Source: a virus. Taken from it: a stretch of DNA of 44,226 bases. The position numbers and the translations under genes were made by a program. The notes beneath the pieces were generated by a model that was not told the origin of the DNA, ran no database searches, and saw nothing but the letters and a program-made list of their open reading frames with translations. Location of the stretch: the UHGV virus genome UHGV-0346409; one strand, 5' to 3'. Below, one piece after another: positions 1 to 44,226 of this stretch. Position 1 is the first letter of the stretch; the number at the start of each line of letters is the position of its first letter.

Positions 1-93
1 CGTTTTGCTCGCAAACTCGTCACTTGAACAAAATTGCACGGACAGGGACTGTTAAAATGCCAAATTTCCTGGCATCATGGCAACCATCTGAAC

Positions 94-183
94 GGAGAGA
101 TGCCGGAGCGGCTGAACGGACCGGTCTCGAAAACCGGAGTAGGGGCAACTCTACCGGGGGTTCAAATCCCCCTCTCTCCGCCA
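94..183 (+). tRNA. serU: tRNA-Ser, anticodon CGA (90 nt, long variable arm, encoded CCA)
   Basis: Cloverleaf readable by eye: acceptor GGAGAGA / TCTCTCC-G-CCA, anticodon loop CT-CGA-AA, T-arm GGGGG-TTCAAAT-CCCCC. Matches my recollection of enterobacterial serU. Confidence 0.9.
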
Positions 184-199
184 CTTTATCAATGACTTA
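123..199. repeat. attL core (3' 61 nt of tRNA-Ser plus 16 nt downstream)
   Basis: Identical base for base to 44128..44204. Identity stops at both edges. Confidence 0.9.
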
Positions 200-268
200 C
201 GTCACTCACTTTTCACCGTCGATCCCCCTGTTAGAACGGACTTAGAATATTCACTTAGAATTAGACCG

Positions 269-1297
269 TCACGGGTTTCTGCTCAGAACTGTGACATCCA
301 GCACCGGAATATCCAGAGTCGGAGAAACTGCAGGTTTGCGATCATACGTCAGCACCTGCGCCTCAGTTTTGTGACCAGAGAACAACTGCTTTTCTTTACT
401 GCTTCCGTCGTAGTCTGAGATCCCCTTCGCTTTTAAATCGTGAAACGTTCCCGTAATCGGGTAGCCCAGCTTTTCACTTGCCGCCGCCCTGGCTTTACGC
501 CAGATATCGTTAAATCCGGTATAACTGTATTGCCCGCCATATTTGTTACAGACCACGAAATGTTGTCCTCCCAACGATTTCGCCTGCTCAAGTGCGAACG
601 TCAGTCGCTCTGAATACTGTTTGATCTGCTTTTTGCCAGTCTTACCCTGTTGGATAAACAAACCCTTACTCATAACCTGATCCCACGTCAGCTTTCGTAT
701 ATCGCCGATCCGCGTGGCGCACAGATAGGCGATCTCCATCGCGCACTGTAAAACGGGAGATGCCTCCTGATAAATTGCGATATATTCCTCGTCCGTGAAA
801 TAGTAGTCGCGGGGCTTGAGGGAAAATTTACTGACGCCCTGGCATGGATTCCCTTTTACGTATCCGCGTTCGTATCCCCAGCGGAATACTCGCGACATAC
901 TGGCTTTTTCATGGTTCGCCTGTGTTTTGCTTTTCAGCCCCCGCTTGTCCATATACAGCCGCACGTGAGCAGGTTTTATGTTGTCGGCTTTCATTTTCCC
1001 GAACGCGGCGAGTAATTTCTTCTGGTGCTGCAGATAATCCTTTTGTGTACGCTGACCGAGTTCCAGATAGTAGGTGCTGTTGAGAAATTTGTTCCAGAGT
1101 TTACTGAACGTCATGACATCAATAGCATCATTCAGGATCTCTTCGTATTTCACCCATACCTGAGCAATTGACAGATCATTAATTTTACCCAGCGTAATAC
1201 ACTCTCGGGGCGTTGGTTTGAAATAATAGCTGTATTTGTTTTTATAAACGCGGGGTGGCAGCTTATTATCTTCCGCGCTTTTTCGTGTTCTGCTCAT
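269..1297 (-). CDS. int: Tyrosine recombinase / phage integrase
   Basis: 342-aa ORF directly downstream of the tRNA. C-terminal catalytic-type motifs (ATRIGD..., HDLKA..., LFSGHKTE...Y). N-terminal arm-binding-like region. Confidence 0.9.
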   Translation of the reverse strand: MSRTRKSAEDNKLPPRVYKNKYSYYFKPTPRECITLGKINDLSIAQVWVKYEEILNDAIDVMTFSKLWNKFLNSTYYLELGQRTQKDYLQHQKKLLAAFGKMKADNIKPAHVRLYMDKRGLKSKTQANHEKASMSRVFRWGYERGYVKGNPCQGVSKFSLKPRDYYFTDEEYIAIYQEASPVLQCAMEIAYLCATRIGDIRKLTWDQVMSKGLFIQQGKTGKKQIKQYSERLTFALEQAKSLGGQHFVVCNKYGGQYSYTGFNDIWRKARAAASEKLGYPITGTFHDLKAKGISDYDGSSKEKQLFSGHKTEAQVLTYDRKPAVSPTLDIPVLDVTVLSRNP

Positions 1298-1512
1298 CAG
1301 ATTGCATCAAAATTTGGTTGTTCTTCTTCGGCAATCTGCACGGACCTTGCTCCGGACAGCGCAGCGTTTACATGCGTCCATGTGACGCGAGGTCGCCCAT
1401 CGCGGCGTTTTACATAAGAGATCCCGGCACGGGTCAGGGCGCCGCATTGTTTTGACGGGAACTGGTAGCCGGTCAGTTCAACCAGTTCCTCGTCGTTTAA
1501 CAGATCGTTCAT
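1297..1512 (-). CDS. DUF4224-like small DNA-binding protein in the excisionase position
   Basis: 71 aa. The motif LNDEELVELTGYQFPSKQ...GRPRV is typical of the DUF4224/Xis-like family. Its stop overlaps the int start. Confidence 0.65.
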   Translation of the reverse strand: MNDLLNDEELVELTGYQFPSKQCGALTRAGISYVKRRDGRPRVTWTHVNAALSGARSVQIAEEEQPNFDAI

Positions 1513-1702
1513 GGTCTTTCCTCATTATGTAGCTTATTGCGTCATCTGCCACATGGCAGGCACGGGCAATATCAGACTCGGTCAAGGCCTGTTTCCTGAC
1601 GCTGGCCGACAGTCGGCCAATTTTGATATCAAATGCGGAGAGCAGAGTTGCTCCCGGTTGCCATCGCAGCATTGTGATCCTCCTGTTACTGGTGAATCGC
1701 AA
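1478..1702 (-). CDS. Hypothetical early protein
   Basis: 74-aa ORF in the operon orientation. The 3' end overlaps the next gene start by 35 nt. No recognisable family. Confidence 0.35.
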   Translation of the reverse strand: MRFTSNRRITMLRWQPGATLLSAFDIKIGRLSASVRKQALTESDIARACHVADDAISYIMRKDHERSVKRRGTG

Positions 1703-1721
1703 TGCTAGCGATGGTGAGTTT

Positions 1722-1904
1722 TTATTTCTGATTAGGCGTAATCAGTTCTGGTGGGGGGAATGCCGATTTCTCCCGCGTGACCTTAATGTTTTCTGGCAGG
1801 TGTAGCCCAAGTTCGCAGCGACTCCGTGCTTCAATAATGCCATTGGTACCATCGGCAAGTACCAGGTGAACCGCGTCACCACGCTTTAATGTGAGTTTAA
1901 GCAT
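1722..1904 (-). CDS. Hypothetical early protein
   Basis: 60-aa ORF. Its ATG overlaps the upstream stop (TAATG), suggesting translational coupling. Confidence 0.45.
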   Translation of the reverse strand: MLKLTLKRGDAVHLVLADGTNGIIEARSRCELGLHLPENIKVTREKSAFPPPELITPNQK

Positions 1905-2473
1905 TAGCGTACCCTCAGCGAACGTTCGCCGCGTTCCAGATGTGCGCCTGGTACCGGGTTTAATAACTCGGCTGGTGGTGTTTCTCCACGCGCCAGTATT
2001 TCGGCGGCAACCGCCTCCGCAGATTCAATCACTTCTTTAATGGCTCGCTTGTTTGGTGTAATAACCGTTTCTACATCAACAAGTGACACGCCTTCATACT
2101 CATCCGGGATCTTATCTTTGCTATCGATAATTACCCGGATAGCCCCCTGTGCATCAGTAAATGTGTTTTTTGCGGTTTTTAGTTTATCCAGGCCAGCAGC
2201 TTGCAGGCAGGCGAGCATATGCTTCCGAATTGCTTTTTCCTTGCCTTCAAAGGACGTCTTACGGGTAGCCAGGCGAGACATTTCTTCAGCGCAGGTACTG
2301 GCATTGCCCTGTAAATTGCGGCAGATGACCATCATGGCGTCCAGTTTGTCTCCCAGTTCTCCTTCCATACCTTCAAGTGTGTCGGCGATCATCTCTGGCG
2401 TCAGTTCGTCGGAGGTTTCCAGCAGGTCAATCAGGCTGGCGTATTCTTTTGCAATAGCGATAGCGGTGCTCAT
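1904..2473 (-). CDS. Siphovirus Gp157-family protein
   Basis: 189 aa. The N-terminal E..L..LL...TLEGMEGE pattern and the C-terminal VPGAHLERGERSLRVR match the Gp157 family as I recall it. Confidence 0.8.
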   Translation of the reverse strand: MSTAIAIAKEYASLIDLLETSDELTPEMIADTLEGMEGELGDKLDAMMVICRNLQGNASTCAEEMSRLATRKTSFEGKEKAIRKHMLACLQAAGLDKLKTAKNTFTDAQGAIRVIIDSKDKIPDEYEGVSLVDVETVITPNKRAIKEVIESAEAVAAEILARGETPPAELLNPVPGAHLERGERSLRVR

Positions 2474-4692
2474 GCTGTTTGCTCCTGTGCGGCGGCGAGA
2501 GCGGCGAGGCGTTCGGTTTTGATTTCATTCAAACGGCGCAGGCGCGAACCAAGATAAGTTGAATACTCCTTATCACCTTTGGATTCTGCGGCTTTGCGGT
2601 GAACTTCTACTTCCCGCGCAATAAGGCCATAGACTTTATTAACTTCATTGGGGGTTACGGCTGCAGCCAGTGTTTTGGCAACACCTGAGAGTCGTTCATC
2701 CAGTTCTTCACGCAGTCGGGTAGCATCCTCTGCTTTCTCGCTTGCCTTCTTAATACCGTATTCTGTATTCAGCTCGGCGGTGTAGGCACTATCGTTATGC
2801 ATATCCATATAAACATCTGCCGCAAATCCCAGATGAGATAGTGCTTTGACGGTGGCATCAGTAAGAGACTTTTTGGAGGCCTCTTTTTCCATTACCAGTG
2901 CCCCTTTGTTATTTTTTGATATGTAATCCGTGTGGCCATATGACGGAATAAATCCTTTCACTCCGTTCCAGACGTACCAGAGATCTATCCGGATGGTGTG
3001 TACTGACAGGCAGAACAGGGAGCCGTCAGCATCCCTGACAGGTTTTTGTCCAATAATTTTCCCTGTCTGATCCTGTATAGGTTCAAGTAATGGCACACCG
3101 CGATCCACTCGCTCCTCCTTGATTTCAACTCCCCAACCAATGCCTTCCATTCCCAGCACTTCAGTCGCACGCATCAAAATATATTGTGCGCGTATGGAGT
3201 GCAGTCCTGCACCGTAATCATTATGTGTGACATACGCAGGATCGGTCCGCTGAACGCGATTCCAGATAGCCAAATTTGCTTTGCTCTGGTCATCATTCAT
3301 TGCTGACAGATAATGCTCCATGCGAATTGATGCAGTTTTTTCCTCGGTATGGATCCGCTCAACCAGAGCGTCAACGTTCTGCACCAGGTCTTTTACCTGC
3401 TCGCTAAGTTTTTCTTGTGGAGGAGTCTCTTCTTCCAGGATAACAGTTACAGATTCCCGCTGTGATACGGCGTTATTTTCTGGTACGCCATACACATGGC
3501 GGGGCGTGACAAACTGCTCACGCAACTGCTGCAAACTACGCTCTCCAGCATTTGCTGCTTCGCTTTTTTCGCCCTGATTTGAGGGGGGTTCTGACATCAT
3601 CCCATCGATTGAGAATCGCCCGCCGCCGTGGTTGGTGACTTTTACATCACCCTTTGGTGCTGCGTCCTTTGGCTTCTCTTCAACAGCATTTGCATCACGC
3701 TGCCCGTTAGCTTGCAGCCAGTTGTCGATGTGACTGCGCAGGGATTGCGGGAAATGGTACGTGTCTTTTGCGGGGGCACTCTGAACGACACCGAATACGG
3801 ATGCCCGGTCATAGGAAAGGATCTGATCCGTTGTGCGCAAGGCCATTGACCAGCGTTTAAAATCCTCCCGATCCTGGCTGATTATTTCGTCTGCCGCTTT
3901 CAGGACGCTGGGGGTGATTTTTTCCGGGCCAACGGGTAACAGAGCGCAGGCAATTTCACGATCCAGTGTAGCGTGAGTCTGTTTGTAAGGACGTGCGGAT
4001 GCTGTTTCTGGTTTTACCTCCGGCAGCATTTCATCGCGTTTACCGGGATTCTCTACCCATTTTTTTATAAATTTGGAGATAGTCCAACTGGTCGGGTTTT
4101 GTTCCTGGGTATCGCAACTTGCCAAAATTGCATGTACCAGATTATTCAATCCAGCAATATGCATGTACTCGATGGGCTTACACGCCACCATGGCATCAAG
4201 AACGATGCGGTTAAACGCGTCAACCTCATCCTCACTGTCAGTATCACTGTTGTCGAGCATCTCCAGGTATTCACGCGTCTGCGCAAGCAATTCACTGTTG
4301 ACTTCGTTGGCGTCGTGGCTGAACAGCAGAACGGCGGCGAATCGTTCACGAGCCGGCAGTTTCATCAGGTCGTTAACCTGTGCGATATCTGCTGAACCGC
4401 TATCTACAACGGGGGTGTTAACTACCCATTTTTCGCCATCAAAACTGTGTTCTGTGGCGAACGTCTCATCAAACTCACCAACGCCTGGGCGCGGTTGGCC
4501 CGGGGCATCTTCCCAGATTTTAGGTTTGAAATAGTTGTCGCCGTGGTCAGGGTAGGCTTCCCACAATTTGCCGATGATGATGTTCTCGGCAACTTTTTTG
4601 TTAGGGGCGTCGATGGCGATGGCCAGCGCCGGGATCGCGCCGTTTTTGAGCGCGCCTTTTTTCGCTTCTAACAAGCCGTTAAAAATGGTCAT
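2470..4692 (-). CDS. Large recombination-module protein; C-terminal Rad52/Sak-like single-strand-annealing domain, N-terminal two-thirds unassigned
   Basis: 740-aa ORF. The C-terminal segment ...IRAQYILMRATEVLGMEGIGWG...KKSLTDATVKALSHLGFAADVYM resembles the Rad52/Sak fold signature. ATGA overlap with the Gp157 gene. Confidence 0.6.
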   Translation of the reverse strand: MTIFNGLLEAKKGALKNGAIPALAIAIDAPNKKVAENIIIGKLWEAYPDHGDNYFKPKIWEDAPGQPRPGVGEFDETFATEHSFDGEKWVVNTPVVDSGSADIAQVNDLMKLPARERFAAVLLFSHDANEVNSELLAQTREYLEMLDNSDTDSEDEVDAFNRIVLDAMVACKPIEYMHIAGLNNLVHAILASCDTQEQNPTSWTISKFIKKWVENPGKRDEMLPEVKPETASARPYKQTHATLDREIACALLPVGPEKITPSVLKAADEIISQDREDFKRWSMALRTTDQILSYDRASVFGVVQSAPAKDTYHFPQSLRSHIDNWLQANGQRDANAVEEKPKDAAPKGDVKVTNHGGGRFSIDGMMSEPPSNQGEKSEAANAGERSLQQLREQFVTPRHVYGVPENNAVSQRESVTVILEEETPPQEKLSEQVKDLVQNVDALVERIHTEEKTASIRMEHYLSAMNDDQSKANLAIWNRVQRTDPAYVTHNDYGAGLHSIRAQYILMRATEVLGMEGIGWGVEIKEERVDRGVPLLEPIQDQTGKIIGQKPVRDADGSLFCLSVHTIRIDLWYVWNGVKGFIPSYGHTDYISKNNKGALVMEKEASKKSLTDATVKALSHLGFAADVYMDMHNDSAYTAELNTEYGIKKASEKAEDATRLREELDERLSGVAKTLAAAVTPNEVNKVYGLIAREVEVHRKAAESKGDKEYSTYLGSRLRRLNEIKTERLAALAAAQEQTA

Positions 4693-4722
4693 TGGTCTTT
4701 CCTCATTACAGGTCAGTGGTTT

Positions 4723-5043
4723 TTAGTAGGGGAGCTCATCGGTATCTGGCGTGTATTCGATGCAAAGTAACTGCTGGATTTTGTCATCGATAGCAGCAAT
4801 ACGCTGTTGAGCGTCGGCGGCTGTATTCTGTTTTTGCTCACGCAGCTGCTCGACCTGCAAACCGATGATGTCGATTGGCTGGGGCTGGTTGACGGTAATT
4901 TCAATTTCGCGGCTTTCCAGAAGGATGTACCTGTCTGGAAAATTTTTTGACATATCAACCGTCGCAATAAACAGCTTTTCATGGCTGAAAGTTGAAGTTG
5001 CATAATGAATAAAGAGTGTTACTGGGATGGTGCGCGCTTCCAT
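4723..5043 (-). CDS. Hypothetical early protein with coiled-coil-like C-terminus
   Basis: 106-aa ORF with AGGAG 6 nt upstream of the ATG. The overlapping 96-aa ORF (4713..5003) looks like a shadow frame. Confidence 0.55.
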   Translation of the reverse strand: MEARTIPVTLFIHYATSTFSHEKLFIATVDMSKNFPDRYILLESREIEITVNQPQPIDIIGLQVEQLREQKQNTAADAQQRIAAIDDKIQQLLCIEYTPDTDELPY

Positions 5044-5127
5044 AGCGACTCCTTGGTGATGTATACTCGGGACCGATCAGCGAATATTGATCAGCTTCCA
5101 TAGCGTCAGTGTCGTTGGTCTTTCCTC

Positions 5128-5151
5128 ATCACAAGTTTGGTCACTTGTGAT
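5128..5151. repeat. Perfect 9-bp inverted repeat ATCACAAGT-N6-ACTTGTGAT
   Basis: Read directly. It sits just beside a degenerate GAGGAAAGACC cassette. Confidence 0.6.
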
Positions 5152-5186
5152 AAATCCGAATGGTTTGGTCGCCGTTCGGGGTAACT

Positions 5187-5209
5187 GGCCCGCCTTGTGC
5201 GGGTCTTTT
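5187..5209 (+). terminator. Intrinsic-terminator-like hairpin oriented on the plus strand (antisense to the early-left leader)
   Basis: GGCCCGC-CTTGT-GCGGGTC followed by TTTTG on the plus strand. The minus-strand reading has no U tract. Confidence 0.4.
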
Positions 5210-5415
5210 GCTATCTAAAGGGTGCCGGTTACGTTTCCGGCGTCGTTATGTTTCCATCACGACCGTACGGGGCTGGTCTTTCCTGTTTTGAGCTGGTCAG
5301 GCTCATGGTCAACGCTGGTCAGGCGTGGTACTTCCTCCGGTCTTTCCCTGGTGTCACGCTGCGGGTTTGGCCTCTCCTGTTGGGGACTCAGGCACAGCGA
5401 TAAAACCTGGCTGTG

Positions 5416-5445
5416 TGAAAAAATGGCCCATCGTGCGGACTGGGC
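5416..5445 (-). terminator. Intrinsic terminator inside the early-left leader
   Basis: Minus strand reads GCCCAGTC-CGCAC-GATGGGC followed by CATTTTTTC. Confidence 0.55.
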
Positions 5446-5477
5446 AAAGACTAAACACAGCAAATTGATGATGGGCG

Positions 5478-5517
5478 CCCGGAATCGAACCGGGTAACGG
5501 GCAGGGAGTTCCCGTTA
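5478..5517 (-). ncRNA. Two abutting hairpins: 7-bp stem with 9-nt loop, then a tRNA T-arm-like CCCGG-TTCGATT-CCGGG
   Basis: Minus strand reads TAACGGG-AACTCCCTG-CCCGTTA followed directly by CCCGG-TTCGATT-CCGGG. No full cloverleaf can be drawn. Confidence 0.45.
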
Positions 5518-5891
5518 AACACCTGTTCACCACAACCGGGAGCGCACTCCGCCATTTCAAAATTTAACGACAAAGCTCAAAGTTGAGTCGATGAAGTGCG
5601 CTCTCGTGTTGTAGCCAGGACTCTTCCCTGGTGGTCACACCGTATCGCCTTGATGGTGAATCAATCGCTCATACCTGGCTGTGGCTTGCACATTCCGGCT
5701 ACCTGCTATGGAGACAACGCGTTAAGGCTCCGCTTCCATCCAGACCGCTTCGACACATGTGCCATATGCCGGCGAAGTCTTTCCCTCTGTCATCGTGTTG
5801 GCGCCGACGCGCAAAATTTGATGCCGTCTTTCCGGCTGTCAGAACGTGTTTCTGAACAACTGCCGCTGGGTAAGCGTTGTTGATGAAAGTG

Positions 5892-5920
5892 ACTTTACAA
5901 TTTGTATTTGTAATGGTCAA
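5892..5920 (-). promoter_or_regulatory. Candidate PL promoter with embedded operator (OL)
   Basis: Minus strand reads TTGACC-17 nt-TAAAGT. The 17-bp operator TACAATTTGTATTTGTA (5896..5912) sits between -35 and -10 and matches the OR operator consensus TACAA-N7-TTGTA. Confidence 0.55.
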
Positions 5921-6039
5921 CGTATTTTTAAAAAATAATTTGTAGTTAGGGGCAAAAAAATATTCACTGTGTAAAGGTGTTTTTGTGTTAGGGGGAAAGT
6001 TGCATGCCAGCAGCGGCTGGCCTGAAAATTTGAACTGAA

Positions 6040-6453
6040 CTATTTTGTCTGGTTTTTGGCTTCAAGTAGTTCTTTTAGCAGTAGATCGAAGTGCTCTCTT
6101 TTTTCTTTTAGCTCATTGATTAATTTATTTTTTTCGCTCTCAGGCAGTCCTCTGAATAGTTGCAGTAGAGCCTGTTCTTGCGGGGTTAGTTCTTGATTGT
6201 AATTACCCGGGTGTAGCGTGGATTCATCCAAATATTCCCCTTCATTCATGAAGAAAAAATGAACAGGGTATCCGGTCACTTTTGCTAGCTTGTCTAATTT
6301 ATCTTTTCTTGGAGTTACCCCATTACACCATGCCTGAACTGATTGAGCCGTAACCCCAATATGGCGAGCTAACTCAGATTGAGACCAGCCTAAGTCTTTT
6401 AGAATCCGTTGTAGTCGGCTAGCAAAAGCCATGTTTTTCGTTTTTGTGTTCAT
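6040..6453 (-). CDS. cI-like HTH_XRE prophage repressor, short form without S24/LexA-type peptidase domain
   Basis: HTH segment SQSELARHIGVTAQSVQAWCNG. Divergent from the cro-like gene. The ORF track begins at a TTG (6468); I prefer the ATG at 6453. The C-terminus is a short helical tail. Confidence 0.8.
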   Translation of the reverse strand: MNTKTKNMAFASRLQRILKDLGWSQSELARHIGVTAQSVQAWCNGVTPRKDKLDKLAKVTGYPVHFFFMNEGEYLDESTLHPGNYNQELTPQEQALLQLFRGLPESEKNKLINELKEKREHFDLLLKELLEAKNQTK

Positions 6454-6463
6454 ACCGTAAGGA

Positions 6464-6524
6464 TACAAGGTTTAATTGTAGGGATCATTGCAAATATAAT
6501 TTGTAATTACAGTTATGATTTGTA
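6464..6524. promoter_or_regulatory. OR region: three 17-bp operators (6464..6480, 6489..6505, 6508..6524) overlapping divergent PR and PRM candidates
   Basis: TACAAGGTTTAATTGTA, TGCAAATATAATTTGTA and TACAGTTATGATTTGTA. On the plus strand, TATAAT at 6495..6500 (PR -10). On the minus strand, TACAAT at 6480..6475 (PRM -10). Confidence 0.6.
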
Positions 6525-6551
6525 ATGATGGCGCGGACACAAGGAGTCCAT

Positions 6552-6782
6552 ATGGATAAACAACTGCAAGACAAAATTCTTTCCGTAATGAGTCAATCCG
6601 AGTTAGGGCGGCGATTAGGGAAAAAACCACAAACGGTAAGCCTCTGGTTCAAAGGAAGGGTTCCCGGTGAAGAGGTTTTGCGCACATCTGAAGCTCTTGA
6701 ATGGCGCGTGACCCCCCATGATCTTAGACCGGATCTTTACCCAAACCCAGATGACAGCTTGCCTAAAACGAAAGCAGCTTAA
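6552..6782 (+). CDS. Cro/YdaS-like small HTH regulator
   Basis: AAGGAG lies 6 nt upstream of the ATG at 6552. The sequence SQSELGRRLGKKPQTVSLWFKG...VTPHDLRPDLYP resembles the YdaS family. Confidence 0.75.
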   Translation: MDKQLQDKILSVMSQSELGRRLGKKPQTVSLWFKGRVPGEEVLRTSEALEWRVTPHDLRPDLYPNPDDSLPKTKAA

Positions 6783-6840
6783 CTGTTGGTGAGCCCCAAA
6801 TCTGATTAAGCGTAATCAATTTTTAGCGACAGGAGACGCT

Positions 6841-7317
6841 ATGGAAAACCAAGAGGAATTACAAAAAGAGATTTTGACCTGGGCGGCAAGGGCAGGGCAG
6901 GAACTCGTCACGATTGAAATCTGCCGGGCCTAGTTCAGTCAGGGACGCAATGATGAGTTGAGACTACATGAATTTGAGGACGCGGACGGCAATGTGGACT
7001 GGAGAGCCATCAACAACAATCGGCAGAAAATCTTTCGCTGGTTACGTGGCGAGACAACGGCGGCGCGCCGAAAAACTCAGGTGCTGGCCAGTGTGATGAA
7101 AGCCGTGCTACCCGCAGAACGGCGGGCACGTCTGGAGTCGCCGGGCGATCCCGTTTTGCTGGCAACGCTGGCGGCAAAAGAAGGGGTGGAAGCGATTAAC
7201 GCTGTACATCTCCACTTCGCGCCAGAGTTAACTATCCAGGAAATTGACGAAGCAATAGCGGCGCTGGTAGCGACGCGAGGAGCAGTGATACGCACTGCGC
7301 AAGACCACCATGCATGA
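6841..7317 (+). pseudogene. ydaT/CII-like regulator interrupted by an in-frame amber (TAG 6931..6933)
   Basis: ATG 6841 has a strong AGGAG RBS and 30 codons run up to the TAG. The same frame continues into ORF 6958..7317. KIFRWLRGET and VLPAERRARL match my recollection of Rac YdaT. Confidence 0.7.
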
Positions 7318-7356
7318 GCGCCTGACCAGCGTTTAACTTATACCGAGGAAAGACCG

Positions 7357-7581
7357 ATGTTAAGACATATTGACCGCATTACCTGGCGTAACGGCTGGCA
7401 CCTGAATGGGCGCCCGGCACATGTTGCAGAGATCCAACCTATTTTTGATGGGCGTATGGCTGCCGCGCTTTCGGTGTGGGAGCAGTATGAATCCAGGAAG
7501 GTCGAGTTGCGCGACAAAGGGCTGAGCAATGCGGACTATGAAGCCGGTTGTCGTCAGATAGCCGAAGCTCTGGAGATCTGA
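7357..7581 (+). CDS. Hypothetical early-right protein
   Basis: 74-aa ORF preceded by the conserved GAGGAAAGACCGATG cassette. Confidence 0.5.
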   Translation: MLRHIDRITWRNGWHLNGRPAHVAEIQPIFDGRMAAALSVWEQYESRKVELRDKGLSNADYEAGCRQIAEALEI

Positions 7582-7583
7582 GT

Positions 7584-8648
7584 ATGAGTCGTTTGCTGAT
7601 TAACGAAAACCCCCTTCAGGTCCTGCCCACGTTGGCATGCACTATAGGGTTGAATGAAGCCATCGTTCTACAGCAAATCCACTACTGGCTGAATTCATCT
7701 CAAAATTTCTTCGAAAATCGCCACTGGGTGTACAACAGTGTGACCGATTGGCAAGAACAATTCCCGTTCTGGAGCGAGTCGACAATAAAACGCGTGCTGG
7801 CCAATCTGGAAAAATTGAATGTGGTATTTACTGGGAACTTTAACAGTGATGCCTGGGATAAAACCAAGTGGTATTCAATCAATTATGCCCAGTTATGTAA
7901 GATTGAAGAGACAACATTCCCTGTGGCCAATCGATTAGGTCAAGTTGACCCAATCGAAGAGGTCAATGTGACCCAAGCATCAGGTCAAGTTGACCCATGC
8001 GCTAAGGTCAAAATGACCCAATCTCTTACAGAGAATACAACAGAGAGTACTACAGAGATAAAAGATCCCCCTTACCCCCAAAAGGGGGAGGGCGAGGAAA
8101 TCATTCTCGCTGACGCTCAAAAAGCTCTGAACTACTACAACGAGAAAGTCGGTACACGCTGCCGCGATGTTAAACCGTTTGTCATGCTGCTGACTGCCAC
8201 CACCACCCGCGCTGGTTACAGCGTGGCTGAGATTCAGTTAGTAATTCGTTGGGTTATTGCGACATGGCGCCGTCGTAGCGGAAGCGTGCCGAAACCTGCG
8301 AACATTTGCCGCGTAAACCGGTTTGACGGATATCTGGCTGACGCTGAGGCGTGGGCCACTGCTGAGGCTGCCGTTGACCCTGCTGAAGTTGTGAAGAGCT
8401 ACAACGAGATTCTGGGCGACCTGCTACCTATAGCTGAAATTGATACTGACCGCCGTCGGGCAATCCTGCGCCTGCTGGCACATATGCGCACGCAAACTCT
8501 TGGCGCATTTATCGGCTACTTCGAAAAATTCCGCGATAACGCCCCAGACTTCTATTTCGGCGGCGAATATCGCACCGGCTGGCGGGCAGGGTTTGATTAC
8601 CTGATGAAGCCAGAAACACTGCGTAAAACCAGGGAAGGGGCATTATGA
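7584..8648 (+). CDS. Replication initiator (lambda O-like position; conserved phage C-terminal domain)
   Basis: The N-terminal region is like phage replisome organisers and there are internal iterons. The C-terminal segment YYNEKVGTRCRD...VIRWVIATW resembles the conserved phage C-terminus family. Start chosen at MSRLLINE. Confidence 0.72.
   Translation: MSRLLINENPLQVLPTLACTIGLNEAIVLQQIHYWLNSSQNFFENRHWVYNSVTDWQEQFPFWSESTIKRVLANLEKLNVVFTGNFNSDAWDKTKWYSINYAQLCKIEETTFPVANRLGQVDPIEEVNVTQASGQVDPCAKVKMTQSLTENTTESTTEIKDPPYPQKGEGEEIILADAQKALNYYNEKVGTRCRDVKPFVMLLTATTTRAGYSVAEIQLVIRWVIATWRRRSGSVPKPANICRVNRFDGYLADAEAWATAEAAVDPAEVVKSYNEILGDLLPIAEIDTDRRRAILRLLAHMRTQTLGAFIGYFEKFRDNAPDFYFGGEYRTGWRAGFDYLMKPETLRKTREGAL
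7938..8020. repeat. Candidate ori: four iterons GGTCAANNTGACCCA at 7938, 7961, 7983 and 8006
   Basis: Read directly. Spacing is 22-23 bp, each iteron is internally palindromic, and an A/T-rich tract follows. The arrangement is like lambda ori inside gene O. Confidence 0.7.
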
Positions 8649-10036
8649 ATCCAGAAGAACTGGAAGCGATCGTTCTCGCTGGTCTGATTAACGGTGGCGC
8701 GACGCCTGACGCGTTTGATGTGATTGCCACTACTCCGGAGGAAGCCTTCAGCATCGTGTTTCACCGTCGCGCTTTCAGCGAAATCAAAAAGCAGGCACTG
8801 GCGAACGGCATGATCGACATGTTGTTTATCAGCGAAGCGCTGGGCGGTTCCAGCCTTGCGGATCTGTCTCAAATATCCCGGATCCCGGCAACGGTACCGA
8901 ATCTGAAAGGCTATGCCGGGAAAATGGTGCGGGCATGGCGGAGCCGCAAAATGGCGGCATTGTTGCAATCTGGCGCGGATGGTATCCGTAACGCTGTAAA
9001 CCAGAGTCAGCGTGATGAGGTTATTGAATCTCATGTTGCTCAGGTGCTGGATATGAGCGCCGCTACCGGCACAGTCCAGCCGGTACACATCAAAGAGCTG
9101 TTACCGCTCTACATTGACACCGTTGATAAACGGATGTCTGGTGACGCGCAGGAAATGATGCTGAAAACCGGAGTCGAGGATCTGGATGTCGCCCTGGGCG
9201 GTATCAACATGACCGATCTTGTTGTGGTTGCCGGTCGTCCAGGCATGGGGAAAACGGAATTTACCCTGAAGATTATCGATGGCGTTACCGCAGATGGCGG
9301 CGGCGCACTGTTTTTCAGCATGGAAATGGGCGCTCAGCAGATTGTTGAACGTACCGTTGCCGGGGCTGGGAATATGTCAACGTCGCGTCTGCGTAATCCA
9401 AAAGAAATGGACGATGAGGATTTGACCAGATTAACCGCCGCGCTTGCAATCATGCAGGATCGCGATATCTGGATTGTTGATGCCACTGATTTGACGATTG
9501 AGCAGATCCGCGCCATTGCAGAGACTCATAAACGCCGTTATCCGCACCTGAAGTTGATTGGTGTTGATTACATGGGCCTGATCAAAAAACCGAAGGCCGA
9601 GCGCCACGATCTCGCTGTCGGGCATATCTCCCGCAACATGAAGACTATGGCCATGCGTCTGCATACCCCTGTTTTTGCTCTTAGCCAGCTTTCCCGCCAG
9701 GTGGATTCTCGACCTGCTGGCCAGCGTCGCCCGGTGATGTCGGACCTGCGCGATTCCGGCAGTGTTGAGCAGGACGCTGACAGCATTTTGTTTTTGTACC
9801 GCGATGAAGTTTACACACCTGATTCACCTGCAAAGGGTATCGCCGAGGTGATTATCGGTAAAAACCGTTCTGGCGGGGCAGGTGAAATTATTTATCAGGA
9901 ATTCCGGAATGGGCATTTCCTGCCAATTGATCAACACGTAGCACGCGAAAAAATACGCATCCAGAAGGAGGCAGAGCAACCGAGAAAACGTGAAAAACGG
10001 TATTCAAACAAAAACTTTAATACGGACCCATTTTAA
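8645..10036 (+). CDS. DnaB-family replicative helicase
   Basis: Walker A GRPGMGKTEF, plus SMEM, ALSQLSRQVDSR and IIGKNRSG motifs. ATGA overlap with the initiator gene. Confidence 0.9.
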   Translation: MNPEELEAIVLAGLINGGATPDAFDVIATTPEEAFSIVFHRRAFSEIKKQALANGMIDMLFISEALGGSSLADLSQISRIPATVPNLKGYAGKMVRAWRSRKMAALLQSGADGIRNAVNQSQRDEVIESHVAQVLDMSAATGTVQPVHIKELLPLYIDTVDKRMSGDAQEMMLKTGVEDLDVALGGINMTDLVVVAGRPGMGKTEFTLKIIDGVTADGGGALFFSMEMGAQQIVERTVAGAGNMSTSRLRNPKEMDDEDLTRLTAALAIMQDRDIWIVDATDLTIEQIRAIAETHKRRYPHLKLIGVDYMGLIKKPKAERHDLAVGHISRNMKTMAMRLHTPVFALSQLSRQVDSRPAGQRRPVMSDLRDSGSVEQDADSILFLYRDEVYTPDSPAKGIAEVIIGKNRSGGAGEIIYQEFRNGHFLPIDQHVAREKIRIQKEAEQPRKREKRYSNKNFNTDPF

Positions 10037-10074
10037 CCACGCATGACCAGCGTGAAATAACCGAGGAAAGACCA

Positions 10075-10476
10075 ATGACCCAATTAATTAACCACACGAG
10101 TGCACACTATAGTGACGACGGTAAAAACTACCTGGATTCAATTCTGTGGCACATGAACGCAGCCGCGCGAGCACGTACCCGCTCGACATATTGCCCGCCA
10201 CCTAAAAACACTGACGTTGTGGTAATTGCAAAACCTGAGCACGTAGCAGTTATTCGCCCGGCAGAAATAACCTCAGGGACCGCCAAAACACATACCGGCG
10301 TTGTTATTAAAAATACTGGTGAGCGCACAGTAAAACTCCGCGAAACAGCGACTGCGTGGTCTGCGGGTGTAAGGGAGAACTACGATAAAAAAACAGGTTA
10401 CCGCTTAGGCGCATCAGGCAGCACCCGGTTGTTACTCGACACCGTGAAGCCCATCAGGAAGAAGGGCAAAAAATAA
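10075..10476 (+). CDS. Hypothetical protein
   Basis: 133-aa ORF preceded by GAGGAAAGACCAATG. Confidence 0.55.
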   Translation: MTQLINHTSAHYSDDGKNYLDSILWHMNAAARARTRSTYCPPPKNTDVVVIAKPEHVAVIRPAEITSGTAKTHTGVVIKNTGERTVKLRETATAWSAGVRENYDKKTGYRLGASGSTRLLLDTVKPIRKKGKK

Positions 10477-10709
10477 TGACTGGCGCAGATTATCTCCCGG
10501 CTGGGTTGCCACACAACAGGGCAGCATGGCCGCAGGAGTATCAAATACTGGAACATTACGATTTGCGCGCCGCCGGGCTGATTCGCCAGTTATACGAAAA
10601 ACGAATACCACGCGGCACGGTTACAGAGGCGTTGAAAAATACTCCTGATAATTACCGGGAGTTTTTCAGGGACCGACTGAATTACTGGAGAGGGGAACGA
10701 GAAAAATGA
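10476..10709 (+). CDS. Hypothetical protein
   Basis: 77-aa ORF with start/stop overlap (TAATG) with the previous gene. Confidence 0.5.
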   Translation: MTGADYLPAGLPHNRAAWPQEYQILEHYDLRAAGLIRQLYEKRIPRGTVTEALKNTPDNYREFFRDRLNYWRGEREK

Positions 10710-10930
10710 ACGAAATTTTACTCGCATTTATTCCACGATTTATTAACGACAAAGTGGCGTTGAGTGCCGTTAATGATCAATACGAAATTGTATGCAGCAT
10801 GATCGACATTATCCCCGGTGAGCAGTATGACGCGATGTGTGACCTGAAAATATTCACGTGGTTGGGGTGGGCCATTCCGTGTGGAGAGCCAACAAATATT
10901 CGCCCGTTTGAGGGCAGGGAGGCTGTATGA
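10706..10930 (+). CDS. Hypothetical protein
   Basis: 74-aa ORF with a 4-nt overlap with the previous gene. Confidence 0.5.
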   Translation: MNEILLAFIPRFINDKVALSAVNDQYEIVCSMIDIIPGEQYDAMCDLKIFTWLGWAIPCGEPTNIRPFEGREAV

Positions 10931-11043
10931 GTGAGTTGAAAATACGTCGCAAGACAATAGCACGCGTTAAAAATCCATTACCGGCCCCCGCCGAATGCCA
11001 TTTTTGTGGTGGGAATGTACGGATTGGTACGTATGTATGGTGA
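10927..11043 (+). pseudogene. Possible 5' remnant of a zinc-ribbon (CxxC) phage gene, 38 codons
   Basis: ATGA-coupled ORF MSELKIRRKTIARVKNPLPAPAECHFCGGNVRIGTYVW. It stops just after the first CxxC, where related phage proteins (from memory) continue for about 60 or more aa. Confidence 0.3.
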
Positions 11044-11117
11044 TTGCGAAGTGACGTAAAACAAATCGTTGTGGGTGTAATATCGTCAATATCATTGGTT
11101 TCCTGGAGGGAAAGGAT

Positions 11118-11339
11118 ATGTTTGGCGATAACCTGGAGTTACCACGGAACGGGCGGATAGTGCTCTATATTTCAGATTACAAAGTAACCCGGGCTGAGGT
11201 GTTGGAACCGGAAAAACATTTGGTCACGTTACCGGACATTATTGAGTTGTATAAGCGGGTCGGATATGTGGACTTGCATCGCGATGATGTTCCCGTTGAG
11301 TGTATGGAATGTGAACACCGGAGGTTTGAAGTTGATTGA
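11118..11339 (+). CDS. Hypothetical protein
   Basis: 73-aa ORF with a GGAGGG RBS. Confidence 0.5.
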   Translation: MFGDNLELPRNGRIVLYISDYKVTRAEVLEPEKHLVTLPDIIELYKRVGYVDLHRDDVPVECMECEHRRFEVD

Positions 11340-11375
11340 ATTGACTTAGAAAAAGCCCGGGGCTATAGTTTCCGC

Positions 11376-11412
11376 GCAGCCGCAAAATCGGTTGCCGGGA
11401 TTTGCACCCCGG
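11376..11412 (+). promoter_or_regulatory. Two abutting hairpins upstream of the terminator (GCAGCCG-CAAAAT-CGGTTGC, then CCGGG-loop-CCCGG)
   Basis: Read directly. The geometry resembles the pair at 5478..5517. Confidence 0.4.
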
Positions 11413-11431
11413 ATATCTAAAAGGCGACAAC

Positions 11432-11451
11432 GACGCGCCAGCGTCTTTTTT
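11432..11451 (+). terminator. Intrinsic terminator closing the replication/nin operon
   Basis: GACGC-GCCA-GCGTC followed by TTTTTT. Confidence 0.65.
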
Positions 11452-11611
11452 ATTGTCGTGCGCACAGCCACATCCGCGATTTATGGTGGGGCGTGTAGGG
11501 GAGTCGAAAGGCTCGCCGGGTCCTTTTAGCCGGTAGTGCAAACCCTGCATGTCTCACCACCCAAAGATTTGCACCTGAGGGGGGTGATTATCCGACTAAA
11601 AGGAAATCGCT

Positions 11612-12406
11612 ATGACAACTCAAGTATCCGCAGCAGCCATCTCCCCGATTATCCACAACCAACTTCCCGTCCTCACCACCGAATTACTCGCGAATCTCTA
11701 TGGCACAGAGCCGGATTACATTCGTAAAAACCATAACCGGAACTCAGAGCGATTCGTGGTCGGGAAGCATTACTTTTTGCTCGAAGGTGAGGAGTTGCGC
11801 GAATTTAAGCACAGCATGTCTTTAAGACCTCCTGTGAAAATCGCCAGAAATGTCCGCTCTCTCATCCTCTGGACAGAACGCGGCGCAGCTCGCCATGCCA
11901 AAATGCTGGAAACAGAACAGGCCTGGGAAGTTTTCGAAAAGCTGGAAGATTGTTATTTTAGCCAGCGTCCAGAGAGGCGGAGTACAACCACCGATGACCG
12001 CACTCCCTTACGTGATGCCGTTAATATGCTGGTCGGTAAGAAAGGCATGATGTATCCCGATGCCTACACCATGATTCACCAACGTTTCGCCGTCTCTCAC
12101 ATAGAACAACTGTCACAGACGCAAATGTTAGAGGCGATTGAATACATCCACTGCCTGCTACTCGATGAAAATCAGCCAACCATTCCAGATTTTTCTTTTA
12201 TCACCACTATCAAAAATGGAAAAGTGACCAGGATGCGCCATGTTGCCAAAGGCGAACATCTGATGACGTTTGACGCTTTCAAAGAGATCGCTGAGCGGGC
12301 AGGGTATCTGGTGATCCACAGCGACAACCTGCGAAGTATGACGCTGGATAAATTGATGGTAATGGGGAAAAAGTCGGTTGTATCCGTTGCTGATTCAGCA
12401 TTTTGA
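11612..12406 (+). CDS. ORF6N-domain protein, antirepressor-like regulator
   Basis: The N-terminal segment LPVLTTELLANLYGTEPDYIRKNHNRNSERFVVGKHYFLLEGEEL fits the ORF6N pattern. RBS is AAGGAAA. Confidence 0.65.
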   Translation: MTTQVSAAAISPIIHNQLPVLTTELLANLYGTEPDYIRKNHNRNSERFVVGKHYFLLEGEELREFKHSMSLRPPVKIARNVRSLILWTERGAARHAKMLETEQAWEVFEKLEDCYFSQRPERRSTTTDDRTPLRDAVNMLVGKKGMMYPDAYTMIHQRFAVSHIEQLSQTQMLEAIEYIHCLLLDENQPTIPDFSFITTIKNGKVTRMRHVAKGEHLMTFDAFKEIAERAGYLVIHSDNLRSMTLDKLMVMGKKSVVSVADSAF

Positions 12407-12435
12407 CAGGTTGAATGTTTGGCGCGGTTATACTC

Positions 12436-12515
12436 TATTTGCGCTTAAAAAGGTATTTAGTCACAACCAGCACGAGGCCGAATACTCTGTCAAAGTACCG
12501 CCCATGTAAAACTGT
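12436..12515. repeat. Diverged copy (5 substitutions, 1 indel) of the 3' end of the 2-TM gene at 16037..16117; frameshifted gene remnant
   Basis: Aligned by eye. The minus strand would read ...QFYMGGTLTE, then a 1-bp deletion, then VFGLVLVVTKYLFKRK-stop. Confidence 0.8.
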
Positions 12516-12583
12516 TACGTATGTACTTGATGACTAAGCTGGCACCAGGTTAACACCAGGCGCCAGCTTGAAGGAAACTTCAG

Positions 12584-13507
12584 TTATTGGTTTCTGAGGA
12601 AAGCGATTCTTGAAAGGGTCATTTGCGTCTGGCAGTCGACCATTTTCTTGACTTCAGCATCTGTTCCCTGCATTGAAACTTTACCGCACATAGCATCCTT
12701 AGTTTTGATCCACTGACGCTGAGAAGGCAGCAACTCTTTTTTCTTCGCCGGCGTTAACCTGCCCCAGACTGTATTCAAATCAGAGTCAGCATTCGCAAAT
12801 GCCATTCGGGACTGATCAAGGCTTTCAGCTTTTTGCGGCTGAAGTTGTGCCTGCCTCTCTATTTGCTTCTCCGCCTCATACCTGGCCTGTTCCTGTGCCC
12901 TGAGTTGCACCTGTTGTTCCGCTTCAATTTGACTCTGTTGGGCATCCTTAGCCTGCTGGATTTTCTGCTGCTCAACGATCGGGTTGATAATGGAAAGCGA
13001 TGTCAGTAAAGCGGCGCCCACTGATATCGGATTATCAGAAGAGGTTTTTACAAAAACGTTTTTCTGATCGTCGGTCGCCTGCACGGTGTAGGTGATACGT
13101 TTTGAAAAGGCGTTTGCGTTGTTCTCCAAAAACAGATTTTCCATTTGCTTATCGAGATTACGATTAAAATTCTTTCGGTAAGCATCAGAAAGCTGGATGT
13201 ACTCGTTCGCAGGTAGAGTCATCGTCACGGTCCCTTCACAAGTTTTCATTGTGCTGCCCGTGTCACTTGATGTTGTGGAGATTTCAGAGACGGCTAGTTT
13301 GATCTTGTCCAGTGTGCTTCGTTTGGTCTGATTAGTGACATCAGGGTATTTATCGACCTGTTCAGAGAGTCCTTCATAAGCAGATTTTTTTAATAAATCC
13401 ATGAGAGCTGATTGGGTCATTTCCGAAGAACAACCGATCTCATCTTTTTTGTTATCACAGCCTGTAAGGGCAATGGCGAGTAAGAGTACTGAGTATTTTA
13501 ATCTCAT
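12584..13507 (-). CDS. Lipoprotein with C-terminal DUF1311 (LprI-like) domain
   Basis: Lipobox LLAIALTGC, a Q/E-rich coiled middle, and the C-terminal segment LNTVWGRL...QRQWIKTKDAMCG typical of DUF1311. Confidence 0.72.
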   Translation of the reverse strand: MRLKYSVLLLAIALTGCDNKKDEIGCSSEMTQSALMDLLKKSAYEGLSEQVDKYPDVTNQTKRSTLDKIKLAVSEISTTSSDTGSTMKTCEGTVTMTLPANEYIQLSDAYRKNFNRNLDKQMENLFLENNANAFSKRITYTVQATDDQKNVFVKTSSDNPISVGAALLTSLSIINPIVEQQKIQQAKDAQQSQIEAEQQVQLRAQEQARYEAEKQIERQAQLQPQKAESLDQSRMAFANADSDLNTVWGRLTPAKKKELLPSQRQWIKTKDAMCGKVSMQGTDAEVKKMVDCQTQMTLSRIAFLRNQ

Positions 13508-13647
13508 GAATTCCCTTTAGAGTAAGGATTGGTTTTTAAGACGCGGTCTGTAATCAGTTCCGAGAGCTACAGTAAACAACGCTGAGCACTGAACGCATCA
13601 CAGGCAAGGTAAAAGGTGATATCGGCAAAGGCTGTGAAACCTTTAAT

Positions 13648-13848
13648 TCAACAGATGGGAACGGTATGCACAGGATCCTGTAACGACGCTCCCAAAACCG
13701 GAAACCTGTAAGGCATGTTTTCGCTGCTGAACTTAATATACGAACCTGCACTATCATGAACATATTTTATATCGTTATACCCCGAGTGATTGTGCCCGGC
13801 AATGGATAGTGTCCTGGAGGAACTATTTCTACTGTAAAAGGTAGACAT
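13648..13848 (-). pseudogene. Possible 3' fragment of a metallophosphoesterase-like gene
   Basis: The GHNH ... DSAGS spacing is reminiscent of the C-terminal motifs of calcineurin-like phosphoesterases. There is no N-terminal part, and an overlapping second frame (13554..13763) suggests decay. Confidence 0.2.
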
Positions 13849-14133
13849 TTAATTTCAGTGTGGAATTATTCCCTGCTGTTAATAACCATGGCTCTATATG
13901 GCACCGAGCGGACTAGTTAACTTGCCTGAAAGCCGCTATGAGTGAGGAGCGAATATTGGCACGATAGGATACCTGAACCATTTTTTGGACATGCGCTAAA
14001 AGCGAATGATTAGTTTTATCGGAATATTTACAGTATACTTACAAGGCAAGCTTGGCGTACCGTCTTGGGCGAGATTGCTTAAATTATTTTGTGGATATAT
14101 CATTCAAACAAAAGATAATAAAATGAGGTTGTT

Positions 14134-14331
14134 ATGTCATATATTCGCGTAGAGAAAGATGGCCTTCAGTATGAAGCAGAATACTTCCGTGAAGAGGATA
14201 TGGTCACAGTCTTTGGGGTTAGAGGAGGGCATTCCAGCGTGGTTCTAAATGGAATGACAGAAGTCGCGGCTGCTCGTACTGCGTTACGAAATCTTATTAG
14301 AGAAAATCAGGTTGATCCTCTAACTGATTAA
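14134..14331 (+). CDS. Hypothetical small protein
   Basis: 65-aa ORF with a GAGG RBS, in the AT-rich island. Confidence 0.45.
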   Translation: MSYIRVEKDGLQYEAEYFREEDMVTVFGVRGGHSSVVLNGMTEVAAARTALRNLIRENQVDPLTD

Positions 14332-14535
14332 AAATAAGCCATCTTAACTGAGAGCATATTTTGATATAATTTAGATTAAATCTATTTTGAAGGTTAGTTT
14401 GGGATGAGAAGATTACATCAAAACCGTTATTACTAGCAATAAGTTGTGTAAATCAAATAATACATAATCAGGTGGTAATATATACTAAGCGTAGTAAAGT
14501 TTTTATATATTCCTGTAACTTTGTGAGAAACTTCC

Positions 14536-15201
14536 ATGAAAGCCGACAACTTAAGAATTATAGAGAATGGCAAATATGTTTTCGATATGTTCTTGGATAC
14601 TGGTGAATTTTACTATACAAGTCATGCCTTTGACACGAGAGAAGATGCAAAAAGCTGGATGGAAGAATGGCAGATTTGGGCAAATAATGTATCGAGTGGG
14701 AAAGTAAGTAGTATTTATTATATTTTACAAGTGCCTGATACTTGGGCCGGTTCTTCAGATAAAAATAACCCTTACTCGGGACTTTATGTGAAAATAGGGC
14801 GTTCCAATAATGTGCTAAAAAGGTTGTCTAACCTGCAGACAGGTGCATTTGGTCAATTAATATTACACGCTTTGGAACCAGGTGGTTCAGAAAAAGAAAA
14901 CTATCTTCATGAAAAATTTAGCAACGAAAGACGTCAAGGTGAATGGTTTGTTTGTACTAAGGAACTTACCAAGCATATATTTACAACATGGTTTAAAAAC
15001 AAAATGCTCCCACCAGAACATCAAATAAAAATAATGCAGCTCGCAGAAAGAATAGGTATTTATTCGCATGTTCATACACTAATGGGGGGGAAGCCAGACT
15101 TAGTAAACCCATCTATTAGTGAACCTTGGGAATGCGAAAAATATGTTTTGGTTGATATGATTTATAGCTCTTTAGCAAAGCAAGTTAATCATAAAAAATA
15201 A
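14536..15201 (+). CDS. T5orf172 (MUG113, GIY-YIG-like) domain protein
   Basis: LYVKIGRSNNVLKRLSNLQTG...ENYLHEKFSNERRQGEWF matches the T5orf172 signature KIG.T.N...R...LQTG...E..LH..F...R..GEWF. Confidence 0.7.
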   Translation: MKADNLRIIENGKYVFDMFLDTGEFYYTSHAFDTREDAKSWMEEWQIWANNVSSGKVSSIYYILQVPDTWAGSSDKNNPYSGLYVKIGRSNNVLKRLSNLQTGAFGQLILHALEPGGSEKENYLHEKFSNERRQGEWFVCTKELTKHIFTTWFKNKMLPPEHQIKIMQLAERIGIYSHVHTLMGGKPDLVNPSISEPWECEKYVLVDMIYSSLAKQVNHKK

Positions 15202-15288
15202 AGTGTTACATTTTAACTATACAATTATTGATTCACTAATGAAGAGGTGATTTAGACGTATGAAGTTTTAATAAGCTCCAAGAATATT

Positions 15289-15433
15289 TTGTCATACATG
15301 GGTTAAAGAGTTATATAATAATATCTGCTTCTGGAACACAGCAGACAAGCACCTGCAGATAAAGGTCTGCTGAGAGCGAGAAGCGGATCATACGTTGGAA
15401 GTTGTTTAGGCAAATACGTTATAAACGTATTTG
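15289..15433 (+). promoter_or_regulatory. Candidate promoter (TTGTCA-17-TATATA) and structured 5' leader of the 134-aa gene
   Basis: Mutually exclusive hairpins: TCTGCT/AGCAGA (15324..15345) versus CAGCAGAC/GTCTGCTG (15339..15372). Also a perfect 10-bp-arm palindrome CAAATACGTT-ATA-AACGTATTTG (15411..15433). Confidence 0.4.
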
Positions 15434-15521
15434 ATTAAATTTACTTGGATCATAGTCTTCAATAACGCTTTATTATATTGTTTTTCATGCAGCAAACAGG
15501 TTCACAGGTAGGTAATAAGCT

Positions 15522-15926
15522 ATGAGTGGATGGAAAGAGCCTTTTACATTAGCAGAACAGATACAATTAGCATTAAATTTAGGTTATGAGGCTGTACCAG
15601 ATGAAGAGGCATATACTGGGGCATACTTCATTAAAGGTGGTAAGAAGTGGATCTTTAACATCATCGGTCTCAAAAAGACATTGAATATATCTTCAGATGA
15701 TGAACTAAGAGGGCAGGATTATGATGTTGATATGTATTTCGAAATTCGCCAAAATTGGGCACAATACCAAGATATGATCTTTGGAAGCGAAGATATCACT
15801 CCTTCACCTAAAAATGAACTTACTTCAATTTACCATGACCTGCAGGTAACGGATGAACCCAGGGAAATGGTGTATCTTTCTGATGGGATGTGGCTGGATC
15901 CCAACGGACGAATTGTACAACGATAG
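15522..15926 (+). CDS. Hypothetical acidic protein
   Basis: 134-aa ORF. By my count about 23 D/E versus 12 K/R. No recognisable family. Confidence 0.55.
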   Translation: MSGWKEPFTLAEQIQLALNLGYEAVPDEEAYTGAYFIKGGKKWIFNIIGLKKTLNISSDDELRGQDYDVDMYFEIRQNWAQYQDMIFGSEDITPSPKNELTSIYHDLQVTDEPREMVYLSDGMWLDPNGRIVQR

Positions 15927-16035
15927 CACTCGAACACACTCAGTAATCGTCTATAAGGCCAGCACTTGTTACTTGGTCATTTGGGGTTGCTGGTCTTCTC
16001 CATTAAATCGACTAAAGTCTGTTCCATAGAGAGAG

Positions 16036-16641
16036 TTACTTGCGTTTAAAAAGGTATTTTGTCACGACCAGCACGAGGCCGAATACCTCTGTCAAAGTAC
16101 CGCCCATGTACAACTGTAGTGTTAAATCCTCAAATTCCAGCTTACCTGCGCCGTCGGCAATAAATACACCATTCATTATCAGAAGTTGGCAAGCAAGGAT
16201 AATCAGGAACCATTTCCCGTATCGTTTTTTTAGAGCGATTTCTGCTTCAAAATCTTTGTTGTTGAGTTGTTTGCGCTCATGCTCGGTATCAAGTGAATTC
16301 ACCTGTTTCACAGATGTGAACTCGGTCAAGATTTTACTCTCAGTACGGGTGACTTGTTGAGAGGGTGTAACAGTTGGAATTCTTTTGCTAGACGCAGCTA
16401 CAGCCATTTTGCGAGCTTCGGCAGCTCTTTTTCTGGCTATTCCGCGAATACGGACAGCCGTTTTTTTGGGGGCGTGCGAAACCTTTGGCTGAGGTGAAGT
16501 TTCGTCAGGAGACTGAACCGGGGTTTCATCGTCCCCCGGCTCAACCTCTTCTGCTAACTGACGGTGTAGGTTGAGGGAATCCTTCAGTCGGCGTGCAACT
16601 TCCTGTTTGAAACGGCTGTTAAAATCGTCATCCGATGGCAT
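16036..16641 (-). CDS. Membrane protein: charged, low-complexity N-terminal region plus two C-terminal TM helices
   Basis: 201 aa. The hydrophobic segments are WFLIILACQLLIMNGVFIA and TLTEVFGLVLVVTKYLF. It sits 9 nt downstream of the ImmA/IrrE gene. Confidence 0.7.
   Translation of the reverse strand: MPSDDDFNSRFKQEVARRLKDSLNLHRQLAEEVEPGDDETPVQSPDETSPQPKVSHAPKKTAVRIRGIARKRAAEARKMAVAASSKRIPTVTPSQQVTRTESKILTEFTSVKQVNSLDTEHERKQLNNKDFEAEIALKKRYGKWFLIILACQLLIMNGVFIADGAGKLEFEDLTLQLYMGGTLTEVFGLVLVVTKYLFKRK
16037..16117. repeat. Intact partner of the repeat at 12436..12515 (3' end of the 2-TM gene)
   Basis: Aligned by eye; roughly 93 percent identity by my count. Confidence 0.8.
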
Positions 16642-16650
16642 TCTAAAGCG

Positions 16651-17139
16651 TTACCCCAACCTCAAGTTCTTTAAACGATAAGTCATCGCATCGTCAGATA
16701 CGCCAAAATAATGCGCCATTATATAACTTGGTTGGCCGTCAGCGTGCAGTTTTCTGACCTCATCAACCGGCATCAGAAGTTCTGCTGCGAACTTGTTCGC
16801 AAAAATTTCATCAGGATGCGTTCCGGCGCTTGCGGTTTCGCCACGTAAATCAACGTACTCATATTCATCACTATGCGATGCTTGCCGGGCGATGTAATGC
16901 CCCAACTCATGCCCACATGAAAAACGTTGACGAACTTTGTTGTCATCACTGTTTAGAAAGATCGCTGGATCTTGATCTTTTTGTTTAATCAGTGCGCCAG
17001 AAACTTTCCCAGGAAGATCGGTAATAAAAACATCTAATCCCATGTCGTGAGCAATTTTCGCTGGATCAACAGGGAAACCACGCCCGCACCAGAACGTGTC
17101 CAGCACTCGCCGGGCGTGCTCTCTTGGGTTGGTAGCCAT
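16651..17139 (-). CDS. ImmA/IrrE-family (DUF955, M78-like) zinc metallopeptidase, stand-alone without HTH
   Basis: HELGH motif in SCGHELGHYIARQ with a downstream ...FANKFAAELLMP. GGAGGAG RBS. Confidence 0.8.
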   Translation of the reverse strand: MATNPREHARRVLDTFWCGRGFPVDPAKIAHDMGLDVFITDLPGKVSGALIKQKDQDPAIFLNSDDNKVRQRFSCGHELGHYIARQASHSDEYEYVDLRGETASAGTHPDEIFANKFAAELLMPVDEVRKLHADGQPSYIMAHYFGVSDDAMTYRLKNLRLG

Positions 17140-17194
17140 AGCTCCTCCAGTTACTGCATTACGATTGTTGGTCGAAATATAGACAACATGTTCC

Positions 17195-17237
17195 GTACCA
17201 CTTTCCTGTGAAAGTGCAAATTCTGCACTTCTGGTAC
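17195..17237. promoter_or_regulatory. Nested palindromes upstream of the ImmA/IrrE operon (candidate operator)
   Basis: GTACCA...TGGTAC encloses CACTTTC-CTGT-GAAAGTG and AGTGCA-AATTC-TGCACT. Confidence 0.4.
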
Positions 17238-17572
17238 GATATTAACTGTTAGTAGTAAAGTCTTCCAGATAAATCACTTTAAAATCTTGTGAATTGCTTG
17301 CTTTTTACGCTGCATTGTGGATGGCTCAATGTTTCCAGTAAAAACATACATGATAATCATGACATTAGTGGTTTTTTAAGCGTCCATATGTTTCTTAAAA
17401 AAATGGATGCCACAAGAGGCCAGATGAGAACGGAAAGGGAAGGCTATTACATGTGTGATTTATTACATCTGTAAAAAAATACAGATCTAACTTGATCTTT
17501 TCATTGAAGTTTTTCTTGGTCCTGGATAGGATCTGGAGGTTGCGAAGTTTTTAGAGTCGCATCAAAGGGAAA

Positions 17573-17598
17573 GCCCTGACAGCGCCAACTGTCAGGGC
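17573..17598. repeat. Strong 10-bp hairpin GCCCTGACAG-CGCCAA-CTGTCAGGGC
   Basis: Read directly. The minus-strand reading is followed by TTTCCCTTTG (a weak U tract). Confidence 0.5.
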
Positions 17599-17616
17599 CA
17601 TACAAAAACATCGGTT

Positions 17617-17678
17617 AATGCTTTCGTTGAGATCTCGGTTTGGGAGATTACCTCAACCGGGATCCCGTGTAAAGCATT
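17617..17678 (+). promoter_or_regulatory. Compact structured element about 30 nt upstream of the 92-aa ORF
   Basis: The closing helix AATGCTTT/AAAGCATT encloses the hairpin GTTGAG-ATCTC-GGTTTGG-GAGAT-tac-CTCAAC and the palindrome CGGGATCCCG. Confidence 0.35.
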
Positions 17679-17706
17679 CATTACCGAAAATGATATAGGT
17701 CAATGA

Positions 17707-17985
17707 ATGAAACACATCTGTAAAAAGTCACATCGTCACGACAGTATGTTTGATGTTCTTTCTGCAAATCAGGGTAACGTTGGGCGGCACAAGTGTTGTG
17801 GATGTGCCTATGATAAAGGTATGTGGCATGCATTAATCGGCGTTCCGCGTGCGGTTGATGACTCTGTTTTAGGTGATTTACCCGAAAGCCAGGCTGGGCA
17901 TGTCCGTCATAAAGATGCTTTTGAAGCATATAATATGGGCTATGACCATGGGATGCATAAAAAAGCCTACGGTATGGCCTCATAA
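17707..17985 (+). CDS. Hypothetical Cys/His-rich small protein
   Basis: 92-aa ORF (HKCCGCAYDKG...) followed by a strong terminator. Weak RBS and an uncertain start (alternative MFDVL). The antisense 130-aa ORF looks spurious. Confidence 0.45.
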   Translation: MKHICKKSHRHDSMFDVLSANQGNVGRHKCCGCAYDKGMWHALIGVPRAVDDSVLGDLPESQAGHVRHKDAFEAYNMGYDHGMHKKAYGMAS

Positions 17986-18005
17986 TCTGGTGCAAATGAA
18001 TAACT

Positions 18006-18032
18006 AACCCGCTTCGGCGGGTTTTCTTTTTT
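18006..18032 (+). terminator. Intrinsic terminator
   Basis: AACCCGC-TTCG-GCGGGTT followed by TTCTTTTTT. Confidence 0.8.
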
Positions 18033-18103
18033 ATAGAACCCTGCGATGTGAAAACGAATAATAAATTTTGCAAATAATGCAGTTTTTATTATTCGAGGTA
18101 ATT

Positions 18104-18745
18104 ATGAAAACCTTCTATGAGGACTGGCCTGAAACTTTCGTTAGCCGATTAGATATGTTACGAGCTCTGGATGATCGCGGCTCGACCCGGAGGCTCTATC
18201 TTGAGCGGACCGGGGCAATATTTGACGCTCTGGCAGAAGAGATACGTACAGCCGTTGCCGGGCATCCTGAAATCGACGTGAGTGAACTTGATATCGGGCC
18301 GCTGTATCGCTATTACAAACGTGGAGAAAAGGGGAATCCGCTGGCTGACTTACTTATTGAGTTGGCTCCACCAACTTGTGAACGGGTTCGTATATCTCCT
18401 GAAGTGTACACAATCCCGTATCTGTTTTTTGCACTGTTGATAGCGCAAGGCGCTGACAACGATGCCCGCGATTTTTTCAATATGATGATGCGACCGTTGA
18501 TCATCGCCTACCGTTTCAAACAACTGGCGCGCTACCTTGGCACGAAGGGCGGAGGACGACCACAGCACAGATTAAAAAGCGAAGCCATTGAACTGGCTGA
18601 TCGTTTTTTTACTGAAAACCCGACAGCGCCATTATCGCGTGGTGTGCAATACATATCCGGTATTTTTGTGGCGAAATACTCTGACCCACCTGCAGCGTCG
18701 ACGATTAGAAAATGGTTAATTTCAATTTACAGGAGTGATAAATAA
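18104..18745 (+). CDS. Hypothetical protein (213 aa from MKTFYEDW)
   Basis: GAGG RBS 7 nt upstream of the ATG at 18104. No family recognised. Confidence 0.6.
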   Translation: MKTFYEDWPETFVSRLDMLRALDDRGSTRRLYLERTGAIFDALAEEIRTAVAGHPEIDVSELDIGPLYRYYKRGEKGNPLADLLIELAPPTCERVRISPEVYTIPYLFFALLIAQGADNDARDFFNMMMRPLIIAYRFKQLARYLGTKGGGRPQHRLKSEAIELADRFFTENPTAPLSRGVQYISGIFVAKYSDPPAASTIRKWLISIYRSDK

Positions 18746-18838
18746 TGACCATAAACGGTTTAATCCCCTATAAAACCGTTTAATAAAATTCACGACGTGA
18801 ATATAATTGTTCATTATTCCCTCATTGTATTTGGCGTT

Positions 18839-18876
18839 ATGACAAATGCCATAAAATACTGTATAAATGTACAGGT
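18839..18876 (+). promoter_or_regulatory. SOS-type promoter: ATGACA-17-TATAAA overlapped by the LexA box TACTGTATAAATGTACAGGT (18857..18876)
   Basis: CTG-N10-CAG with an AT-rich core, close to the consensus TACTGTATATATATACAGTA. It overlaps the -10 as in classical SOS genes. Confidence 0.75.
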
Positions 18877-18896
18877 AATGGCGTTAGGGGGAAGAC

Positions 18897-19076
18897 ATGA
18901 ATATTCAAGAATCTATAGGCGAACTACCGGAAACATGCCGGGCTGTTATCAAGCGTAAGGACGGACACATCGTTGGTGTGCGTGTTCTGACCGATGATGA
19001 ACGGATTGCCAGCCTGATGGCGTTTCTCGAGTTGGCAGAAATAGCTGGATATACTATTACACCCCCTGATGCGTAA
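18897..19076 (+). CDS. 59-aa ORF under the LexA box (candidate small antirepressor); below the ORF-track length cut-off
   Basis: GGGGGAAG RBS. Translation MNIQESIGELPETCRAVIKRKDGHIVGVRVLTDDERIASLMAFLELAEIAGYTITPPDA. The minus-strand ORFs listed here are shadow frames. Confidence 0.55.
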   Translation: MNIQESIGELPETCRAVIKRKDGHIVGVRVLTDDERIASLMAFLELAEIAGYTITPPDA

Positions 19077-19152
19077 AACACGGTATAATGTCGGTGCTGG
19101 ATTGAACACCCAGCACCACTTCTGAACACTGCCGCGCCACCTGGAGTTAACC

Positions 19153-19749
19153 ATGGCGCAGCATTCATTTATCAGGGTATCCGGCGGTTCGCTAATACCC
19201 GCGACACCAGACACGCAACGCTGGTTGACTGAACGAGTCAAACCAGGTGCTGTTGTGTATGCAGATTTCAAACAGGCGCGTAATCCCGCGTTTCATCGTA
19301 AATTTTTCTCACTTCTCAACCTGGGCTTTGATTACTGGCATCCCTCCGGAGGGGCTATTTCTCCTGCGGAGCGCGAACTGGTTCACGGATACGTTAAGTT
19401 ACTGGCGTATTACGGTGGGCATGGTGATGTCATGGCTGAGCTGGCTGATCAGTATCTTCTCGATGAGTCGGAAAAGCGCGCGGGGAATATCAGTGCGGTG
19501 AAGTCGTTCGAGGCGTTTCGCGCCTGGGCGACTATGGAATCTGGATTTTATGACGTTCATCAGATGCCAGATGGTAGTTTGATGCGTGTACCTCGTTCAA
19601 TCTCGTTTGCTGCGATGGACGATCTTGAGTTCGGTCAACTGTATTCAGCCGTTTTAGATGTGCTGTGGAATTATATTTTGTTCCGCACGTTTGCCTCTCA
19701 GGAGGCCGCTGAAAATGCTGCCGCGCAGCTGTTGGATTACACATCATGA
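19153..19749 (+). CDS. DUF1367 (YbcN-like) protein
   Basis: 198 aa. SFIRV...FHRKFFSLLNLGFDYW resembles the DLP12 YbcN family. It sits in the nin-region position upstream of YbcO/Q. Confidence 0.7.
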   Translation: MAQHSFIRVSGGSLIPATPDTQRWLTERVKPGAVVYADFKQARNPAFHRKFFSLLNLGFDYWHPSGGAISPAERELVHGYVKLLAYYGGHGDVMAELADQYLLDESEKRAGNISAVKSFEAFRAWATMESGFYDVHQMPDGSLMRVPRSISFAAMDDLEFGQLYSAVLDVLWNYILFRTFASQEAAENAAAQLLDYTS

Positions 19750-20039
19750 AAAAAATCGACCTGAGAAAAGCTGCACGTGGTCGCGCTTGTACTGTGCGTA
19801 TCCCCGGTGTGTGCAATCACAATCCTGAAACCAGCGTACTGGCTCATTATCGTCTCGCCGGAATGTGCGGCACAGCCATCAAACCTCACGATATGCAGGG
19901 CGCTATCGCCTGCAGTGCGTGTCACGATGCCATCGACGGACGTACAAAAACGGATTACGAGCACGACTCATTGTTGTTGATGCACGCTGAGGGAGTTTTC
20001 AGAACACTGGCTATCTGGCGCGATGAGGAGTTTATCTGA
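19746..20039 (+). CDS. YbcO-like (DUF1364) putative nuclease
   Basis: DLRKAARGRACTVRIPGVCNHNPETSVLAHYRL...ACSACHDAIDGR closely resembles my recollection of YbcO. Confidence 0.8.
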   Translation: MKKIDLRKAARGRACTVRIPGVCNHNPETSVLAHYRLAGMCGTAIKPHDMQGAIACSACHDAIDGRTKTDYEHDSLLLMHAEGVFRTLAIWRDEEFI

Positions 20040-20710
20040 TGAGTAACGAGTATTTATTGGAATATACCCGCATAAAACTGCGCGCTGCATTACGGGATTT
20101 GTCTGGTGGTTCTAAGGGGCAACTGGAAGCATTGTGTGAGCACCCGCCAGCAGATAAAAACGCATACCCACGCAAACATATTCATCGTGTGCAACTGGAG
20201 GACCGGACCGTTGATGCTCTGGTTACGCCAGTTTATGCCCTGGAAAGTTTCAGCAGACGTCGTCCCGCGCCGCCGATGAATGATTATGAATTCGCTGATT
20301 CATCGTGGCGCCGCGCCGTGAATTCGCTCGACGTTAGCCAGCAGGCGTGGTTGCGCTATTGCTACGGTGGTCACCTGGCGTTCAAACACCAAACAGCTAT
20401 TTGTGAGGCTGTCTGGAGTCGCTATAAAGGACACATCCCCGCGTCAACTCAGAGAAAAGTAGCTAAGCGTCTGCTTTCGTTGGTGTGGTTGTCCGTGCAG
20501 GCGGTTGCAGCAGCAAATAAACGCGAGGATTTTAAGGAGATGGCTGGATCTGCGCTAGCTGGAATGTTGTCTGTTTCTCGTTCCACCTGGTGCGAAACAT
20601 ACTCCCCGCACTGGGTAGGAATGAAAGAGGCGGTGAGAGCACTTGATGAAATGGCACTTCTTGCAACTTTGCATCATTATCAAAACCATTTAGACGACGT
20701 TTGCGTATAA
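20039..20710 (+). CDS. Late-gene antiterminator Q-like protein
   Basis: 223 aa. It lies immediately upstream of the promoter-terminator-lysis arrangement. The QQAWLRYCYG motif is as in the longer Q family. Confidence 0.55.
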   Translation: MSNEYLLEYTRIKLRAALRDLSGGSKGQLEALCEHPPADKNAYPRKHIHRVQLEDRTVDALVTPVYALESFSRRRPAPPMNDYEFADSSWRRAVNSLDVSQQAWLRYCYGGHLAFKHQTAICEAVWSRYKGHIPASTQRKVAKRLLSLVWLSVQAVAAANKREDFKEMAGSALAGMLSVSRSTWCETYSPHWVGMKEAVRALDEMALLATLHHYQNHLDDVCV

Positions 20711-20713
20711 TGC

Positions 20714-20742
20714 TTGCAAAACCGAACAAAACAGGCCATATT
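20714..20742 (+). promoter_or_regulatory. Candidate late promoter PR'
   Basis: TTGCAA-17 nt-CATATT, directly after the Q-like gene. Confidence 0.5.
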
Positions 20743-20778
20743 AAACGCTAATTTGGTATGTTGCCAAATTTCTAAGAA

Positions 20779-20800
20779 CCTCGCCACGGCGGGGTTTTGT
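20779..20800 (+). terminator. Candidate tR' terminator between PR' and the lysis genes
   Basis: CCTCGC-CACG-GCGGGG stem (one G.U pair) followed by TTTTGTCGTTT. Confidence 0.6.
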
Positions 20801-20822
20801 CGTTTCTGAATCAGGAAAAATC

Positions 20823-21206
20823 ATGTCTGAACCTCTAACCGCTGGCGTTGCTGCTGGCTCGGCGGGGGTGACGTTTGCTGCGTTATTTCCTGAGGCAACA
20901 CCTGCAGTGATGATCTGTGCGCTGGCTGGCGCAGCTCTCTATGTGTTGTCGTCCGGGCAGCATCGATTCTGGAAGCAGGTTATTTTCGCACTCATTTCGT
21001 TTGTTGGCGGTGTGTATTGCGCTGAGACAGCGTCAGCCATCATTACCGGTATTCTGAACGCGGTGCTGAGTCACCTGAACCCTCCCGTAACAGTAAAAGT
21101 CTCTCCCGCCATTGGTGCACTGGTTGCATCAGTAATCAGCGTTACATCACTGTTGCGGATCATGTCACAAGCTCGTTTATGGAAATCAGATAAGGGGATG
21201 AAATAA
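20823..21206 (+). CDS. Holin-like membrane protein
   Basis: 127 aa with three or more hydrophobic helices. It is the first gene after tR'. Confidence 0.5.
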   Translation: MSEPLTAGVAAGSAGVTFAALFPEATPAVMICALAGAALYVLSSGQHRFWKQVIFALISFVGGVYCAETASAIITGILNAVLSHLNPPVTVKVSPAIGALVASVISVTSLLRIMSQARLWKSDKGMK

Positions 21207-21490
21207 TGACCCTGCACTCTGTCCTCATTAATGCCAATGCAATTATCTGTCTGATGCTGGCACTGCGGTTGATGTTTTTTCAAAAAACAGGCCGCTATCG
21301 TTTTTTCATCTCACTAACTGCTTACCTGGCGATTCTGTCTGCTGCGTGGATAGCCCTACGAATTTTTTACGGGAAATACACGCAGGTTGATCCCGCAGAG
21401 TTCTTTCTCAATCTCACCATCTGTATTGCTGTCTGGCGGGCACGAGGGAATATTTCAAAAATAACAGGAGACAGGTATGACCGATCCTAA
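21206..21490 (+). CDS. Holin (HP1/LydA-like family 3)
   Basis: 94 aa. INANAIICLMLALRLMFF...ARGNISK resembles phage holin family 3. Confidence 0.55.
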   Translation: MTLHSVLINANAIICLMLALRLMFFQKTGRYRFFISLTAYLAILSAAWIALRIFYGKYTQVDPAEFFLNLTICIAVWRARGNISKITGDRYDRS

Positions 21491-21956
21491 ATGGCTAATT
21501 GAGGCACGAAAAAATCTCGGCATTCGGGAAATGAAAGGGAAGCAACATGCTGCAGAAATTGTGCAGTACTGGAAAGATATCAAACGCGGCGGCATTAAGG
21601 ATGATGAAACCCCGTGGTGCGCTGCCTTCACCGGAGCAATGCTGGAACGTGTAGGTATTCGCTCAACGCGTTTTGAGTCTGCGAATTCTTATCTCGATTG
21701 GGGTAATGAACTGAAGGAACCCGCCTATGGATGCATTGCTATTCTGTCTCGGTCTGGCGGTGGTCACGTTGGCTTTGTTGTCGGGAAAAATGCCGCCGGG
21801 GATTTAATGATTTTGGGTGGTAACCAGGCAGATGAAGTAAATATCAAAGCTTTTCCTCGTTCCCGCGTAACAGGCTACCGCTGGCCAGCAGGCCAAACTG
21901 ATGTTCCACAATCACTTCCATTCGTGAATGCTGAGAAATCTATCTCAGAAGCGTAG
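21477..21956 (+). CDS. Endolysin candidate (TIGR02594-type peptidoglycan hydrolase)
   Basis: 159 aa. PWCAAFTGAMLERVGI...GGHVGFVVG is the pattern I associate with TIGR02594 family proteins in lysis cassettes. Confidence 0.62.
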   Translation: MTDPKWLIEARKNLGIREMKGKQHAAEIVQYWKDIKRGGIKDDETPWCAAFTGAMLERVGIRSTRFESANSYLDWGNELKEPAYGCIAILSRSGGGHVGFVVGKNAAGDLMILGGNQADEVNIKAFPRSRVTGYRWPAGQTDVPQSLPFVNAEKSISEA

Positions 21957-21963
21957 GTAAAAC

Positions 21964-22158
21964 GTGAAAAAACTTCTCTTAGCTGTCGCGTTCTTCACGC
22001 TGGCAGGCTGCACACATTCGACATACACCGAAGCGACTCGCGCTGACGACAGCAGTATTAAACACGTGACGATCGCGCCGGGTACGAAGATTACAACAGC
22101 GAACGGTGGTTGTATTGATTCAACCGGGGCAGTGGCTTCATGCCCCGTTGGAAAATAG
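21964..22158 (+). CDS. Small lipoprotein (possible o-spanin-like or moron lipoprotein)
   Basis: GTG start, lipobox FTLAGC. No partner i-spanin and no C-terminal TM segment seen. Confidence 0.45.
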   Translation: MKKLLLAVAFFTLAGCTHSTYTEATRADDSSIKHVTIAPGTKITTANGGCIDSTGAVASCPVGK

Positions 22159-22296
22159 GGTAATTTATCTTAATGAATTGACGATTGGTCATTTGGCCCA
22201 GGCAACCTGACCACACAAAGGTGCTAAAGACAGAATCATAAATATGACATATTTTTAAATGCCGATTTAACTGGGTATTTTTTAATAGGAAATTAT

Positions 22297-22575
22297 ATGT
22301 CACAGTTTTTGTTCGTTGGTGGGCCTTTTCACGGTCGTGTTGAAGACATTTATTCTAATTCCGCTATTGAACCCGTAGGTAGCACGGAGTTAAGGGTTTC
22401 TGTGGGGGATGAGGTAGTAATTTATGAACGCTCCGATTTTAGTCGATGGAATGGACCGCATTATCGCGTTGCAGTTGCAAATGGCGCGAGTGAGTTAATT
22501 CCTCAGACTATCGACGAGATGAATTATCACACATCTAAAATTTCTCCTATTTCGAAAGTTACTAGCACTGACTAA
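22297..22575 (+). CDS. Hypothetical protein
   Basis: 92-aa ORF in an AT-rich segment. Confidence 0.45.
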   Translation: MSQFLFVGGPFHGRVEDIYSNSAIEPVGSTELRVSVGDEVVIYERSDFSRWNGPHYRVAVANGASELIPQTIDEMNYHTSKISPISKVTSTD

Positions 22576-22913
22576 TAGCCCGGATAGTGACCTTCAAAGA
22601 TGTGCACGGGATGTTTTGTACGTGCATATTCAGCAAGGATTTTGTTTGTTAAAGGTGTCTTGAGTGTTGTTGGCTCTTTTAATAGATCGATGGCATCAAG
22701 ACGCCTTAGTGCATCGCCCTTCAGATAATTTATCGTAATGGTTGTGATTAAAAAATCACCGCAAAAACCACTGCAATGAATTTTCCAGCACGTATCGTGA
22801 TTTGTCCATGTGGCATCAGAGCCGCATACAGGGCAATTTTTTGATTCCTGCATACCAATAACCATAGAGCATTTCTCTTCATTGAATGTTCGAGTTAAAA
22901 GCATAGACGACAT
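22572..22913 (-). CDS. Hypothetical Cys-rich (zinc-ribbon-like) protein
   Basis: 113 aa. CPVCGS...CWKIHCSGFCGD. It is convergent with the previous gene, overlapping by 4 nt. Confidence 0.5.
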   Translation of the reverse strand: MSSMLLTRTFNEEKCSMVIGMQESKNCPVCGSDATWTNHDTCWKIHCSGFCGDFLITTITINYLKGDALRRLDAIDLLKEPTTLKTPLTNKILAEYARTKHPVHIFEGHYPGY

Positions 22914-22944
22914 CTGGGCACCATGAGAATACAGTAGGATTTAA

Positions 22945-23115
22945 TTACATGAGCTAACCGGGACTGGGCTTGAGCTTCAGAAGCGATTCCTGTCCGAGTA
23001 CGTCAAATCATGTGTATCACCGAAAGAATGGTGTGACGCGCAGGGACTGAGCTTCGCAACAGCTCGCCGACGTATAAAAAACAACTGCGCAATGTGCCAA
23101 AGAGCTGGTGGCTGA
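22945..23115 (+). pseudogene. Start-less fragment resembling the HTH N-terminus of a small terminase or DNA-binding protein
   Basis: Open frame ...LELQKRFLSEYVKSCVSPKEWCDAQGLSFATARRRIKNN.... It has no ATG, is bounded by stops, and is about 56 codons long. Confidence 0.3.
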
Positions 23116-23181
23116 TGAAAGAGACGCTTTACTTAAACGAGAGGCCGCCTTTTTGTTTTAAGGCGGCACACATTCAACAGG

Positions 23182-23427
23182 TTAAGGTAACCGATTTGAC
23201 CATTTAGTTGCACGCCAGTTGTTCTGAATCATAATCTCCTCAAGTATCTCATCTGAAGGCTCTGCTTCGCCGCTTAACCATTCTCTTAAAGTTGGACAAT
23301 GTAGGTAAGAGGAGTTCGCACGATAAAAAGATACGATGGCGTCCTCTGATAACTTCTCAGGAAATTTTTTGGGGTCAGCTTCTTTTAATATTACGCTCAT
23401 TAAGGCTTCGATTTTTTCTTTGTTCAT
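23182..23427 (-). CDS. Hypothetical protein (81 aa from MNKEKIEAL)
   Basis: The C-terminal part of the 187-aa track ORF is protein-like. The N-terminal extension runs through AT-rich promoter-like DNA and looks spurious. Confidence 0.45.
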   Translation of the reverse strand: MNKEKIEALMSVILKEADPKKFPEKLSEDAIVSFYRANSSYLHCPTLREWLSGEAEPSDEILEEIMIQNNWRATKWSNRLP

Positions 23428-23669
23428 TTTTTTTGTGTGCTCATGGTTGTTGCTTTTCTGTAAGAATATCAATAATTTCAAGATATATACACATAGGGAA
23501 AACTTTGTTCGGTAGTCTATCGATACAGCGCAAAAGGATGGCTCGCTGCCAAAGTGAAAGCTTACGCTGATAATGAGATACACAAAGCTGATGTATGCAA
23601 ACAAGTACGCCGCGAGGCTACAGTCGAGTTTGATGAACCTGATGCGAGCCCCCGATTCCTGTCCTGAAA

Positions 23670-23799
23670 GGGATATAGCCCCCCTGGTCGCGGGTCCTTT
23701 CCGAAATTCAAAACACCGAGGGTCGGTAGACGCGCAAAAACTCACTCATTTTTAGTATTTTTTCATTTTATGTATTTCCGGTTCCGGTGAGGATTTTTA
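23670..23799. other. Candidate cos region upstream of Nu1
   Basis: GGTCGCGGGTCCTTTCCGAAATT and TTTCCGGTTCCGG resemble my recollection of lambda cosN/cosB flanks (CGCGGGTTTTCGC, TTTTCCGGTTT). The position is correct for a lambda-type terminase. Confidence 0.3.
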
Positions 23800-24366
23800 A
23801 TGGCAAGTCAGGCTGAGGTCGCAGCACATTTACTGCTATCAGATCGTCGTCTGCGCGATCTCGCAAAACTTCCGGGAGCACCAGTCCCACAAGGACGTGG
23901 TGATTGGGAGCTAGACGCCTGGCGCCATTTCTATATTCATTATCTCCGGAGTAATAGACGCGACACAGTTGGTACTGACGAACCGGAAGTGGGGGACAAT
24001 TCTCCCGAAAAAAATCGCGAGCAGTGGCTGAAAAATGAGGAACGACAGGAGCGAATCCTGATGGCTCGCGTGAAACGCCGCATTCTTGCTAAACGCTACG
24101 CGCCAATTGAATTAATCAGCGTCGCTGTATCTCGCGTCGCAGTTGAATTACGTACCCGTGTCGAATCGTGGCCACCACGGTTGAAAAAGGTGTGGCCTGA
24201 AATGCCGCAGGAGGCGAGCAGTGTTTTACGAGAGGAGCTGGCGATAGCCCTGAATGAACTGGCAGACATACGAGTCGACTTCAGCGATTACGATGTCAGC
24301 GATATCGAACGCGATCTCGACAGGGTTGAATCCCTTGCGCGTGACGATACCGATGACGGGGGTTGA
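23800..24366 (+). CDS. Terminase small subunit, lambda Nu1-like
   Basis: 188 aa with an N-terminal winged-HTH-like segment (QAEVAAHLLLSDRRLRDLAKLPGAPV). It is adjacent to the gpA-like large subunit. Confidence 0.65.
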   Translation: MASQAEVAAHLLLSDRRLRDLAKLPGAPVPQGRGDWELDAWRHFYIHYLRSNRRDTVGTDEPEVGDNSPEKNREQWLKNEERQERILMARVKRRILAKRYAPIELISVAVSRVAVELRTRVESWPPRLKKVWPEMPQEASSVLREELAIALNELADIRVDFSDYDVSDIERDLDRVESLARDDTDDGG

Positions 24367-26218
24367 GTGGGCTGATAAATATTTTTATCTCCCTGAGGGC
24401 TCCAGCCACATCGCTGGCCACTGGACGACTCAGCCGGTCCAGGTAGTGATGCTCAATATGATGACTAACGACGCGATAAAAATCGTGTCTGTTCGCAAAT
24501 CAGCTCGTCTCGGTTATACAAAAATACTCGTCGCGGCGCTGCTCTATTTCGCTGAGCACAAAAAACGTAGTGCCGTGGTCTATCAGCCTATCGATGACGA
24601 ATCGGATGGATTTGTTGCCGACGAGGTTGACCCCGCTATCGCCGAAATGCCGGTGATTCAGAAAATTTTCCCCGACTGGGATAAAAGCAACGAGCGTAAC
24701 AATCTCCAGCGTAAAGAAATGAGCGGCGCGATTATTGATTTTCGCGGCGCGAGTGCACCAGGAAATTTCCGGCGACTAACGAAACAGGTTGTCGAGGGTG
24801 ACGAAGTTGACGGCTGGCCGCTGGAAGTTGCCAAAAAAGGCAAAGGCGAGGGCTCGCCCATCGAACTGGCGCTCGTTCGAATTAAAGGGGCAGCGTACCC
24901 GAAGGCGATTTTCGGCTCGACGCCAACCGTCACCGGAAAAAGTCATATTGAAATGCTGGAGGATGCCGCTGACCTGACGTTTCGTTTTTACCTGAAATGT
25001 CCGCATTGTGGCGAGGAGCAGGTCCTGGTATTTGGTTTCGACGGCATCGAATATGGCCTCAAATGGGATAATAGCCTGCAGACAAATGAGGCGAAATCGT
25101 CGTCCGCGTATTACCAGTGCTGCCACTGTCCTGAGCATTTTTACTATCGCGATCTCGAAAAAATGGAGCTCGCGGGGCGCTGGATAGCAGAGGACTGCAC
25201 CTGGACGCGGGACGGTATTCGTTTTTTTGATCACGACGGTGGTGTCGTTCGCGCGCCGAAACACGCGGCGATCGTGATAAACGCCATGTATTCGCTGAAT
25301 CTCGACGGCTGGGGCGAGATTGTCAGCGAGTGGCTGAAAGCGAAGGGCGATCCGCTCAAAGAAAAGACGTTTCATAACACGACGCTCGGCGAACTCTGGA
25401 GTGACGTAGCCAGCGAGCAGCTGGAGCACGATATTCTGGTTAATCGCCGGGAAAAATACGCCAGCCAGGTTCCTGACGGTGTTGTTTATCTGACCGGCGG
25501 CATCGACTCTCAGACGTCCGGTCGCTACGAGTGTTACGTGTGGGGCTGGGGAGTGGAGGAGGAGTGCTGGCTGATTGATAAAACAATCGTCCTCGGTCGC
25601 TACGACGAGGAGGACACGCTGCAGCGCGTCGACGGAGTGATTCGCAAACAATACCGGCGCAGCGACGGGACCACAATCGGCGTCAGTCGCTGGGCGTGGG
25701 ATACCGGTGGTATAGATGCGCAGGTCGTTTATAACCGCTCGCTGAAACTCGGTCCGCTGTGGGTCATTCCAATTAAAGGTGCGAGTTCATACGGTCAGCC
25801 AGTCGTAAATATGCCGCGTACACGTAACGCGAATAAAGTCTATTTGTCGTTAATCGGTACTGATACGGCAAAAGATTTGCTCGCAATGCGCCTGCCGCTG
25901 GAACCCGATTCTAAATCGGCGACACCAAGTGCGATTCATTTTCCCAACGACGACGAAATATTCGGCACGACAGAGGCAAAACAGCTCGTCTCTGAAGTTC
26001 TGATCCCGAAACTGATTAACGGTCGCGTCGTTTATCGCTGGGACAACCAGGGCCGGCGAAATGAGGCGCTCGACTGCTGGGTATACGCGCTGGCAGCGCT
26101 ACGTATCAGTAAAATTCGTTTCCAGCTCAATCTCGAGACGCTCGCTGAGCAACGGAAAAAATCACAAAACAAACTGTCTCTCGAGGAGATGGCCAGAATG
26201 CTCGGAGGGAGCTCATGA
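24254..26218 (+). CDS. Terminase large subunit, lambda gpA family
   Basis: VEWADKYFYLPEGSS...VRKSARLGYTK...KCPHCGEEQVLVFG aligns with my recollection of lambda gpA. The start is ambiguous (24254, 24293 or 24353). Confidence 0.92.
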   Translation: MNWQTYESTSAITMSAISNAISTGLNPLRVTIPMTGVEWADKYFYLPEGSSHIAGHWTTQPVQVVMLNMMTNDAIKIVSVRKSARLGYTKILVAALLYFAEHKKRSAVVYQPIDDESDGFVADEVDPAIAEMPVIQKIFPDWDKSNERNNLQRKEMSGAIIDFRGASAPGNFRRLTKQVVEGDEVDGWPLEVAKKGKGEGSPIELALVRIKGAAYPKAIFGSTPTVTGKSHIEMLEDAADLTFRFYLKCPHCGEEQVLVFGFDGIEYGLKWDNSLQTNEAKSSSAYYQCCHCPEHFYYRDLEKMELAGRWIAEDCTWTRDGIRFFDHDGGVVRAPKHAAIVINAMYSLNLDGWGEIVSEWLKAKGDPLKEKTFHNTTLGELWSDVASEQLEHDILVNRREKYASQVPDGVVYLTGGIDSQTSGRYECYVWGWGVEEECWLIDKTIVLGRYDEEDTLQRVDGVIRKQYRRSDGTTIGVSRWAWDTGGIDAQVVYNRSLKLGPLWVIPIKGASSYGQPVVNMPRTRNANKVYLSLIGTDTAKDLLAMRLPLEPDSKSATPSAIHFPNDDEIFGTTEAKQLVSEVLIPKLINGRVVYRWDNQGRRNEALDCWVYALAALRISKIRFQLNLETLAEQRKKSQNKLSLEEMARMLGGSS

Positions 26219-26448
26219 TGTCGCGCGAGGTTTTAACAGAACGGCTGCTGGAAGCTGAAATTGCCCTGCACAAATTATTAACGGGTAGATCGACTGTATC
26301 GCTGTCTCACGGCGATTCAGCGGGAAATAACCGGAGCTATCAATACTCACAGGCGAGTATTGAACAGCTCCGAACGTACATTATCGAGCTGAAATCACAG
26401 CTCGGTCTGAGTACGGGACGCCGCCGTCCCGTGGGAGTTCGATTATGA
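26215..26448 (+). CDS. Head-tail joining protein, lambda gpW-like
   Basis: 77 aa. Position and pattern (ALHKLLTG...QLRTYIIELKSQLG...RRRP) are like gpW. Confidence 0.6.
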   Translation: MMSREVLTERLLEAEIALHKLLTGRSTVSLSHGDSAGNNRSYQYSQASIEQLRTYIIELKSQLGLSTGRRRPVGVRL

Positions 26449-28016
26449 CTGCTCAGCAGTTGCTCGGGCCTGACGGTAAAACGCCACTACGCCGTTACGC
26501 GGGGTATAACGGCGGCGGTCCCGGCTTCGGTGGCCAGCTGATTGACTGGAATGCACCACAGCAAAGCGCCGATGCGGCACTGCTGCCTAATTTTTATCGC
26601 GGTAACGCGCGAGCAGACGATCTCGTTCGTAATAACGGCGTCGCGTCGAACGCCGTGCAGCTGCATCAGGATCATATCGTCGGCAATCTGTTTAAGTTGA
26701 GTTATCGCCCTAACTGGCGTTACATCGGGATATCTCGCGAGGACGCCAGGGCGCTGGCGCGTGACGTTGAGGTCGCGTGGACTGAATACGCCGAGGACCC
26801 TCACTGCACGATTGATATCGAGCGGAAACGGACGTTCACAATGATGATTCGCGAAGGCGTGGCCACTCACGCGTTCAACGGTGAAACCTGCGTACAACCG
26901 GTGTGGGAGAGCTGCGCCGGCAGCGTTTTTCGGACGCGATTCAAAATGGTCTCACCGAAACGAATTCGAAATCCTGGCTACGCAGCTGACACTCAATTTC
27001 GCCGCGCCGGTGTTGATATCGATAAAAACGGGGCCGCGGTTGGGTACTGGATAGCCGAGGATACCTATCCCCTCGGCGGAGTTGGTAAATGCCGGCGCAT
27101 ACCAGCAAAACTCAGCAGCGGCAGACACGCATTCATTCACATATTCGAGCCGCTCGAGGACGGACAAACCCGCGGAGATAACATTTTTTACAGCGTAATG
27201 GAGCGGCTGAAAATGCTCGATACGCTGCAGCAAACACAGCTGCAGAGCGCCATCGTGAAGGCGATGTACGCCGCCACAATCGAATCAGAGCTCGACAGCC
27301 AGCAGGCGTTTGAATATATCGCCGGCGCGGGTACTGATATCGACTCGAACCCGCTGAGTTCGTTTATTCAGAGTTACGTGACGTACTACAACGGCGCAAA
27401 TATCAAGCTCGGTGGTGTGAAAGTTCCCCACCTGCATCCCGGCGACAAACTCAGTTTACAGACCGCTCAGAATGCTGATGCTGGTTTCAGTTCGCTGGAA
27501 AAATCACTCCTGCGTTACGTTGCCGCTGGCGTCGGCGCGTCATATGAGGAACTGAGTCGGGACTACAGCCAGGTCAGTTACTCCAGCGCGCGGGCCAGCG
27601 CAAACGTGAGCTGGCGTTTTTTCATGGGCCGTCGACGTTTTATCGCCGCACGACAGGCGTCACTGATGTTCTGCTGCTGGTTTGAGGAAGCTCTGGCGCG
27701 CGGAGTTATCACCCTGCCACGCTCAGCGGTCCGGTCGTTTTATGAAGCGCGGAACTCCTGGACGAACGCGCTCTGGATCGGCGCTGGTCGCATGGCGATT
27801 GATGGGCTGAAAGAGGTTCAGGAGAGCGCCATGCGCATCACGACTGGCCTCAGCACGTATCAGAACGAACTCGCGCTGCAGGGGCAGGACTACGAGGAGG
27901 TCATGGAACAACAGGAATACGAAATTCAGCGCCGGCGCGAAATGGGGCTGAGCGAACCATCCTGGTCAGTATCTCACCCCTCAAATACCAACGATAACGG
28001 CTGGGGAGGTAACTGA
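26445..28016 (+). CDS. Portal protein, lambda gpB family
   Basis: 523 aa, in the position after gpW. Lambda-family portal features. Confidence 0.85.
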   Translation: MTAQQLLGPDGKTPLRRYAGYNGGGPGFGGQLIDWNAPQQSADAALLPNFYRGNARADDLVRNNGVASNAVQLHQDHIVGNLFKLSYRPNWRYIGISREDARALARDVEVAWTEYAEDPHCTIDIERKRTFTMMIREGVATHAFNGETCVQPVWESCAGSVFRTRFKMVSPKRIRNPGYAADTQFRRAGVDIDKNGAAVGYWIAEDTYPLGGVGKCRRIPAKLSSGRHAFIHIFEPLEDGQTRGDNIFYSVMERLKMLDTLQQTQLQSAIVKAMYAATIESELDSQQAFEYIAGAGTDIDSNPLSSFIQSYVTYYNGANIKLGGVKVPHLHPGDKLSLQTAQNADAGFSSLEKSLLRYVAAGVGASYEELSRDYSQVSYSSARASANVSWRFFMGRRRFIAARQASLMFCCWFEEALARGVITLPRSAVRSFYEARNSWTNALWIGAGRMAIDGLKEVQESAMRITTGLSTYQNELALQGQDYEEVMEQQEYEIQRRREMGLSEPSWSVSHPSNTNDNGWGGN

Positions 28017-29326
28017 TGCCGTGGAACAATTTTCCGCACCTCGCCGCTAGGGCGTTCAATCAACCGCTTTTGCTGGAGCCCGCCTACGCGCGGGTATTTT
28101 TTTCTGCGCTGAGCGACCGGTTCGGTACCGGGCGACTGATTGATACAGCGTCAGGAGAGGTAATGAACAGCGACGAAATGAACGCGCTCGCGATGGGGTG
28201 GGACAGCAGCGAGCGAACACGCCAGAAATCGTATCGCGTGGAGCGTGGTATAGCCGTTCTGCCGGTTACCGGGACGCTGGTTCATAAATTGGGTTATATC
28301 AATCCGGTCAGCGGGATGAGTGGTTACGACGGAATCGCAAAACGCCTGCAGCAGGCGATTTCTGATCCCGATGTTAAGGGGATCCTGCTGGATATTGATT
28401 CCCCTGGCGGTGAGGTCGCCGGCGCGTTTGATACCGCTGATTTAATCGCCCGGGCGCGAGAGCAAAAACCGGTGTGGGCGCTGGCCAGCGATACGGCCTG
28501 CAGCGCCGCATATTTGCTGGCGTCAGCGTGTTCGCGCCGGCTGATAACGCAGACCGGCACGGTTGGTTCAATCGGTGTCCTGATGGCTCACCGCTGCGTC
28601 GAAAAGGCGCTGGAGATTGCCGGCGTTGACGTGACGCTGATTTACGCCGGCGCGCACAAAGTCGACGGGAACCCGTATTCCCAGCTGCCCGACGACGTTC
28701 GCGACGAATTCCAGCTGAGTATTAACAGCACACGCGAGCAGTTCGCGCAAAAAGTCTCGGATTATACCGGGCTGAAAAAATCCAGGGTGCTGGCCACAGA
28801 GGCCGCAGTATTTATCGGCGCGGACGCGATTAAATCTGGTCTCGCTGATCAACTCGTTAATTACGCGGACGCTATCGCAGTGATGGCCGACGCACTGAAA
28901 CCAAAAACGGAGCGATTTATGCCAGGTACAACAGAAACCACGGCGGAGACCACGACCACAGAACAAACCGCGGCTACGACTACGGTCGCGCCGGTTGAGT
29001 CCAACGCGGAGCAGATTCGCGCGGACGCCGCATCGAGCGAACTGGCACGCGTGATGGCCATCATCAACTGTCCCGAAGCTGTTGGGCGCGAGGCGCAGGC
29101 AAAAGCGCTCGCTGCCGTCCCCGGGATGACGGTCGGGCAGGCGCAGGCTGTCCTCGCGGCAGCACCGCAAACAGCGCAGGCGCGGACAGAAACGGCGCTC
29201 GATACACTCATGAGCACTGAATCACCGGAAACTATTCAGGATGCCGGCAGCACCACGGCAACAGGAACAACCGCAAACGTCTCGATGCTGGTCGCGGCAG
29301 GGCGTTCAATTTTAGGGGATGAATAA
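28016..29326 (+). CDS. Head maturation protease / scaffold, S49 (SppA/ClpP-like), lambda gpC-like
   Basis: GILLDIDSPGGEVAG and ACSAAYLLASAC motifs. Ala/Thr-rich C-terminal scaffold-like region. Confidence 0.85.
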   Translation: MPWNNFPHLAARAFNQPLLLEPAYARVFFSALSDRFGTGRLIDTASGEVMNSDEMNALAMGWDSSERTRQKSYRVERGIAVLPVTGTLVHKLGYINPVSGMSGYDGIAKRLQQAISDPDVKGILLDIDSPGGEVAGAFDTADLIARAREQKPVWALASDTACSAAYLLASACSRRLITQTGTVGSIGVLMAHRCVEKALEIAGVDVTLIYAGAHKVDGNPYSQLPDDVRDEFQLSINSTREQFAQKVSDYTGLKKSRVLATEAAVFIGADAIKSGLADQLVNYADAIAVMADALKPKTERFMPGTTETTAETTTTEQTAATTTVAPVESNAEQIRADAASSELARVMAIINCPEAVGREAQAKALAAVPGMTVGQAQAVLAAAPQTAQARTETALDTLMSTESPETIQDAGSTTATGTTANVSMLVAAGRSILGDE

Positions 29327-29655
29327 TGACCACAGAAACGTATAGCCCGGATGATTTTATTCTGGGACCCGATCTTGTTGTGACGACCGTCGGTCATTTT
29401 CAGGGCGGGATCAACGTACCCCGGCTGACACCGATTATGCTCGACGCTACTGCCGGGACGTTTAAAGTCTGGGACGGCTCAATTGGTAAGGCGGTTGGTC
29501 TCACAGCCACAGCAGTTAATACAGGCTCCAGTTCTGCAGACTGCTCGTACTACAAATCAGGATCGTTTCGTTATACGGCGATTAACTGGGGTACGGTTAC
29601 TGACGTCGCTAAACGCAAATCAGCGTTTGCTGGTACGCCAGTCAGCGTTGGCTGA
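29326..29655 (+). CDS. Head decoration protein, lambda gpD-like
   Basis: LTPIMLDATAGTFKVWDG...YYKSGSFRY...KRKSAFAGTPVSVG parallels lambda gpD. Confidence 0.85.
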   Translation: MTTETYSPDDFILGPDLVVTTVGHFQGGINVPRLTPIMLDATAGTFKVWDGSIGKAVGLTATAVNTGSSSADCSYYKSGSFRYTAINWGTVTDVAKRKSAFAGTPVSVG

Positions 29656-29680
29656 TAGCAAAAAAAAAACTCAAAACAAG

Positions 29681-29701
29681 CCGCCTCCGGGCGGTTTTTT
29701 T
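29681..29701 (+). terminator. Terminator-like hairpin between the decoration and capsid genes
   Basis: CCGCC-TCCG-GGCGG followed by TTTTTTT. Confidence 0.5.
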
Positions 29702-29716
29702 ATACAGGATATATAA

Positions 29717-30751
29717 ATGAGCGATTCGTTTACTACGTCAGAACTGATTACCGCAACGCAGCAGGTATTTAAGTTCAATCCGTTGTTTTTAAGATTGTTT
29801 TTCCGTGAGACCTACACGTTTACGAGCGAAGAGGTTTTTCTGGATAAAATCCCGGGCAAAGTCAATATGGCGGTATATTGCGCGCCGATGATCACCGGCA
29901 AAGTTGACCGCACTCGCGGCTATTCAACGAACCATTTCAAACCGGGTTACACGAAGCCGAAACACACGATCAATCCGAATATGAGCATTAAGCGCGCCGC
30001 CGGTGAGCAAATTGGTCAGCCGGAAACGCCGGTCGAACGTCGTGCAAAAATCATCATGCAGAACCTGCTCGACGAGGAACTCAGCATCAGTCAGCTCGAA
30101 GAGTTCCAGGCAGTGCAGGCGGTTCTGTACGGTAAATACACAGTCTCCGGCAGCAATATCGAGACCTATGAGATCGATATGAGCCGCAGCGCGACGAATA
30201 ACGTCACTCAGTCCGGTTCGACAGCCTGGTCTACTCAGGACGCGGAAACGTATGACCCGAGCGACGATATCGAATCCTATGCAGACCTCGCCTCCGGTGC
30301 TGTTAACGTGATCATCATGGACGGTAAAGCCTGGAAGCAGTTGAAGCGCTTTAAAAAATTCTGGACGGCACTGGATACGCGCCGTGGCTCAAACAGCCAG
30401 CTCGAAGTCGCGCTGAAAAACCTGGGCGATGTCGTTAGCTTTAAGGGCTATTACGGCGACACGGCGCTGTTCGTTTACAAGGGGCAATATATTGACCCTG
30501 TAACAGGCATTGAAACGCGTTATATGCCGGATAACACGATGATCCTGGGCAACACAAAAAATCGCGGACTCCGCACGTATGGCGCGATTCAGGACGAAGA
30601 CGCGCTGAAAGAGGGGATCTGCGAGGCCACGCGCTATCCAAAAGTCTGGACGACGACCGGTGATCCGGCAGTGACGCAGACAATGACTCAATCCGCGCCA
30701 GCAATGGTGCTCACGGACGCTGATGCATTCGTCGTCGTAAAAATCGCGTAA
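29717..30751 (+). CDS. Major capsid protein, lambda gpE family
   Basis: FKFNPLFLRLFFRETYTFTSEEVFLDKIPG...LDTRRGSNSQLE...RYPKVWTTTGDPA closely parallels lambda gpE. Confidence 0.95.
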   Translation: MSDSFTTSELITATQQVFKFNPLFLRLFFRETYTFTSEEVFLDKIPGKVNMAVYCAPMITGKVDRTRGYSTNHFKPGYTKPKHTINPNMSIKRAAGEQIGQPETPVERRAKIIMQNLLDEELSISQLEEFQAVQAVLYGKYTVSGSNIETYEIDMSRSATNNVTQSGSTAWSTQDAETYDPSDDIESYADLASGAVNVIIMDGKAWKQLKRFKKFWTALDTRRGSNSQLEVALKNLGDVVSFKGYYGDTALFVYKGQYIDPVTGIETRYMPDNTMILGNTKNRGLRTYGAIQDEDALKEGICEATRYPKVWTTTGDPAVTQTMTQSAPAMVLTDADAFVVVKIA

Positions 30752-30770
30752 GAGCCGAAAGGCTCTTTTT
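30751..30770 (+). terminator. Terminator-like hairpin after the capsid gene
   Basis: AGAGCC-GAAA-GGCTCT followed by TTTT. Confidence 0.6.
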
Positions 30771-30781
30771 AAGGAATCAAC

Positions 30782-31189
30782 ATGAGCACAAAAACAGAAT
30801 TGCTGGCGCGCATCGATGATCTGAGCGCCCAGCTTGGTCGCGAATTACCGCGTAGCGGGACTATTGCGGAACTGGAATCAATCGTCGCCGGCGCTGAGTC
30901 AGAGCTCGATATTCTGAACGAGCAATCCGGCGACGAGAGTGATGCCGACACTAATGCAAGCGCATCAGATGATGGTGACGGTGCCGAACAACCGTCAATC
31001 GCGAGCACGACGTCACAACCAGAACTGTCCCCCGCCACGCGCCGCGTCAGACTGCGTAACACGCTGGACGTTTATCACTACGTGAACGGGCGTCGCGTTC
31101 GCGAGATTGTTGCTGCTGGCCGGGAAATTGTTGTTGATTCACCGGAGGTTGCAGACCTCATCGCAGCTGATCACGTTTACGCGCTATGA
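30782..31189 (+). CDS. DNA-packaging accessory protein, lambda gpFI-like
   Basis: The N-terminus TKTELLARIDDLSAQLGRELPRSGTIAELE parallels lambda FI (TKDELIARLRSLGEQLNRDVSLTGTKEELA). Confidence 0.65.
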   Translation: MSTKTELLARIDDLSAQLGRELPRSGTIAELESIVAGAESELDILNEQSGDESDADTNASASDDGDGAEQPSIASTTSQPELSPATRRVRLRNTLDVYHYVNGRRVREIVAAGREIVVDSPEVADLIAADHVYAL

Positions 31190-31566
31190 GCTACTACGAT
31201 GACCTCCGGGCTGGCGACGAGGAGATGATCCGTGAGTGGGGATGGCCCGTTAAATTACGCGGTAAAACCGACCCTATTATCGCTATTTTCAACGAGCCTT
31301 ACGCGCGCGTTGACGTTCCTCACGCTGGTTTTATTACCGGTACAGTAACGAGCCTGACAGCGCTTTCAGACGACGTCGCTGGCGTTGTTGCGCGTGACGT
31401 TGTCCAGGTCCCAAAGCAGCGCAGTATCGCTGCTGACGGCTCTGTTACCTGGTCTGACTGGACCGATTACGTGGTTAAAGAGCCTCAACCGGATGGCATC
31501 GGTCTCACGAATATTTTTTTAGAGCCTCACACGTCCAGCGAAAACAGCGAGTATTCAAAATACTAA
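31186..31566 (+). CDS. Head-tail connector, gpFII-like position
   Basis: 126 aa. Assigned mostly by position after FI, with weak pattern similarity. Confidence 0.5.
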   Translation: MSYYDDLRAGDEEMIREWGWPVKLRGKTDPIIAIFNEPYARVDVPHAGFITGTVTSLTALSDDVAGVVARDVVQVPKQRSIAADGSVTWSDWTDYVVKEPQPDGIGLTNIFLEPHTSSENSEYSKY

Positions 31567-31587
31567 GTGGGACCGCGGTCCCACTTA
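31564..31587. repeat. Perfect 11-bp-arm inverted repeat TAAGTGGGACC-GC-GGTCCCACTTA
   Basis: Read directly. It lies between two late genes and overlaps the stop of the upstream gene and the RBS region of the next. Confidence 0.6.
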
Positions 31588-31597
31588 AGGGGGAACC

Positions 31598-32278
31598 GTG
31601 GCCGATTTACGTAGTAACGCGCAGATGTTCGATATCGATGTTTCGGCGCTGGAGCAGCTCAGAGTCGAAATCAGCGCGACGCAACATCAGATGCTGATGG
31701 CATACAACAGAGCGCTGAACCGAACTGCAAAGCATATGCACCGAATTTCAGCAGGAATGATTTTGACTGCACTGGCAGCTAAAAATCATAAGGCCGTAAA
31801 TAAACGAATCAAACCGTTCATTAAGCGCCGCAATTTTACAAAAGAAGGGGCAGGAGATCTGAGTAGCGTAAAACTCTGGTACGGCCTGAACGATTTCCGT
31901 GTATCTGAGCTAAAGGGGCAATTACAAAATCCCAGGAAGCAGAAGCAGCCTCGCAATCCAGAGACCGGTCAATTTTTGAAAACAAAAAAAGGCGCTCGAG
32001 GGGCAACTTTTACGCCCAAAAGTGCAGGGCTGGCGATGATTAGTTGGCCAGATTCATTCGTAGCGAAACGCTACGGTGCGAAAAGCGTCTGGATTCGACT
32101 GGCTCGCGGAGGAATCGAAGAGGCTCGCGTACCTGTGCACGACGCGCTTGAGGATGCTATCGATGATTATATTTTTGAAAACATTGGCCCTGTTTTCATG
32201 GGCTTTTTTGAGAAAGATTTGCGCGGTCGAGTGAAAGGACGCGTTCACGTAGACCCTAAAACAGGTAAACGATTATGA
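31598..32278 (+). CDS. Hypothetical virion-module protein
   Basis: 226-aa ORF with a GTG start and an AAGGGGG RBS. Confidence 0.55.
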   Translation: MADLRSNAQMFDIDVSALEQLRVEISATQHQMLMAYNRALNRTAKHMHRISAGMILTALAAKNHKAVNKRIKPFIKRRNFTKEGAGDLSSVKLWYGLNDFRVSELKGQLQNPRKQKQPRNPETGQFLKTKKGARGATFTPKSAGLAMISWPDSFVAKRYGAKSVWIRLARGGIEEARVPVHDALEDAIDDYIFENIGPVFMGFFEKDLRGRVKGRVHVDPKTGKRL

Positions 32279-32811
32279 GCGGACTGGATGCATTTGACGA
32301 ATATCTTGATCGCGTTAAAGGCGCGGTTTTACAAATACCGTTCATCAAAACATTCGGAATTTATCCAGAAATTCCGGCAGGATTTGAAACGCCAGCTCTG
32401 TTCCTGGAAATCAGCAACTGGTCACAGAGTGACGAATCGGTTCCAGGCTCAATTCAGTCAGTCGAGCTGTCGTGTAATTTGTATTTGCTGCGTGAGTTTG
32501 CTGCGGATCGGTACGGACTGAAATCGCAGAATGCAGCGCTCTATATGACGAGCTGGATTGATGGGCGAATGTTCGGTCCCGGAACTAAACCGGCAAAATT
32601 CAGCGACGCGGAACCGTGTGACTGGATTAAAAACGGGCAGTCAGTCGGTTCGCATTCAGTTCAGTGCGTGTCGTTCACGCAGGTTGTCGGCGTTGGTCCC
32701 GATATTTTCGATTACCCATCACAGGGAACCCTGAAAAATTTATATGTCGGAATAGCGCCAGATATCGGCGCAGAACATGAGGGCGACTACTATGGCCCAA
32801 TCGGACGATGA
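32275..32811 (+). CDS. Hypothetical virion-module protein
   Basis: 178-aa ORF with a 4-nt overlap with the previous gene. Confidence 0.55.
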   Translation: MSGLDAFDEYLDRVKGAVLQIPFIKTFGIYPEIPAGFETPALFLEISNWSQSDESVPGSIQSVELSCNLYLLREFAADRYGLKSQNAALYMTSWIDGRMFGPGTKPAKFSDAEPCDWIKNGQSVGSHSVQCVSFTQVVGVGPDIFDYPSQGTLKNLYVGIAPDIGAEHEGDYYGPIGR

Positions 32812-33694
32812 ATATGCTGCAGCGGAGAACGCGCGCCGGCTGCGTGACGCAGTTAAACGCGGCACGATAGCTGCAGTTAAAATGAATCCTCCTCGCTGCC
32901 GCGTCTCATTTGGCGGCGAGCACCAGTCAGGCTGGCTGCAGTGGTTCACGCACGCGACATCGGAACGAGTGGATTGGAGCGCTCCATCAGTGGGTGATCC
33001 CGTTACCGTTGTTTCTGAGGGCGGGGACACGCGGAACGGCGTAGTTATGCTCGGGCTGCACATTGACAACAAAGCTCCGCCCAGTAATGACCCCCATGAT
33101 CATGTCACTGCATACTGTGACGGGGCTACGATGACGTATAACACAAAAAATCACACTCTGACATGGCAGGGCGTACCGGACGGCGTAGTAAAAATACTCG
33201 GTGAGTCTGAAATAGAAATATTCGGACGTGCAGACGTTACTATTAATAGCGAAAACGTTGTCAATATTCACGGTGGAAAATTAATTAACGCAGACGCTGA
33301 CATTATTAATGTGACAGCAACTGACACAATTAACGCACATGCTGATTTAGTGAACGTTATAGCAACGAGTTCTGTTAGTGTTACTGCTGCGAACAGAATA
33401 TCGCTGACAGCTCAAACAATCAGTGCGTGGGCTCCGGGTGGGATAACACTAGCTGGTCCAACGCATATCACCGAGACATTAATTGTAGATAAATTAGCGA
33501 CATTCCGTAACGATATTTCTGTCACTGGAGATAACGGTGGAACAGGTAATATCACAACTCGCGGTAGTGTGTTAGCAGGACAAGAGGTGCAGGATCGACA
33601 AGGCACAATAACTGAAGTCCGCACAACGTATAACGGACACACTCATACATGCCCGGACGGGGAAACACAACAACCGAACCAACCAATGGCGTAA
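32792..33694 (+). CDS. Baseplate assembly / spike protein, P2 gpV-like
   Basis: RCRVSFGGEHQSGWLQWFTHA...WSAPSVGDPV parallels P2 gpV. C-terminal beta-helix repeats. Start chosen at MAQSDD. Confidence 0.8.
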   Translation: MAQSDDEYAAAENARRLRDAVKRGTIAAVKMNPPRCRVSFGGEHQSGWLQWFTHATSERVDWSAPSVGDPVTVVSEGGDTRNGVVMLGLHIDNKAPPSNDPHDHVTAYCDGATMTYNTKNHTLTWQGVPDGVVKILGESEIEIFGRADVTINSENVVNIHGGKLINADADIINVTATDTINAHADLVNVIATSSVSVTAANRISLTAQTISAWAPGGITLAGPTHITETLIVDKLATFRNDISVTGDNGGTGNITTRGSVLAGQEVQDRQGTITEVRTTYNGHTHTCPDGETQQPNQPMA

Positions 33695-33696
33695 AT

Positions 33697-34038
33697 ATGC
33701 TTGGAATGGACCGTAACACTGGTAAACCTTTATCCGGGGTTGACCACATTTGTCAGTCTATCGTTGATATTTTAACGACCCCGCTGGGAACCCGTGTAAT
33801 GCTGCCGGAATATGGGAGCAAATTATTTGACCTCGTTGATAATCCCACAGATCCATCACTGGCTATACGGATAATCATGGAAAGTGCTGGCGCAATAGCA
33901 CGCTGGGAACCACGCGTCAGAATTGACAGAATAAATGTGTTAGCAGTGGATATCGGGAAAATAACAATATTAATTATCGCAACAGATATCGAAACACAAC
34001 AGCGATTAGAGTTTAATAATATGGAGCTGATATTTTGA
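33697..34038 (+). CDS. Baseplate protein, P2 gpW / T4 gp25-like
   Basis: MLGMDRNTGKPLSGVDHICQSIVDILTTPLGTRVMLPEYGS parallels P2 gpW. Confidence 0.85.
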   Translation: MLGMDRNTGKPLSGVDHICQSIVDILTTPLGTRVMLPEYGSKLFDLVDNPTDPSLAIRIIMESAGAIARWEPRVRIDRINVLAVDIGKITILIIATDIETQQRLEFNNMELIF

Positions 34039-34955
34039 TAACATCAACAGTTCAGAACTCGATAGTGAAAACTATTGATATGAGTCTGCTGCCGCCGCCA
34101 GCATTCGTTAAAACCCCGTTATTTTCAGATGTTAAATCTAATCTACTGTCAGAGCTGCAGATATTATATCCACAATTTAACGCACTCCTGGAGTCAGACC
34201 CGGCAGTTAAACTGCTGGAAATAGTTGCATACAGAGAAATCATTATTACAGCTCGGGTAAATCAGGGGATGCTCGCTGTATTGCTCGCGTTTGCAAAAGG
34301 GACTGACCTCGACCAGATTGGCGCTAATTTTGACTGCCTGCGGCTGTTGATAACGCCAGCTAATCCCGACTCAGTCCCCCCGACTGAAGCGGTTTACGAG
34401 AGTGACGACGAGTATCGTCATCGCATACAACTATCATGGTACGCGCGTAATACTGCCGGCAGTACAAACGCGTATAACTATTTCGCGCTATCGAGTGATC
34501 CCGATGTTCTGTCAGCGCAGGCATACGGCCCGCCTGTGACTCAGCCAGGGTACGTCGATATGTACGTTTTGTCCCGGACAGGCGACGGTGTACCCCCGCA
34601 ATCACTACTGAATACAGTGAATGCGGCCCTGTCTCCTGACGACACTCGGCCACTAACTGATTTCGTGACCGTAAAACCTGCGTCGAACCTGAATTACCGG
34701 GTTGAGGCCGTTATCGTAGCGGGGCTCGGTCCCGACCAGAACGTATTACTCAACGGCGCGCAGAGCGACCTGGCGGTCTACGTGACCACGCAACATAAAA
34801 TCGGGGCAACAGCAGCCCTGTCGGGAATTTACGACGCAATACATCGTGACGGCACCGAACGTGTGATTCTGATATCGCCGACAGAGGACGTCATTGCAGG
34901 TGTCGGACAGGCACCATATTGCACCGAAATTAAACTCAGCGTACAGATGGGGTGA
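34035..34955 (+). CDS. Baseplate protein, P2 gpJ-like
   Basis: 306 aa. Position and family pattern fit gpJ. Confidence 0.82.
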   Translation: MITSTVQNSIVKTIDMSLLPPPAFVKTPLFSDVKSNLLSELQILYPQFNALLESDPAVKLLEIVAYREIIITARVNQGMLAVLLAFAKGTDLDQIGANFDCLRLLITPANPDSVPPTEAVYESDDEYRHRIQLSWYARNTAGSTNAYNYFALSSDPDVLSAQAYGPPVTQPGYVDMYVLSRTGDGVPPQSLLNTVNAALSPDDTRPLTDFVTVKPASNLNYRVEAVIVAGLGPDQNVLLNGAQSDLAVYVTTQHKIGATAALSGIYDAIHRDGTERVILISPTEDVIAGVGQAPYCTEIKLSVQMG

Positions 34956-35584
34956 CAATGACGAGCCAGAGTGTACTGCCTCCTAACGCAGTAACACCAG
35001 AAAGAGCGCTGGAAGCCGTTTTATCTCACGTCGGCGATCTGCCTGGCGATATTCGAATTATTAAGAATCCCGATTTGTGTCCTGCAAATCTGTTGCCGTG
35101 GCTTGCGTGGGAATACGCCGTCACCTACTGGAACCCCGACTGGAGCGAGCAGCAAAAACGCGAAATTATTAAAGCAGCTGCGTGGCAGAACAAGCACCGC
35201 GGAACGCGTGGAGCTGTTGAACGAGCGTTATTAACAGTTGGATTTGAGAGCAAAATGAGAGAGTGGTTCGAAGCCGCGCCCAGGGACGACCCGTATACAT
35301 TCGCAATTAAAATATATCTGCTAAAAAATATGGGGTTAGATTTAGAGCTATTGAATACATTTATTGCACAAATATTTGATGCAAAAAATTGTCGCTCTTT
35401 ATTAAAAGAAATAAATTTCGAAACAGGTGTGGAAGGGGAATTTTTTATAGCTGGAACTCCTTACACAAAAATAGGCGTAAATATACCGGCAGATGGTGAT
35501 GGTGGCGTGAAATTAAATGGCGGATTATATATATCAGGCTCGCCAATCGTGAGTCTGTTAGTGGAGATTGGACCCAATGGCTAA
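34952..35584 (+). CDS. Tail protein, P2 gpI-like
   Basis: NPDLCPANLLPWLAWEYAV parallels P2 gpI (NPDTCPANLLPWLAWAFSV). Confidence 0.88.
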   Translation: MTMTSQSVLPPNAVTPERALEAVLSHVGDLPGDIRIIKNPDLCPANLLPWLAWEYAVTYWNPDWSEQQKREIIKAAAWQNKHRGTRGAVERALLTVGFESKMREWFEAAPRDDPYTFAIKIYLLKNMGLDLELLNTFIAQIFDAKNCRSLLKEINFETGVEGEFFIAGTPYTKIGVNIPADGDGGVKLNGGLYISGSPIVSLLVEIGPNG

Positions 35585-36530
35585 ATTAAAATCAAATCTG
35601 AAAGCTAACGCGAGCCAAGTTTATGCGGTGCTGACAGACCGTGGCGCGCAATTAGAAGCTGCGGCGCTGGCGTCAGGCGTGCCGGTAGTGCTAAATAAAT
35701 TCGTTATTGGTGACGCGAACGGAAATGACGACGTAACACCAGACCCGGCCAGAACGGCATTAATTCACGAGACGTATCGCGGAGATATTAAATCGTCAGA
35801 AAATAGCGGTAATCAGGTCATTTTTACACTGTACGTACCGCCGGAAACCGGCGGTTATACCATCCGCGAGGTGGGGATATTAACAGATAAAGGGGAACTG
35901 TACTCAGTTGCACGTTCACCGGATATTTTAAAACCTACGGACAGCAACGGCGCGCTGATTTCAATCACGTATAAATACACTCTCGCGGTGTCCAGCACGT
36001 CTACTGTTAACGTTGTTATTGATAACAGTAGCGGAATGAGCCAGGCAGATGCCGATAAACGATATTTGCAGATAGGTAAAAATTTATCTGAAATTAAAGA
36101 TAAAGGCACGGTGGCGCAAAAAACGGCGCGAGAAAATATCGGCGTAAATCTTGATAATTATTACACCAAAGAAGACGTTGATGATTTAATTGATGCTAAC
36201 GATGACCCTGCACCGGCGGTGCCTGCGTTTGCAGCTGTCGGCTCAGTTGTTTATGCTGGATTTACATTCGATAACTCTACTGTAATGCACTATAAACCTG
36301 GTGATCAGTTACAAGGTTCGATAATTTCCCCTGCATGCATTCAATGGAAATATACCGGAGGTGTCGGCTCTATGAGCGAAGCCACGCTTACGCTAACTTT
36401 TGGAAGTGAGCCATTGCCTGGTATTTGGCAATTGTGCGGACTGATCCCCCAGAGCTATGAGCCATCTTCCGGGGCTGGTGAAGATATCTATACTGGCAAA
36501 TTTGCAACTAATTTCACGAGGATAGCGTAA
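35577..36530 (+). CDS. Tail fibre protein (P2 gpH-type N-terminal domain)
   Basis: FVIGDANGNDDVTPDPARTALIHETYRG...IREVGILTDKGELYSVAR parallels the gpH N-terminus. The C-terminus is divergent. Confidence 0.8.
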   Translation: MAKLKSNLKANASQVYAVLTDRGAQLEAAALASGVPVVLNKFVIGDANGNDDVTPDPARTALIHETYRGDIKSSENSGNQVIFTLYVPPETGGYTIREVGILTDKGELYSVARSPDILKPTDSNGALISITYKYTLAVSSTSTVNVVIDNSSGMSQADADKRYLQIGKNLSEIKDKGTVAQKTARENIGVNLDNYYTKEDVDDLIDANDDPAPAVPAFAAVGSVVYAGFTFDNSTVMHYKPGDQLQGSIISPACIQWKYTGGVGSMSEATLTLTFGSEPLPGIWQLCGLIPQSYEPSSGAGEDIYTGKFATNFTRIA

Positions 36531-36535
36531 AACAA

Positions 36536-36769
36536 ATGATAACAATTGATAACTTTTCAAATATAAAAACACAGCGCTATTCCAGCGCATCGAATAACAG
36601 TATTGATATTGTCTGTGACATACAAGGGATCGGTAATGCTATTTTATTTACTGCATCTAAGACAGACTCCACATTATATGGCCGAGAGTTATACGAGCGC
36701 GCCGCTTGCGGTGAATTTGGTGATGTTGCTGAATATGTGGCTCCAATTATAATCGAATCAGGAGAGTAA
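36536..36769 (+). CDS. Small fibre-associated protein (possible fibre assembly chaperone)
   Basis: 77-aa ORF directly after the fibre gene. Assigned by position only. Confidence 0.4.
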   Translation: MITIDNFSNIKTQRYSSASNNSIDIVCDIQGIGNAILFTASKTDSTLYGRELYERAACGEFGDVAEYVAPIIIESGE

Positions 36770-36774
36770 AATTA

Positions 36775-38268
36775 ATGAGCACTAATTTTTTGCACGGCCC
36801 CCGCACGCTTGAATACGACGACGGCACAAAAGAGATCAGCGCGGTAGATATTTCGGTTATCGGGATTGTTGGTACTGCACCGGATGTTGGGCTGGGAGGA
36901 AGAGCTTCATTAACATGGGGGTCACCCTTGTCAGATAACGTGGTGACATTTCTCCCGGTTTATTCAGGGAGTTACGGAAATAAATTTGCAGTTGAAATTA
37001 TTAAGAAGGGCATTTCTGGAATTAAATACGGATATAGCACGTTACCGGACGGGACAATAAAATTAACGCTCGGAACAGATAGTACAACAACGCCAGAGGT
37101 GCTGTCACAAGACGTTCTGACTCACAATGAGGGACGGAACGCGGAGGATTATATTTTTGTAGCGTTGGATGAGGCCAGTAAAAATGATGGAATTGTTTAT
37201 CAGATGCCCGTCACGAGCCTGACGGGCGGTTCTGACGCTCCATTTCCAGTCAACATACCCACACTAATTGCAGGTAGTCAGAAAAAAGCGGCGCTCCTGG
37301 GTGCAGCAGGCACTCTCCCCGCAGCCATCACTGATATTTTAAATCAGACAGATGCGCTAATTGTTGTTGTTCGCGTAGACGAAAACACAGACGCGACAAA
37401 AGAGCGTGAGAACGTAATCAACGGCATTAACGCTATGTTAACATCGGGACAGATAAACCAGGTGACTCCACGAATTTTGATTGCACCTGATTACAGTGCT
37501 AATGACGACGTCGCTGCCGCGCTGGAGGTAGTCACAAATAAATTACGTGGAGTCGGCTATATTGATTCTCCACGCACGGCATCGCCCGCAGACGTCGTTA
37601 ACCGCCGCCATAAATATAGCGCGCGCATGGAAATACTACGCCCGCGTGTGTTTTCAGCTGGCGATCTCAGTGATCTGTCGCGTCCATATTCAGCTATCGC
37701 CGCTGGTTTACGAGCCAGAATTGATAATGAAAAAGGGTTTTGGTGGAGTAAGTCGAATCAAAATATTTATGGAATAACAGGGCTTGAACAAGTCGACGAT
37801 TTTATTATTGGTGAGACAAACTGCACAGCGAACCTACTGAACGCCAGCCAGGTCAGCACCATTATTCGCTACGATGGATTCCGGCACTGGGGTAACTATC
37901 TGTGCAGTCTGGATCCACAATGGTCGTTTGAATGCGTTCGTCGGACAGCTGACGTAATTGAAGATTCTATAGCCCGGGCAATGATGACAGATTTTATTGA
38001 TCGCCCGATAGACCTGCATCTCGGAACAGACGTTGTCGAGTCGATAAACGCATATCTGCACAAATTAGAGGAGCAGGGTGCGATTAACGGAGGGCGTGCG
38101 TGGTTAGACGGTGAGCTGAATACAAAAGAAAGTCTGGCCGCTGGCAATCTTTATATTAATGTTGATTTTGGTCCGAAATCTCCGGCACAAACAATTACGT
38201 TAATGTACTGTATTAATAATGACTATACAGTTGAGGCACTGGCCTCCCTTTTTAAAGAAACAGCCTGA
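36775..38268 (+). CDS. Contractile tail sheath protein
   Basis: 497 aa. Its position before the tube gene and its size are typical of a sheath. Confidence 0.8.
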   Translation: MSTNFLHGPRTLEYDDGTKEISAVDISVIGIVGTAPDVGLGGRASLTWGSPLSDNVVTFLPVYSGSYGNKFAVEIIKKGISGIKYGYSTLPDGTIKLTLGTDSTTTPEVLSQDVLTHNEGRNAEDYIFVALDEASKNDGIVYQMPVTSLTGGSDAPFPVNIPTLIAGSQKKAALLGAAGTLPAAITDILNQTDALIVVVRVDENTDATKERENVINGINAMLTSGQINQVTPRILIAPDYSANDDVAAALEVVTNKLRGVGYIDSPRTASPADVVNRRHKYSARMEILRPRVFSAGDLSDLSRPYSAIAAGLRARIDNEKGFWWSKSNQNIYGITGLEQVDDFIIGETNCTANLLNASQVSTIIRYDGFRHWGNYLCSLDPQWSFECVRRTADVIEDSIARAMMTDFIDRPIDLHLGTDVVESINAYLHKLEEQGAINGGRAWLDGELNTKESLAAGNLYINVDFGPKSPAQTITLMYCINNDYTVEALASLFKETA

Positions 38269-38285
38269 TAATTTGGAGATTAAAT

Positions 38286-38798
38286 ATGTCAGACAGCAAC
38301 GCTTACCGCGCGTTTGCGCTATTCGTGCAGGGCGAACGGGTTTTAAATTGTACTGAATATACTCCAGTAGATATGAAAATAATCGAAGACGAGTTTAAAA
38401 CAGGCGCGATGGATACAGCTATCACTCTGGATGGGGGGATGGAGAAAATGTCAGCCAGTTTTAAAGTTTCAGGTTCTGATTCTGCTGTTATGAGCTATTT
38501 CGGGTTAATACCGGGAGTGAAGACGCGGTTTGAAATTCGTAGTGCGTACACAGACTCTTACGGAATAAACTTTGAGCGCATTGATACCTATGAGGGGCTT
38601 ATTACAGCAATCACTGATGATGCCCAGGGGACTGATTCTAAATCGTCAGTGGGGCAATCAGTAACGATTGCGCCGAGCTATTATAAACGAGTTCAAAATG
38701 GACGAATTATTTACGAAATTCATCCTGCAAAAATGAAACGCGTTATCAATGGTGTTGATGTTCTTGCGGGCGTCGCTCGAATCCTTCATGTATATTAA
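38286..38798 (+). CDS. Tail tube protein
   Basis: 170 aa. Position and size fit the P2 FII / Mu tube family. Confidence 0.75.
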   Translation: MSDSNAYRAFALFVQGERVLNCTEYTPVDMKIIEDEFKTGAMDTAITLDGGMEKMSASFKVSGSDSAVMSYFGLIPGVKTRFEIRSAYTDSYGINFERIDTYEGLITAITDDAQGTDSKSSVGQSVTIAPSYYKRVQNGRIIYEIHPAKMKRVINGVDVLAGVARILHVY

Positions 38799-38810
38799 AA
38801 GGTAAGTAAG

Positions 38811-39092
38811 ATGGAATCATTATTAGACAGTATGACTATTACGCTCTCTCGACCATTTATTATTAAGGGCGAGAGCTGCGATACAATTACTATTCGCGAA
38901 CCAAAATTACGCGACCGCATTATGTTCAGTAACGATAAAAGCGGTCTTGAAGAGCGGACAGCGACAATGCTGGCGCGCCTGGCAAATCTGGAGAGAGAGG
39001 ATTTATATGCGCTCCCCGCGTGCGATTACGATCAACTGGAGGCCGCGTTTAACGAACTGGTAAAGCACCCGAAAGACCGACATCAGATATAG
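38811..39092 (+). CDS. Tail assembly chaperone, gpE-like (short form)
   Basis: 93 aa immediately upstream of the tape-measure gene. Confidence 0.6.
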   Translation: MESLLDSMTITLSRPFIIKGESCDTITIREPKLRDRIMFSNDKSGLEERTATMLARLANLEREDLYALPACDYDQLEAAFNELVKHPKDRHQI

Positions 39093-39223
39093 TAATTCTG
39101 ATTCCGTTTATTGCGAAAAAACTTGCCATCCCGCCCGATACGCAAATGGACCTGCCGTATCGGGTTTTTAATTTCTATGTAAACGAGGTCATGAAAACCG
39201 ATGGCTATTTCTCAAAACTTTAA
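38811..39223 (+). CDS. Tail assembly chaperone, -1 frameshift long form (gpE+E'-like)
   Basis: The -1 frame is open from 39053 to TAA 39221..39223 and encodes ...ILIPFIAKKLAIPPDTQMDLPYRVFNFYVNEV.... The candidate slip site GGTAAAG (39059..39065) shares A-AAG with lambda G/GT. Confidence 0.45.
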
Positions 39224-40841
39224 AACGCAGGTTGTATTTGGGGGAAGAATAGACCCGTCGTTTCGGCGCGGTACAACAGAACTCAACGATGCAATTCGGC
39301 AGACGTCGTCTACTGTCGGAAAATTAACGAAAAGCCAGGATAAATTAAAAGACAAAATCGCAGCAATGAAACTGGCGGGTAAAGACGTTTCTGATTTATC
39401 TGCTCAGTATCAAAAGCTGGACCGTCGGATAAAAGCGACAACACAGGACCAGGAAGCTCTGAATACTCAGCTCGCCAAAAAACAGCGGCTGGAGAAGTGG
39501 ACGGGGCGCGCAAAAGGTGCTGCAAAATGGGGAGGGCGAGCCGCCGCAGGTGCGGTGAGGGCCACGGGACGGGGTATCAAATGGGGGACGCTGGGGGCCG
39601 TGGGTCTGCTCGGCGGCGCGGCTGCTGGCGCGTTGGCAATGAATGCAGAGACGTCAGAAAAACTCGGTCTGGCGAAGTCCTACGGTGTTGGCATCGAAAA
39701 ATACGCTGCGTGGGAAAATATTGGTAAAGCTGCAGGGCTGAATGGCGAAAACGTAGGAGATCTGTCGGAGGAGTTGACTAATAAAATCGGGGAGGTTGGA
39801 AACGAAAAAAACCTGAACCCCATGTTGTTTCAAATTGGCCTGACAAAAAAACGGATGGCTAAATGGGATCGAGAAAAACAGTTCAATGAAGTTATGCGGC
39901 GTATCTCTGAAATGAAGGATGATCAACAGGCGGCGAGTCTGGCTGATCAGCTCATGGGGGGGGAAGCTAATAAAATAATGACTTATATGCGGGCGACTGG
40001 TAAAAGCTGGGAGCAGACTCTGTCGGACGCTCAAAAATCAAACCTGCTAACGAAAGAAGGGGCTGAGGGTGCAGCGCGCGCGCACGTATCCGTCACGAAT
40101 CTGTGGGGGGCAATCACATCGGGGCTGGCAGATACTCTCGGGAAAATCGGAGGGGAACTCGCGCCGACGTTTGACGCTATGCGAGACGGGCTGGCATCCT
40201 GGTTTAAAGAGAATCAAGGGGGGGTTGTTGATAGTATTAAAGAATGGGTTAAGCCAGAAAATATGAAAAAAATGTGGGAGGGGATAGTCAGTTTTGGCGA
40301 GGCGTGCGTTAAATTCGGAAAAATAATTTGGGCAGTCGTAAAAAAACTGGAGTGGTTAATACCGGACGAGAAAACAGACGAGGAGCAGCGCGTATATAAC
40401 GAAGAATATAATAAGGCGTATCAGGAATTCATGGATGGCGGAGGAAAATATTCACCAAACCCAGGAATGGCGGCGGATAATGTTGCAAAAGCAAAAGCCG
40501 CCGAAGCCGTGGATAATATGCGACACCCTGAACGTCTTGCTCGTGCAAAATCACAGGCTGAATCACTGCTCTCGTTTGCTAACCCGTTTACTGGATTAAT
40601 AAATAAAGGCTCAACGCCTGAATCACAAAACTCAGCAACGTTGAATATTGACGCGCTGAGACAAGCAGTCGCAACTCCAGCGCCAGAGCAAAACAATAAA
40701 ATTGAAATCAATATTATCGGAGCGGCAGATCCACAATCAACACAGCAGGCTGCTGCATCGGGTGTGCTCGACGGGCTGAGACAAGTTGCGAGTTCGTACA
40801 ACCGTGGTGCGATGTTTGATAAACCAGCGGCGGCGGGGTGA
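39201..40841 (+). CDS. Tape measure protein
   Basis: 546 aa with coiled-coil and Gly/Ala-rich segments. It sits after the chaperone pair. Confidence 0.8.
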   Translation: MAISQNFKTQVVFGGRIDPSFRRGTTELNDAIRQTSSTVGKLTKSQDKLKDKIAAMKLAGKDVSDLSAQYQKLDRRIKATTQDQEALNTQLAKKQRLEKWTGRAKGAAKWGGRAAAGAVRATGRGIKWGTLGAVGLLGGAAAGALAMNAETSEKLGLAKSYGVGIEKYAAWENIGKAAGLNGENVGDLSEELTNKIGEVGNEKNLNPMLFQIGLTKKRMAKWDREKQFNEVMRRISEMKDDQQAASLADQLMGGEANKIMTYMRATGKSWEQTLSDAQKSNLLTKEGAEGAARAHVSVTNLWGAITSGLADTLGKIGGELAPTFDAMRDGLASWFKENQGGVVDSIKEWVKPENMKKMWEGIVSFGEACVKFGKIIWAVVKKLEWLIPDEKTDEEQRVYNEEYNKAYQEFMDGGGKYSPNPGMAADNVAKAKAAEAVDNMRHPERLARAKSQAESLLSFANPFTGLINKGSTPESQNSATLNIDALRQAVATPAPEQNNKIEINIIGAADPQSTQQAAASGVLDGLRQVASSYNRGAMFDKPAAAG

Positions 40842-41266
40842 CAATGAGTGATGCGATAAACGGTGCTGAGGATATCATGCTAGGCGTGGGTGATTTCATT
40901 TTTGCTATATCAACAGTAGCGTACAACAAACTGCAACGTAGTGACGCCTGGCGCTGGGCTCAGCAAACACGGTTCGGAAAAAACGACGCATTGCAGATAA
41001 CCGGACGACCGAACCCCACAATCACGATCGATGGGAAAATAAATGCCTTATTCCTTGATGGGTGCGGCATTGGCTTGTTAACAGATTTGCGGGCGCTGGG
41101 GAACTCGGGAGAACCCCAGCAACTGGTGCTGGGGACCGGGGAGGTGAAGGGGTACTGGGTTATCAGGGAGTTAACAGAAACGCAAAACAGTTTTCTGAAA
41201 GGAGGGACCCCAAAATCGCAGGACTTTTCACTCACGCTCGAATATTACGGAGCTTCGCTGGATTGA
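40838..41266 (+). CDS. Tail protein, P2 gpU-like
   Basis: FIFAISTVAYNKLQRSDAWRW...TIDGKI...GYWVIRELTETQ parallels P2 gpU. Confidence 0.8.
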   Translation: MTMSDAINGAEDIMLGVGDFIFAISTVAYNKLQRSDAWRWAQQTRFGKNDALQITGRPNPTITIDGKINALFLDGCGIGLLTDLRALGNSGEPQQLVLGTGEVKGYWVIRELTETQNSFLKGGTPKSQDFSLTLEYYGASLD

Positions 41267-41505
41267 ACTTCTTTCGGTTTTTTATCACCGAGAGCGGACC
41301 ACAGCAACAGAATGATCCACATCAAAAATATCCATCCGAATAATATATTCAGAATAACGACCATTGCGCAGCTTTTATGTCCCCTTATTAGAGCAATTAC
41401 TAACGGTATTACGTATAAAATGATGGATATTAACGGGTTCGCCATTAACCATATATACAGAGCGATAACCCACGCAAATAATTCCATTTGAGGCCTCATA
41501 ATCAT
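41245..41505 (-). CDS. Superinfection-immunity-family small membrane protein (Imm_superinfect-like), antisense insert in the tail operon
   Basis: 86 aa with two or three TM segments. IPLVIALIRGHKSCAMVVILNILFGWIFLMWIILLLWSAL fits the family pattern YFLPsiIA..R.H.n...IfllNllLGWT..GW..AL.WA. Confidence 0.72.
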   Translation of the reverse strand: MIMRPQMELFAWVIALYIWLMANPLISIILYVIPLVIALIRGHKSCAMVVILNILFGWIFLMWIILLLWSALGDKKPKEVQSSEAP

Positions 41506-41716
41506 GATTACATATACGACGCGGGACGGTGACCGTCTCGATCAAATCTGCTTTGCGGTCTACGGGAGAGCGTCAAAAACGACAGAGACTGTTTTATATC
41601 AGGTTTCGAATTACGGCGTAACTGATATGTGTGCCGTGTTTCGTGCTGGAGAAAAAATTGTTTTACCCGATATCGAACCAGAACCGGTTAAAAAAGAAAC
41701 GCAATTATGGGATTGA
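41504..41716 (+). CDS. Tail protein X (P2 gpX-like, LysM-type)
   Basis: DGDRLDQICFAVYGR...ETVL...VLPDIEP...QLWD parallels P2 gpX. Confidence 0.85.
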   Translation: MITYTTRDGDRLDQICFAVYGRASKTTETVLYQVSNYGVTDMCAVFRAGEKIVLPDIEPEPVKKETQLWD

Positions 41717-41719
41717 TGA

Positions 41720-42763
41720 ATGAGTGATTACGTAAATACTGGCGTGGAGGCGTGGAAACCTAATTTTTATATATCTGCTGATAATAAAAACATCACGGAT
41801 AAAATAAGAAAAGGTTTGATCAATATCACGCTGACAGATTACGGCGGTTCCAGTAAACAGACAGACGAACTCCGCGTAGCAATAGTTTCTGAAACTCTGA
41901 AAATTCCGGCCCGTGGAGTGAAAATTAGCATTGGGCTCGGTTTCGGTAATCAGATAATTGATAAAGGCATATACATCGTTGACGGTGCTAGCAGTGGCGG
42001 TGAACCCCGGGTAGTTGATTTCACAGCAAAAGCGGCTCCGATGAACGCGGCAAAGGGCTCTCCAACAGTTCAGAGCAAAAAGACGCGCTCATGGAGCGAC
42101 GTCACCGTCAGCGATATCGTTGCGACAATAGCGAGCGATAACGGGCTAAAACCTCGCGTATCAAAGCGGTTTGCAGACAACATTATCACGCAGCTCGATC
42201 AAGTCGGTGAGTCAGATATGCACCTGATGTCGAGACTAGCAACACGATTCGATGCGGTGAGCAAACCCGCAGGAGGGTACTGGATATTCCTGCCGCGTGG
42301 CGCGGGCGAATCTGTTAACGGAGCACCGCTTCTGCACTACACGCTCACGCGTCGTGATAACTCCAGCTGGGGTTATTCGAGAAATGGACAAAACGGCGAT
42401 AGTGGCGGAGGTGGCGAAAATTCGGAGCCGACATATCTGATCAAATACCACGATACGGCAACAGGGCAGATCAAGGAGCTGCGCACAGGCAGTGGTGGTG
42501 ATCCTGTCATTGAATGGCCGGCAGTTGAGCCGTCGCTCGACGCAGCGAAAGAGGCCGCGCCGGGGCTAAAAGGAGGTGCGGCTAAAAAAGAGTTTTCCAT
42601 GACGTACACAACGCCAGCAACGCTCGATTTAGTATCGCTGACTGCAGAATGCAAAGTCACAACACAAGGGTTCGGGACAGAGGAGGACCGAGACTGGACA
42701 ATCAATACGTTGACGCTGACGCTGGCTGAAAACGGATTCTCTGCGCGACTGTCGCTGGAGTAA
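41720..42763 (+). CDS. Late control / tail protein D (P2 gpD-like)
   Basis: 347 aa, in the position after gpX. Confidence 0.8.
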   Translation: MSDYVNTGVEAWKPNFYISADNKNITDKIRKGLINITLTDYGGSSKQTDELRVAIVSETLKIPARGVKISIGLGFGNQIIDKGIYIVDGASSGGEPRVVDFTAKAAPMNAAKGSPTVQSKKTRSWSDVTVSDIVATIASDNGLKPRVSKRFADNIITQLDQVGESDMHLMSRLATRFDAVSKPAGGYWIFLPRGAGESVNGAPLLHYTLTRRDNSSWGYSRNGQNGDSGGGGENSEPTYLIKYHDTATGQIKELRTGSGGDPVIEWPAVEPSLDAAKEAAPGLKGGAAKKEFSMTYTTPATLDLVSLTAECKVTTQGFGTEEDRDWTINTLTLTLAENGFSARLSLE

Positions 42764-42768
42764 ATGAA

Positions 42769-43779
42769 ATGGCAATAATATCGGGTGTATACGCAAATGG
42801 GGTCGGCGAGCCCGTTGTCGGCGTTCAGTTAGTATTAACAGCACGGGTCACGAGTTCACGCGTAGTAATGACCACTGTTGTAGAGCAAGAAACAGGCGCG
42901 GCGGGTGAGTACAAATTTGATATGAATCCCGGAGTTTACGTTGTCACTGCTAGTGCGGCATATCTCGGCGTGATTAACGTTAACCCGGACAGTGTTGACG
43001 GCACGTTAAACGACTATTTGACTAATTTTAGCGCAGACGAACTGACGCCAGCTGCGTTGGCGGAGATTCAAGAGCTAGTATCGGCTGCGAAAAATGCTGC
43101 AGCAGCAGCAGACGCCAGCGCCAGTGCGGCGCACACATCTGAAACTAACAGCGCGAACAGCGCAGCAGCAGCAGCAGCGGCAGCCGCCAGTCTTGACTCG
43201 TCAAAATTCGCAAAACTCGATAAGGAAAATGAATTTCTGGAAAAAAACAAATTCAAAAAATTGGCGACATTTTTGTTGGGTGCCACGTTTGACTCACCGG
43301 CGACATTTAATAACAATATCCAGATAGGGAAAAATTCAGCAGGCAACACAAATACAGCATCATGCTATACTGACTTTGATTTATACTTCGGTCGTTCTGT
43401 CCGAATTTATTCCACTACAGTTGACGGGGTCAAAAAAAACGGTCAATTAGCATTTTGGAGTCCCGGAGGAATATTTCCTGACGCATATATAGAACGCAAG
43501 GAAAATTCTTATTTGCAGATTTACGATCACAACGCCTCTAGCCTAAAAATTGACTTTCCCTACGGTGCTGCAAATGGTCTGCAATACGTTGGGGCTGATA
43601 GGATTGCCCGATCAATATTTCATGATGGGCATCTCCCGCCCGCAGCAGCTGTAGTGAGTAAACTACCCACAGGAGCAGAACCTAAGACCGCGTTTTACTT
43701 CATCAGCGGAGACGAAAAACTTTATTTTGCATACGGAAATAAAAAATATTATATACCCGTGATCATTGATGATGATTGA
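42769..43779 (+). CDS. Second tail fibre protein with a lambda Stf-type N-terminal domain
   Basis: ISGVYANGVGEPVVGVQLVL...GVYVVTAS...GTLNDYL plus an Ala/Ser-rich linker parallels the prophage tail fibre N-terminal domain of lambda Stf. Confidence 0.7.
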   Translation: MAIISGVYANGVGEPVVGVQLVLTARVTSSRVVMTTVVEQETGAAGEYKFDMNPGVYVVTASAAYLGVINVNPDSVDGTLNDYLTNFSADELTPAALAEIQELVSAAKNAAAAADASASAAHTSETNSANSAAAAAAAAASLDSSKFAKLDKENEFLEKNKFKKLATFLLGATFDSPATFNNNIQIGKNSAGNTNTASCYTDFDLYFGRSVRIYSTTVDGVKKNGQLAFWSPGGIFPDAYIERKENSYLQIYDHNASSLKIDFPYGAANGLQYVGADRIARSIFHDGHLPPAAAVVSKLPTGAEPKTAFYFISGDEKLYFAYGNKKYYIPVIIDDD

Positions 43780-44127
43780 TTTTGTAACGACAGAGGATCA
43801 TGCTACGTAACATGAAAATTTTCATCACCGATCTACAAAAAGCAGAGCTTGAACGTCTTCGCGATACCAGTTGTGACAGGCGGGCAAGGTGACAGCGGAT
43901 TGTCCGCTGATATACCGTGTATGATACGGGTCAAACGATGAAAATGGCATTCACCCAACTGCGTTTTAACTGTGTTGGGATATGCGATTTTATTCGTATA
44001 TCCCTTGGGGCAATTGACGATACTGCCAAATGACCATTATTTTACGCGTGGCCTTGATGTTGTGCACATGAGAGATTTATATTCTTTCAAACCTGATTAT
44101 ACCATTGATTTAATTATACTTTAGTAT

Positions 44128-44204
44128 GGTCTCGAAAACCGGAGTAGGGGCAACTCTACCGGGGGTTCAAATCCCCCTCTCTCCGCCACTTTATCAATGA
44201 CTTA
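44128..44204. repeat. attR core (displaced 3' tRNA-Ser fragment)
   Basis: Identical to 123..199. It lacks the 5' part of the tRNA, so it is a partial copy. Confidence 0.9.
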
Positions 44205-44226
44205 TCTCCCGACTTCCCGCCTTGCT

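What the first reader, a model, noticed from the sequence alone, without database searches (positions are those of the whole stretch)
1509..10078. Recurrent GAGGAAAGACC(N)ATG cassette at early gene starts, with degenerate copies in the leader
Four early genes on both strands start with nearly the same 15-19 nt:
- 1524..1509: TAATGAGGAAAGACCATG
- 4709..4690: TAATGAGGAAAGACCAATG
- 7344..7359: CGAGGAAAGACCGATG
- 10059..10077: CCGAGGAAAGACCAATG

The core GGAAAGAC recurs five more times, exactly, on the minus strand within the ORF-free leader. The plus-strand GTCTTTCC copies lie at about 5118, 5276, 5340, 5777 and 5827. An 8-mer is expected far less than once in 800 nt.

The copy at 5133..5110 reads GAGGAAAGACCAACG, which is the cassette with ATG changed to ACG. 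The cassette may be a module-junction sequence used for mosaic recombination, a specialised translation-initiation region, or a binding motif. The leader copies argue either for eroded gene starts or for a titration or standby function.
Basis: seen in the sequence. Interest (0 to 1): 0.5.

Follow-up and report, generated by a model that had tools for sequence, protein, structure and literature searches.

The report
Shared gene-start tag matching antisense RNA
Several early genes of this E. coli prophage begin with the same short ribosome-binding "tag", and the phage also appears to encode a small antisense RNA carrying the tag's exact complement, which suggests one RNA that can switch a whole set of early genes off (inferred from sequence only, not tested).

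Summary
GGAAAGAC occurs 9 times in the window against 1.2 expected. All nine lie in 1.5-10.1 kb and all point the way the local genes are transcribed.

It is part of a larger unit: a small GC hairpin with loop (C/A)UGACCA, a 10-16 nt spacer, then GAGGAAAGACC(A)(A)AUG. In the leftward-promoter (PL) leader the 8-mer instead sits in the loop of small hairpins whose stems covary.

About 100 related prophage loci keep the motif letter for letter, even where the exonuclease protein has fallen to 40% identity.

The new finding is on the opposite (+) strand, at about 5072-5212. There is a conserved -10 box, three helices that pair well only on that strand, and an intrinsic terminator. This predicted ~140-nt RNA carries UUGGUCUUUCCUC, the exact complement of the cassette, and its loops (UUGGUC) complement the hairpin loops.

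Best reading, at confidence about 0.45: the cassette is a shared address for this antisense RNA, which would repress the tagged early genes, and the leader copies are extra target or decoy sites. The cassettes also mark insertion and homology boundaries.

The closest known parallel is the start-associated sequences of cluster K mycobacteriophages, whose function is still unknown. No expression data exist for this element.

The parts
1510..1527 (-). Gene-start cassette TAATGAGGAAAGACCATG before the excisionase-like gene (DUF4224; ATG at 1512). It lies inside the 3' end of the upstream 63-aa ORF.
   Evidence: predicted seed duplex -27.7 kcal/mol
4690..4720 (-). Gene-start cassette TAATGAGGAAAGACCAATG before the 740-aa exonuclease gene (ATG 4692). 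A degenerate CUGACCU element lies upstream. In relatives a full upstream hairpin (called hairpin A in this report) occupies this place.
   Evidence: predicted seed duplex -36.9 kcal/mol
7315..7359 (+). Full intercistronic unit. Hairpin A runs 7315-7335 (UGAGCGC-CUGACCA-GCGUUUA) and starts on the stop codon of the YdaT-like gene. A 9-nt spacer follows, then CGAGGAAAGACCGATG before the 74-aa gene.
10038..10077 (+). Full intercistronic unit. Hairpin A runs 10038-10054 (CACGC-AUGACCA-GCGUG), just after the stop codon of the DnaB-like helicase gene. A spacer follows, then CCGAGGAAAGACCAATG before the 133-aa gene.
5823..5836 (-). Leader hairpin B1: GCCG-GAAAGA-CGGC. The 8-mer supplies the closing G-C pair and the loop.
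   Evidence: Orthologous stems covary: GCCCG/CGGGC, GUCCG/CGGGC, GUCUG/CAGAC.
5774..5787 (-). Leader hairpin B2: GAGG-GAAAGA-CUUC. Relatives read UGCGG/CCGCA or UGCGG/CUGCA.
5276..5347 (-). Leader repeat block: GGGAAAGACCGG (5340-5347), hairpin A copies at 5312-5326 and 5289-5305 (loops CUGACCA), and CAGGAAAGACC (5276-5285).
5113..5127 (-). Last leader copy, GAGGAAAGACCAACG, with no usable start codon in the window. It is a near-duplicate of the exonuclease gene start (88% identity over 26 nt). On the + strand it is the proposed seed of the antisense RNA.
5062..5067 (+). Conserved -10-like box TATACT on the strand antisense to the leader. There is no good -35 element.
   Evidence: TATACT in 61 loci, TATAAT in 22. 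The promoter scan did not call it.
5072..5212 (+). Predicted antisense small RNA of about 140 nt. In order it holds a 5' hairpin, a 7-nt linker UUUCCUC, hairpin hp2 (5128-5151, loop UUGGUC), hairpin hp3 (about 5155-5179, loop UUUGGUC), and an intrinsic terminator (5187-5205 plus a U-run). The full complement of the cassette, CGUUGGUCUUUCCUC, spans 5113-5127; its GUUGGUC part is the 3' arm of the 5' hairpin.
5892..5920 (-). PL-like early-left promoter (TTGACC, 17 nt, TAAAGT). The conserved leader begins at its predicted start site.
5416..5466 (-). Intrinsic terminator inside the leader, preceded by a sequence resembling the 3' part of the host small RNA RprA.
5470..5771 (-). Inserted modules that are not part of the cassette system. 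One is a 170-nt structured element (5600-5771) shared with unrelated phages. The other is a tRNA-like T-arm and acceptor remnant (5470-5550).

Best explanation
**What the cassette is.** It is the 3' half of a stereotyped intercistronic unit in the early mRNAs of a family of Rac-like lambdoid prophages. The unit has three parts. First comes a short GC hairpin, placed on or just after the upstream stop codon, with the seven-base loop (C/A)UGACCA. Then comes a 10-16 nt A/U-rich spacer. Last comes GAGGAAAGACC(A)(A)AUG, often followed by ACC. The GAGG serves as the Shine-Dalgarno sequence.

**Why the rest of the word is frozen.** I propose it is the address of a phage-encoded antisense small RNA. 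That RNA would be transcribed from the + strand at about 5072-5212, opposite the last 140 nt of the PL leader. It would start at a conserved TATACT box and end at an intrinsic terminator. The RNA carries (C)RUUGGUCUUUCCUC, the exact complement of the cassette through the start codon. In the predicted fold the UUUCCUC part is an unpaired linker and the UUGGUC part is held in the 5' hairpin. Two further hairpins have UUGGUC loops that complement the UGACCA loops.

**How it would work.** Loop-loop contact followed by seed pairing would cover the SD and AUG of every tagged gene: the excisionase-like gene, the exonuclease, the 74-aa gene and the 133-aa gene in this window. That would repress their translation. 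Pairing in cis with the PL leader would lower expression of the leftward operon.

The PL leader also carries 4-8 further copies of the two motifs displayed in hairpin loops. These would act either as decoys that soak up the RNA once PL fires, or as sites through which the RNA controls the terminator inside the leader.

**Side effect.** Because the cassettes are identical everywhere, they also serve as crossover points at which genes are inserted or swapped.

**Shown:** the motif, the bipartite unit, the hairpins, their conservation, the strand-specific structure and terminator on the + strand, and the complementarity.

**Inferred:** that the + strand is transcribed from that box, that the RNA acts in trans, the direction of the effect, and the role of the leader copies.
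For: **Enrichment and orientation**
- 9 copies against 1.24 expected, all pointing with transcription.

**The larger unit**
- Recurs at the same gene junctions in about 20 relatives.
- Hairpin A: 78.7% of cells paired against 61.4% in shuffles, and covariation score 0.377 against 0.147; no shuffle of 500 reached either value.
- Leader copies form hairpins (58.5% paired against 47.4%, 0 of 500). Gene-start copies do not (36.1% against 36.3%).

**Invariance**
- 76 loci encode exonuclease relatives. In those that cover the whole protein, identities run from 100% down to 40%, GAGGAAAGACC is kept before the gene, and 6-10 co-oriented copies are present. The twelve weakest, domain-only matches lack the motif.
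- The 72%-identical leader of phage BUCT708 keeps the copies.

**Antisense RNA**
- A + strand terminator is present at 5187-5205. Some relatives have a different hairpin plus T-run at the same place.
- The -10 box reads TATACT in 61 loci and TATAAT in 22.
- RNAalifold predicts three helices. 97.6% of cells pair, 13 of 25 pairs show compensatory changes, no shuffle of 500 matches, and slid controls give 39-50%.
- Strand asymmetry: two of the helices have 31 and 42 G-U pairs and 2 mismatches each on the + strand, but 33 and 43 mismatches on the sense strand.
- Consensus energy is -33.4 kcal/mol on the + strand against -18.8 on the sense strand. Mean folding energy is -62 against -48 to -50 kcal/mol, with the + strand more stable in 34 of 34 unique sequences.
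- TGGTCTTTCCT is invariant in the 15-sequence alignment of this RNA.

**Targeting**
- The seed region forms predicted duplexes of -36.9, -31.4, -27.7 and -26.7 kcal/mol with the four tagged starts. Across 209 ORF starts the median is -11.4 and the next best is -21.3.

**Context**
- The same prophage carries isrK and C4 antisense-RNA genes, so RNA-based control is already in its repertoire.

**Boundaries**
- Homology with relatives starts or stops at 4704-4707, 7317, 10080-10089 and 1503-1510.
- An extra gene in L105 is bracketed by two hairpin-plus-cassette units.
Against: - No expression data exist. The promoter rests on a -10 box alone: there is no -35 element and the scanner did not call it.
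- The box overlaps a palindromic GTATAC next to the first gene's ribosome-binding site, so its conservation could serve the sense strand.
- The complementarity to the cassettes follows automatically from an antisense transcript crossing a leader copy. It does not by itself prove action in trans.
- The motif never varies, so the decisive test (seed and targets changing together) could not be made.
- Part of the seed (UUGGUC) is predicted to be paired in the RNA's own 5' hairpin.
- G-U counts do not tell which strand the pooled A and B hairpins fold on.
- In relatives with the GCCCACC-type hairpin, the terminator may work in both directions.
- An invariant host factor would explain the frozen sequence just as well.
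Confidence: 0.45

Rival explanations
1. The unit is a purely cis-acting expression cassette with no dedicated partner. It combines a very efficient ribosome-binding site (GAGG, an A-rich spacer, AUG ACC) with an upstream stabiliser hairpin and an A/U-rich linker for RNase E processing. It spreads between genes by recombination. The leader copies would load ribosomes or provide structure that protects the long untranslated leader from Rho.
For: - The SD core and fixed spacing are present.
- The hairpin sits right after stop codons and is followed by an A/U-rich linker.
- Other early genes share a second stereotyped site, AAGGAGUC..AUGGA.
- The long untranslated leader would need protection from Rho (inference).
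Against: - Ribosome binding needs only GAGG. It does not explain the invariance of AAAGACC or of the UGACC loop across proteins that are 40% identical.
- Leader hairpin copies lack GAGG and a start codon.
- Small ORFs after leader copies are not conserved in frame or in presence.
- It leaves the + strand structure and terminator unexplained.
Confidence: 0.2
2. The 8-mer and the UGACCA loop are binding sites for an RNA-binding protein, host or phage. Candidates are a translational repressor in the style of CsrA or T4 RegA, or an N-like antiterminator recognising boxB-like hairpins. The leader array would act as a protein sponge or as a loading platform.
For: - The motif is kept both in loops and in linear form.
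- A hairpin upstream plus a site over the SD is the CsrA arrangement (from memory).
- The hairpin loops resemble boxB of lambda, P22 and phage 21 (from memory, not tested).
- B1 and B2 lie between PL and a terminator.
Against: - No arginine-rich N-like ORF lies in the early region.
- The co-occurring small proteins have no Pfam match.
- The first gene looks recombination-related rather than RNA-binding.
- No boxA was seen in the leader on reading it.
- CsrA needs only GGA, and in the leader hairpins the first G is paired.
- A perfectly complementary RNA partner is encoded on the spot.
Confidence: 0.15
3. The cassettes exist mainly as recombination linkers. They are short identical sequences at gene boundaries that let the phage's own recombinase shuffle modules. 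The leader array would be debris left by such events.
For: - Homology breakpoints fall at the cassettes.
- The insertion in L105 is flanked by two units, with the junction inside the cassette.
- Divergent genes follow the same cassette.
- The phage encodes an exonuclease and a Gp157-family protein.
Against: - BLAST segments end at any conserved island, so the breakpoints are expected under every model.
- 11-15 identical bases are short for homologous recombination.
- The idea does not explain co-orientation with transcription, covarying stems with conserved loops, the orthologous conservation of B1 and B2, or the antisense RNA structure.
Confidence: 0.1
4. The leader copies are eroded starts of lost genes and have no present function.
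For: - The copy at 5113-5127 is 88% identical over 26 nt to the exonuclease gene start, with ATG changed to ACG.
- Some relatives have an ATG and a short ORF at that place.
Against: - The copies keep their position across leaders that are 72% identical.
- The stems of B1 and B2 covary.
- The short ORFs differ in frame and length.
- The motif is invariant where the surrounding sequence is not.
Confidence: 0.05

Closest known systems
[quoted passage not shown] 2011, PMC3203893; survey of 188 genomes in 2025, PMC12699233)
   Same: - An asymmetric, highly conserved motif of about 13 nt contains the Shine-Dalgarno core.
- It lies a few nt before the start codons (mostly ATG) of a subset of genes.
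- It occurs only in the non-structural part of the genome and in one orientation.
- It is nearly absent from the host.
- About half the copies are preceded by an inverted repeat.
- It is conserved in front of genes of different families.
- The authors left open whether a host or phage RNA or protein binds it. The function was still untested in 2025.
   Different: - The sequence differs: GGGATAGGAGCCC there, GAGGAAAGACC here. The host phylum differs too.
- Here the upstream inverted repeat is a short hairpin with a conserved loop and covarying stems. Pope et al. found little support for an RNA hairpin.
- Here extra copies are clustered in a promoter-proximal leader.
- Here a complementary antisense RNA gene can be pointed to.
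P1/P7 C4 antisense RNA and P4 CI RNA immunity systems (Rfam RF01695; described from memory)
   Same: - A small structured phage RNA has exposed sequences complementary to short target sequences.
- The targets are repeated in the leader of an early operon and at a ribosome-binding site.
- Pairing blocks translation or causes early termination.
- This window has its own C4 homologue at 11479-11564.
   Different: - C4 and CI are cut out of the same sense transcript that they control.
- The RNA proposed here is encoded antisense, with its own -10 box and terminator.
- It has no match to RF01695 or any other Rfam family.
- Its targets would lie on both divergent early operons.
Cis-encoded antisense RNAs of lambdoid phages (lambda OOP against cII, P22 sar against ant; from memory) and U-turn (YUNR) recognition loops of antisense systems
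   Same: - A short terminator-ended RNA is encoded opposite an early transcript in the immunity or early region.
- The hairpin loops CUGA.. and UUGG.. fit the YUNR pattern used for fast loop-loop contact.
   Different: OOP and sar have a single cis target. Here the same target sequence is copied to at least four gene starts and several leader sites.
RNA sponges and target mimics (for example the prophage anti-sRNA AgvB; from memory)
   Same: An RNA carrying copies of a target sequence could titrate a base-pairing regulator.
   Different: The decoys would be in the 5' leader of the regulated operon itself, in multiple copies displayed in hairpin loops. This role is not demonstrated.
Lambda-type nut sites (boxA plus boxB with N protein) and HK022 put RNA (PMC9378689)
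   Same: Small hairpins with purine-rich or UGAC-containing loops lie just downstream of PL and upstream of a terminator.
   Different: - No N-like protein or boxA was found.
- The hairpins occur many times and at gene junctions.
- put RNA is a 70-nt structure of two long stems that binds RNA polymerase and has no sequence resemblance.

Membership tests
Start-associated sequences (cluster K mycobacteriophage SAS/ESAS) | A conserved asymmetric motif containing an SD core lies within a few nt of the start codons of a subset of genes | tested here: met
   49 distinct gene-start copies have ATG 1-4 nt after GGAAAGAC, and GAGGAAAGACC is nearly invariant.
Start-associated sequences (cluster K mycobacteriophage SAS/ESAS) | Restricted to non-structural genes, in a single orientation relative to transcription, and rare in host DNA | tested here: met
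   All 9 copies lie in 1.5-10.1 kb and none in the other 34 kb. All are co-oriented with transcription. Background is about 0.05 per kb. A full E. coli chromosome was not scanned.
Start-associated sequences (cluster K mycobacteriophage SAS/ESAS) | Consensus 5'-GGGATAGGAGCCC with at most 2 mismatches (Pope et al. criterion) | tested here: not met
   The motif here is GAGGAAAGACC (criterion). This is an analogue, not a member.
Start-associated sequences (cluster K mycobacteriophage SAS/ESAS) | An inverted repeat lies immediately upstream of about half the copies | tested here: met
   Hairpin A lies 10-16 nt upstream. Here it is a 4-7 bp stem with a conserved 7-nt loop and covariation, unlike the 17-bp ESAS repeats.
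Cis-encoded antisense small RNA gene | Own promoter on the antisense strand | tested here: inconclusive
   A -10 box (TATACT or TATAAT) is conserved in 83 loci. There is no -35 element and the scanner made no call.
Cis-encoded antisense small RNA gene | Intrinsic terminator on the antisense strand | tested here: met
   A stem plus TTTT lies at 5187-5205 on the + strand. Relatives have an alternative hairpin with a T6-7 run.
Cis-encoded antisense small RNA gene | Conserved secondary structure specific to the antisense strand | tested here: met
   97.6% of cells are paired and 13 of 25 pairs are compensatory. G-U pairs on the + strand correspond to A-C mismatches on the sense strand. The + strand is more stable in 34 of 34 sequences.
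Cis-encoded antisense small RNA gene | A detectable transcript | not testable with these tools
   No RNA data are available.
C4 antisense RNA (RF01695) | Match to the covariance model at the gathering score | tested here: not met
   No C4 hit falls in 4690-6060 even at E up to 10. A separate, true C4 lies at 11479-11564.
Lambda-type N/nut antitermination | A phage N protein with an arginine-rich motif | tested here: not met
   No arginine-rich ORF lies in the early region. The early proteins carry no such annotation.
Lambda-type N/nut antitermination | A boxA element upstream of a boxB hairpin | tested here: not met
   No GCUCUUUA-like element was seen in the conserved leader on reading it. 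The boxA consensus was recalled from memory.
RprA (RF00034) | Score at or above the gathering threshold of 70 bits | tested here: not met
   The score is 37.4 bits, E 0.015. Only the 3' half matches.
CsrA binding sites | A GGA motif presented in a hairpin loop and over the SD | tested here: inconclusive
   GGA is present, but its first G is the closing base pair in the leader hairpins. The invariant AAAGAC is not a CsrA requirement (from memory).

The most novel reading that the evidence does not exclude
A temperate-phage family tags a regulon of early genes on both divergent operons with one frozen 11-15-nt ribosome-binding address plus a recognition hairpin. A single antisense small RNA reads all of them. 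The promoter-proximal leader carries an array of the same address as a built-in decoy, giving a threshold switch between silence and full early expression.

The address and the RNA are identical in relatives that have different repressor and operator regions. A resident prophage would therefore also silence superinfecting relatives of different repressor immunity. That would be an RNA layer of cross-immunity.

The same logic could explain the mycobacteriophage start-associated sequences, where several genomes carry one copy in reverse orientation that is tied to no gene.
Probability: 0.3. Interest if true: 0.8.

Novelty: new variant of a known kind. Interest (0 to 1): 0.62.

Why it matters
- **An open question becomes testable.** Start-associated sequences have been known in mycobacteriophages since 2011 without a mechanism. 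This is an equivalent in E. coli prophages, present in 482 of 5,426 complete genomes and also in Serratia, where genetics is easy. A concrete candidate reader, an antisense small RNA, is encoded next to it.
- **A new control mode, if confirmed.** One RNA would repress recombination, excision and replication-associated genes through a shared tag, possibly with a leader-borne decoy array and cross-immunity between phages of different repressor immunity.
- **Mosaic evolution.** It would also show how identical regulatory tags double as crossover points in mosaic phage evolution.
- **Practical use.** The tag and RNA could serve as a compact tool for translational control of several genes at once.

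Tried and rejected
- **N/boxB antitermination.** The hairpin loops recall boxB (from memory), but no arginine-rich protein and no boxA were found. The hairpins also occur at many gene junctions.
- **HK022-type put RNA.** It has a different size and architecture and no similarity.
- **Known RNA families.** Rfam at the gathering score and at E up to 10 gives nothing for the leader or the antisense RNA, apart from a weak 3'-half match to RprA.
- **Small ORFs after leader copies.** They are not conserved in frame or in presence.
- **DNA iterons or protein arrays on one helix face.** The spacing between GAC triplets peaks at 13 nt, not at about 10.5.
- **RNA-binding function for the co-occurring small proteins.** None has a Pfam match. 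The first gene looks recombination-related.
- **Mimicry of ribosomal RNA.** GGAAAGACC equals 23S rRNA 2056-2064, the A2058 site (papers found). GAGGAAAGUCC is a conserved RNase P RNA element (from memory). I treat both as probable coincidences, because the match does not extend and no binding partner follows from it.
- **The RprA-like segment as the reader of the motif.** Its GUCUUUGCC pairs with the 8-mer only with a bulge, and the relatives' GUCUUGGCC pairs worse.
- **Full-length duplex folding of the RNA against gene starts.** It did not discriminate. A 30-nt seed window did.
- **Scan of one genome per species for the 15-mer.** It only added two Serratia carriers.
- **Literature.** No paper holds the cassette or seed strings. 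The mEp021 group of Nus-dependent phages is a different phage type.
- **Covariation between seed and targets.** It could not be tested because the motif never varies.

Full report
**Setting.** The window is a lambdoid, Rac-like prophage of E. coli integrated beside tRNA-Ser(CGA) at 94-183.
- Leftward genes: integrase (269-1297), an excisionase-like DUF4224 gene (ATG 1512), small ORFs, a Gp157-family gene, a 740-aa exonuclease gene (ATG 4692) and a 106-aa first gene (ATG 5043).
- Regulatory centre: an 840-nt ORF-poor leader, a PL-like promoter (5920-5892, minus strand) and a CI-like repressor gene.
- Rightward genes: a Cro/YdaS-like gene, a YdaT-like gene, a 74-aa gene (7357), replication genes, and a 133-aa gene (10075).
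- The region 4690-6050 is at least 95% identical in nearly all of 482 matching genomes out of 5,426 complete E. coli genomes.

**Observation.**
- GGAAAGAC occurs 9 times against 1.24 expected, with no shuffle of 100 reaching 9. GAGGAAAGACC with at most one mismatch occurs 6 times against 0.44 expected.
- Every copy lies in 1.5-10.1 kb and points with local transcription. The remaining 34 kb has none.
- One-mismatch variants are not enriched.
- Four copies sit 1-2 nt before the ATG of real genes, and five lie in the leader.

**The motif is half of a bigger unit.** I fetched about 20 relatives by scanning IMG/VR for GAGGAAAGACCNATG. Each holds 5-13 copies, clustered in the leader and at the same gene starts on both operons. 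Tabulating 139 distinct contexts showed three things.
- At gene junctions a GC-rich hairpin with loop (C/A)UGACC(A/U), here called hairpin A, sits on or just after the upstream stop codon. A 10-16 nt A/U-rich spacer follows, then GAGGAAAGACC(A)(A)ATG, often followed by ACC.
- Hairpin A stems change in a compensatory way: GCGC/GCGC, GAGC/GCUC, GGGC/GCCC, CACGC/GCGUG, GGCGC/GCGCC. I picked loops only by the TGACC core and by nearness to the 8-mer. On that set 78.7% of stem cells pair against 61.4% in shuffles, and the covariation score is 0.377 against 0.147. No shuffle of 500 reached either value, and slid registers give 16-46%.
- In the leader the 8-mer is itself a hairpin, stem-G[GAAAGA]C-stem, here called hairpin B. 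Orthologous stems covary: B1 reads GCCG/CGGC, GCCCG/CGGGC, GUCCG/CGGGC or GUCUG/CAGAC, and B2 reads GAGG/CUUC, UGCGG/CCGCA or UGCGG/CUGCA. Non-gene-start copies pair at 58.5% against 47.4% in shuffles (0 of 500). Gene-start copies show no hairpin (36.1% against 36.3%).

**Conservation.**
- The leader of phage BUCT708 is 72% identical to the window's, yet keeps the copies in place.
- A protein-based search found 76 loci that encode exonuclease relatives. In those that cover the whole protein, identities run from 100% down to 40%, all keep hairpin A plus GAGGAAAGACC before the gene, and all hold 6-10 co-oriented copies. The twelve weakest, domain-only matches lack the motif.
- The leader begins to be conserved exactly at the predicted PL start site. 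The operator region upstream differs between relatives, which points to different immunities.
- Two Serratia genomes carry the system.
- The exact word is therefore under very strong constraint, and the leader copies are not debris.

**The leader is modular.**
- Short leaders (279-480 nt; L051, L106, L062) contain a 5' multi-hairpin module with B1 and B2, an intrinsic terminator, an array of A and B units, two longer hairpins with GACCAA loops, a last SD-type copy, and then the first gene.
- The window's leader also carries a 170-nt structured element (5600-5771) and a tRNA-like remnant (5470-5550). Many relatives lack both.

**An RNA gene on the opposite strand.** On the + strand at 5187-5205, a stem followed by a T-run forms an intrinsic terminator pointing against the leader. 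Some relatives have a different hairpin with a run of 6-7 T at the same place. About 125 nt upstream on that strand, all 83 loci examined carry TATACT (61 loci) or TATAAT (22 loci), even where the flanks differ.

Between the box and the terminator, RNAalifold on 15 distinct sequences predicts three helices: a 5' hairpin, hp2 with loop UUGGUC, and hp3 with loop UUUGGUC.
- Counted on the alignment, 97.6% of cells pair and 13 of 25 pairs have changes on both sides. No shuffle of 500 reaches this, and slid registers give 39-50%.
- The structure belongs to the + strand. The 5' hairpin and hp3 hold 31 and 42 G-U pairs with 2 mismatches each on the + strand. The same columns read on the sense strand give 33 and 43 mismatches.
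- Consensus energy is -33.4 kcal/mol on the + strand against -18.8 on the sense strand. Mean single-sequence energy is about -62 against -48 to -50 kcal/mol, and the + strand is the more stable in 34 of 34 unique sequences.
- No Rfam family matches.

I conclude that a ~120-140-nt antisense RNA, at window 5072-5212 on the + strand, is very likely a real gene. Transcription itself is not shown, and the promoter rests on a -10 box only.

**The link to the finding.**
- Between the 5' hairpin and hp2 this RNA reads (C)RUUGGUCUUUCCUC. TGGTCTTTCCT is invariant in the alignment.
- That is the exact complement of GAGGAAAGACCAAYG, that is, of the cassette through the start codon.
The G opposite the U of AUG simply makes a wobble pair.
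- In the predicted fold UUUCCUC is unpaired, and UUGGUC is held in the 5' hairpin.
- A 30-nt seed window forms predicted duplexes of -36.9, -31.4, -27.7 and -26.7 kcal/mol with the exonuclease, 133-aa, excisionase-like and 74-aa starts. Across 209 ORF starts in the window the median is -11.4 and the next best is -21.3.
- The two UUGGUC loops complement the UGACCA loops of hairpin A. Both loop types fit the Y-U-N-R pattern used for fast loop-loop contact in antisense systems (from memory).
- Each gene junction (hairpin A, spacer, cassette) is therefore a shortened copy of the RNA's own perfect cis target (GACCAA-loop hairpins followed by the cassette).

**Mechanism proposed (inferred).**
- The cassette is a shared address. 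The RNA docks by loop-loop contact and pairs over the SD and AUG, repressing translation of the tagged early genes on both operons.
- In cis it pairs with the end of the PL leader.
- The other leader copies display the same two motifs in loops. They could titrate the RNA when PL fires, giving a threshold. Alternatively they could be the sites through which the RNA promotes termination at the terminator inside the leader, as in P4 immunity (from memory).
- The direction of the effect and the role of the leader copies are not established.
- A frozen multi-copy address explains the invariance. So would an invariant host factor, and because the motif never varies the covariation test that would decide between them could not be made.

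**Recombination.**
- Homology between the window and its relatives repeatedly begins or ends at 4704-4707, 7317, 10080-10089 and 1503-1510.
- In L105 an extra gene sits between the first gene and the exonuclease gene. It is bracketed by two hairpin-plus-cassette units, and the junction is inside the cassette.
- The cassettes therefore coincide with mosaic boundaries. BLAST segments would end at any conserved island, so I treat this as a plausible consequence of the cassettes being identical, not as their reason for existing.

**Comparison with known systems.**
- The closest phenomenon is the SAS/ESAS of cluster K mycobacteriophages. These are a 13-bp asymmetric motif with an SD core, 3-7 bp before the starts of a subset of non-structural genes, in one orientation, absent from the host, and half of them preceded by inverted repeats. 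The binding partner is unknown and the function was still untested in 2025.
- The present element meets the general features but not the sequence definition. It adds a covarying hairpin, a leader array and a candidate antisense reader.
- Mechanistically it resembles the P1 C4 and P4 CI RNA systems and lambda OOP or P22 sar. It differs in being encoded antisense and in having many targets.
- It is not a nut or put system.
- No paper in the library contains the cassette or seed strings.

**Verdict.** The element is an SAS-like start-associated tag with a strongly supported, previously undescribed antisense RNA gene that carries its complement. Regulation in trans is a well-motivated inference, at confidence about 0.45, that simple experiments can test.

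Noticed in passing
window 5416-5466 (-); relatives L053, L058, L050, L105: The PL leader contains a copy of the 3' part of the host small RNA RprA (37.4 bits, below the 70-bit threshold). Relatives read AUUGCUGUGUGUAGUCUUUGCC, which matches the Rfam consensus letter for letter. An intrinsic terminator follows, and its stem covaries between relatives. In short leaders it ends a transcript of about 130 nt from PL, so early termination could yield an RprA-like small RNA, as described for StxS (PMC7547250).
   Followed up: partly
window 5600-5771 (-); L001 2501-2672, L004 1501-1672, L005, L006, L007, L008, L009, L002, L010: A ~170-nt non-coding element is 70-77% identical in unrelated phages. In Uetakevirus phages (SPN1S, Tyrion, PAT1, BUCT554) it lies between the terminase and portal genes. 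It also occurs in P1-like phages D6, SJ46 and Ro157c2YLVW and in Klebsiella phages, sometimes beside tRNA genes. It folds better on the leader-sense strand in 12 of 12 sequences and has blocks such as GGUAGCCGGAAUGUGCAAGCC. It has no Rfam match and may be an undescribed phage RNA family.
   Followed up: partly
window 5470-5550 (-): A tRNA-like remnant (GGUUCGAUUCCGG T-arm plus an acceptor end; 19 bits to the tRNA-Sec model; not called by ARAGORN) follows the 170-nt element. It is present in the window, L089 and L029 and absent from BUCT708-type leaders.
   Followed up: partly
window 6932: The YdaT-like gene (6841-7317) carries a nonsense change, TGG to TAG (W31 to stop), relative to strain TUM11353, whose leader region (4690-6050) is 100% identical to the window's. 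This copy of the prophage may be defective in that function.
   Followed up: yes
window 4723-5043 (-) and homologues in about 20 loci: The first gene of the leftward operon (PHROG family 2479, no Pfam match) ends in ...ESDIPF or ...ENDVPF in relatives and ...DELPY in the window. This resembles the C-terminal tail of E. coli SSB (DDDIPF, from memory). It may be a mimic that engages SSB-binding proteins.
   Followed up: no
window 11376-11451 and 11479-11564 (+): isrK (76 bits) and C4 antisense RNA (74 bits) genes lie just upstream of an ORF6N/antirepressor-like gene. This is a P1-type RNA immunity module inside the rightward operon.
   Followed up: no
window 5043-5056, 6541-6554, 6829-6843: The first gene, the cro-like gene and the YdaT-like gene share a second stereotyped ribosome-binding region: AAGGAGUCGCUAUGGA, AAGGAGUCCAUAUGGA and CAGGAGACGCUAUGGA.
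   Followed up: no
the motif itself: GGAAAGACC is identical to E. coli 23S rRNA 2056-2064, the A2058 site for macrolides, Erm methylation and TLR13 (papers found). It is one base away from the conserved GAGGAAAGUCC of RNase P RNA (from memory). This is probably coincidence.
   Followed up: partly
L053 1078-1091 and GCCCACC-type relatives: In some relatives the hairpin that ends the antisense RNA has an A-run on one side and a U-rich tail on the other. It may terminate transcription in both directions. In the window it is antisense-only.
   Followed up: partly

What the first reader, a model, noticed from the sequence alone, without database searches (positions are those of the whole stretch)
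5044..5885. About 840 nt of ORF-free, hairpin-dense RNA where an early-left antiterminator gene would normally sit
A good sigma70-like promoter on the minus strand (TTGACC-17-TAAAGT, 5920..5892) has an embedded operator. It points into about 840 nt that hold only short, mutually overlapping ORFs with junk-like composition in all six frames. The first credible early-left gene starts only at 5043.

Structures on the predicted minus-strand RNA:
- two 5' hairpins (about 5874..5840);
- an 11-bp long-range helix pairing 5540..5550 with 5593..5603, in which one position is a G.U pair only on the minus-strand transcript (C/A mismatch on the other strand);
- two abutting hairpins, one a tRNA T-arm look-alike (CCCGG-TTCGATT-CCGGG);
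- an intrinsic terminator at 5445..5416;
- five exact copies of GGAAAGAC.

No N-like gene is visible anywhere in the prophage, yet the recombination genes lie beyond this terminator.

Possible readings:
- a cis-acting antitermination RNA, comparable in concept to HK022 put;
- a large phage ncRNA or decoy with a tRNA-like module;
- a graveyard of eroded genes.
Basis: partly seen in the sequence, partly recalled or inferred. Interest (0 to 1): 0.8.

Follow-up and report, generated by a model that had tools for sequence, protein, structure and literature searches.

The report
Modular structured RNA leader, prophage PL
The 840-base gene-free stretch after this E. coli prophage's early-left promoter is a conserved patchwork of folded RNA modules, including a common, apparently undescribed phage RNA, a decayed tRNA and a copy of the 3' half of the host regulatory RNA RprA, and it is neither junk nor a relative of the known HK022 antiterminator RNA.

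Summary
The region is under selection as RNA. It is 75.6% identical to a diverged relative whose flanking genes are only 45-58% identical, most of its indels are not multiples of three, and substitutions show no codon-position bias.

It consists of modules:
- A leader scaffold shared by about 47 phage leaders. It has two 5' hairpins, hairpins with covarying stems and an invariant GGAAAGAC loop, and an sRNA-plus-terminator module homologous to the 3' half of host RprA.
- An inserted cassette. 'Core A' (5771..5540) is a roughly 230-nt pseudoknotted RNA with strong covariation. It occurs in 36% of complete E. coli genomes, is never annotated and has no Rfam match. A decayed tRNA follows, which is the T-arm look-alike.

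There is no sequence similarity to HK022 put, and no N-like gene was found.

Most likely function: an attenuating leader that yields processed small RNAs when PL fires, with read-through needed to reach the exonuclease operon. The partner of the GGAAAGAC loops and the function of core A remain unknown. The part nearest gene 1 may encode an antisense anti-RBS sRNA.

The parts
5892..5920 (-). PL-type promoter (-35 at 5920-5915, -10 at 5897-5892) with an embedded operator TTACAA-N7-TTGTAA (5895-5915). The inferred transcription start is about 5885.
   Evidence: The conserved leader block begins exactly at CATCAAC (5885) in 33 leaders whose promoters differ.
5840..5881 (-). Two 5'-terminal hairpins: I at 5881-5855 and II at 5854-5840. 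This is the most conserved part of the leader family.
   Evidence: The block is 88% identical to BUCT708. The stem varies only through A-U to G.U changes.
5823..5836 (-). GGAAAGAC-loop hairpin 1, preceded by UGACA.
   Evidence: The class has covarying stems: 4 of 4 variable pairs covary, with 88.7% of cells paired against 39% or less in slid controls.
5774..5792 (-). GGAAAGAC-loop hairpin 2 (UGACA + GAG / GGAAAGAC / UUC). In minimal leaders the Rfam RprA model aligns this hairpin with RprA stem-loop 2.
5540..5771 (-). Core A, a roughly 230-nt structured RNA. Elements: H1 5771-5751; a variable hairpin whose base is CUG/CAG; the invariant GUAGCCGGAAUGUGCAAG at 5702-5685; an H-type pseudoknot (5664-5661/5653-5650 and 5658-5655/5641-5638); H6 5631-5615; and a closing helix 5603-5593/5550-5540.
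   Evidence: No Rfam match. Found in 1970 of 5426 E. coli genomes.
5466..5536 (-). Decayed tRNA or tRNA-like element. It runs from the GUUGUGG junction through an anticodon-arm-like hairpin (5516-5496) to a perfect T-arm (5494-5478).
   Evidence: not called as a tRNA; tRNA-Sec model, 19 bits; same position and same GTTGTGG junction as the real tRNA-Arg(UCU) in SPN1S and KPC3phi13.3.
5414..5463 (-). RprA 3'-half homologue: UUGCUGUGUUUAGUCUUUGCCC, a terminator hairpin at 5445-5426 and a U-tract at 5423-5418. GCUGUGU (5461-5455) can pair with ACACAGC (5416-5410) in read-through RNA.
   Evidence: 84% identity over 50 nt to the annotated rprA in 5424 of 5426 genomes; more than 120 viral contigs with covarying terminator stems.
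5290..5413 (-). Highly conserved post-terminator block (82-90% identical to BUCT708). It contains GGAAAGAC copy 3 (5347-5340) and the CUGACCAGC repeats.
5276..5283 (-). GGAAAGAC copy 4, with no flanking stem.
5118..5125 (-). GGAAAGAC copy 5 in the RBS-type context GAUGAGGAAAGACCAACG, with ACG in place of a start codon (a pseudo-RBS).
   Evidence: Real RBS copies of the same motif sit at 1514 and 4695 (minus strand) and at 7347 and 10065 (plus strand).
5128..5179 (.). Two hairpins with covarying stems and GACCAA-type loops (5179-5156 and 5151-5128). The strand is uncertain.
5072..5214 (+). Candidate antisense sRNA. It has four clean hairpins, single-stranded UUUCCUC (an anti-RBS sequence), and an intrinsic terminator at 5187-5205 followed by a U-tract. 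No promoter was found.
   Evidence: terminator; z = -7.05; antisense more stable in 29 of 29 leaders; most of that difference is compositional; z = -6.1 against -5.2. The A-run before the hairpin is conserved in all leaders.

Best explanation
The segment is a selected, untranslated early-left leader RNA assembled from separable RNA modules.

Shown:
(a) A leader scaffold is shared by a family of lambdoid phages with YdaS/YdaT-type immunity regions. It has two 5' hairpins, then two hairpins displaying GGAAAGAC, then an sRNA-like module homologous to the 3' part of host RprA that ends in an intrinsic terminator, then further GGAAAGAC and GACCAA hairpins before the first gene.
(b) In this prophage a mobile ncRNA cassette sits inside that scaffold. 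It consists of core A, its closing helix and a decayed tRNA. Elsewhere the same cassette heads phage tRNA or moron units, or forms a stand-alone gene of about 470 nt with its own promoter and terminator.

Inferred:
When the repressor leaves the operator, PL first makes an RNA of about 470 nt that mostly stops at the RprA-type terminator. tRNA-type and RNase E-type processing at the tRNA-like junction would release a stable core A RNA and a 3' small RNA of about 55-60 nt with an RprA-type 3' scaffold, presumed to bind Hfq. Only read-through transcripts reach the 106-aa gene and the exonuclease operon, so the leader works as an attenuator coupled to sRNA production. Nearest analogues are StxS from PR'-tR' and DicF in the dicB operon. 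The repeated GGAAAGAC loops copy the phage's own RBS motif (GAGGAAAGACCAAUG). They are most likely binding sites for one trans-acting factor, an RNA or a protein, that links leader read-through to translation of the early genes.
For: RNA-level selection:
- The leader is 75.6% identical to BUCT708, against 45%, 58% and 56.5% for the repressor, gene 1 and the exonuclease.
- It has 20 indels, most not multiples of three.
- Mismatches by codon position are 64/70/54, against 266/226/420 in the exonuclease.

Core A:
- 12 of 25 pairs change on both sides. 95.7% of cells are paired, against 28-50% in slid controls, and 0 of 500 shuffles reach the observed value.
- Many G.U pairs, and folding asymmetry in 25 of 27 copies, place the RNA on the PL strand.
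- The closing helix is present with covarying ends in 55 of 55 copies that carry the tail motif.
- Good promoters end 7-8 nt before H1 in independent contexts.
- A tRNA-Arg(UCU) or a GTTGTGG junction follows in 96 of 126 copies.

RprA homology.

Family architecture and minimal leaders without the cassette.

GGAAAGAC hairpins.

Promoter, operator and terminator. PL is the only promoter-like site found upstream of gene 1.

Analogues in the literature: StxS (PMC7547250, read).
Against: - There are no expression data. The transcription start, termination efficiency, processing sites and Hfq binding are all inferred.
- The window's terminator stem has only 5 clean pairs, and CA separates it from the U-tract, so it may be leaky or weak.
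- The RprA model scores 37 bits against a gathering score of 70. The canonical RprA seed (AUCCCCUGA) is absent here, so any targets are unknown.
- The cassette splits the RprA-like hairpin from its 3' module by about 300 nt compared with minimal leaders.
- Complementarity between the GGAAAGAC loops and the RprA-like GUCUUUGCC is only 6-8 bp and is not maintained in GUCUUGGCC variants.
- No protein partner was identified.
Confidence: 0.55

Rival explanations
1. A cis-acting processive antiterminator RNA, put-like in concept. The two 5' hairpins, or core A, would bind the transcribing RNA polymerase and carry it through the RprA-type terminator and any Rho sites. This would replace the missing N protein.
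For: - No N-like ORF was found.
- The 5' hairpins start at +1 and are the most conserved part of 33 leaders that otherwise have different promoters.
- Core A is also the 5' end of its transcripts elsewhere. It sits in the PL-leader position of an unrelated prophage, O26:H11 11368, between ymfK and yfdP.
- A long untranslated leader needs protection from Rho. The RNA after the terminator is richer in C than in G.
- put is also about 70 nt, has two stem-loops and lies just after PL (PMC9378689).
Against: - No sequence similarity to the HK022 PL-putL-nun interval.
- No second copy downstream of PR, whereas HK022 has putR.
- Stand-alone core A cassettes end at an intrinsic terminator, and some are followed by an rrn-type boxA (TGCTCTTTAACAA). 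Neither fits a core A that already makes RNA polymerase terminator-resistant.
- The hairpins are short (6 bp and 5-6 bp), unlike the long put stems.
Confidence: 0.15
2. An RNA-based immunity or translation-control circuit of the P4 CI or P1 C4 type. The gene-1-proximal part (about 5072..5214) would encode a plus-strand antisense sRNA. Its single-stranded (GG)UCUUUCCUC would pair with the GAGGAAAGACC ribosome-binding sites of early genes and with the GGAAAGAC loops of the nascent leader.
For: - A plus-strand intrinsic terminator lies at 5187..5205. Its stem covaries, and the A-run before it, which is the U-tract on the plus strand, is conserved in all leaders and reaches T6-T7 in minimal leaders.
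- The plus-strand RNA folds into four clean hairpins (z = -7.05, MFE frequency 0.18) with UUUCCUC unpaired.
- The antisense strand is more stable in 29 of 29 leaders. Where the strands differ, the sense strand carries C.A mismatches.
- The same motif of 11-17 nt is the RBS of at least four genes on both operons.
- The prophage already uses one C4-type antisense RNA elsewhere.
Against: - No promoter-like site was found on the plus strand. The best candidate, the conserved TATACT, has a 2-of-6 match at -35.
- Most of the strand difference is compositional: z = -6.1 against -5.2 after shuffling.
- This does not explain core A or the RprA-like module.
Confidence: 0.3
3. Decayed coding DNA, a graveyard of eroded early genes with no function as RNA.
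For: - GGAAAGAC is also the RBS motif of the phage. Copy 5 looks like an intercistronic junction with ACG in place of ATG, and some relatives have ATG there.
- The tRNA-like piece really is a decayed gene.
- A 16-nt stretch of 5' hairpin I is identical to part of the HK022 cII-like ORF.
Against: - The leader is more conserved than the flanking genes, has non-3n indels and shows no codon-position bias.
- The small ORFs change frame between relatives.
- Extensive compensatory covariation is present.
- 448 E. coli genomes carry the region nearly full length.
Confidence: 0.03
4. lambda-type nut sites. The GGAAAGAC hairpins (a 5-bp stem with a GAAAGA loop) would be boxB analogues bound by an unrecognised phage or host antitermination protein.
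For: - The hairpin has a covarying stem, an invariant purine-rich loop and a conserved 5' flank, UGACA.
- lambda boxB loops are GAAAA and GAAGA (my own knowledge).
- In some phages the N-like protein is encoded away from PL, for example mEp021 Gp17 (PMC11893012).
Against: - No arginine-rich ORF was found.
- There is no boxA-like CGCUCUUA next to the hairpins.
- The hairpin class occurs only in the PL leader. The PR operon has only RBS-type copies.
Confidence: 0.12

Closest known systems
StxS (sRNA made by early termination of the PR' transcript of Stx phages; PMC7547250)
   Same: A phage promoter is followed by an ORF-free leader and an intrinsic terminator. The terminated leader would be processed into an Hfq-type sRNA that imitates host sRNAs (StxS uses the same rpoS seed as RprA, DsrA and ArcZ). 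Read-through is needed for the downstream genes.
   Different: StxS comes from the constitutive late promoter and is read through by Q. Here the promoter is repressor-controlled PL, no antiterminator is known, the leader is 470-840 nt and carries extra modules, and the similarity to RprA lies in the 3' scaffold, not the rpoS seed.
RprA (Rfam RF00034, host sRNA between ydiK and ydiL)
   Same: The 3' roughly 50 nt, including the terminator loop sequence CACGAUGGGC, are 84% identical. In minimal leaders the upstream hairpin and AACGAAU also align.
   Different: It scores 37-38 bits against a gathering score of 70. It has no RprA stem-loop 1 and no AUCCCCUGA seed in this window. It lies in a prophage leader and lacks its own Rcs-controlled promoter.
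DicF in the dicB operon of prophage Qin
   Same: An sRNA embedded in a repressor-controlled prophage early operon. It would be released by termination and processing, with protein genes downstream (my own knowledge).
   Different: There is no sequence relation, and DicF is preceded by small ORFs instead of a long structured leader.
HK022 putL/putR antiterminator RNA (PMC9378689)
   Same: A lambdoid phage without N, with structured RNA starting right after PL.
   Different: No sequence similarity, no PR copy, and much shorter stems. The bulk of the 840 nt consists of other modules.
P4 CI RNA and P1/P7 C4 RNA immunity systems
   Same: A short motif is repeated in a leader and is complementary to a small RNA encoded in the same region. 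tRNA-like processing is used to release the RNA (my own knowledge).
   Different: Complementarity on the same strand is only 6-8 nt here. The better-matched RNA would be an unproven antisense transcript.
AgvB/AsxR prophage anti-sRNAs (PMC4104026)
   Same: A family built as a variable 5' part plus a conserved 3' terminator scaffold, carried by lambdoid prophages.
   Different: The conserved 3' sequence differs (GUAUCUCAUGCUAUUGCCCGAACCC...), so this is a separate family built on the RprA scaffold.
Stable RNAs inside phage tRNA clusters (T4 species 1 and 2 RNAs)
   Same: Core A is co-transcribed with, and abuts, phage tRNA genes, so tRNA-processing enzymes could define its ends (my own knowledge).
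   Different: There is no sequence relation, the hosts and phage types differ, and the function of those T4 RNAs is likewise unknown.

Membership tests
RprA (RF00034) | Covariance-model score at or above the curated gathering score (70 bits). | tested here: not met
   37.4 bits for window 5416..5526. 38.4 bits on the minimal leader L155. No hit at gathering threshold.
RprA (RF00034) | Conserved 3' region UUGCUGUGUGUAGUCUUUGCCC plus a Rho-independent terminator. | tested here: met
   Alignment with K-12 rprA. BLAST gives 84% identity over 50 nt to the annotated rprA in 5424 of 5426 genomes.
RprA (RF00034) | Seed hairpin that pairs with rpoS (GGAAAUCCCCUGA). | tested here: not met
   Absent from the window. 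Some other phage copies do carry AUCCCCUGA.
RprA (RF00034) | Hfq binding and RNase E processing to a short 3' form. | not testable with these tools
   Requires CLIP, northern or in vitro assays. The property is described in PMC6202311.
HK022 put RNA | Sequence similarity to putL/putR. | tested here: not met
   blastn-short of the whole leader against HK022 finds nothing in 28070..28420. A direct alignment shows no similarity.
HK022 put RNA | Located immediately downstream of PL. | tested here: met
   The 5' hairpins begin at the inferred +1.
HK022 put RNA | A second copy downstream of PR. | tested here: not met
   The 5'-hairpin motif occurs once in the 13-kb locus L001, which covers the PR operon. 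Core A occurs once.
HK022 put RNA | Factor-independent antitermination through the RNA polymerase beta' zinc-binding domain. | not testable with these tools
   Requires in vitro transcription or rpoC mutants.
lambda-type nut site (boxA/boxB with N) | boxB-like hairpin with a conserved purine-rich loop and a covarying stem. | tested here: met
   5-bp stem with a GAAAGA loop. 4 of 4 variable pairs covary.
lambda-type nut site (boxA/boxB with N) | An arginine-rich N-like protein encoded by the phage. | tested here: not met
   A six-frame scan for arginine-rich windows found no plausible ORF.
lambda-type nut site (boxA/boxB with N) | boxA (CGCUCUUA-like) next to boxB, and a nutR counterpart. | tested here: not met
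   The flank is UGACA. Hairpin-type copies occur only in the PL leader.
tRNA | Recognised as a tRNA by ARAGORN or the Rfam tRNA model. | tested here: not met
   Only tRNA-Ser at 94..183 was called. The tRNA-Sec model gives 19 bits against a gathering score of 47.
tRNA | Canonical T-arm, and a position homologous to real phage tRNA genes. | tested here: met
   CCCGG-UUCGAUU-CCGGG at 5494..5478. It has the same GTTGTGG junction and spacing as tRNA-Arg(UCU) in SPN1S and KPC3phi13.3.
Any Rfam 15 family (for core A) | A match to a curated covariance model. | tested here: not met
   Nothing overlaps the conserved core or closing helix (5771..5540) at E up to 10. The only overlaps are chance-level hits: Zeta-pan 5737..5838 (17.5 bits, E 2.7), and IRES_IGF2 (18.9 bits) and tRNA-Sec (19.3 bits) at its 3' edge. 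There are no gathering-level hits in six related loci. The invariant 18-mer is absent from the searchable literature.
Leader-terminated phage sRNA (StxS type) | Promoter, ORF-free leader and intrinsic terminator ahead of the operon. | tested here: met
Leader-terminated phage sRNA (StxS type) | A stable processed sRNA accumulates and acts in trans. | not testable with these tools
   Requires RNA-seq, northern blots or target assays.

The most novel reading that the evidence does not exclude
Core A, with its closing helix and tRNA-like punctuation, is a previously undescribed class of large pseudoknotted phage RNA. It is carried by lambdoid, epsilon15-like, Lastavirus and P1-like phages of Enterobacterales, and by about a third of complete E. 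coli genomes. It is released as a stable RNA from the 5' end of early or moron transcripts and acts on a conserved host component, for example the transcription, translation or RNA-processing machinery, or a defence system. Together with a second new family, phage sRNAs built on the RprA 3' scaffold, it would make PL leaders of N-less prophages ncRNA operons.
Probability: 0.45. Interest if true: 0.85.

Novelty: new variant of a known kind. Interest (0 to 1): 0.72.

Why it matters
First, a structured RNA of about 230 nt is present in about 36% of complete E. coli genomes. These include O104:H4, O26:H11 and ST131 strains, P1-like plasmids, and Salmonella, Klebsiella and Enterobacter phages. It is unannotated and matches no Rfam family. 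It is an immediately testable candidate for a new functional RNA class in the best-studied bacterium.

Second, phages have copied the 3' scaffold of the host sRNA RprA and attached many different 5' parts to it. Some carry the rpoS-pairing AUCCCCUGA, and others carry the GcvB target motif CACAACA. This extends the 'anti-sRNA / sRNA mimic' idea beyond AgvB, AsxR and StxS.

Third, it gives a concrete system for asking how N-less lambdoid prophages pass an early terminator, and what a repeated RBS-mimicking hairpin does in a leader.

Tried and rejected
- Rfam at gathering and at E up to 10 gave nothing for core A and only a sub-threshold RprA hit.
- ARAGORN does not call the T-arm region as a tRNA.
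- Full-text searches for the invariant core A 18-mer and for the RprA-like 20-mer found no phage paper. Keyword searches found no description either.
- I tested whether the RprA-like module is the conserved 3' part of AgvB/AsxR. It is not.
- HK022 was fetched and compared. The only notable match, 16 nt, falls inside its cII-like ORF and not in put.
- Core A as a riboswitch was rejected because the downstream genes are heterogeneous: tRNAs, a DnaB-like helicase, a DUF2829-like protein and many spurious ORFs.
- The GGAAAGAC hairpin as an anti-terminator pairing with GUCUUUGCC was considered. The match is only 8 of 9 with a mismatch, it weakens in GUCUUGGCC variants, and it is separated by 300 nt in this window. 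It was not adopted.
- Small ORFs in minimal leaders (a 24-aa ORF and an 88-aa ORF) change frame or lose the ATG between relatives.
- The raw MFE advantage of the antisense strand near gene 1 turned out to be largely compositional once shuffles were used.
- No covariance model was built. Sequence conservation was high enough for pattern and BLAST retrieval, and only in-session DNA could have been searched with it.
Full report
**Setting**

The window is a lambdoid prophage of E. coli integrated next to tRNA-Ser(CGA) (94..183). It matches strain RM9387 and others at 100% identity. 481 of 5426 complete E. coli genomes hold the queried 951 nt, and 448 hold it nearly full length.

A 142-aa HTH repressor lies at 6040..6468 on the minus strand. 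A YdaS-type Cro lies at 6525..6782 on the plus strand. Downstream of the finding lie a 106-aa protein of unknown function (phrog_2479, 4723..5043) and a 740-aa exonuclease (phrog_2489, 2470..4692).

The only sigma70-like site in 4500..7000 is TTGACC-17-TAAAGT at 5920..5892 on the minus strand. Its spacer carries TTACAA-N7-TTGTAA, which recurs in the repressor-cro intergenic region, so it is an operator-controlled PL.

No credible ORF exists between 5885 and 5044, and RefSeq annotates none. The two 5' hairpins, the 11-bp helix (5603..5593 with 5550..5540, one G.U pair valid only on the minus-strand RNA), the two abutting hairpins including CCCGG-UUCGAUU-CCGGG, and the terminator are all present. 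So are five GGAAAGAC copies, against 0.016 expected.

**It is selected as RNA**

A colinear relative, the record called Stenotrophomonas phage BUCT708, is 75.6% identical across the leader. It is only 45%, 58% and 56.5% identical in the repressor, gene 1 and the exonuclease.

The leader alignment has 20 indels, most not multiples of three. Mismatches are even over codon positions (64/70/54), whereas the exonuclease shows the usual third-position excess (266/226/420). Small ORFs in related leaders shift frame or lose their start codon. This rejects the 'graveyard' reading.

**Module 1, core A (5771..5540)**

BLAST against phage records showed that 5771..5600 is shared at about 74% identity with unannotated DNA of unrelated phages. 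These include the epsilon15-like phages SPN1S, PAT1 and Tyrion, the Lastavirus SopranoGao, Klebsiella prophages and the P1-like phages D6 and SJ46.

The invariant 18-mer GTAGCCGGAATGTGCAAG occurs in more than 120 IMG/VR contigs, giving 103 unique copies. It also occurs in at least a dozen genera of Enterobacterales. A consensus query finds the element in 1970 of 5426 complete E. coli genomes, up to four copies per genome and 202 of them on plasmids. It is never annotated.

On 28 diverse copies a hand-derived structure is strongly supported. It has a 5' hairpin, a variable hairpin with a covarying base, an H-type pseudoknot and a GAAGAG-loop hairpin. 12 of 25 pairs change on both sides. 95.7% of cells are paired, against 28-50% when partners are slid. 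No shuffle out of 500 reaches the observed values.

Frequent G.U pairs, and greater stability of the sense strand in 25 of 27 copies, place the RNA on the PL strand.

The 3' tail of core A (GAGCGCACUUC) pairs with GGAGUGCGCUC 45-105 nt downstream. A 10-12 bp equivalent with covarying ends (CC:GG, UA:UA, AC:GU, GG:CC, UU:AA) is present in all 55 copies that have the tail motif.

No Rfam 15 family matches core A. At E up to 10, only chance-level hits (under 20 bits) touch its edges or a short internal stretch. The 18-mer appears in no searchable paper.

**Module 2, a decayed tRNA (5536..5466)**

In SPN1S, KPC3phi13.3 and others the closing helix is followed by ...GUUGU|GG and a genuine tRNA-Arg(UCU). 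In P1-like phages a tRNA-Met(CAU) precedes core A.

The window has the same GUUGUGG junction, an anticodon-arm-like hairpin and a perfect T-arm. However, no tRNA finder calls it. 96 of 126 unique core A copies have the junction.

In several independent contexts a good promoter ends 7-8 nt before the first base of core A, for example TTGACA-N18-TACATT. Core A is therefore the 5' end of a primary transcript. Complete stand-alone cassettes of about 470 nt exist, ordered promoter, core A, tRNA-like element, sRNA-like element, terminator. That is the same length as PL to the terminator here.

The genes downstream of core A are heterogeneous, so it is not a riboswitch for one pathway.

**Module 3, an RprA-type sRNA end (5463..5414)**

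The Rfam RprA model gives 37.4 bits, against a gathering score of 70. Alignment with K-12 rprA shows near identity over the last 50 nt or so, including the terminator loop. BLAST hits the annotated rprA in 5424 of 5426 genomes at 84% identity.

The pattern TTGCTGTGTNTAGTCTTNGCC occurs in more than 120 viral contigs, with many different upstream sequences and covarying terminator stems. This is a phage family built on the RprA 3' scaffold. It is distinct from AgvB/AsxR, whose conserved part differs.

**The scaffold**

Forty-seven distinct leaders share the same order of elements:
- 5' hairpins
- GGAAAGAC hairpin 1
- GGAAAGAC hairpin 2
- an optional core A cassette
- the RprA-like terminator
- further GGAAAGAC copies

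In minimal leaders the RprA-like RNA follows hairpin 2 directly. The RprA model then aligns that hairpin with RprA stem-loop 2 (38.4 bits). The cassette in this window is therefore an insertion into an RprA-like leader RNA.

GGAAAGAC occurs in two contexts:
- The loop of a hairpin preceded by UGACA. Its stem covaries at all four variable pairs, with 88.7% of cells paired against 39% or less in slid controls.
- The RBS GAGGAAAGACCAAUG of early genes on both operons.

Two further covarying hairpins (5179..5156 and 5151..5128) display GACCAA, the other half of that RBS motif.

**How it most likely works**

What follows is inference. When PL is derepressed, it produces an RNA of about 470 nt that largely ends at the RprA-type terminator. 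The tRNA-like junction would serve as a processing signal. It would release core A and a 3' sRNA of about 55-60 nt. Read-through RNA carries the remaining hairpins and reaches gene 1 and the exonuclease.

The closest described systems are StxS (PMC7547250) and DicF (my own knowledge). The GGAAAGAC and GACCAA loops look like RBS mimics that share a binding partner with the real ribosome-binding sites.

One candidate partner is a plus-strand RNA from about 5072 to 5214. It folds into four clean hairpins (z = -7.05) with UUUCCUC unpaired, and it ends in a conserved intrinsic terminator. However, no promoter was found, and the strand preference is mostly compositional.

**Comparison with put and nut**

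HK022 shows no similarity in its PL-putL interval. The leader's 5' motif and core A each occur only once in the 13-kb locus that includes the PR operon. Core A cassettes end at terminators or are followed by an rrn-type boxA. A put-like role is therefore unsupported for core A and untested for the 5' hairpins.

The GGAAAGAC hairpin resembles boxB. However, there is no N-like ORF, no boxA and no PR-side copy.

**Verdict**

The region is an ordinary kind of thing, a regulatory phage leader that produces small RNAs, built from unusual and apparently undescribed parts. The main open questions are the function of core A, the partner of the repeated loops, and whether an antisense sRNA exists.

Noticed in passing
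window 11376..11451 and 11479..11564 (+): Rfam gathering-level hits to isrK (76 bits) and the C4 antisense RNA (74 bits), side by side. This resembles a P1/P7 immI or Gifsy anti-Q control region inside the same prophage.
   Followed up: no
window 5072..5214 (+): Candidate antisense sRNA. It has four hairpins, unpaired UUUCCUC complementary to the phage RBS motif, and an intrinsic terminator at 5187..5205. The terminator's U-tract is conserved in all related leaders. No promoter was found.
   Followed up: partly
loci L131, L133, L135 and others (IMG/VR): The commonest phage copy of the RprA-type scaffold is preceded by CCACAACAAAAUCA, which contains the GcvB R1 target consensus CACAACA. It could be a GcvB decoy analogous to AgvB but built on a different scaffold.
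   Followed up: no
loci L134, L137, L160, L167, L171, L194, L202 and others: Other copies sit right after a stop codon and carry AUCCCCUGA, the RprA segment that pairs with rpoS. These would be 3'-UTR-type RprA mimics in phages.
   Followed up: no
loci L087, L031, L044, just downstream of core A: A hairpin followed by TGCTCTTTAACAA, an exact match to the rrn-operon boxA as I recall it. It suggests host rrn-type antitermination is used on these untranslated phage transcripts.
   Followed up: no
window 5879..5864 and HK022 (L129) 29637..29652: A 16-of-16-nt identity (CAACGCTTACCCAGCG) between 5' hairpin I and the helix-turn-helix region of the HK022 cII-like ORF (E = 0.007). It is either chance or a trace of a coding origin for the leader's 5' end.
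   Followed up: partly
window 5996..6031 (-): A hairpin (GCCAGC-CGCU-GCUGGC) follows the repressor stop codon with almost no U-tract. The repressor gene has the same orientation as PL, so read-through from the maintenance promoter could transcribe the leader in lysogens.
   Followed up: no
window 5322..5292 (-): CUGACCAGC occurs twice and UGACCA once more within 30 nt. The post-terminator RNA is richer in C than in G (C/G up to 1.6), while core A is G-rich (C/G 0.64-0.86). This may be a Rho loading region.
   Followed up: partly
L002 (OM816834, 'Stenotrophomonas phage vB_SmeS_BUCT708'): This phage is colinear with an E. coli/Klebsiella-type prophage across the immunity and early-left region, so the host label looks doubtful. 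Several MAGs labelled Bacteroides, Oscillospiraceae, Bacillota and Dysgonamonadaceae also carry the enterobacterial core A 18-mer, which probably reflects binning contamination.
   Followed up: no
L075 and about 440 E. coli genomes, compared with window 5283..5270: The common E. coli variant (97.3% identical, 966 nt against 951 nt) has a 15-nt insertion (GACCAGCCCGGGCCT) next to GGAAAGAC copy 4, which adds a further UGACCAGCC repeat.
   Followed up: no
L256 (E. coli O26:H11 11368, 3650.9 kb): Core A lies between the LexA-family repressor ymfK and yfdP-yfdQ-yfdR in an e14/CPS-53-type prophage. The same PL-leader position therefore occurs in an unrelated immunity region.
   Followed up: partly

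Follow-up and report, generated by a model that had tools for sequence, protein, structure and literature searches.

A probable recent null allele of the CII-analogue gene ydaT, with an amber codon at a former Dcm site, in a serU prophage of Escherichia coli

The 44,226-nucleotide stretch of DNA analysed here, UHGV virus genome UHGV-0346409 (hereafter the window), contains a gene of the ydaT family with an amber codon in frame, shortly after a strong translation start. This raises the question as to whether the stop is a real allele or an error of assembly, how it came about, and whether a working regulator could still be made from the locus. The frame itself is readily followed. A Shine-Dalgarno AGGAG (6831-6835, + strand) is separated by a 5-nt spacer from ATG 6841, which opens a run of 30 sense codons ending at TAG 6931-6933. 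Past the TAG the same frame stays open for 128 codons, to TGA 7315-7317, and the first in-frame start 3' of the amber is TTG 6958, 24 nt beyond the stop, giving an ORF of 119 aa. In all of these coordinates the original prediction, made from the letters of the window, was correct. In the close relatives of the window, the whole 477 nt are annotated as a single intact coding sequence for a 158-aa 'toxin YdaT family protein', with the ATG of 6841 as its start, which shows that the split frame is no chance pattern of ORFs; base 6932 is the sole difference between the window and these relatives within the gene. With a TAG at codon 31 here and an intact frame elsewhere, the window thus carries a pseudogene allele of a YdaT-family member. 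Very probably, the serU prophage, intact in other respects, has lost its CII analogue through a recent Trp31-to-amber null mutation, which arose as a Dcm-hotspot transition and has been passed on vertically. The features on which the analysis rests are collected in Table 1.

Table 1 Features of the immunity region and lineage-specific substitutions, in window coordinates
Feature	Position	Strand	Basis or remark
CI-like repressor gene (HTH_3)	6040..6432	-	Pfam HTH_3 E 1.9e-12
Lineage SNP 6485 G>T	6485		repressor/cro intergenic region
Two adjacent 19-bp operator-like palindromic repeats, divergent repressor/cro control region	6487..6525	.	repeat search; putative operators
YdaS/Cro-like regulator gene, 76 aa	6552..6782	+	Pfam YdaS_toxin E 1e-8, HTH_3
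YdaT-operator-like inverted repeat CTGATT-AAGCGT-AATCAA, between ydaS-like and ydaT genes	6802..6819	.	motif search
AGGAG Shine-Dalgarno, 5 nt 5' of ATG 6841	6831..6835	+	sequence
ydaT-family (CII-analogue) gene, 158 codons, now pseudogene	6841..7317	+	PF06254; intact CDS in relatives; predicted structure
Part still translatable from the strong start: 30 codons (alpha1, most of alpha2) and amber	6841..6933	+	translation; model helix limits
Lost Dcm site: CCTAG, against CCTGG in all relatives	6929..6933	.	alignment and context analysis
Amber TAG, Trp31 to stop, G>A at 6932	6931..6933	+	alignment to relatives
Lineage SNP 6932 G>A	6932		amber
Residual 119-codon ORF from TTG: part of alpha2-alpha3 loop and alpha3 to alpha7, without alpha1 and alpha2	6958..7317	+	
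Lineage SNP 19864 C>T	19864		T40M in DUF1364 protein

The prophage and its YdaT-family gene

Over its full 44,226 nt, the window can be aligned to E. coli Z0117EC0040 (NZ_CP098211) with no more than 6 substitutions and one indel. It starts just after mtfA, carries a tRNA-Ser gene (anticodon CGA) at 94-183 as located by ARAGORN, and has a 77-bp direct att repeat at 123-199 and 44128-44204. With this repeat at both ends, the window spans the entire prophage, attL to attR, which is integrated at serU with mtfA and yodB as its host neighbours. As judged by the annotation of Z0117EC0040, the phage looks complete and temperate: besides an integrase and a lambdoid early region it has a Q antiterminator and genes for lysis, a lambda-like head and a P2-like contractile tail. 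A blastn search of a collection of phage records gave only four matches, at 60-80% identity to Stenotrophomonas and Pectobacterium phages, and no close relative.

The immunity region has a lambdoid layout, with a leftward repressor gene and, in the rightward direction, the YdaS/Cro-like gene, ydaT, a 74-aa ORF, an O-like replication gene and DnaB, so that ydaT occupies the cII position between the YdaS/Cro-like gene and the replication genes. In RM10042, TUM11353 and STEC434 the repressor gene is listed as encoding a 130-aa helix-turn-helix protein; its start at 6432 is taken from the RefSeq annotation of relatives, and the open frame reaches up to TTG 6468. In the same source the YdaS/Cro-like gene is a 'transcriptional regulator'. 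A scan of 6000-7700 for sigma-70 promoters returned no site above threshold, and the PR, PRM and PRE-like promoters were not placed.

To assign the interrupted gene, its 158-aa product was examined with the amber repaired. The repaired protein scores 57.4 bits against PF06254 (YdaT_toxin; cutoff 21, E 2e-15), and with phmmer it matches the YdaT structures 3c4r (E 2e-5) and 8bt1 (E 1e-4). The fold was predicted with AlphaFold2 from P0001, an intact natural allele that is 99% identical. The model has a pLDDT of 91.4 and helices at residues 4-18, 20-33, 54-69, 73-89, 92-99, 104-123 and 128-157; it displays the five-helix POU-like HTH domain, the long alpha2-alpha3 loop and the long oligomerisation helix of the family. 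When this model was compared with the PDB by Foldseek, the six best matches were all YdaT chains, with probability 1.0, and nothing else was significant. The gene also has the expected position, 3' of the YdaS/Cro-like gene, divergent from the repressor and 5' of the replication genes, and its frame is interrupted in the window by the TAG at codon 31. Pfam, the sequence matches to 3c4r and 8bt1, the fold matches and the gene order together bear out the YdaT-family identity proposed at the outset. The protein is a mosaic, with N-terminal and C-terminal halves that resemble different subfamilies. In the family alignment nine positions are invariant, and three of these (W14, A15 and G19) precede the amber; column 31 holds a sense residue in 35 of 35 homologues, mostly W, Y or F, with Tyr the commonest. 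Because these invariant residues lie upstream of the stop and relatives use the upstream ATG, the idea that homologues start at the downstream position is disproved.

What such a protein does is known from two relatives, and tetramerisation, DNA binding and activation of a PRE-like promoter have been shown for CP-933P and Rac YdaT only (PMC8630535, PMC9986795, PMC11879457). CP-933P YdaT activates a PRE-like promoter between ydaS and ydaT and is thereby an analogue of CII (PMC8630535). It is a tetramer that combines a POU-like HTH (alpha2, a long loop and the recognition helix alpha3) with an oligomerisation helix, alpha6, and it binds the inverted repeat TTGATT-N6-AATCAA, which the isolated monomeric domain does not (PMC9986795). 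The equivalence to CII that the original prediction had stated is therefore upheld by published experiments (PMC8630535, PMC9986795). CP-933P YdaT (E. coli O157:H7, 8bt1) and its O6:H1 homologue (3c4r) share with the window gene the same Pfam family, fold, gene position and type of inverted repeat, but identity in structural alignments is only ~22-26%, position 31 is Trp here and Tyr there, the model here has an extra C-terminal helix, alpha7 (128-157), and the window allele ends at codon 31. Rac YdaT of E. coli K-12 belongs to the same family, has the same role in the immunity region and acts as a transcription factor in tetrameric form, with alpha3 as its recognition helix (PMC11879457). It is reported to be toxic on expression and to regulate the host gene rcsA, neither of which is known of the window protein; moreover, Rac is a cryptic remnant, whereas the window prophage looks complete.

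Lambda CII is analogous in function and position. It activates a promoter that lies between cro and cII and from which the repressor is made, and like YdaT it serves the establishment of lysogeny and not its maintenance (PMC8630535). The two have no detectable relationship in sequence, as the Pfam scan of the repaired protein returned YdaT_toxin only, and their kinship is one of function and position. The mode of binding also differs, with an inverted repeat and a closed tetramer for YdaT and a direct repeat and a dimer of dimers for CII (PMC9986795). YdaS and YdaT have been argued to be a Cro/CII-like regulator pair and not a true toxin-antitoxin system (PMC8630535, PMC5917428), although Rac YdaT is nonetheless toxic when over-expressed (PMC11879457).

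A candidate for the cognate repeat, CTGATTAAGCGTAATCAA, is present at 6802-6819, between the stop codon of the ydaS-like gene and the ydaT ribosome binding site. It keeps 11 of the 12 bases of TTGATT-N6-AATCAA and is the only match to this motif at one mismatch or fewer in the 44 kb of the window, where 0.12 would be expected by chance; in CP-933P the motif has the same position between ydaS and ydaT (PMC9986795). At loci with a different cro gene, homology to the window starts at 6800, just upstream of the repeat, so the operator-like site travels with ydaT. We presume that 6802-6819 is the site of a YdaT-activated PRE-like promoter. An intact YdaT would then, as a tetrameric HTH protein, bind the repeat between ydaS and ydaT and switch on a leftward PRE-like promoter for the repressor.

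Origin and inheritance of the amber codon

The stop had been expected to derive from a Tyr codon, TAT or TAC, by a single-base change. The residue aligned to position 31 is indeed Tyr in both 3c4r and 8bt1, but the closest relatives have TGG (Trp), so the ancestral codon was a different one and the change is G>A at 6932. With the codon at the centre of a 61-nt query, matches were obtained in 448 complete E. coli genomes, each with one mismatch, and none of the 448 carries the amber-bearing 61-mer. A scan with a degenerate pattern added 22 further carriers (7 metagenomic contigs, one Escherichia whittamii genome and 14 IMG/VR contigs), all of which have TGG and an open frame.

The change has a telling context, since it removes a Dcm site that all relatives retain (Table 1). 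G6932 is paired with the methylated inner C on the bottom strand of the ancestral CCTGG, and the methylated-C positions of Dcm sites in the window number 192, ~0.9% of its G:C pairs. Deamination of 5-methylcytosine leads to T:G mismatches that are normally fixed by VSP repair and that otherwise become C>T transitions (PMC2715241). The amber is accordingly placed among candidate products of this pathway: a deaminated 5-methylcytosine at CCTGG would have escaped repair and turned codon 31 from TGG to TAG, a G:C to A:T transition at a Dcm hotspot. Comparable hotspots belong to the classical literature of mutation. Amber hotspots at 5-methylcytosine (Dcm) sites of lacI were reportedly described by Coulondre et al. 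in 1978, and Lieb is said to have found a transition hotspot at a Dcm site in lambda cI. The likeness lies in an amber codon arising from a G:C to A:T change of the methylated inner C in CCWGG, whereas the present event is on the bottom strand, TGG to TAG and not CAG to TAG, and the outcome is a fixed natural allele and not the product of a mutation screen.

Exact 37-mer scans for the TAG allele found none in GTDB genomes, JGI metagenomes or IMG/VR. They first suggested that the allele is unique to the window, an idea that was ruled out by ENA and Logan assemblies. Look-ups by exact product, with the 30-aa N-terminal peptide and with the 107-aa product of GTG 6994, both retrieved the same split gene from these other assemblies; a look-up of the 119-aa TTG product gave no match, since the gene callers had begun at GTG and taken the 107-aa form. 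In public gene calls the locus appears as a 30-aa and a 107-aa (or 119-aa) piece. The TAG is present in ENA ERZ28649270 scaffold_103, which is 100% identical to the window over 5341-8817 (3.5 kb), in ENA ERZ27293720 contig k109_14910, identical over 1-16,933 (16.9 kb) including the host junction, and in Logan SRR18173910, identical over 6700-10,117 (3.4 kb). These three datasets possibly stem from one study or one host lineage, and what they prove is the base call and not a wide spread.

Against four or five near-identical prophages, the derived SNPs of the window number exactly three in 44 kb, at 6485, 6932 and 19864, and each of them is absent from about 440 complete genomes with the segment. 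The first sits 2 nt left of the paired palindromic repeats, and 6485T is found on the same contigs as the amber; the T40M protein is encoded on 9 contigs, including the amber-bearing scaffold of ERZ28649270. The linkage of the three SNPs reveals one circulating lineage, in which the amber is a genuine, heritable allele.

Effect of the stop and alternative readings

In the AlphaFold2 model the amber falls near the end of alpha2, the helix with which the HTH motif begins. Ribosomes that initiate at ATG 6841 would stop after 30 residues, within alpha2 of the DNA-binding domain, and judging by the model the 30-residue product cannot form that domain. DNA binding by YdaT needs an intact POU-like domain and tetramerisation (PMC9986795, PMC11879457), and we infer that the allele is a null, with loss of function. 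The defective allele foreseen in the original prediction is thereby supported. Beyond ydaT itself, an effect on expression of the replication genes was considered. Throughout the untranslated stretch G prevails over C (C/G below 1 in all 80-nt windows up to 7333), and G-rich RNA is a poor substrate for Rho, so that strong Rho-dependent polarity on the downstream replication genes appears unlikely from the sequence.

Two alternatives would rescue the gene, one by denying the stop and the other by circumventing it. If the true base were G, the TAG would be a sequencing or assembly artefact, for example a nanopore miscall at a Dcm-methylated motif; the change does sit exactly in a CCWGG motif, the amber allele is absent from the 448 complete genomes, and with default ONT models about 70% of consensus errors fall within Dcm motifs (PMC6591954). 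We nevertheless regard an artefact as extremely improbable, given that three datasets, each assembled separately, have the TAG within DNA matching the window at 100%, that the name k109_14910 resembles short-read assembler output, and that the amber is linked on one scaffold to both other lineage SNPs. In addition, 95 of the 96 Dcm sites are unchanged and the 44 kb have no private indels, which does not fit unpolished ONT assemblies with their Dcm error of ~0.4%. The assembly error that the original prediction had allowed for is thus contradicted by independently assembled data. The stop could instead be real and yet compatible with function, either because the amber is suppressed or read through (by supE, supF, supD or naturally) or because a restart yields a working truncated regulator. 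The fully open frame of 128 codons after the amber and a restart TTG only 24 nt downstream invite this reading, and with Tyr the commonest residue at column 31 of the family, a residue inserted by supF would probably leave the protein active. The mutation is young, however, and an open frame after it is to be expected in any case; the stop at codon 31 is found in none of 470 other carriers screened (448 complete genomes and 22 others); its limitation to one clonal lineage leaves programmed read-through unsupported. No suppressor tRNA was detected in the window, where the only tRNA reported by ARAGORN is the tRNA-Ser with its wild-type CGA anticodon. The location of the prophage at serU, where the classical supD suppressor maps, had suggested supD itself, and the normal anticodon rules this out. 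Amber suppressors are rare in natural isolates, and the U that follows the UAG favours efficient termination. As for a restart, TTG 6958 lacks a well-spaced Shine-Dalgarno and has to compete with the out-of-frame ATGs 6950, 6953 (three-codon ORF) and 6968 (42-codon ORF). Its product, residues 40-158, would be without alpha1, alpha2, W14, A15 and G19, so that two of the five domain helices are gone, and the five-helix domain is required for DNA binding (PMC11879457). Low-level natural read-through of the UAG, or restart at TTG 6958 or GTG 6994, may occur, but functional expression by either route seems to us very unlikely, and of the three consequences originally envisaged suppression or read-through and a truncated restart product both go unsupported.

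Selection on ydaT and the fate of the prophage

Given a null allele, the question arises as to whether the gene is dispensable or its loss favoured. Thirteen different intact alleles, drawn from 26 loci, segregate at 15 synonymous and 9 non-synonymous sites; the pooled pN/pS is 0.22, which points to purifying selection on intact ydaT. The same gene is nonetheless disrupted in other assemblies: a 125-nt deletion in GCA_001982485.1 takes half of the operator-like site, the ribosome binding site and 33 codons, GGA35 has become TGA in ERZ21843525, SRR11427713 has a 7-nt repeat-slippage deletion, ERZ28591227 a 16-nt deletion and a low-quality contig a 1-nt deletion, and several C-terminal frameshift products were also found. 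These disruptions fit a gene that is needed by the phage during infection and dispensable in the resident prophage, where ydaT may even be harmful, as Rac YdaT is toxic on expression.

Taken further, this leads to adaptive domestication: lysogens without YdaT would be favoured because its leaky or stress-induced expression is toxic or misregulates host genes, and the 6485 SNP maybe belongs to the same adaptation. Rac YdaT is lethal when expressed and turns on the host gene rcsA (PMC11879457), whereas no toxicity was seen with CP-933P YdaT (PMC8630535). In other assemblies, the N-terminal region of the gene is hit by at least five independent disruptive alleles, a raw count with no denominator or control gene, and among the disrupted contigs L038 is of low quality and L036 has runs of N. 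Two of the three lineage SNPs lie in the 1.3-kb immunity region, for which P is roughly 0.003 if the region is preset, although it was picked after seeing the SNPs. A hotspot mutation also arises without the need of selection, all 448 complete genomes are without this stop, and the full-length alleles at 26 loci are intact and under purifying selection. On balance, adaptive domestication appears unlikely as the explanation of the allele. It is similarly doubtful that loss of YdaT is a recurrent, positively selected domestication step for which Dcm sites serve as built-in fast knock-out routes, even if the three in the gene (6878, 6929 and 7236) are each one deamination away from an amber codon. 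If true, W31am, G35opal, the deletions of 1, 7, 16 and 125 nt and the 6485 SNP would be traces of selection and not of neutral decay; we treat selection for the loss of YdaT as a minority hypothesis.

The preferred reading, a recent null from a Dcm-hotspot transition, has a simple course. As an established prophage is kept by its repressor and not by a CII-type activator, the lysogen should bear no cost from the mutation and may even gain by it, Rac YdaT being toxic; the amber would have been inherited vertically in one host lineage. It probably arose after integration, because a phage with a CII-type null would lysogenise poorly. Lambda without cII forms clear plaques and establishes lysogeny poorly. 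By analogy, maintenance of the prophage should be normal, and the phage, if induced, should be poor at establishing lysogeny.

What is seen here was known before in each of its elements, from the YdaT family and its role to the kind of mutation and the hotspot, and the locus is a case of ordinary pseudogenisation with no new mechanism. For annotation, it is a ydaT pseudogene and not a 119-aa (TTG) or 107-aa (GTG) 'YdaT family protein'. The combination of 6485T, 6932A and 19864T provides a convenient marker set for tracking this E. coli lineage in metagenomes, and the case shows how a transition at a Dcm site can be told from a sequencing artefact at a Dcm site. For the phage, if it is inducible, the allele would mean poor lysogenisation and a spread that is mainly vertical, which would make it a small natural example of a temperate phage locked into its host.

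Lineage-specific substitutions and the repressor gene

The lineage carrying the amber allele is distinguished by only three SNPs. One of these, at 6485 in the repressor/cro intergenic region, is lineage-specific and missing from 437 other complete-genome carriers; the substitution creates a new GATC (Dam) site and is located 2 nt to the left of two operator-like 19-bp palindromes. Together with the amber mutation at 6932, this places all but one of the three SNPs within the 1.3-kb immunity region. The third SNP causes a T40M replacement in a DUF1364/YbcO-family protein encoded directly upstream of the Q antiterminator gene. The T allele is missing from 442 other complete-genome carriers and is found on 9 public contigs, among them the amber-bearing scaffold.

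In the closest complete genome, that of E. coli Z0117EC0040 (NZ_CP098211; locus L004), the CI-like repressor gene has a 1-nt deletion, and as a result the RefSeq annotation gives two CDS of 64 and 68 aa. With its repressor gene split, the Z0117EC0040 lysogen prompts the question of what keeps its prophage silent. The repressor encoded in the window is a short protein in which no cleavage domain can be recognised. About 10 kb from it lies a gene for an ImmA/IrrE-family metallopeptidase with an adjoining 201-aa gene. The metallopeptidase may be the induction protease of this phage, or the two genes may instead constitute a separate regulatory or defence module.

Coordinates of features in the window
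Feature	Position	Strand	Detail
RprA-like match	5416-5526	-	RF00034
Span without annotated gene	5044-6039		~1 kb
Repressor-gene deletion in NZ_CP098211	6254		equivalent of L004 7246-7253; deletion absent from the window
Lineage SNP	6485		G>T
Operator-like palindromes	6487-6525		two
First further Dcm site	6878-6882		possible amber at 6881, TGG -> TAG
Ends of short contigs	6930-6932		n=3
Second further Dcm site	7236-7240		possible amber at 7237, CAG -> TAG
ImmA/IrrE and 201-aa genes	~16036-17139	-	
DUF1364/YbcO-family gene	19746-20039	+	
Lineage SNP	19864		C>T
Lambda-like packaging/head genes	within 24000-44100		terminase, gpW, portal, S49 protease, decoration protein, major capsid, gpFI
P2-like contractile-tail genes	within 24000-44100		baseplate V/W/J/I, sheath, tube, late control D
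Superinfection-immunity gene	within 24000-44100	opposite	small

An RprA-like candidate and the structural module

Adjoining the immunity region, within a span that contains no annotated gene, a segment matches the RprA sRNA model over its full length, but its 37.4 bits (E 0.004-0.03) fall short of the gathering score of 70. The conserved 3' core UUGCUGUGUuUAGUCUUUGCCC is retained, as is a terminator consisting of a stem plus U-run; the segment may encode an RprA-like sRNA carried by the prophage, or a mimic. The structural module (24000-44100) is a hybrid of lambda-like and P2-like genes, and includes a superinfection-immunity gene.

Possible recurrent change and domain exchange in ydaT

Two further Dcm sites in ydaT (6841-7317) are each one 5-methylcytosine deamination away from an amber codon; at the first of them, 1 nt is deleted in a single contig of low quality (L038). 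Three short contigs (L042/L047, L043 and L044), from unrelated datasets (SRR10005882, SRR35556696 and GCA_001076125.1), stop no more than 2 bases from the variable position of the existing amber codon. These ends could mark an assembly-graph branch arising from within-sample TGG/TAG polymorphism, or could be due to chance, helped by the look-up method. All three carry the 6485-G haplotype and do not belong to the window's lineage; if their ends do reflect TGG/TAG polymorphism, this would mean independent mutation at the same hotspot.

In the protein alignment, YdaT residues 1 to ~95, comprising the DNA-binding domain, cluster with homologues from Klebsiella, Citrobacter and Salmonella (e.g. 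P0010 and P0017), and residues ~96-158 (RARLESPGDPVLLA...) cluster with another subfamily (P0038-P0070). This mosaic composition suggests that domains have been exchanged inside the YdaT family.

What the first reader, a model, noticed from the sequence alone, without database searches (positions are those of the whole stretch)
12436..16117. Diverged 80-bp direct repeats bracket a 3.5-kb cargo block; one repeat is a frameshifted relic of the 2-TM gene's 3' end
The segment 12436..12515 aligns with 16037..16117, with 5 substitutions and one 1-bp indel by my count. The right copy is the last roughly 25 codons plus the stop of the intact 201-aa membrane gene. The left copy would encode the same C-terminus (QFYMGGTLTE / VFGLVLVVTKYLFKRK) but is frameshifted and has no upstream gene body.

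Everything between the copies is visibly AT-rich compared with the phage backbone:
- the DUF1311 lipoprotein;
- a phosphoesterase-like fragment;
- the 65-aa ORF;
- the T5orf172 protein;
- the acidic 134-aa protein.

This looks like the scar of a cassette exchange. Recombination between two diverged alleles of the membrane gene would have trapped foreign cargo next to the ORF6N gene. That marks the locus as a hot spot for accessory or defence gene turnover.
Basis: seen in the sequence. Interest (0 to 1): 0.6.

Follow-up and report, generated by a model that had tools for sequence, protein, structure and literature searches.

The report
Orphan gene-end repeat flanking prophage cargo
An 80-base leftover of a membrane-protein gene sits 3.6 kb from the intact gene in an E. 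coli lambda-like prophage, and related genomes show the two copies have recombined to delete or stack accessory and anti-phage genes; this is a clear example of known phage mosaic evolution, not a new kind of element.

Summary
The repeat is real: 12436-12515 against 16037-16117, 92.6% identity, BLAST E = 4e-27. The right copy is the last 26 codons plus stop of the 201-aa gene upstream of which ImmA lies. The left copy is an orphan with a stop codon, a 1-bp deletion and no gene body.

Five of the six substitutions are silent (P about 0.003-0.009 under random substitution). The repeat encodes the most conserved segment of the protein family.

The block between the copies is composite, not one cassette:
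- ORF6N, relic, LprI and about 300-450 bp further are kept in every LprI-bearing relative fetched.
- Only about 13.8-16.0 kb turns over. It is 36% GC and ends 20 bp past the 2-TM stop codon.
- At least six alternative gene sets occupy the locus. They include PDC-M25, HEC-08 and a DUF262 protein.

The repeats recombine:
- One of 452 E. coli genomes (GPEC172) has ORF6N directly next to 2-TM/ImmA. Its single copy is a left/right chimera, so this is a secondary deletion.
- Escherichia whittamii has a right/left chimera that stacks two cargo blocks.
- Other relatives carry orphan relics with no 2-TM gene at all.

Verdict: observation confirmed, interpretation partly supported, new member of a known kind, moderate interest.

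The parts
11612..12406 (+). ORF6N-domain (antirepressor-like) gene. It is the left neighbour of the relic and is itself optional in some relatives.
   Evidence: Pfam ORF6N 1.2e-18. RefSeq annotates it as an ORF6N domain-containing protein. It is absent in ETEC1738.
12435..12520 (-). Left copy: an orphan relic of the 3' end of a diverged 2-TM allele. It has a TAG stop at 12435-12437, a 1-bp deletion near 12485, and a TAA nonsense codon at 12515-12517. There is no gene body.
   Evidence: It occupies the same position in all LprI-bearing relatives fetched.
12584..13507 (-). LprI/DUF1311-family lipoprotein gene. It is a conserved resident of the block, not variable cargo.
   Evidence: Pfam LprI 5.4e-8. 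It is kept in SK1144, C41, AVS0747, E. whittamii and the IMG/VR contigs.
13508..13951 (.). Conserved non-coding or decayed segment upstream of LprI. The left breakpoints of the variable slot lie here: 13786 in C41, 13903-13908 in ETEC1738 and SK1144, and 13951 in AVS0747.
   Evidence: No Pfam match for the stop-to-stop translations.
13952..16013 (+). Variable cargo slot, 36.1% GC. In this window it holds a 65-aa ORF (14134-14331), a T5orf172/MUG113 GIY-YIG-like protein (14536-15201) and an acidic 134-aa ORF (15522-15926).
   Evidence: Composition. Pfam MUG113 6.4e-10 and T5orf172 4.4e-7. The same cargo occurs in 18 of 5426 E. coli genomes. Relatives carry other genes here.
16014..16035 (.). 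Native 3' flank of the 2-TM gene. Homology with relatives resumes here, so it marks the right edge of the variable slot.
16036..16117 (-). Right copy: the last 26 codons plus TAA of the intact 2-TM gene.
16036..16641 (-). Intact 201-aa membrane-protein gene ('2-TM'). The family has no Pfam or PADLOC match. Its C-terminal ~29 aa are nearly invariant across genera.
16651..17139 (-). ImmA/IrrE (Peptidase_M78) metallopeptidase gene, lying directly upstream of the 2-TM gene in the same operon.
   Evidence: Pfam Peptidase_M78 7.7e-18. PADLOC capP 2.4e-25. The ImmA then 2-TM pairing is conserved in other prophages.

Best explanation
The window is an E. coli lambdoid prophage. Its accessory region lies between the replication genes and the Q antiterminator gene. 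In that region the last ~80 bp of the ImmA-linked membrane-protein gene occur twice: once as the real gene end, and once as an orphan relic next to ORF6N.

Inferred: the relic is what remains of a second, diverged but once-functional allele. That allele lost its body in an old rearrangement that placed the LprI module, and whatever followed it, between ORF6N and the surviving 2-TM/ImmA operon.

Shown: because these 80 bp encode the most conserved part of the protein, they persist as a patch of nucleotide homology. Ordinary homologous recombination uses this patch.
- Recombination within one genome deletes everything between the copies (GPEC172).
- Recombination between different prophages, right copy against left copy, stacks cargo blocks in tandem (E. 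whittamii).
- It also leaves chimeric copies and further orphan relics (ETEC1738, EC28).

Shown: current gene turnover is concentrated in a smaller AT-rich slot, about 13.8-16.0 kb. That slot abuts the stop codon of the 2-TM gene. In relatives it holds candidate or validated anti-phage systems.

Inferred: the enzymes are host RecA/RecBCD or phage recombinases. The relic itself has no function.
For: Repeat statistics.

Two functional alleles: 5 of 6 left/right substitutions are silent or stop-preserving. P(>=5 of 6) is 0.003-0.009 under random substitution with kappa 1-4.

Conserved patch: the C-terminal 29 aa are nearly invariant across Klebsiella, Enterobacter, Salmonella, Serratia and Plesiomonas homologues. 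The rest of the protein is about 45-50% identical.

Old, single origin: left copies in the window, C41, SK1144, E. whittamii and 11 IMG/VR contigs share the same inner boundary and left-specific bases. The left module (ORF6N to mid) is about 92% identical between the window and SK1144. The 2-TM/ImmA side is 98-99% identical.

Deletion: GPEC172's flanks are 99.9% identical to SK1144's. Its single copy equals SK1144-left for offsets 0-70 and SK1144-right from offset 42, so the crossover fell in a 29-bp identical stretch.

Accretion: the left copy in E. whittamii, with 300 bp of upstream cargo tail, equals the GF131-type right copy up to offset 22. It equals the window-type left copy from offset 9 onward. 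The result is PDC-M25 cargo | chimera | LprI | window cargo | right copy | 2-TM.

Orphan relics without a 2-TM gene: ETEC1738/L013 and EC28.

Alternative cargo:
- PDC-M25 A and B, E = 3e-157 and 5e-96.
- HEC-08, E = 1e-173. This family has been shown experimentally to defend (bioRxiv 10.1101/2024.01.29.577857).
- A DUF262, NsnA-like protein, E = 4e-41.

Homology-driven mosaic formation that tolerates diverged substrates has been demonstrated experimentally for lambdoid phages (PMC3945230).
Against: - The founding event cannot be reconstructed. No relative with an intact left-type allele and no donor of the LprI block was found.
- Left copies in ETEC1738 and E. whittamii carry the native 2-TM 3' flank rather than the ORF6N junction. 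The ancestral left junction is therefore uncertain.
- Lineage-specific changes inside the relics are also often silent. This is unexpected for a drifting pseudogene. It needs the extra assumption of repeated gene conversion from functional alleles, and the numbers are small.
- The sample is dominated by one clone. Roughly 400 of the ~450 genomes carry the SK1144/ST131 type, so event frequencies cannot be estimated.
- No experiment shows which recombination pathway acts.
- The window's own cargo has no convincing defence-family match.
Confidence: 0.75

Rival explanations
1. Intragenomic duplication followed by drift. One 2-TM gene end was duplicated when the cargo inserted, as a long target-site or replication-slippage duplication. 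The two copies then diverged neutrally.
For: Direct orientation with the cargo in between. The relic carries clearly degenerative changes: a 1-bp deletion and a nonsense codon.
Against: - Five of six differences are silent or stop-preserving, P about 0.003-0.009 under neutral substitution.
- The sequences just outside the copies are unrelated. This is typical of different alleles or contexts.
- An 80-bp duplication is far longer than transposition target duplications.
- The intervening block is composite, not a single insertion.
Confidence: 0.1
2. The ~80-110-bp '2-TM end plus 3' flank' is a dedicated cassette-boundary site. It would be recognised by a site-specific recombinase, as attC or dif sites are. 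That would explain why it recurs at cargo borders even where no 2-TM gene is present.
For: Orphan copies flank cargo in several independent layouts: window, ETEC1738 with two relics, EC28 with split pieces, and E. whittamii. Homology between relic types ends at nearly the same position, 2-TM nt 80-88. AVS0747 cargo contains an integrase-family fragment.
Against: - The mapped crossovers lie at different places inside the patch: offsets 42-70 in GPEC172 and 9-22 in E. whittamii. This is what general homologous recombination predicts.
- Left breakpoints of the variable slot (13786, 13908, 13951) are not at a relic at all.
- The window locus has no recombinase. The only integrase in the first 8.7 kb is the prophage int at 269-1297.
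- No inverted-repeat structure lies within the 80 bp.
- Conservation is explained by protein constraint. Distant alleles are only about 70% identical at the nucleotide level there.
Confidence: 0.07
3. The left copy is functional in its own right. It could be a small hydrophobic peptide gene, a terminator, or a regulatory RNA for ORF6N or LprI, and that function maintains it.
For: It is retained in about 430 E. coli genomes and 11 viral contigs at the same place. In the SK1144 lineage it is in frame and could encode a 23-aa peptide starting at the internal ATG. Substitutions show a silent bias.
Against: - It is frameshifted in the window, C41 and E. whittamii lineages.
- A stop codon lies immediately upstream and there is no recognisable start context.
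- The consensus scan found no terminator- or promoter-like site at 12400-12580.
- It has been lost without apparent consequence in GF131 and GPEC172 and is truncated in EC28.
Confidence: 0.05

Closest known systems
Homology-flanked mosaic junctions of lambdoid phages, formed by 'relaxed' homologous recombination at short diverged sequences (De Paepe et al. 2014, PMC3945230)
   Same: Short patches of imperfect homology (80 bp, about 92%) lie at the borders of exchanged or deleted segments. Chimeric copies show crossovers inside the patch. The elements are temperate lambdoid prophages of E. coli.
   Different: Here the patch is an orphan fragment of a gene end that lies in cis with the intact gene. 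It therefore also drives intragenomic deletion and tandem stacking. The recombinase dependence (Red-beta/RecT/Erf against RecA) is untested, and no Rad52-like gene was identified among the proteins scanned.
Prophage- and satellite-encoded hot spots of anti-phage systems (Rousset et al. 2022, PMC9122126, for P2/P4)
   Same: The position is fixed between conserved genes, many alternative gene sets are low in GC, and several match defence or candidate defence families (PDC-M25, HEC-08, DUF262/NsnA-like).
   Different: This is a different phage group (lambdoid, between the replication genes and Q) with different flanking genes (ORF6N/LprI and 2-TM/ImmA). The cargo in this window (T5orf172 plus two unknowns) has no validated defence match. 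The hot spot is marked by a gene-fragment repeat.
Morons and the nin-region accessory genes of phage lambda (own knowledge)
   Same: Accessory genes sit between the replication and Q genes. Some are transcribed against the flow of phage early transcription and differ in base composition.
   Different: The ImmA/2-TM pair and LprI are not lambda nin genes. In other prophages the ImmA/2-TM pair sits next to int at the prophage edge, so it is itself a mobile two-gene module.
CapH/CapP (ImmR/ImmA-like) regulators placed next to defence operons
   Same: The ImmA here matches the PADLOC capP model (2.4e-25) and lies next to a slot that holds defence genes in relatives.
   Different: The partner is a membrane protein, not an HTH repressor. 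The cargo converges on the operon instead of being divergently controlled. No regulatory link was tested.

Membership tests
Gene-fragment relic (pseudogenised 3' end) of the 2-TM gene family | Significant nucleotide similarity to the 3' end of an intact family member, in the same reading direction | tested here: met
   92.6% over 81 columns, E = 4e-27. Homology starts at the stop codon.
Gene-fragment relic (pseudogenised 3' end) of the 2-TM gene family | No gene body, plus disabling lesions | tested here: met
   Only 68 bp to the LprI stop. A 1-bp deletion and an upstream TAA. No relative has a full gene there.
Gene-fragment relic (pseudogenised 3' end) of the 2-TM gene family | Derived from a separate functional allele rather than from an in-place duplication | tested here: inconclusive
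   The silent-site bias of 5 of 6 (P 0.003-0.009) favours a separate allele. No intact left-type allele was found.
Recombination-generated mosaic junction (homologous recombination at short diverged homology) | Chimeric copies with a crossover inside the homology patch, and flanks that match two different parents | tested here: met
   GPEC172: left type for offsets 0-70, right type from offset 42. E. whittamii: right type to offset 22, left type from offset 9.
Recombination-generated mosaic junction (homologous recombination at short diverged homology) | Dependence on RecA or a phage Rad52-like recombinase | not testable with these tools
   Needs genetics. No Rad52-like domain was seen among the eight proteins scanned.
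Prophage accessory/defence hot spot | Same position between conserved flanking genes in related elements, with alternative gene content | tested here: met
   Window, SK1144, C41, AVS0747, GF131, ETEC1738, EC28 and E. whittamii carry different genes between ORF6N/LprI and the 2-TM end.
Prophage accessory/defence hot spot | Cargo includes recognised anti-phage systems | tested here: met
   True in relatives: PDC-M25 A/B at 3e-157 and 5e-96, HEC-08 at 1e-173, NsnA-like DUF262 at 4e-41. HEC-08 defence has been shown experimentally.
Prophage accessory/defence hot spot | The cargo of this window is itself a defence system | tested here: inconclusive
   T5orf172/MUG113 domain only. PADLOC hits are marginal, at E about 0.004. 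The 65-aa and 134-aa ORFs have no match.
Site-specific cassette system (integron-like) | Adjacent dedicated integrase and a structured recombination site, with junctions at one exact position | tested here: not met
   No integrase in the window locus. No inverted repeat in the 80 bp. Crossovers and breakpoints lie at several different positions.
Transposon or IS insertion with target-site duplication | Short identical direct repeats that abut terminal inverted repeats and a transposase | tested here: not met
   The repeats are 80 bp and only 92.6% identical. There are no terminal inverted repeats. The window block has no transposase.

The most novel reading that the evidence does not exclude
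The invariant 3' end of the ImmA-linked membrane gene, with its short 3' flank, may be more than an accidental homology patch. It could be a maintained docking sequence that lets lambdoid prophages capture, stack and shed defence cargo next to a CapP-like ImmA/2-TM module. That module might also sense infection or regulate the neighbouring cargo. The recurrence of orphan relics at cargo borders in genomes that lack the gene would then reflect selection for exchangeability. So would the silent-site pattern inside the relics.
Probability: 0.1. Interest if true: 0.6.

Novelty: new member of a known kind. Interest (0 to 1): 0.35.

Why it matters
This locus gives a concrete, base-resolved example of how a prophage accessory or defence slot is remodelled. 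An 80-bp leftover of a conserved gene end is enough for natural deletion of 3.4-3.6 kb of cargo and for tandem stacking of two cargo blocks from different prophages.

It also defines a practical search handle. The anchors are ORF6N/LprI on one side and the 2-TM/ImmA gene end on the other. They can be used to mine lambdoid prophages of Enterobacteriaceae for new accessory or anti-phage genes. Candidates include the uncharacterised T5orf172, 65-aa and 134-aa set in this window.

It does not reveal a new mechanism.

Tried and rejected
- **Ancestral empty site.** A synthetic ORF6N|2-TM junction query found one genome of 452. Its copy is a left/right chimera within an SK1144-type prophage that is 99.9% identical in the flanks. 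I read it as a secondary deletion, not an ancestor.
- **Intact left-type allele.** A left-specific 23-mer scan of IMG/VR returned 11 contigs. All are relics in the same ORF6N-relic-LprI context.
- **Donor of the LprI block.** tblastn of LprI against 50,697 phage records found nothing.
- **'Phosphoesterase-like fragment'.** Pfam gave no hit for the ORFs or stop-to-stop translations of 13508-14133 at E <= 10. The fourth query was a splice I made by hand and should be ignored.
- **Promoter and terminator scan of 12300-16200.** The counts were not above shuffled expectation and nothing lay at the relic.
- **Transposon, integron and chance-similarity readings.** All rejected; see the membership tests.
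- **First simulation run.** It timed out and was repeated.

Full report
**Observation**

Positions 12436-12485 match 16037-16086 at 92%, and 12485-12515 match 16087-16117 at 97%. The left copy lacks one base. BLAST scores the pair at 92.6% over 81 columns, E = 4e-27. A 44-nt core pattern gave no match in 100 shuffles of the window, and the window holds only two copies.

The right copy is the last 26 codons plus the TAA of the 201-aa ORF 16036..16641 on the minus strand. ImmA/Peptidase_M78 (16651..17139) lies directly upstream of that gene.

With the missing base restored, the left copy reads QFYMGGTLTEVFGLVLVVTKYLFKRK*. Homology begins exactly at the stop codon, TAG in the left copy and TAA in the right. 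Two codons further in, the left copy reads ACG TAA CAG where the family has T-L-Q. It therefore carries a nonsense codon as well as the frameshift. Only 68 bp separate it from the stop of the LprI gene, so there is no gene body.

**What the repeat encodes**

A search of 5.8 billion proteins found 48 homologues of the 201-aa protein, none with a Pfam domain. In the alignment the C-terminal 29 residues, LTLQLYMGGTLTEVFGLVLVVTKYLFKRK, are nearly invariant. This holds from Escherichia to Klebsiella, Enterobacter, Salmonella, Serratia and Plesiomonas. The rest of the protein is about 45-50% identical.

The repeat is therefore the most constrained patch of the gene. In distant alleles the nucleotide identity there is only about 70%. 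The constraint acts on the protein, and the left copy comes from a fairly close allele.

Of the six left/right substitutions, four are synonymous, one preserves the stop, and one is L to F. Random substitution gives at least five silent out of six with P = 0.003-0.009.

**Genomic setting**

The window is an E. coli lambdoid prophage. Its gene order is:
- integrase at 269-1297;
- an HTH repressor and YdaT;
- a replicative helicase;
- ORF6N;
- the block in question;
- 2-TM/ImmA;
- DUF1367, DUF1364 and Q.

The 5.8-kb locus is 100% identical in strain RM10042. It is more than 80% covered in 18 of 5426 complete E. coli genomes.

**The block is composite**

Every LprI-bearing relative fetched keeps ORF6N, the relic, LprI and a further 300-450 bp. 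These relatives are SK1144 (the ST131 type, roughly 400 genomes by the spread listing), C41, AVS0747, E. whittamii and the IMG/VR contigs.
- The relatives diverge from the window at 13786 (C41), 13903-13908 (ETEC1738 and SK1144) or 13951 (AVS0747).
- They rejoin it at 16014-16017, 20 bp past the 2-TM stop.
- GC content follows the same division: 36.1% in 13952-16013, 44.7% for relic+LprI+mid, and 50.6% for the backbone.
- The left module is about 92% identical between the window and SK1144. The 2-TM/ImmA side is 98-99% identical.
- All left copies share the same inner boundary and left-specific bases.

The relic is therefore old and belongs to the left module.

**Alternative contents of the locus**

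| Genome | Genes in the locus |
|---|---|
| Window type | 65-aa ORF, T5orf172/MUG113 protein, 134-aa ORF |
| SK1144 | a 232-aa protein |
| C41 | a 266-aa protein plus a transposase pseudogene |
| AVS0747 | four genes, including HEC-08/DUF3644 (E = 1e-173) and an integrase fragment |
| GF131 | a TnpB remnant plus PDC-M25 A and B (3e-157, 5e-96); no relic and no LprI |
| ETEC1738/L013 | a 196-aa protein plus an NsnA-like DUF262 protein (4e-41) |
| EC28 | a methyltransferase, a SMEK-domain protein and others |

HEC-08 has been shown experimentally to defend against phage (bioRxiv 10.1101/2024.01.29.577857). Defence function remains unproven for the cargo of this window, where PADLOC hits are marginal.

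**The repeats recombine**

Deletion. A synthetic junction query joined the ORF6N end to the 2-TM gene. It found one genome of 452, GPEC172, that matches across the junction.
- Its flanks are 99.9% identical to SK1144's.
- Its single copy equals the SK1144 left copy at offsets 0-70 and the SK1144 right copy from offset 42.
- The crossover therefore fell in a 29-bp identical stretch and removed the block between the copies.
- The 2-TM gene stayed intact because the SK1144 left copy has no frameshift.

The predicted 'empty site' thus exists, but as a derived state.

Stacking. In Escherichia whittamii the left copy, with 300 bp of upstream cargo tail, matches the GF131-type right copy up to offset 22. 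It matches the window-type left copy from offset 9 onward. The resulting order is ORF6N | PDC-M25 | chimera | LprI | window cargo | right copy | 2-TM. This is the product expected from a right-against-left exchange between two prophages.

Further relics. ETEC1738 carries two relics and no 2-TM gene; a 182-aa plus 226-aa module replaces the 2-TM body and ImmA. EC28 retains only the first 12 nt and the last ~30 nt of the patch on either side of a 5.3-kb cargo.

**Mechanism and rivals**

The scattered crossover positions point to ordinary homologous recombination at a short conserved patch. So do the non-relic left breakpoints of the variable slot, the lack of a local recombinase and the lack of an inverted repeat. 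A site-specific cassette system does not fit these features. Homology-driven mosaic formation that tolerates divergence has been demonstrated experimentally for lambdoid phages (PMC3945230).

The other rivals are also disfavoured:
- In-place duplication followed by drift is disfavoured by the silent-site bias.
- A functional left copy is disfavoured by the lineage-specific frameshift, by the upstream stop, and by its loss in GF131 and GPEC172.

The founding event remains unresolved. No intact left-type allele and no donor of LprI was found. Some left copies carry the native 2-TM 3' flank instead of the ORF6N junction.

**Comparison and verdict**

The closest known phenomena are two. One is the homology-flanked mosaic junction of lambdoid phages. 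The other is the prophage hot spot for defence genes, described for P2/P4 (PMC9122126). This locus is a well-resolved new example of both, in a different phage group and with different anchors. It is not a new kind of system.

The hot spot and the diverged-allele relic hold. The single trapped cassette and the ancestral empty site do not. Interest is moderate.

Noticed in passing
window 16054-16085 and 16900-16931; locus L022: The type I-E CRISPR array of E. coli JX21CE8 has two adjacent spacers that match this prophage 32/32. One lies inside the right repeat (the 2-TM gene end) and is preceded by an AAG PAM. The other lies in ImmA and is preceded by ATG. The left relic differs from the first spacer at two positions.
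   Followed up: partly
window 13476-13507; locus L021: A spacer found in the type I-E arrays of several E. coli strains (for example WCHEC005784) matches the first codons of the LprI gene. An ATG PAM precedes the match.
   Followed up: partly
window 16651-17139: The ImmA/IrrE peptidase matches the PADLOC capP model (E = 2.4e-25). CapP is the protease half of regulators found beside defence operons. Here its partner is a membrane protein rather than an HTH repressor.
   Followed up: no
loci L023-L032 (Klebsiella oxytoca and other E. coli prophages): The ImmA then 2-TM gene pair is a conserved two-gene module. In other prophages it sits at the prophage edge and converges on the integrase gene. 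The pair is therefore itself mobile accessory DNA.
   Followed up: partly
window 16036-16641 (protein residues 173-201): The C-terminal 29 residues are nearly invariant across at least six genera, while the N-terminal two thirds are highly variable in length and sequence. This suggests a conserved membrane-embedded interaction or effector segment of unknown function.
   Followed up: partly
L002 6724-7001, L006 5931-6203, L005 (reverse complement) 4126-4398, L007 11299-11576: A ~270-bp non-coding 'tail' lies immediately 3' of the 2-TM stop and contains a GGCCCTTTGATCAGGGCC hairpin. SK1144-, GF131-, AVS0747- and E. whittamii-type cargo all share it, and ETEC1738 has it at about 80% identity. The window keeps only its last ~22-30 bp. 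It may be a second recombination anchor or the native terminator of the gene.
   Followed up: partly
L006 3560-3739; L005 14664-14849: A remnant of an IS200/IS605-type TnpB (annotated as a zinc-ribbon pseudogene) lies where the PDC-M25 block replaces the last ~20 codons of ORF6N. This hints that an IS brought that cargo in.
   Followed up: no
window 14536-15201: The 221-aa T5orf172/MUG113 (GIY-YIG-like) protein, the 65-aa ORF and the 134-aa acidic ORF always travel together in the 18 E. coli genomes and in the IMG/VR contigs L009 and L018. None of the three has a known function.
   Followed up: no

What the first reader, a model, noticed from the sequence alone, without database searches (positions are those of the whole stretch)
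14134..15201. T5orf172 (GIY-YIG-like) protein with novel flanking domains in the AT-rich cargo
The 221-aa protein has a clear T5orf172/MUG113 core, about residues 80-150: KIGRSNN...RLSNLQTG...LHEKF...RRQGEWF. Roughly 75 aa on the N-terminal side and 70 aa on the C-terminal side are unassigned. A 65-aa orphan lies 200 nt upstream in the same orientation. T5orf172 domains are nuclease-related modules that recur in phage-host conflict loci. A compact single-gene version in a prophage cargo slot is a plausible stand-alone defence or exclusion nuclease, possibly partnered with the small ORF.
Basis: partly seen in the sequence, partly recalled or inferred. Interest (0 to 1): 0.5.

Follow-up and report, generated by a model that had tools for sequence, protein, structure and literature searches.

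The report
Stand-alone T5orf172 nuclease, defence candidate
A small, rare and uncharacterised DNA-cutting enzyme sits in a swappable accessory slot of an E. coli prophage; its relatives elsewhere sit beside known anti-phage systems or travel as single-gene integron cassettes, so it is probably a self-sufficient anti-phage nuclease, but nobody has tested it.

Summary
The 65-aa ORF (14134..14331) and the 221-aa ORF (14536..15201) exist. The latter passes the Pfam MUG113/T5orf172 thresholds and lies in a 35-37% GC insert of a lambdoid E. coli prophage.

- **Corrections.** The GIY-YIG fold starts near residue 58, so the N-flank is about 55 aa. The 65-aa ORF is not an orphan: it has 34 homologue clusters and dN/dS of 0.12-0.21.
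- **The family.** The 221-aa protein belongs to a rare, full-length-conserved family. It occurs in 18 of 5,426 E. coli genomes and 17 of 185,579 species genomes. The catalytic Tyr/Arg/His/Glu residues are invariant. The N-domain is acidic and fast-evolving; the C-region is basic and helical. No solved or viral predicted structure matches the whole protein.
- **Contexts.** It is a one-gene cassette in three Vibrio superintegrons. Elsewhere it sits beside PARIS, Shango, an Eco29kI R-M system, a DRT and an AriA-like ATPase. In E. coli E24377A the same prophage slot holds PD-T4-3/CMoRE.
- **The small ORF.** The 65-aa gene accompanies only the closest (≥90% identical) homologues. It usually occurs without the nuclease, for example after Lamassu.

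Verdict: a plausible stand-alone defence nuclease and a new variant of a known kind. It is untested, and the obligate small-ORF partnership is not supported.

The parts
13909..16029 (.). Variable AT-rich cargo insert in the prophage slot between the LprI-family gene (12584..13507, -) and the 201-aa/ImmA pair (16036..17139, -)
   Evidence: Only 18 of 5,426 E. coli genomes carry the whole 2.6-kb query. 444 genomes matched part of it; in the listed partial matches that part was the left flank (query 1-409), giving a left junction near 13909. A separate search found the right flank in 452 genomes, with the right junction at 16014-16029. GC is 0.35-0.37. Other cargo occupies the same slot: PD-T4-3 plus HNH in E24377A and a 232-aa unknown in ST131.
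14040..15385 (+). About 1.35-kb module (65-aa gene, T5orf172 gene and 3' hairpin) shared at about 90% DNA identity with unrelated islands in Enterobacter and Citrobacter
   Evidence: In the alignment of the window with E. ludwigii L007, homology starts at about 14040 and ends at about 15385. The same right end is seen in L025 and L026.
14075..14103 (+). Promoter-like TTGCTT-17 nt-TATCAT upstream of the 65-aa gene
   Evidence: Read directly from the sequence. The stretch is conserved in L007 and L018. The tool's consensus scan did not list this site, so it is an inference.
14134..14331 (+). 65-aa protein gene: a real, independently mobile small gene of unknown function
14331..14364 (+). Decayed terminator-like hairpin just after the 65-aa stop codon
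   Evidence: The hairpin is strong in loci where no T5orf172 gene follows (L014 -13.5 kcal/mol, z -5.0; L018 -15.6 kcal/mol, z -7.1). It is weak here (-6.3 kcal/mol, z -2.8) and absent in L007. Homology among the 65-aa loci ends shortly after it.
14536..14700 (+). T5orf172 protein, residues 1-55: acidic N-terminal domain of three strands and a helix
14701..14955 (+). T5orf172 protein, residues 56-140: GIY-YIG (T5orf172/MUG113) catalytic core with a 17-residue insertion
14956..15201 (+). T5orf172 protein, residues 141-221 plus stop: basic, mainly helical C-terminal region
   Evidence: AF2 elements H142-155, H160-183, H212-220. pI 9.1. Invariant H147, L158, P159, N191, P192, W198 and D207. No Pfam domain and no conserved Cys.
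15323..15388 (+). Imperfect inverted repeat (24-nt arms) at the exact right end of the shared module
   Evidence: Inverted repeat I1. Fold -24.5 kcal/mol, z -2.9. The sequence is conserved in L007, L025 (beyond an IS insertion) and L026, where homology stops. No Rfam match.
15522..15926 (+). 134-aa gene: a separate accessory module in the same insert, not part of the nuclease module
   Evidence: It lies outside the shared module. It has its own family in Proteus, Providencia, Serratia and Citrobacter. It is found at prophage ends beside ApeA-HEPN or at the Ogr/gpD end of a P2-like prophage. No family hits.

Best explanation
The 221-aa gene encodes a self-sufficient GIY-YIG-class (T5orf172) DNA endonuclease. 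The prophage carries it as an accessory ('moron') gene that protects the lysogen against other phages or invading DNA.

**Shown.**
- It is a member of a rare, horizontally mobile family.
- The whole three-part architecture is conserved.
- The catalytic residues are intact.
- It moves as a single gene.
- It lies in defence hotspots.

**Inferred.**
- Catalysis uses Y61/Y62, R96, H125 and E136.
- The basic C-terminal helical region holds DNA.
- The acidic, fast-diverging N-terminal domain gates or targets the enzyme, either by autoinhibition or by sensing a phage feature.
- There is no methyltransferase or conserved partner. Self/non-self discrimination therefore most likely rests on a phage-specific DNA feature (a modified base or a replication/recombination structure) or on a phage-triggered release of inhibition. 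This would resemble the single-protein type IV enzyme CMoRE/PD-T4-3, which occupies the same prophage slot in other strains.
- The 65-aa gene upstream is a separate hitch-hiking island gene, not a required subunit.
For: - **Domain and fold.** Pfam MUG113/T5orf172 hits are above threshold. The AF2 model is confident (pLDDT 89.6, pTM 0.85) and matches the SLX1 GIY-YIG fold.
- **Selection.** All 28 homologues keep Y61, Y62, KIG, R96, H125 and GEWF. dN/dS is 0.11.
- **Single-gene autonomy.** attC repeats bracket the gene alone in V. vulnificus (L009, cassette about 0.8 kb), V. pacinii (797 bp) and V. penaeicida. Clustering of neighbours across about 20 contexts found no conserved partner.
- **Defence neighbourhoods.** AriA/AriB; SngB 1e-186 and SngC 8e-279; Eco29kI plus MTase; RT-DnaG-like DRT and an AriA/HEC-01A-like ATPase; DUF3800 = PDC-M04A in two loci; a CP4-57-like island.
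- **Slot equivalence.** E24377A has PD-T4-3 (5.7e-138) between the same flanks. PD-T4-3 is the single-protein GIY-YIG type IV enzyme CMoRE (PMC12923530).
- **Domain properties.** N-domain pI 4.45 and least conserved; C-region pI 9.1.
- **Prior listing.** PF10544 is listed among defence-island families in a table of PMC7251935.
Against: - There is no phenotype, expression or biochemical data.
- PADLOC gives only E=0.0037 to the candidate PDC-S57, over the core alone.
- In phages, T5orf172 genes are best known as homing endonucleases or domesticated derivatives (PMC10448857, PMC8263062).
- About half of the distant contexts are uninformative (amidase, RmuC, LuxR, HAD).
- The type IV-like or gated mechanism is analogy only. 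There is no sequence similarity to CMoRE.
- The roles assigned to the two flanks rest on charge, conservation and a predicted model.
Confidence: 0.5

Rival explanations
1. It is a free-standing homing endonuclease gene. On this view it is a selfish element that cuts gene-less alleles of related phages and copies itself in, like the T5orf172 homing genes of ICP1, T5-like and Vibrio phages.
For: - T5orf172 is the commonest putative homing-endonuclease domain in ICP1, and nuclease genes mark boundaries of genetic exchange between phages (PMC10448857).
- The gene sits at a mosaic boundary of a lambdoid prophage, in a slot that also holds an HNH gene in another strain.
- The module has sharp, conserved ends.
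- The core is similar to proteins of phages HK106 and Chlobot.
Against: - Most homologues are not in phages: integron cassettes, chromosomal islands, and sites next to R-M, PARIS and Shango.
- There is no CapR/DUF723/DUF4397 zinc-finger or other recognisable DNA-targeting module, and no conserved cysteines.
- It is not beside essential phage genes.
- No empty target allele was seen. Gene-less prophages carry other cargo in the slot.
- Each E. coli genome that has it has one copy, and it is present in only 18 of 5,426 genomes.
Confidence: 0.12
2. It serves the phage itself. It could be a nuclease used in lytic growth or against competitors and satellites (Odn-like), or an accessory to replication or recombination. 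It would then not be a lysogen-protecting defence gene.
For: - The gene lies between the replication module and Q, and it points in the direction of early rightward transcription.
- T5orf172 cores occur in phage proteins annotated as replication initiators or helicase loaders, such as Mx8 p19 and a mycobacteriophage DnaD-like protein.
- ICP1 Odn is a T5orf172 nuclease that destroys a satellite (PMC8263062).
- One homologue follows an inovirus Zot gene.
Against: - The same protein is kept in non-phage settings, including superintegrons and chromosomal islands.
- It is dispensable: more than 95% of related prophages lack it.
- The phage matches cover only the 65-80-residue core (TMq ≤0.37).
Confidence: 0.15
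3. It is the toxin of a two-gene toxin-antitoxin or abortive-infection pair, with the 65-aa protein as its antitoxin or regulator.
For: - The 65-aa gene is upstream on the same strand in five loci and is under purifying selection.
- The hairpin after it is decayed exactly where the nuclease follows, which would allow read-through.
- The acidic N-domain and the 65-aa protein are both small strand-plus-helix folds.
Against: - The 65-aa gene is absent from every homologue below 90% identity, including three single-gene cassettes.
- About 92 E. coli genomes and several other genera carry it without the nuclease: after Lamassu lmuB, before an FRG gene, or alone.
- It has its own promoter-like site, and the gap to the nuclease gene is 204 nt.
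- There is no profile similarity to the N-domain.
Confidence: 0.08

Closest known systems
PD-T4-3 / CMoRE (single-protein GIY-YIG type IV restriction endonuclease; PMC12923530)
   Same: It is a single polypeptide with a GIY-YIG-superfamily nuclease plus non-catalytic sensing parts and no methyltransferase. It is carried in the very same prophage slot, between the LprI gene and downstream cargo, in E. coli E24377A. CMoRE has an inhibitory acidic loop; here there is an acidic N-domain.
   Different: There is no sequence similarity (BLAST E=1.0) and no PADLOC PD-T4-3 hit. The core belongs to the T5orf172/MUG113 branch rather than the LEM-3-like one. The nuclease is central rather than N-terminal. 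The motif is 'SIYYIL', not GIYxY. CMoRE's C-terminal 5hmC-sensing domain was not detected.
PADLOC candidate PDC-S57 (single-gene T5orf172 defence candidate, untested)
   Same: It is a single gene of similar length (profiles of 212-221 positions) with a T5orf172-type core. It is the only PADLOC family that matches the core.
   Different: The match is weak (E=0.0037 and 0.024) and limited to the core (residues 83-157 against profile 18-98). The core is N-terminal in PDC-S57, so the flanks differ.
T5orf172 homing endonucleases of ICP1, T5-like and Vibrio phages, and their derivatives Odn and CapR (PMC10448857, PMC8263062, PMC8096241)
   Same: They share the Pfam domain. PMC10448857 reports that the activity of at least one T5orf172 nuclease depended on a glutamate inferred to be catalytic; E136 here is assumed to be its equivalent. 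They are also involved in conflicts between mobile elements.
   Different: Those proteins pair the nuclease with CapR/DUF723/DUF4397 zinc-finger DNA-binding repeats, and they sit beside essential phage genes. This family has neither feature and is mostly outside phages.
Structure-specific GIY-YIG nucleases (SLX1 / At-HIGLE)
   Different: Identity is only 10-12%. These are eukaryotic repair enzymes with a RING/PHD partner domain and an SLX4 subunit. There is no similarity in the flanks.

Membership tests
GIY-YIG superfamily, T5orf172 (PF10544) / MUG113 (PF13455) branch | Profile score above Pfam's gathering threshold | tested here: met
   MUG113 scores 39.9 bits against a cut-off of 22.3. T5orf172 scores 30.8 bits against a cut-off of 20.
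GIY-YIG superfamily, T5orf172 (PF10544) / MUG113 (PF13455) branch | GIY and YIG strands plus the catalytic Arg and Glu | tested here: met
   'SIYYIL' (Y61/Y62), 'VKIG' (K86-G88), R96, H125 and E136 in 'GEWF' are all invariant in 28 homologues. The equivalence to catalytic residues comes from motif position, not from an experiment.
GIY-YIG superfamily, T5orf172 (PF10544) / MUG113 (PF13455) branch | GIY-YIG alpha/beta fold | tested here: met
PD-T4-3 / CMoRE | Match to the PD-T4-3 profile or sequence | tested here: not met
   There is no PADLOC PD-T4-3 hit at E≤1. BLAST against the E24377A PD-T4-3 gives E=1.0.
PD-T4-3 / CMoRE | N-terminal GIYxY-YIG nuclease plus a C-terminal modified-cytosine-sensing domain | tested here: not met
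PD-T4-3 / CMoRE | Restriction of 5hmC- or glucosyl-5hmC-containing phage DNA | not testable with these tools
   This needs plaque assays with T-even phages and cleavage assays on modified DNA.
PADLOC candidate PDC-S57 | Full-length match to a PDC-S57 profile | tested here: not met
   E=0.0037 (14.9 bits) and E=0.024, covering only residues 83-157 and 78-102.
T5orf172 homing endonucleases (ICP1 type) | CapR/DUF723/DUF4397-type zinc-finger DNA-binding domain(s) attached to the nuclease | tested here: not met
   No such Pfam hits at E≤1. There are no conserved cysteines in the family alignment. The custom CapR profile was not available.
T5orf172 homing endonucleases (ICP1 type) | Location in or beside conserved essential phage genes, with gene-less target alleles | tested here: not met
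   The gene lies in an accessory slot. Gene-less prophages carry other cargo there. Most homologues are outside phages.
Toxin-antitoxin pair with the 65-aa gene | Conserved adjacent partner gene across the family | tested here: not met
   The partner is present only with ≥90%-identical copies (5 loci) and absent elsewhere. The 65-aa gene is commoner without the nuclease.
Integron gene cassette (for the Vibrio homologues) | A single ORF bounded by attC recombination sites within an array | tested here: met
   In L009, attC copies at 6909-7035 and 7707-7833 bracket the gene. In L040, copies at 5859-5907 and 6656-6704 are 797 bp apart. L029 is similar, with masked stretches. This does not apply to the window copy.

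The most novel reading that the evidence does not exclude
The family would be a new class of single-protein, methyltransferase-independent restriction-like enzyme. A T5orf172 core would be gated by a rapidly evolving acidic N-terminal domain that senses a phage component or a DNA feature. Separately, the 65-aa protein, which recurs after Lamassu lmuB and ahead of unrelated effector-like genes (T5orf172, FRG), would be a portable accessory factor shared among defence systems and not a mere bystander.
Probability: 0.15. Interest if true: 0.6.

Novelty: new variant of a known kind. Interest (0 to 1): 0.38.

Why it matters
- **A minimal system to study.** If it defends, it would be one of the smallest self-contained nuclease defences at 221 aa, with no modification partner. 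It would be the first characterised stand-alone T5orf172 defence protein that I could find. That would make it a compact system for asking how a lone nuclease tells phage DNA from host DNA.
- **A defined hotspot.** The locus marks a swappable hotspot in a widespread E. coli prophage family, present in about 450 of 5,426 complete genomes, including ST131. The slot alternately carries PD-T4-3/CMoRE, this gene or unknown cargo, so it is a useful place to mine further systems.
- **If it does not defend.** It would be an ordinary accessory nuclease of mobile elements.

Tried and rejected
1. **Truncated or split longer gene.** phrog_8130 has 434 profile positions and the protein maps to 99-333. Rejected: 28 homologues from many phyla are 211-242 aa and align end to end.
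3. **DUF3800 (PDC-M04A) as a general partner.** It was found only in L013 and, split into two ORFs, in L008.
4. **The 151-aa upstream ORF of Enterobacter cloacae as a 65-aa equivalent.** No similarity. It recurs only in L026.
5. **Independent occurrence of the C-terminal region.** P0091 appears, from reading its sequence, to be a transposase-like N-terminal part fused to a C-terminal fragment of the family, and P0214 appears to be a frameshifted fragment.
6. **Structured RNA in the insert.** No Rfam match at E≤1.
7. **Terminal repeats of the module.** Only the right-end hairpin was found; no matching left end.
8. **Phage and plasmid collections.** There was no DNA match in phages. Only core-level protein matches were found in phages. 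Nothing was found in plasmids.
9. **Other look-ups.** No NCBIfam family. No sequence relative in the PDB. The afdb50 fold library was unavailable.
10. **Literature.** No paper in the held library links this family or a T5orf172 cassette to a tested defence phenotype.

Full report
**1. What is there**

The window is a lambdoid prophage of E. coli integrated at a tRNA-Ser gene next to mtfA. It is identical over the 2.6 kb tested to E. coli O43 RM10042. The finding lies between the replication module (DnaB-like helicase) and the Q antiterminator.

- The 65-aa ORF (14134..14331) and the 221-aa ORF (14536..15201) are exactly as described, on the + strand and 204 nt apart.
- They sit in a stretch of 35-37% GC.
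- The 221-aa protein passes Pfam's thresholds for MUG113 (39.9 bits) and T5orf172 (30.8 bits).
- RefSeq calls it 'GIY-YIG nuclease family protein'.
- Its neighbours are a minus-strand LprI-family lipoprotein gene on the left. On the right are a 134-aa plus-strand ORF and then a minus-strand pair: a 201-aa protein and an ImmA/IrrE protease.

**2. The slot**

- Only 18 of 5,426 complete E. coli genomes carry the insert. 444 genomes matched part of the 2.6-kb query; in the listed partial matches that part was the left flank. A separate search found the right flank in 452 genomes.
- The junctions are near 13909 and 16014-16029.
- In ST131 the same slot holds a 232-aa unknown protein.
- In E24377A it holds an HNH protein and a 268-aa protein that matches PADLOC's PD-T4-3 at 5.7e-138.
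- PD-T4-3 has been characterised as CMoRE, a single-protein GIY-YIG type IV restriction enzyme for 5hmC and glucosyl-5hmC DNA (PMC12923530).
- The slot is therefore a cargo hotspot that carries a characterised defence gene in at least one strain.

**3. The protein family**

- A word-indexed search found 34 homologue clusters, nearly all 211-242 aa and aligned end to end.
- The alignment of 28 sequences (A1) has invariant Y61, Y62, K86-I87-G88, R96, H125, R132-R133 and G135-E136-W137-F138. It also has invariant residues in both flanks: W45, W48, P67, W70, G72, H147, L158-P159, N191-P192, W198 and D207.
- An exhaustive profile search of 1.84 billion representatives found 29,613 proteins sharing the core. 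Only 12 scored at E≤1e-30 (some of them fragments), so the whole architecture is rare.
- Two apparent stand-alone occurrences of a flank (P0091, P0214) look like artefacts on reading their sequences.
- A scan of one genome per species found 17 full-length loci among 185,579 species. They include Gammaproteobacteria, Cyanobacteria, a Dehalococcoidia MAG, an acidobacterial MAG and a planctomycete MAG, which is a patchy, transfer-like distribution.
- dN/dS against the E. ludwigii copy is 0.11.

**4. Structure**

- AlphaFold2 with A1 gives pLDDT 89.6 and pTM 0.85.
- The model has three parts:
  - an N-terminal three-strand-plus-helix domain (residues 1-55);
  - a core that starts with strand 59-66 ('SIYYILQV', the GIY motif), followed by a 17-residue conserved insertion, then 'VKIGRS' and the rest of the GIY-YIG fold up to about residue 140;
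  - a mainly helical C-terminal region.
- BFVD matches only the core, with TMq ≤0.37.
- A profile search of PDB sequences finds nothing.
- The N-domain is acidic (pI 4.45) and the least conserved part, down to 14% identity. The C-region is basic (pI 9.1).

**5. Contexts of homologues**

- *Three Vibrio superintegrons.* attC repeats bracket the gene alone in V. vulnificus L009 and in V. pacinii L040 and V. penaeicida L029. A one-gene cassette of about 0.8 kb argues that the protein works without a dedicated partner.
- *Enterobacter cloacae.* It lies in a chromosomal islet beside AriA/AriB (PARIS).
- *Citrobacter.* It lies directly after SngB/SngC (Shango) and before an IS element.
- *Vibrio sp. 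Of7-15.* It lies directly before an Eco29kI restriction enzyme and a C5-methyltransferase.
- *Trichormus.* It lies after an integrase and a PIN gene and before an AriA/HEC-01A-like ATPase.
- *An acidobacterial MAG.* It lies 1.7 kb from a DRT reverse transcriptase.
- *A metagenomic chromosome and Thiohalophilus.* It lies beside DUF3800 (PDC-M04A), which is intact in one and split in the other.
- *E. ludwigii.* It lies in a CP4-57-like island.
- *Colwellia.* It lies after an inovirus Zot gene.
- *Other loci.* These are uninformative.

**6. The 65-aa gene**

- It is a real gene: 34 homologue clusters, dN/dS of 0.12-0.21 and pLDDT 94.5. It has no family or fold assignment.
- All-against-all comparison of neighbours found it upstream of the nuclease only in five loci. 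All five have nuclease copies that are ≥90% identical: the window, E. whittamii, E. ludwigii, Citrobacter and Enterobacter genomosp. O.
- In these loci the pair plus a 3' hairpin forms a module of about 1.35 kb (14040..15385) with the same right end in four contexts.
- Elsewhere the small gene occurs without the nuclease:
  - 39-47 nt after lmuB of a Lamassu system in E. coli Nissle 1917 and in Xenorhabdus;
  - before an FRG/PDC-S15 gene in Providencia;
  - alone in Citrobacter;
  - in about 92 E. coli genomes that lack the nuclease.
- Homology among these loci stops just after its stop codon.
- The hairpin after the gene is strong where no nuclease follows and decayed where one does. That is the only hint of coupling.
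- It has no profile similarity to the nuclease's N-domain.
- I conclude that it is an independent island gene that travels with one sublineage of the nuclease, not a required partner.

**7. The 134-aa gene**

The 134-aa gene (15522..15926) lies outside the shared module. It has its own family at prophage ends in Proteus and Citrobacter. The insert is therefore a mosaic of three accessory modules.

**8. Mechanism**

- *Shown.* The nuclease motifs are intact and under selection. The three-part architecture is conserved. The gene is mobile on its own. It resides in defence hotspots.
- *Inferred.* It is a DNA endonuclease that protects its carrier. The basic C-region binds DNA. The acidic, fast-evolving N-domain gates or targets the enzyme.
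- *Target choice.* With no methyltransferase or conserved partner, target choice probably depends on a phage-specific DNA feature or on a phage-triggered release of inhibition, as in CMoRE.
- *Confidence.* I give the defence-nuclease reading about 0.5. I give the specific type IV-like or gated mechanism much less.
- *Rivals.*
  - Homing endonuclease (0.12). T5orf172 genes are the main putative homing genes of ICP1 and related phages (PMC10448857). This family, however, lacks their zinc-finger DNA-binding repeats and is mostly outside phages.
  - A phage-serving nuclease (0.15).
  - A toxin-antitoxin pair with the 65-aa protein (0.08).

**9. Comparison and novelty**

- Membership of the T5orf172/MUG113 branch of GIY-YIG is met.
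- Membership of PD-T4-3/CMoRE is not met.
- Membership of PADLOC's PDC-S57 is not met: the match is weak and covers the core only.
- The ICP1-type homing architecture is not met.
- Single-protein GIY-YIG defence enzymes and T5orf172 domains in conflict systems are both known. What is new is the domain arrangement and the lack of any characterised relative.
- I found no paper in the held library that tests this family.
- I rate it a new variant of a known kind, of moderate interest and easily testable.

Noticed in passing
window 16047-16933 and 17044-17076: CRISPR arrays in two E. coli genomes (NZ_CP166879, NZ_CM170158) contain sequences matching the prophage's 201-aa/ImmA operon. One is a 33-nt match at 100% identity (hits H67 and H68). 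This suggests the prophage family is, or was, targeted by E. coli CRISPR.
   Followed up: no
window 14134-14331; L052 5014-5211; L017 4065-4265; L014 5001-5198: The 65-aa gene recurs 39-47 nt after lmuB of Lamassu systems in E. coli Nissle 1917 and Xenorhabdus. In Providencia it lies ahead of an FRG (PDC-S15) gene next to a Lamassu-like CTD1/MComp1/ABC trio. It may be an unrecognised accessory of such systems, or simply a frequent island resident.
   Followed up: partly
window 14331-14364 compared with L014 5196-5233 and L018 5196-5233: The terminator-like hairpin after the 65-aa gene is strong where no T5orf172 gene follows (z -5.0 and -7.1). It is decayed where one does (window z -2.8; none in L007).
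   Followed up: partly
window 15323-15388: An imperfect inverted repeat with 24-nt arms sits at the exact right boundary of the 65-aa plus nuclease module. It is conserved in four unrelated genomic contexts, in one of them beyond an IS insertion. It has no U-tract and no Rfam match, and its role is unknown.
   Followed up: partly
window 15522-15926: The 134-aa ORF belongs to a conserved unknown family in Proteus, Providencia, Serratia, Citrobacter and Yersinia. It is found at prophage ends beside an ApeA-HEPN gene and at the Ogr/gpD end of a P2-like prophage. It is a separate candidate accessory or defence gene.
   Followed up: partly
window 16036-17139 (minus strand): An ImmA/IrrE metalloprotease (PADLOC CapP 2.4e-25) is paired with a 201-aa protein (phrog_5346) whose C-terminus looks hydrophobic, possibly membrane-spanning, on reading the sequence. 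No adjacent HTH repressor gene was seen. The pair is conserved in about 450 E. coli genomes, including ST131.
   Followed up: no
L022 3675-5560 (E. coli ST131, same slot): The ST131 version of the prophage fills the slot with about 1.2 kb of unannotated DNA and a 232-aa unknown protein (WP_000536231). That protein has only a weak PADLOC hit, to a DRT-associated TM protein at 1.8e-5.
   Followed up: partly
L007 5176-6892 (E. ludwigii island, minus strand): A second, unrelated T5orf172 protein (268 aa, similar only in the core, E=2e-6) with a 302-aa partner lies 2 kb from the homologue in the same island. Neither has a PADLOC hit.
   Followed up: no
window 12584-13507 (minus strand): A prophage-encoded LprI-family (lysozyme inhibitor) protein forms the conserved left border of the slot. 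Its N-terminus reads like a lipoprotein signal (…LTGC).
   Followed up: no
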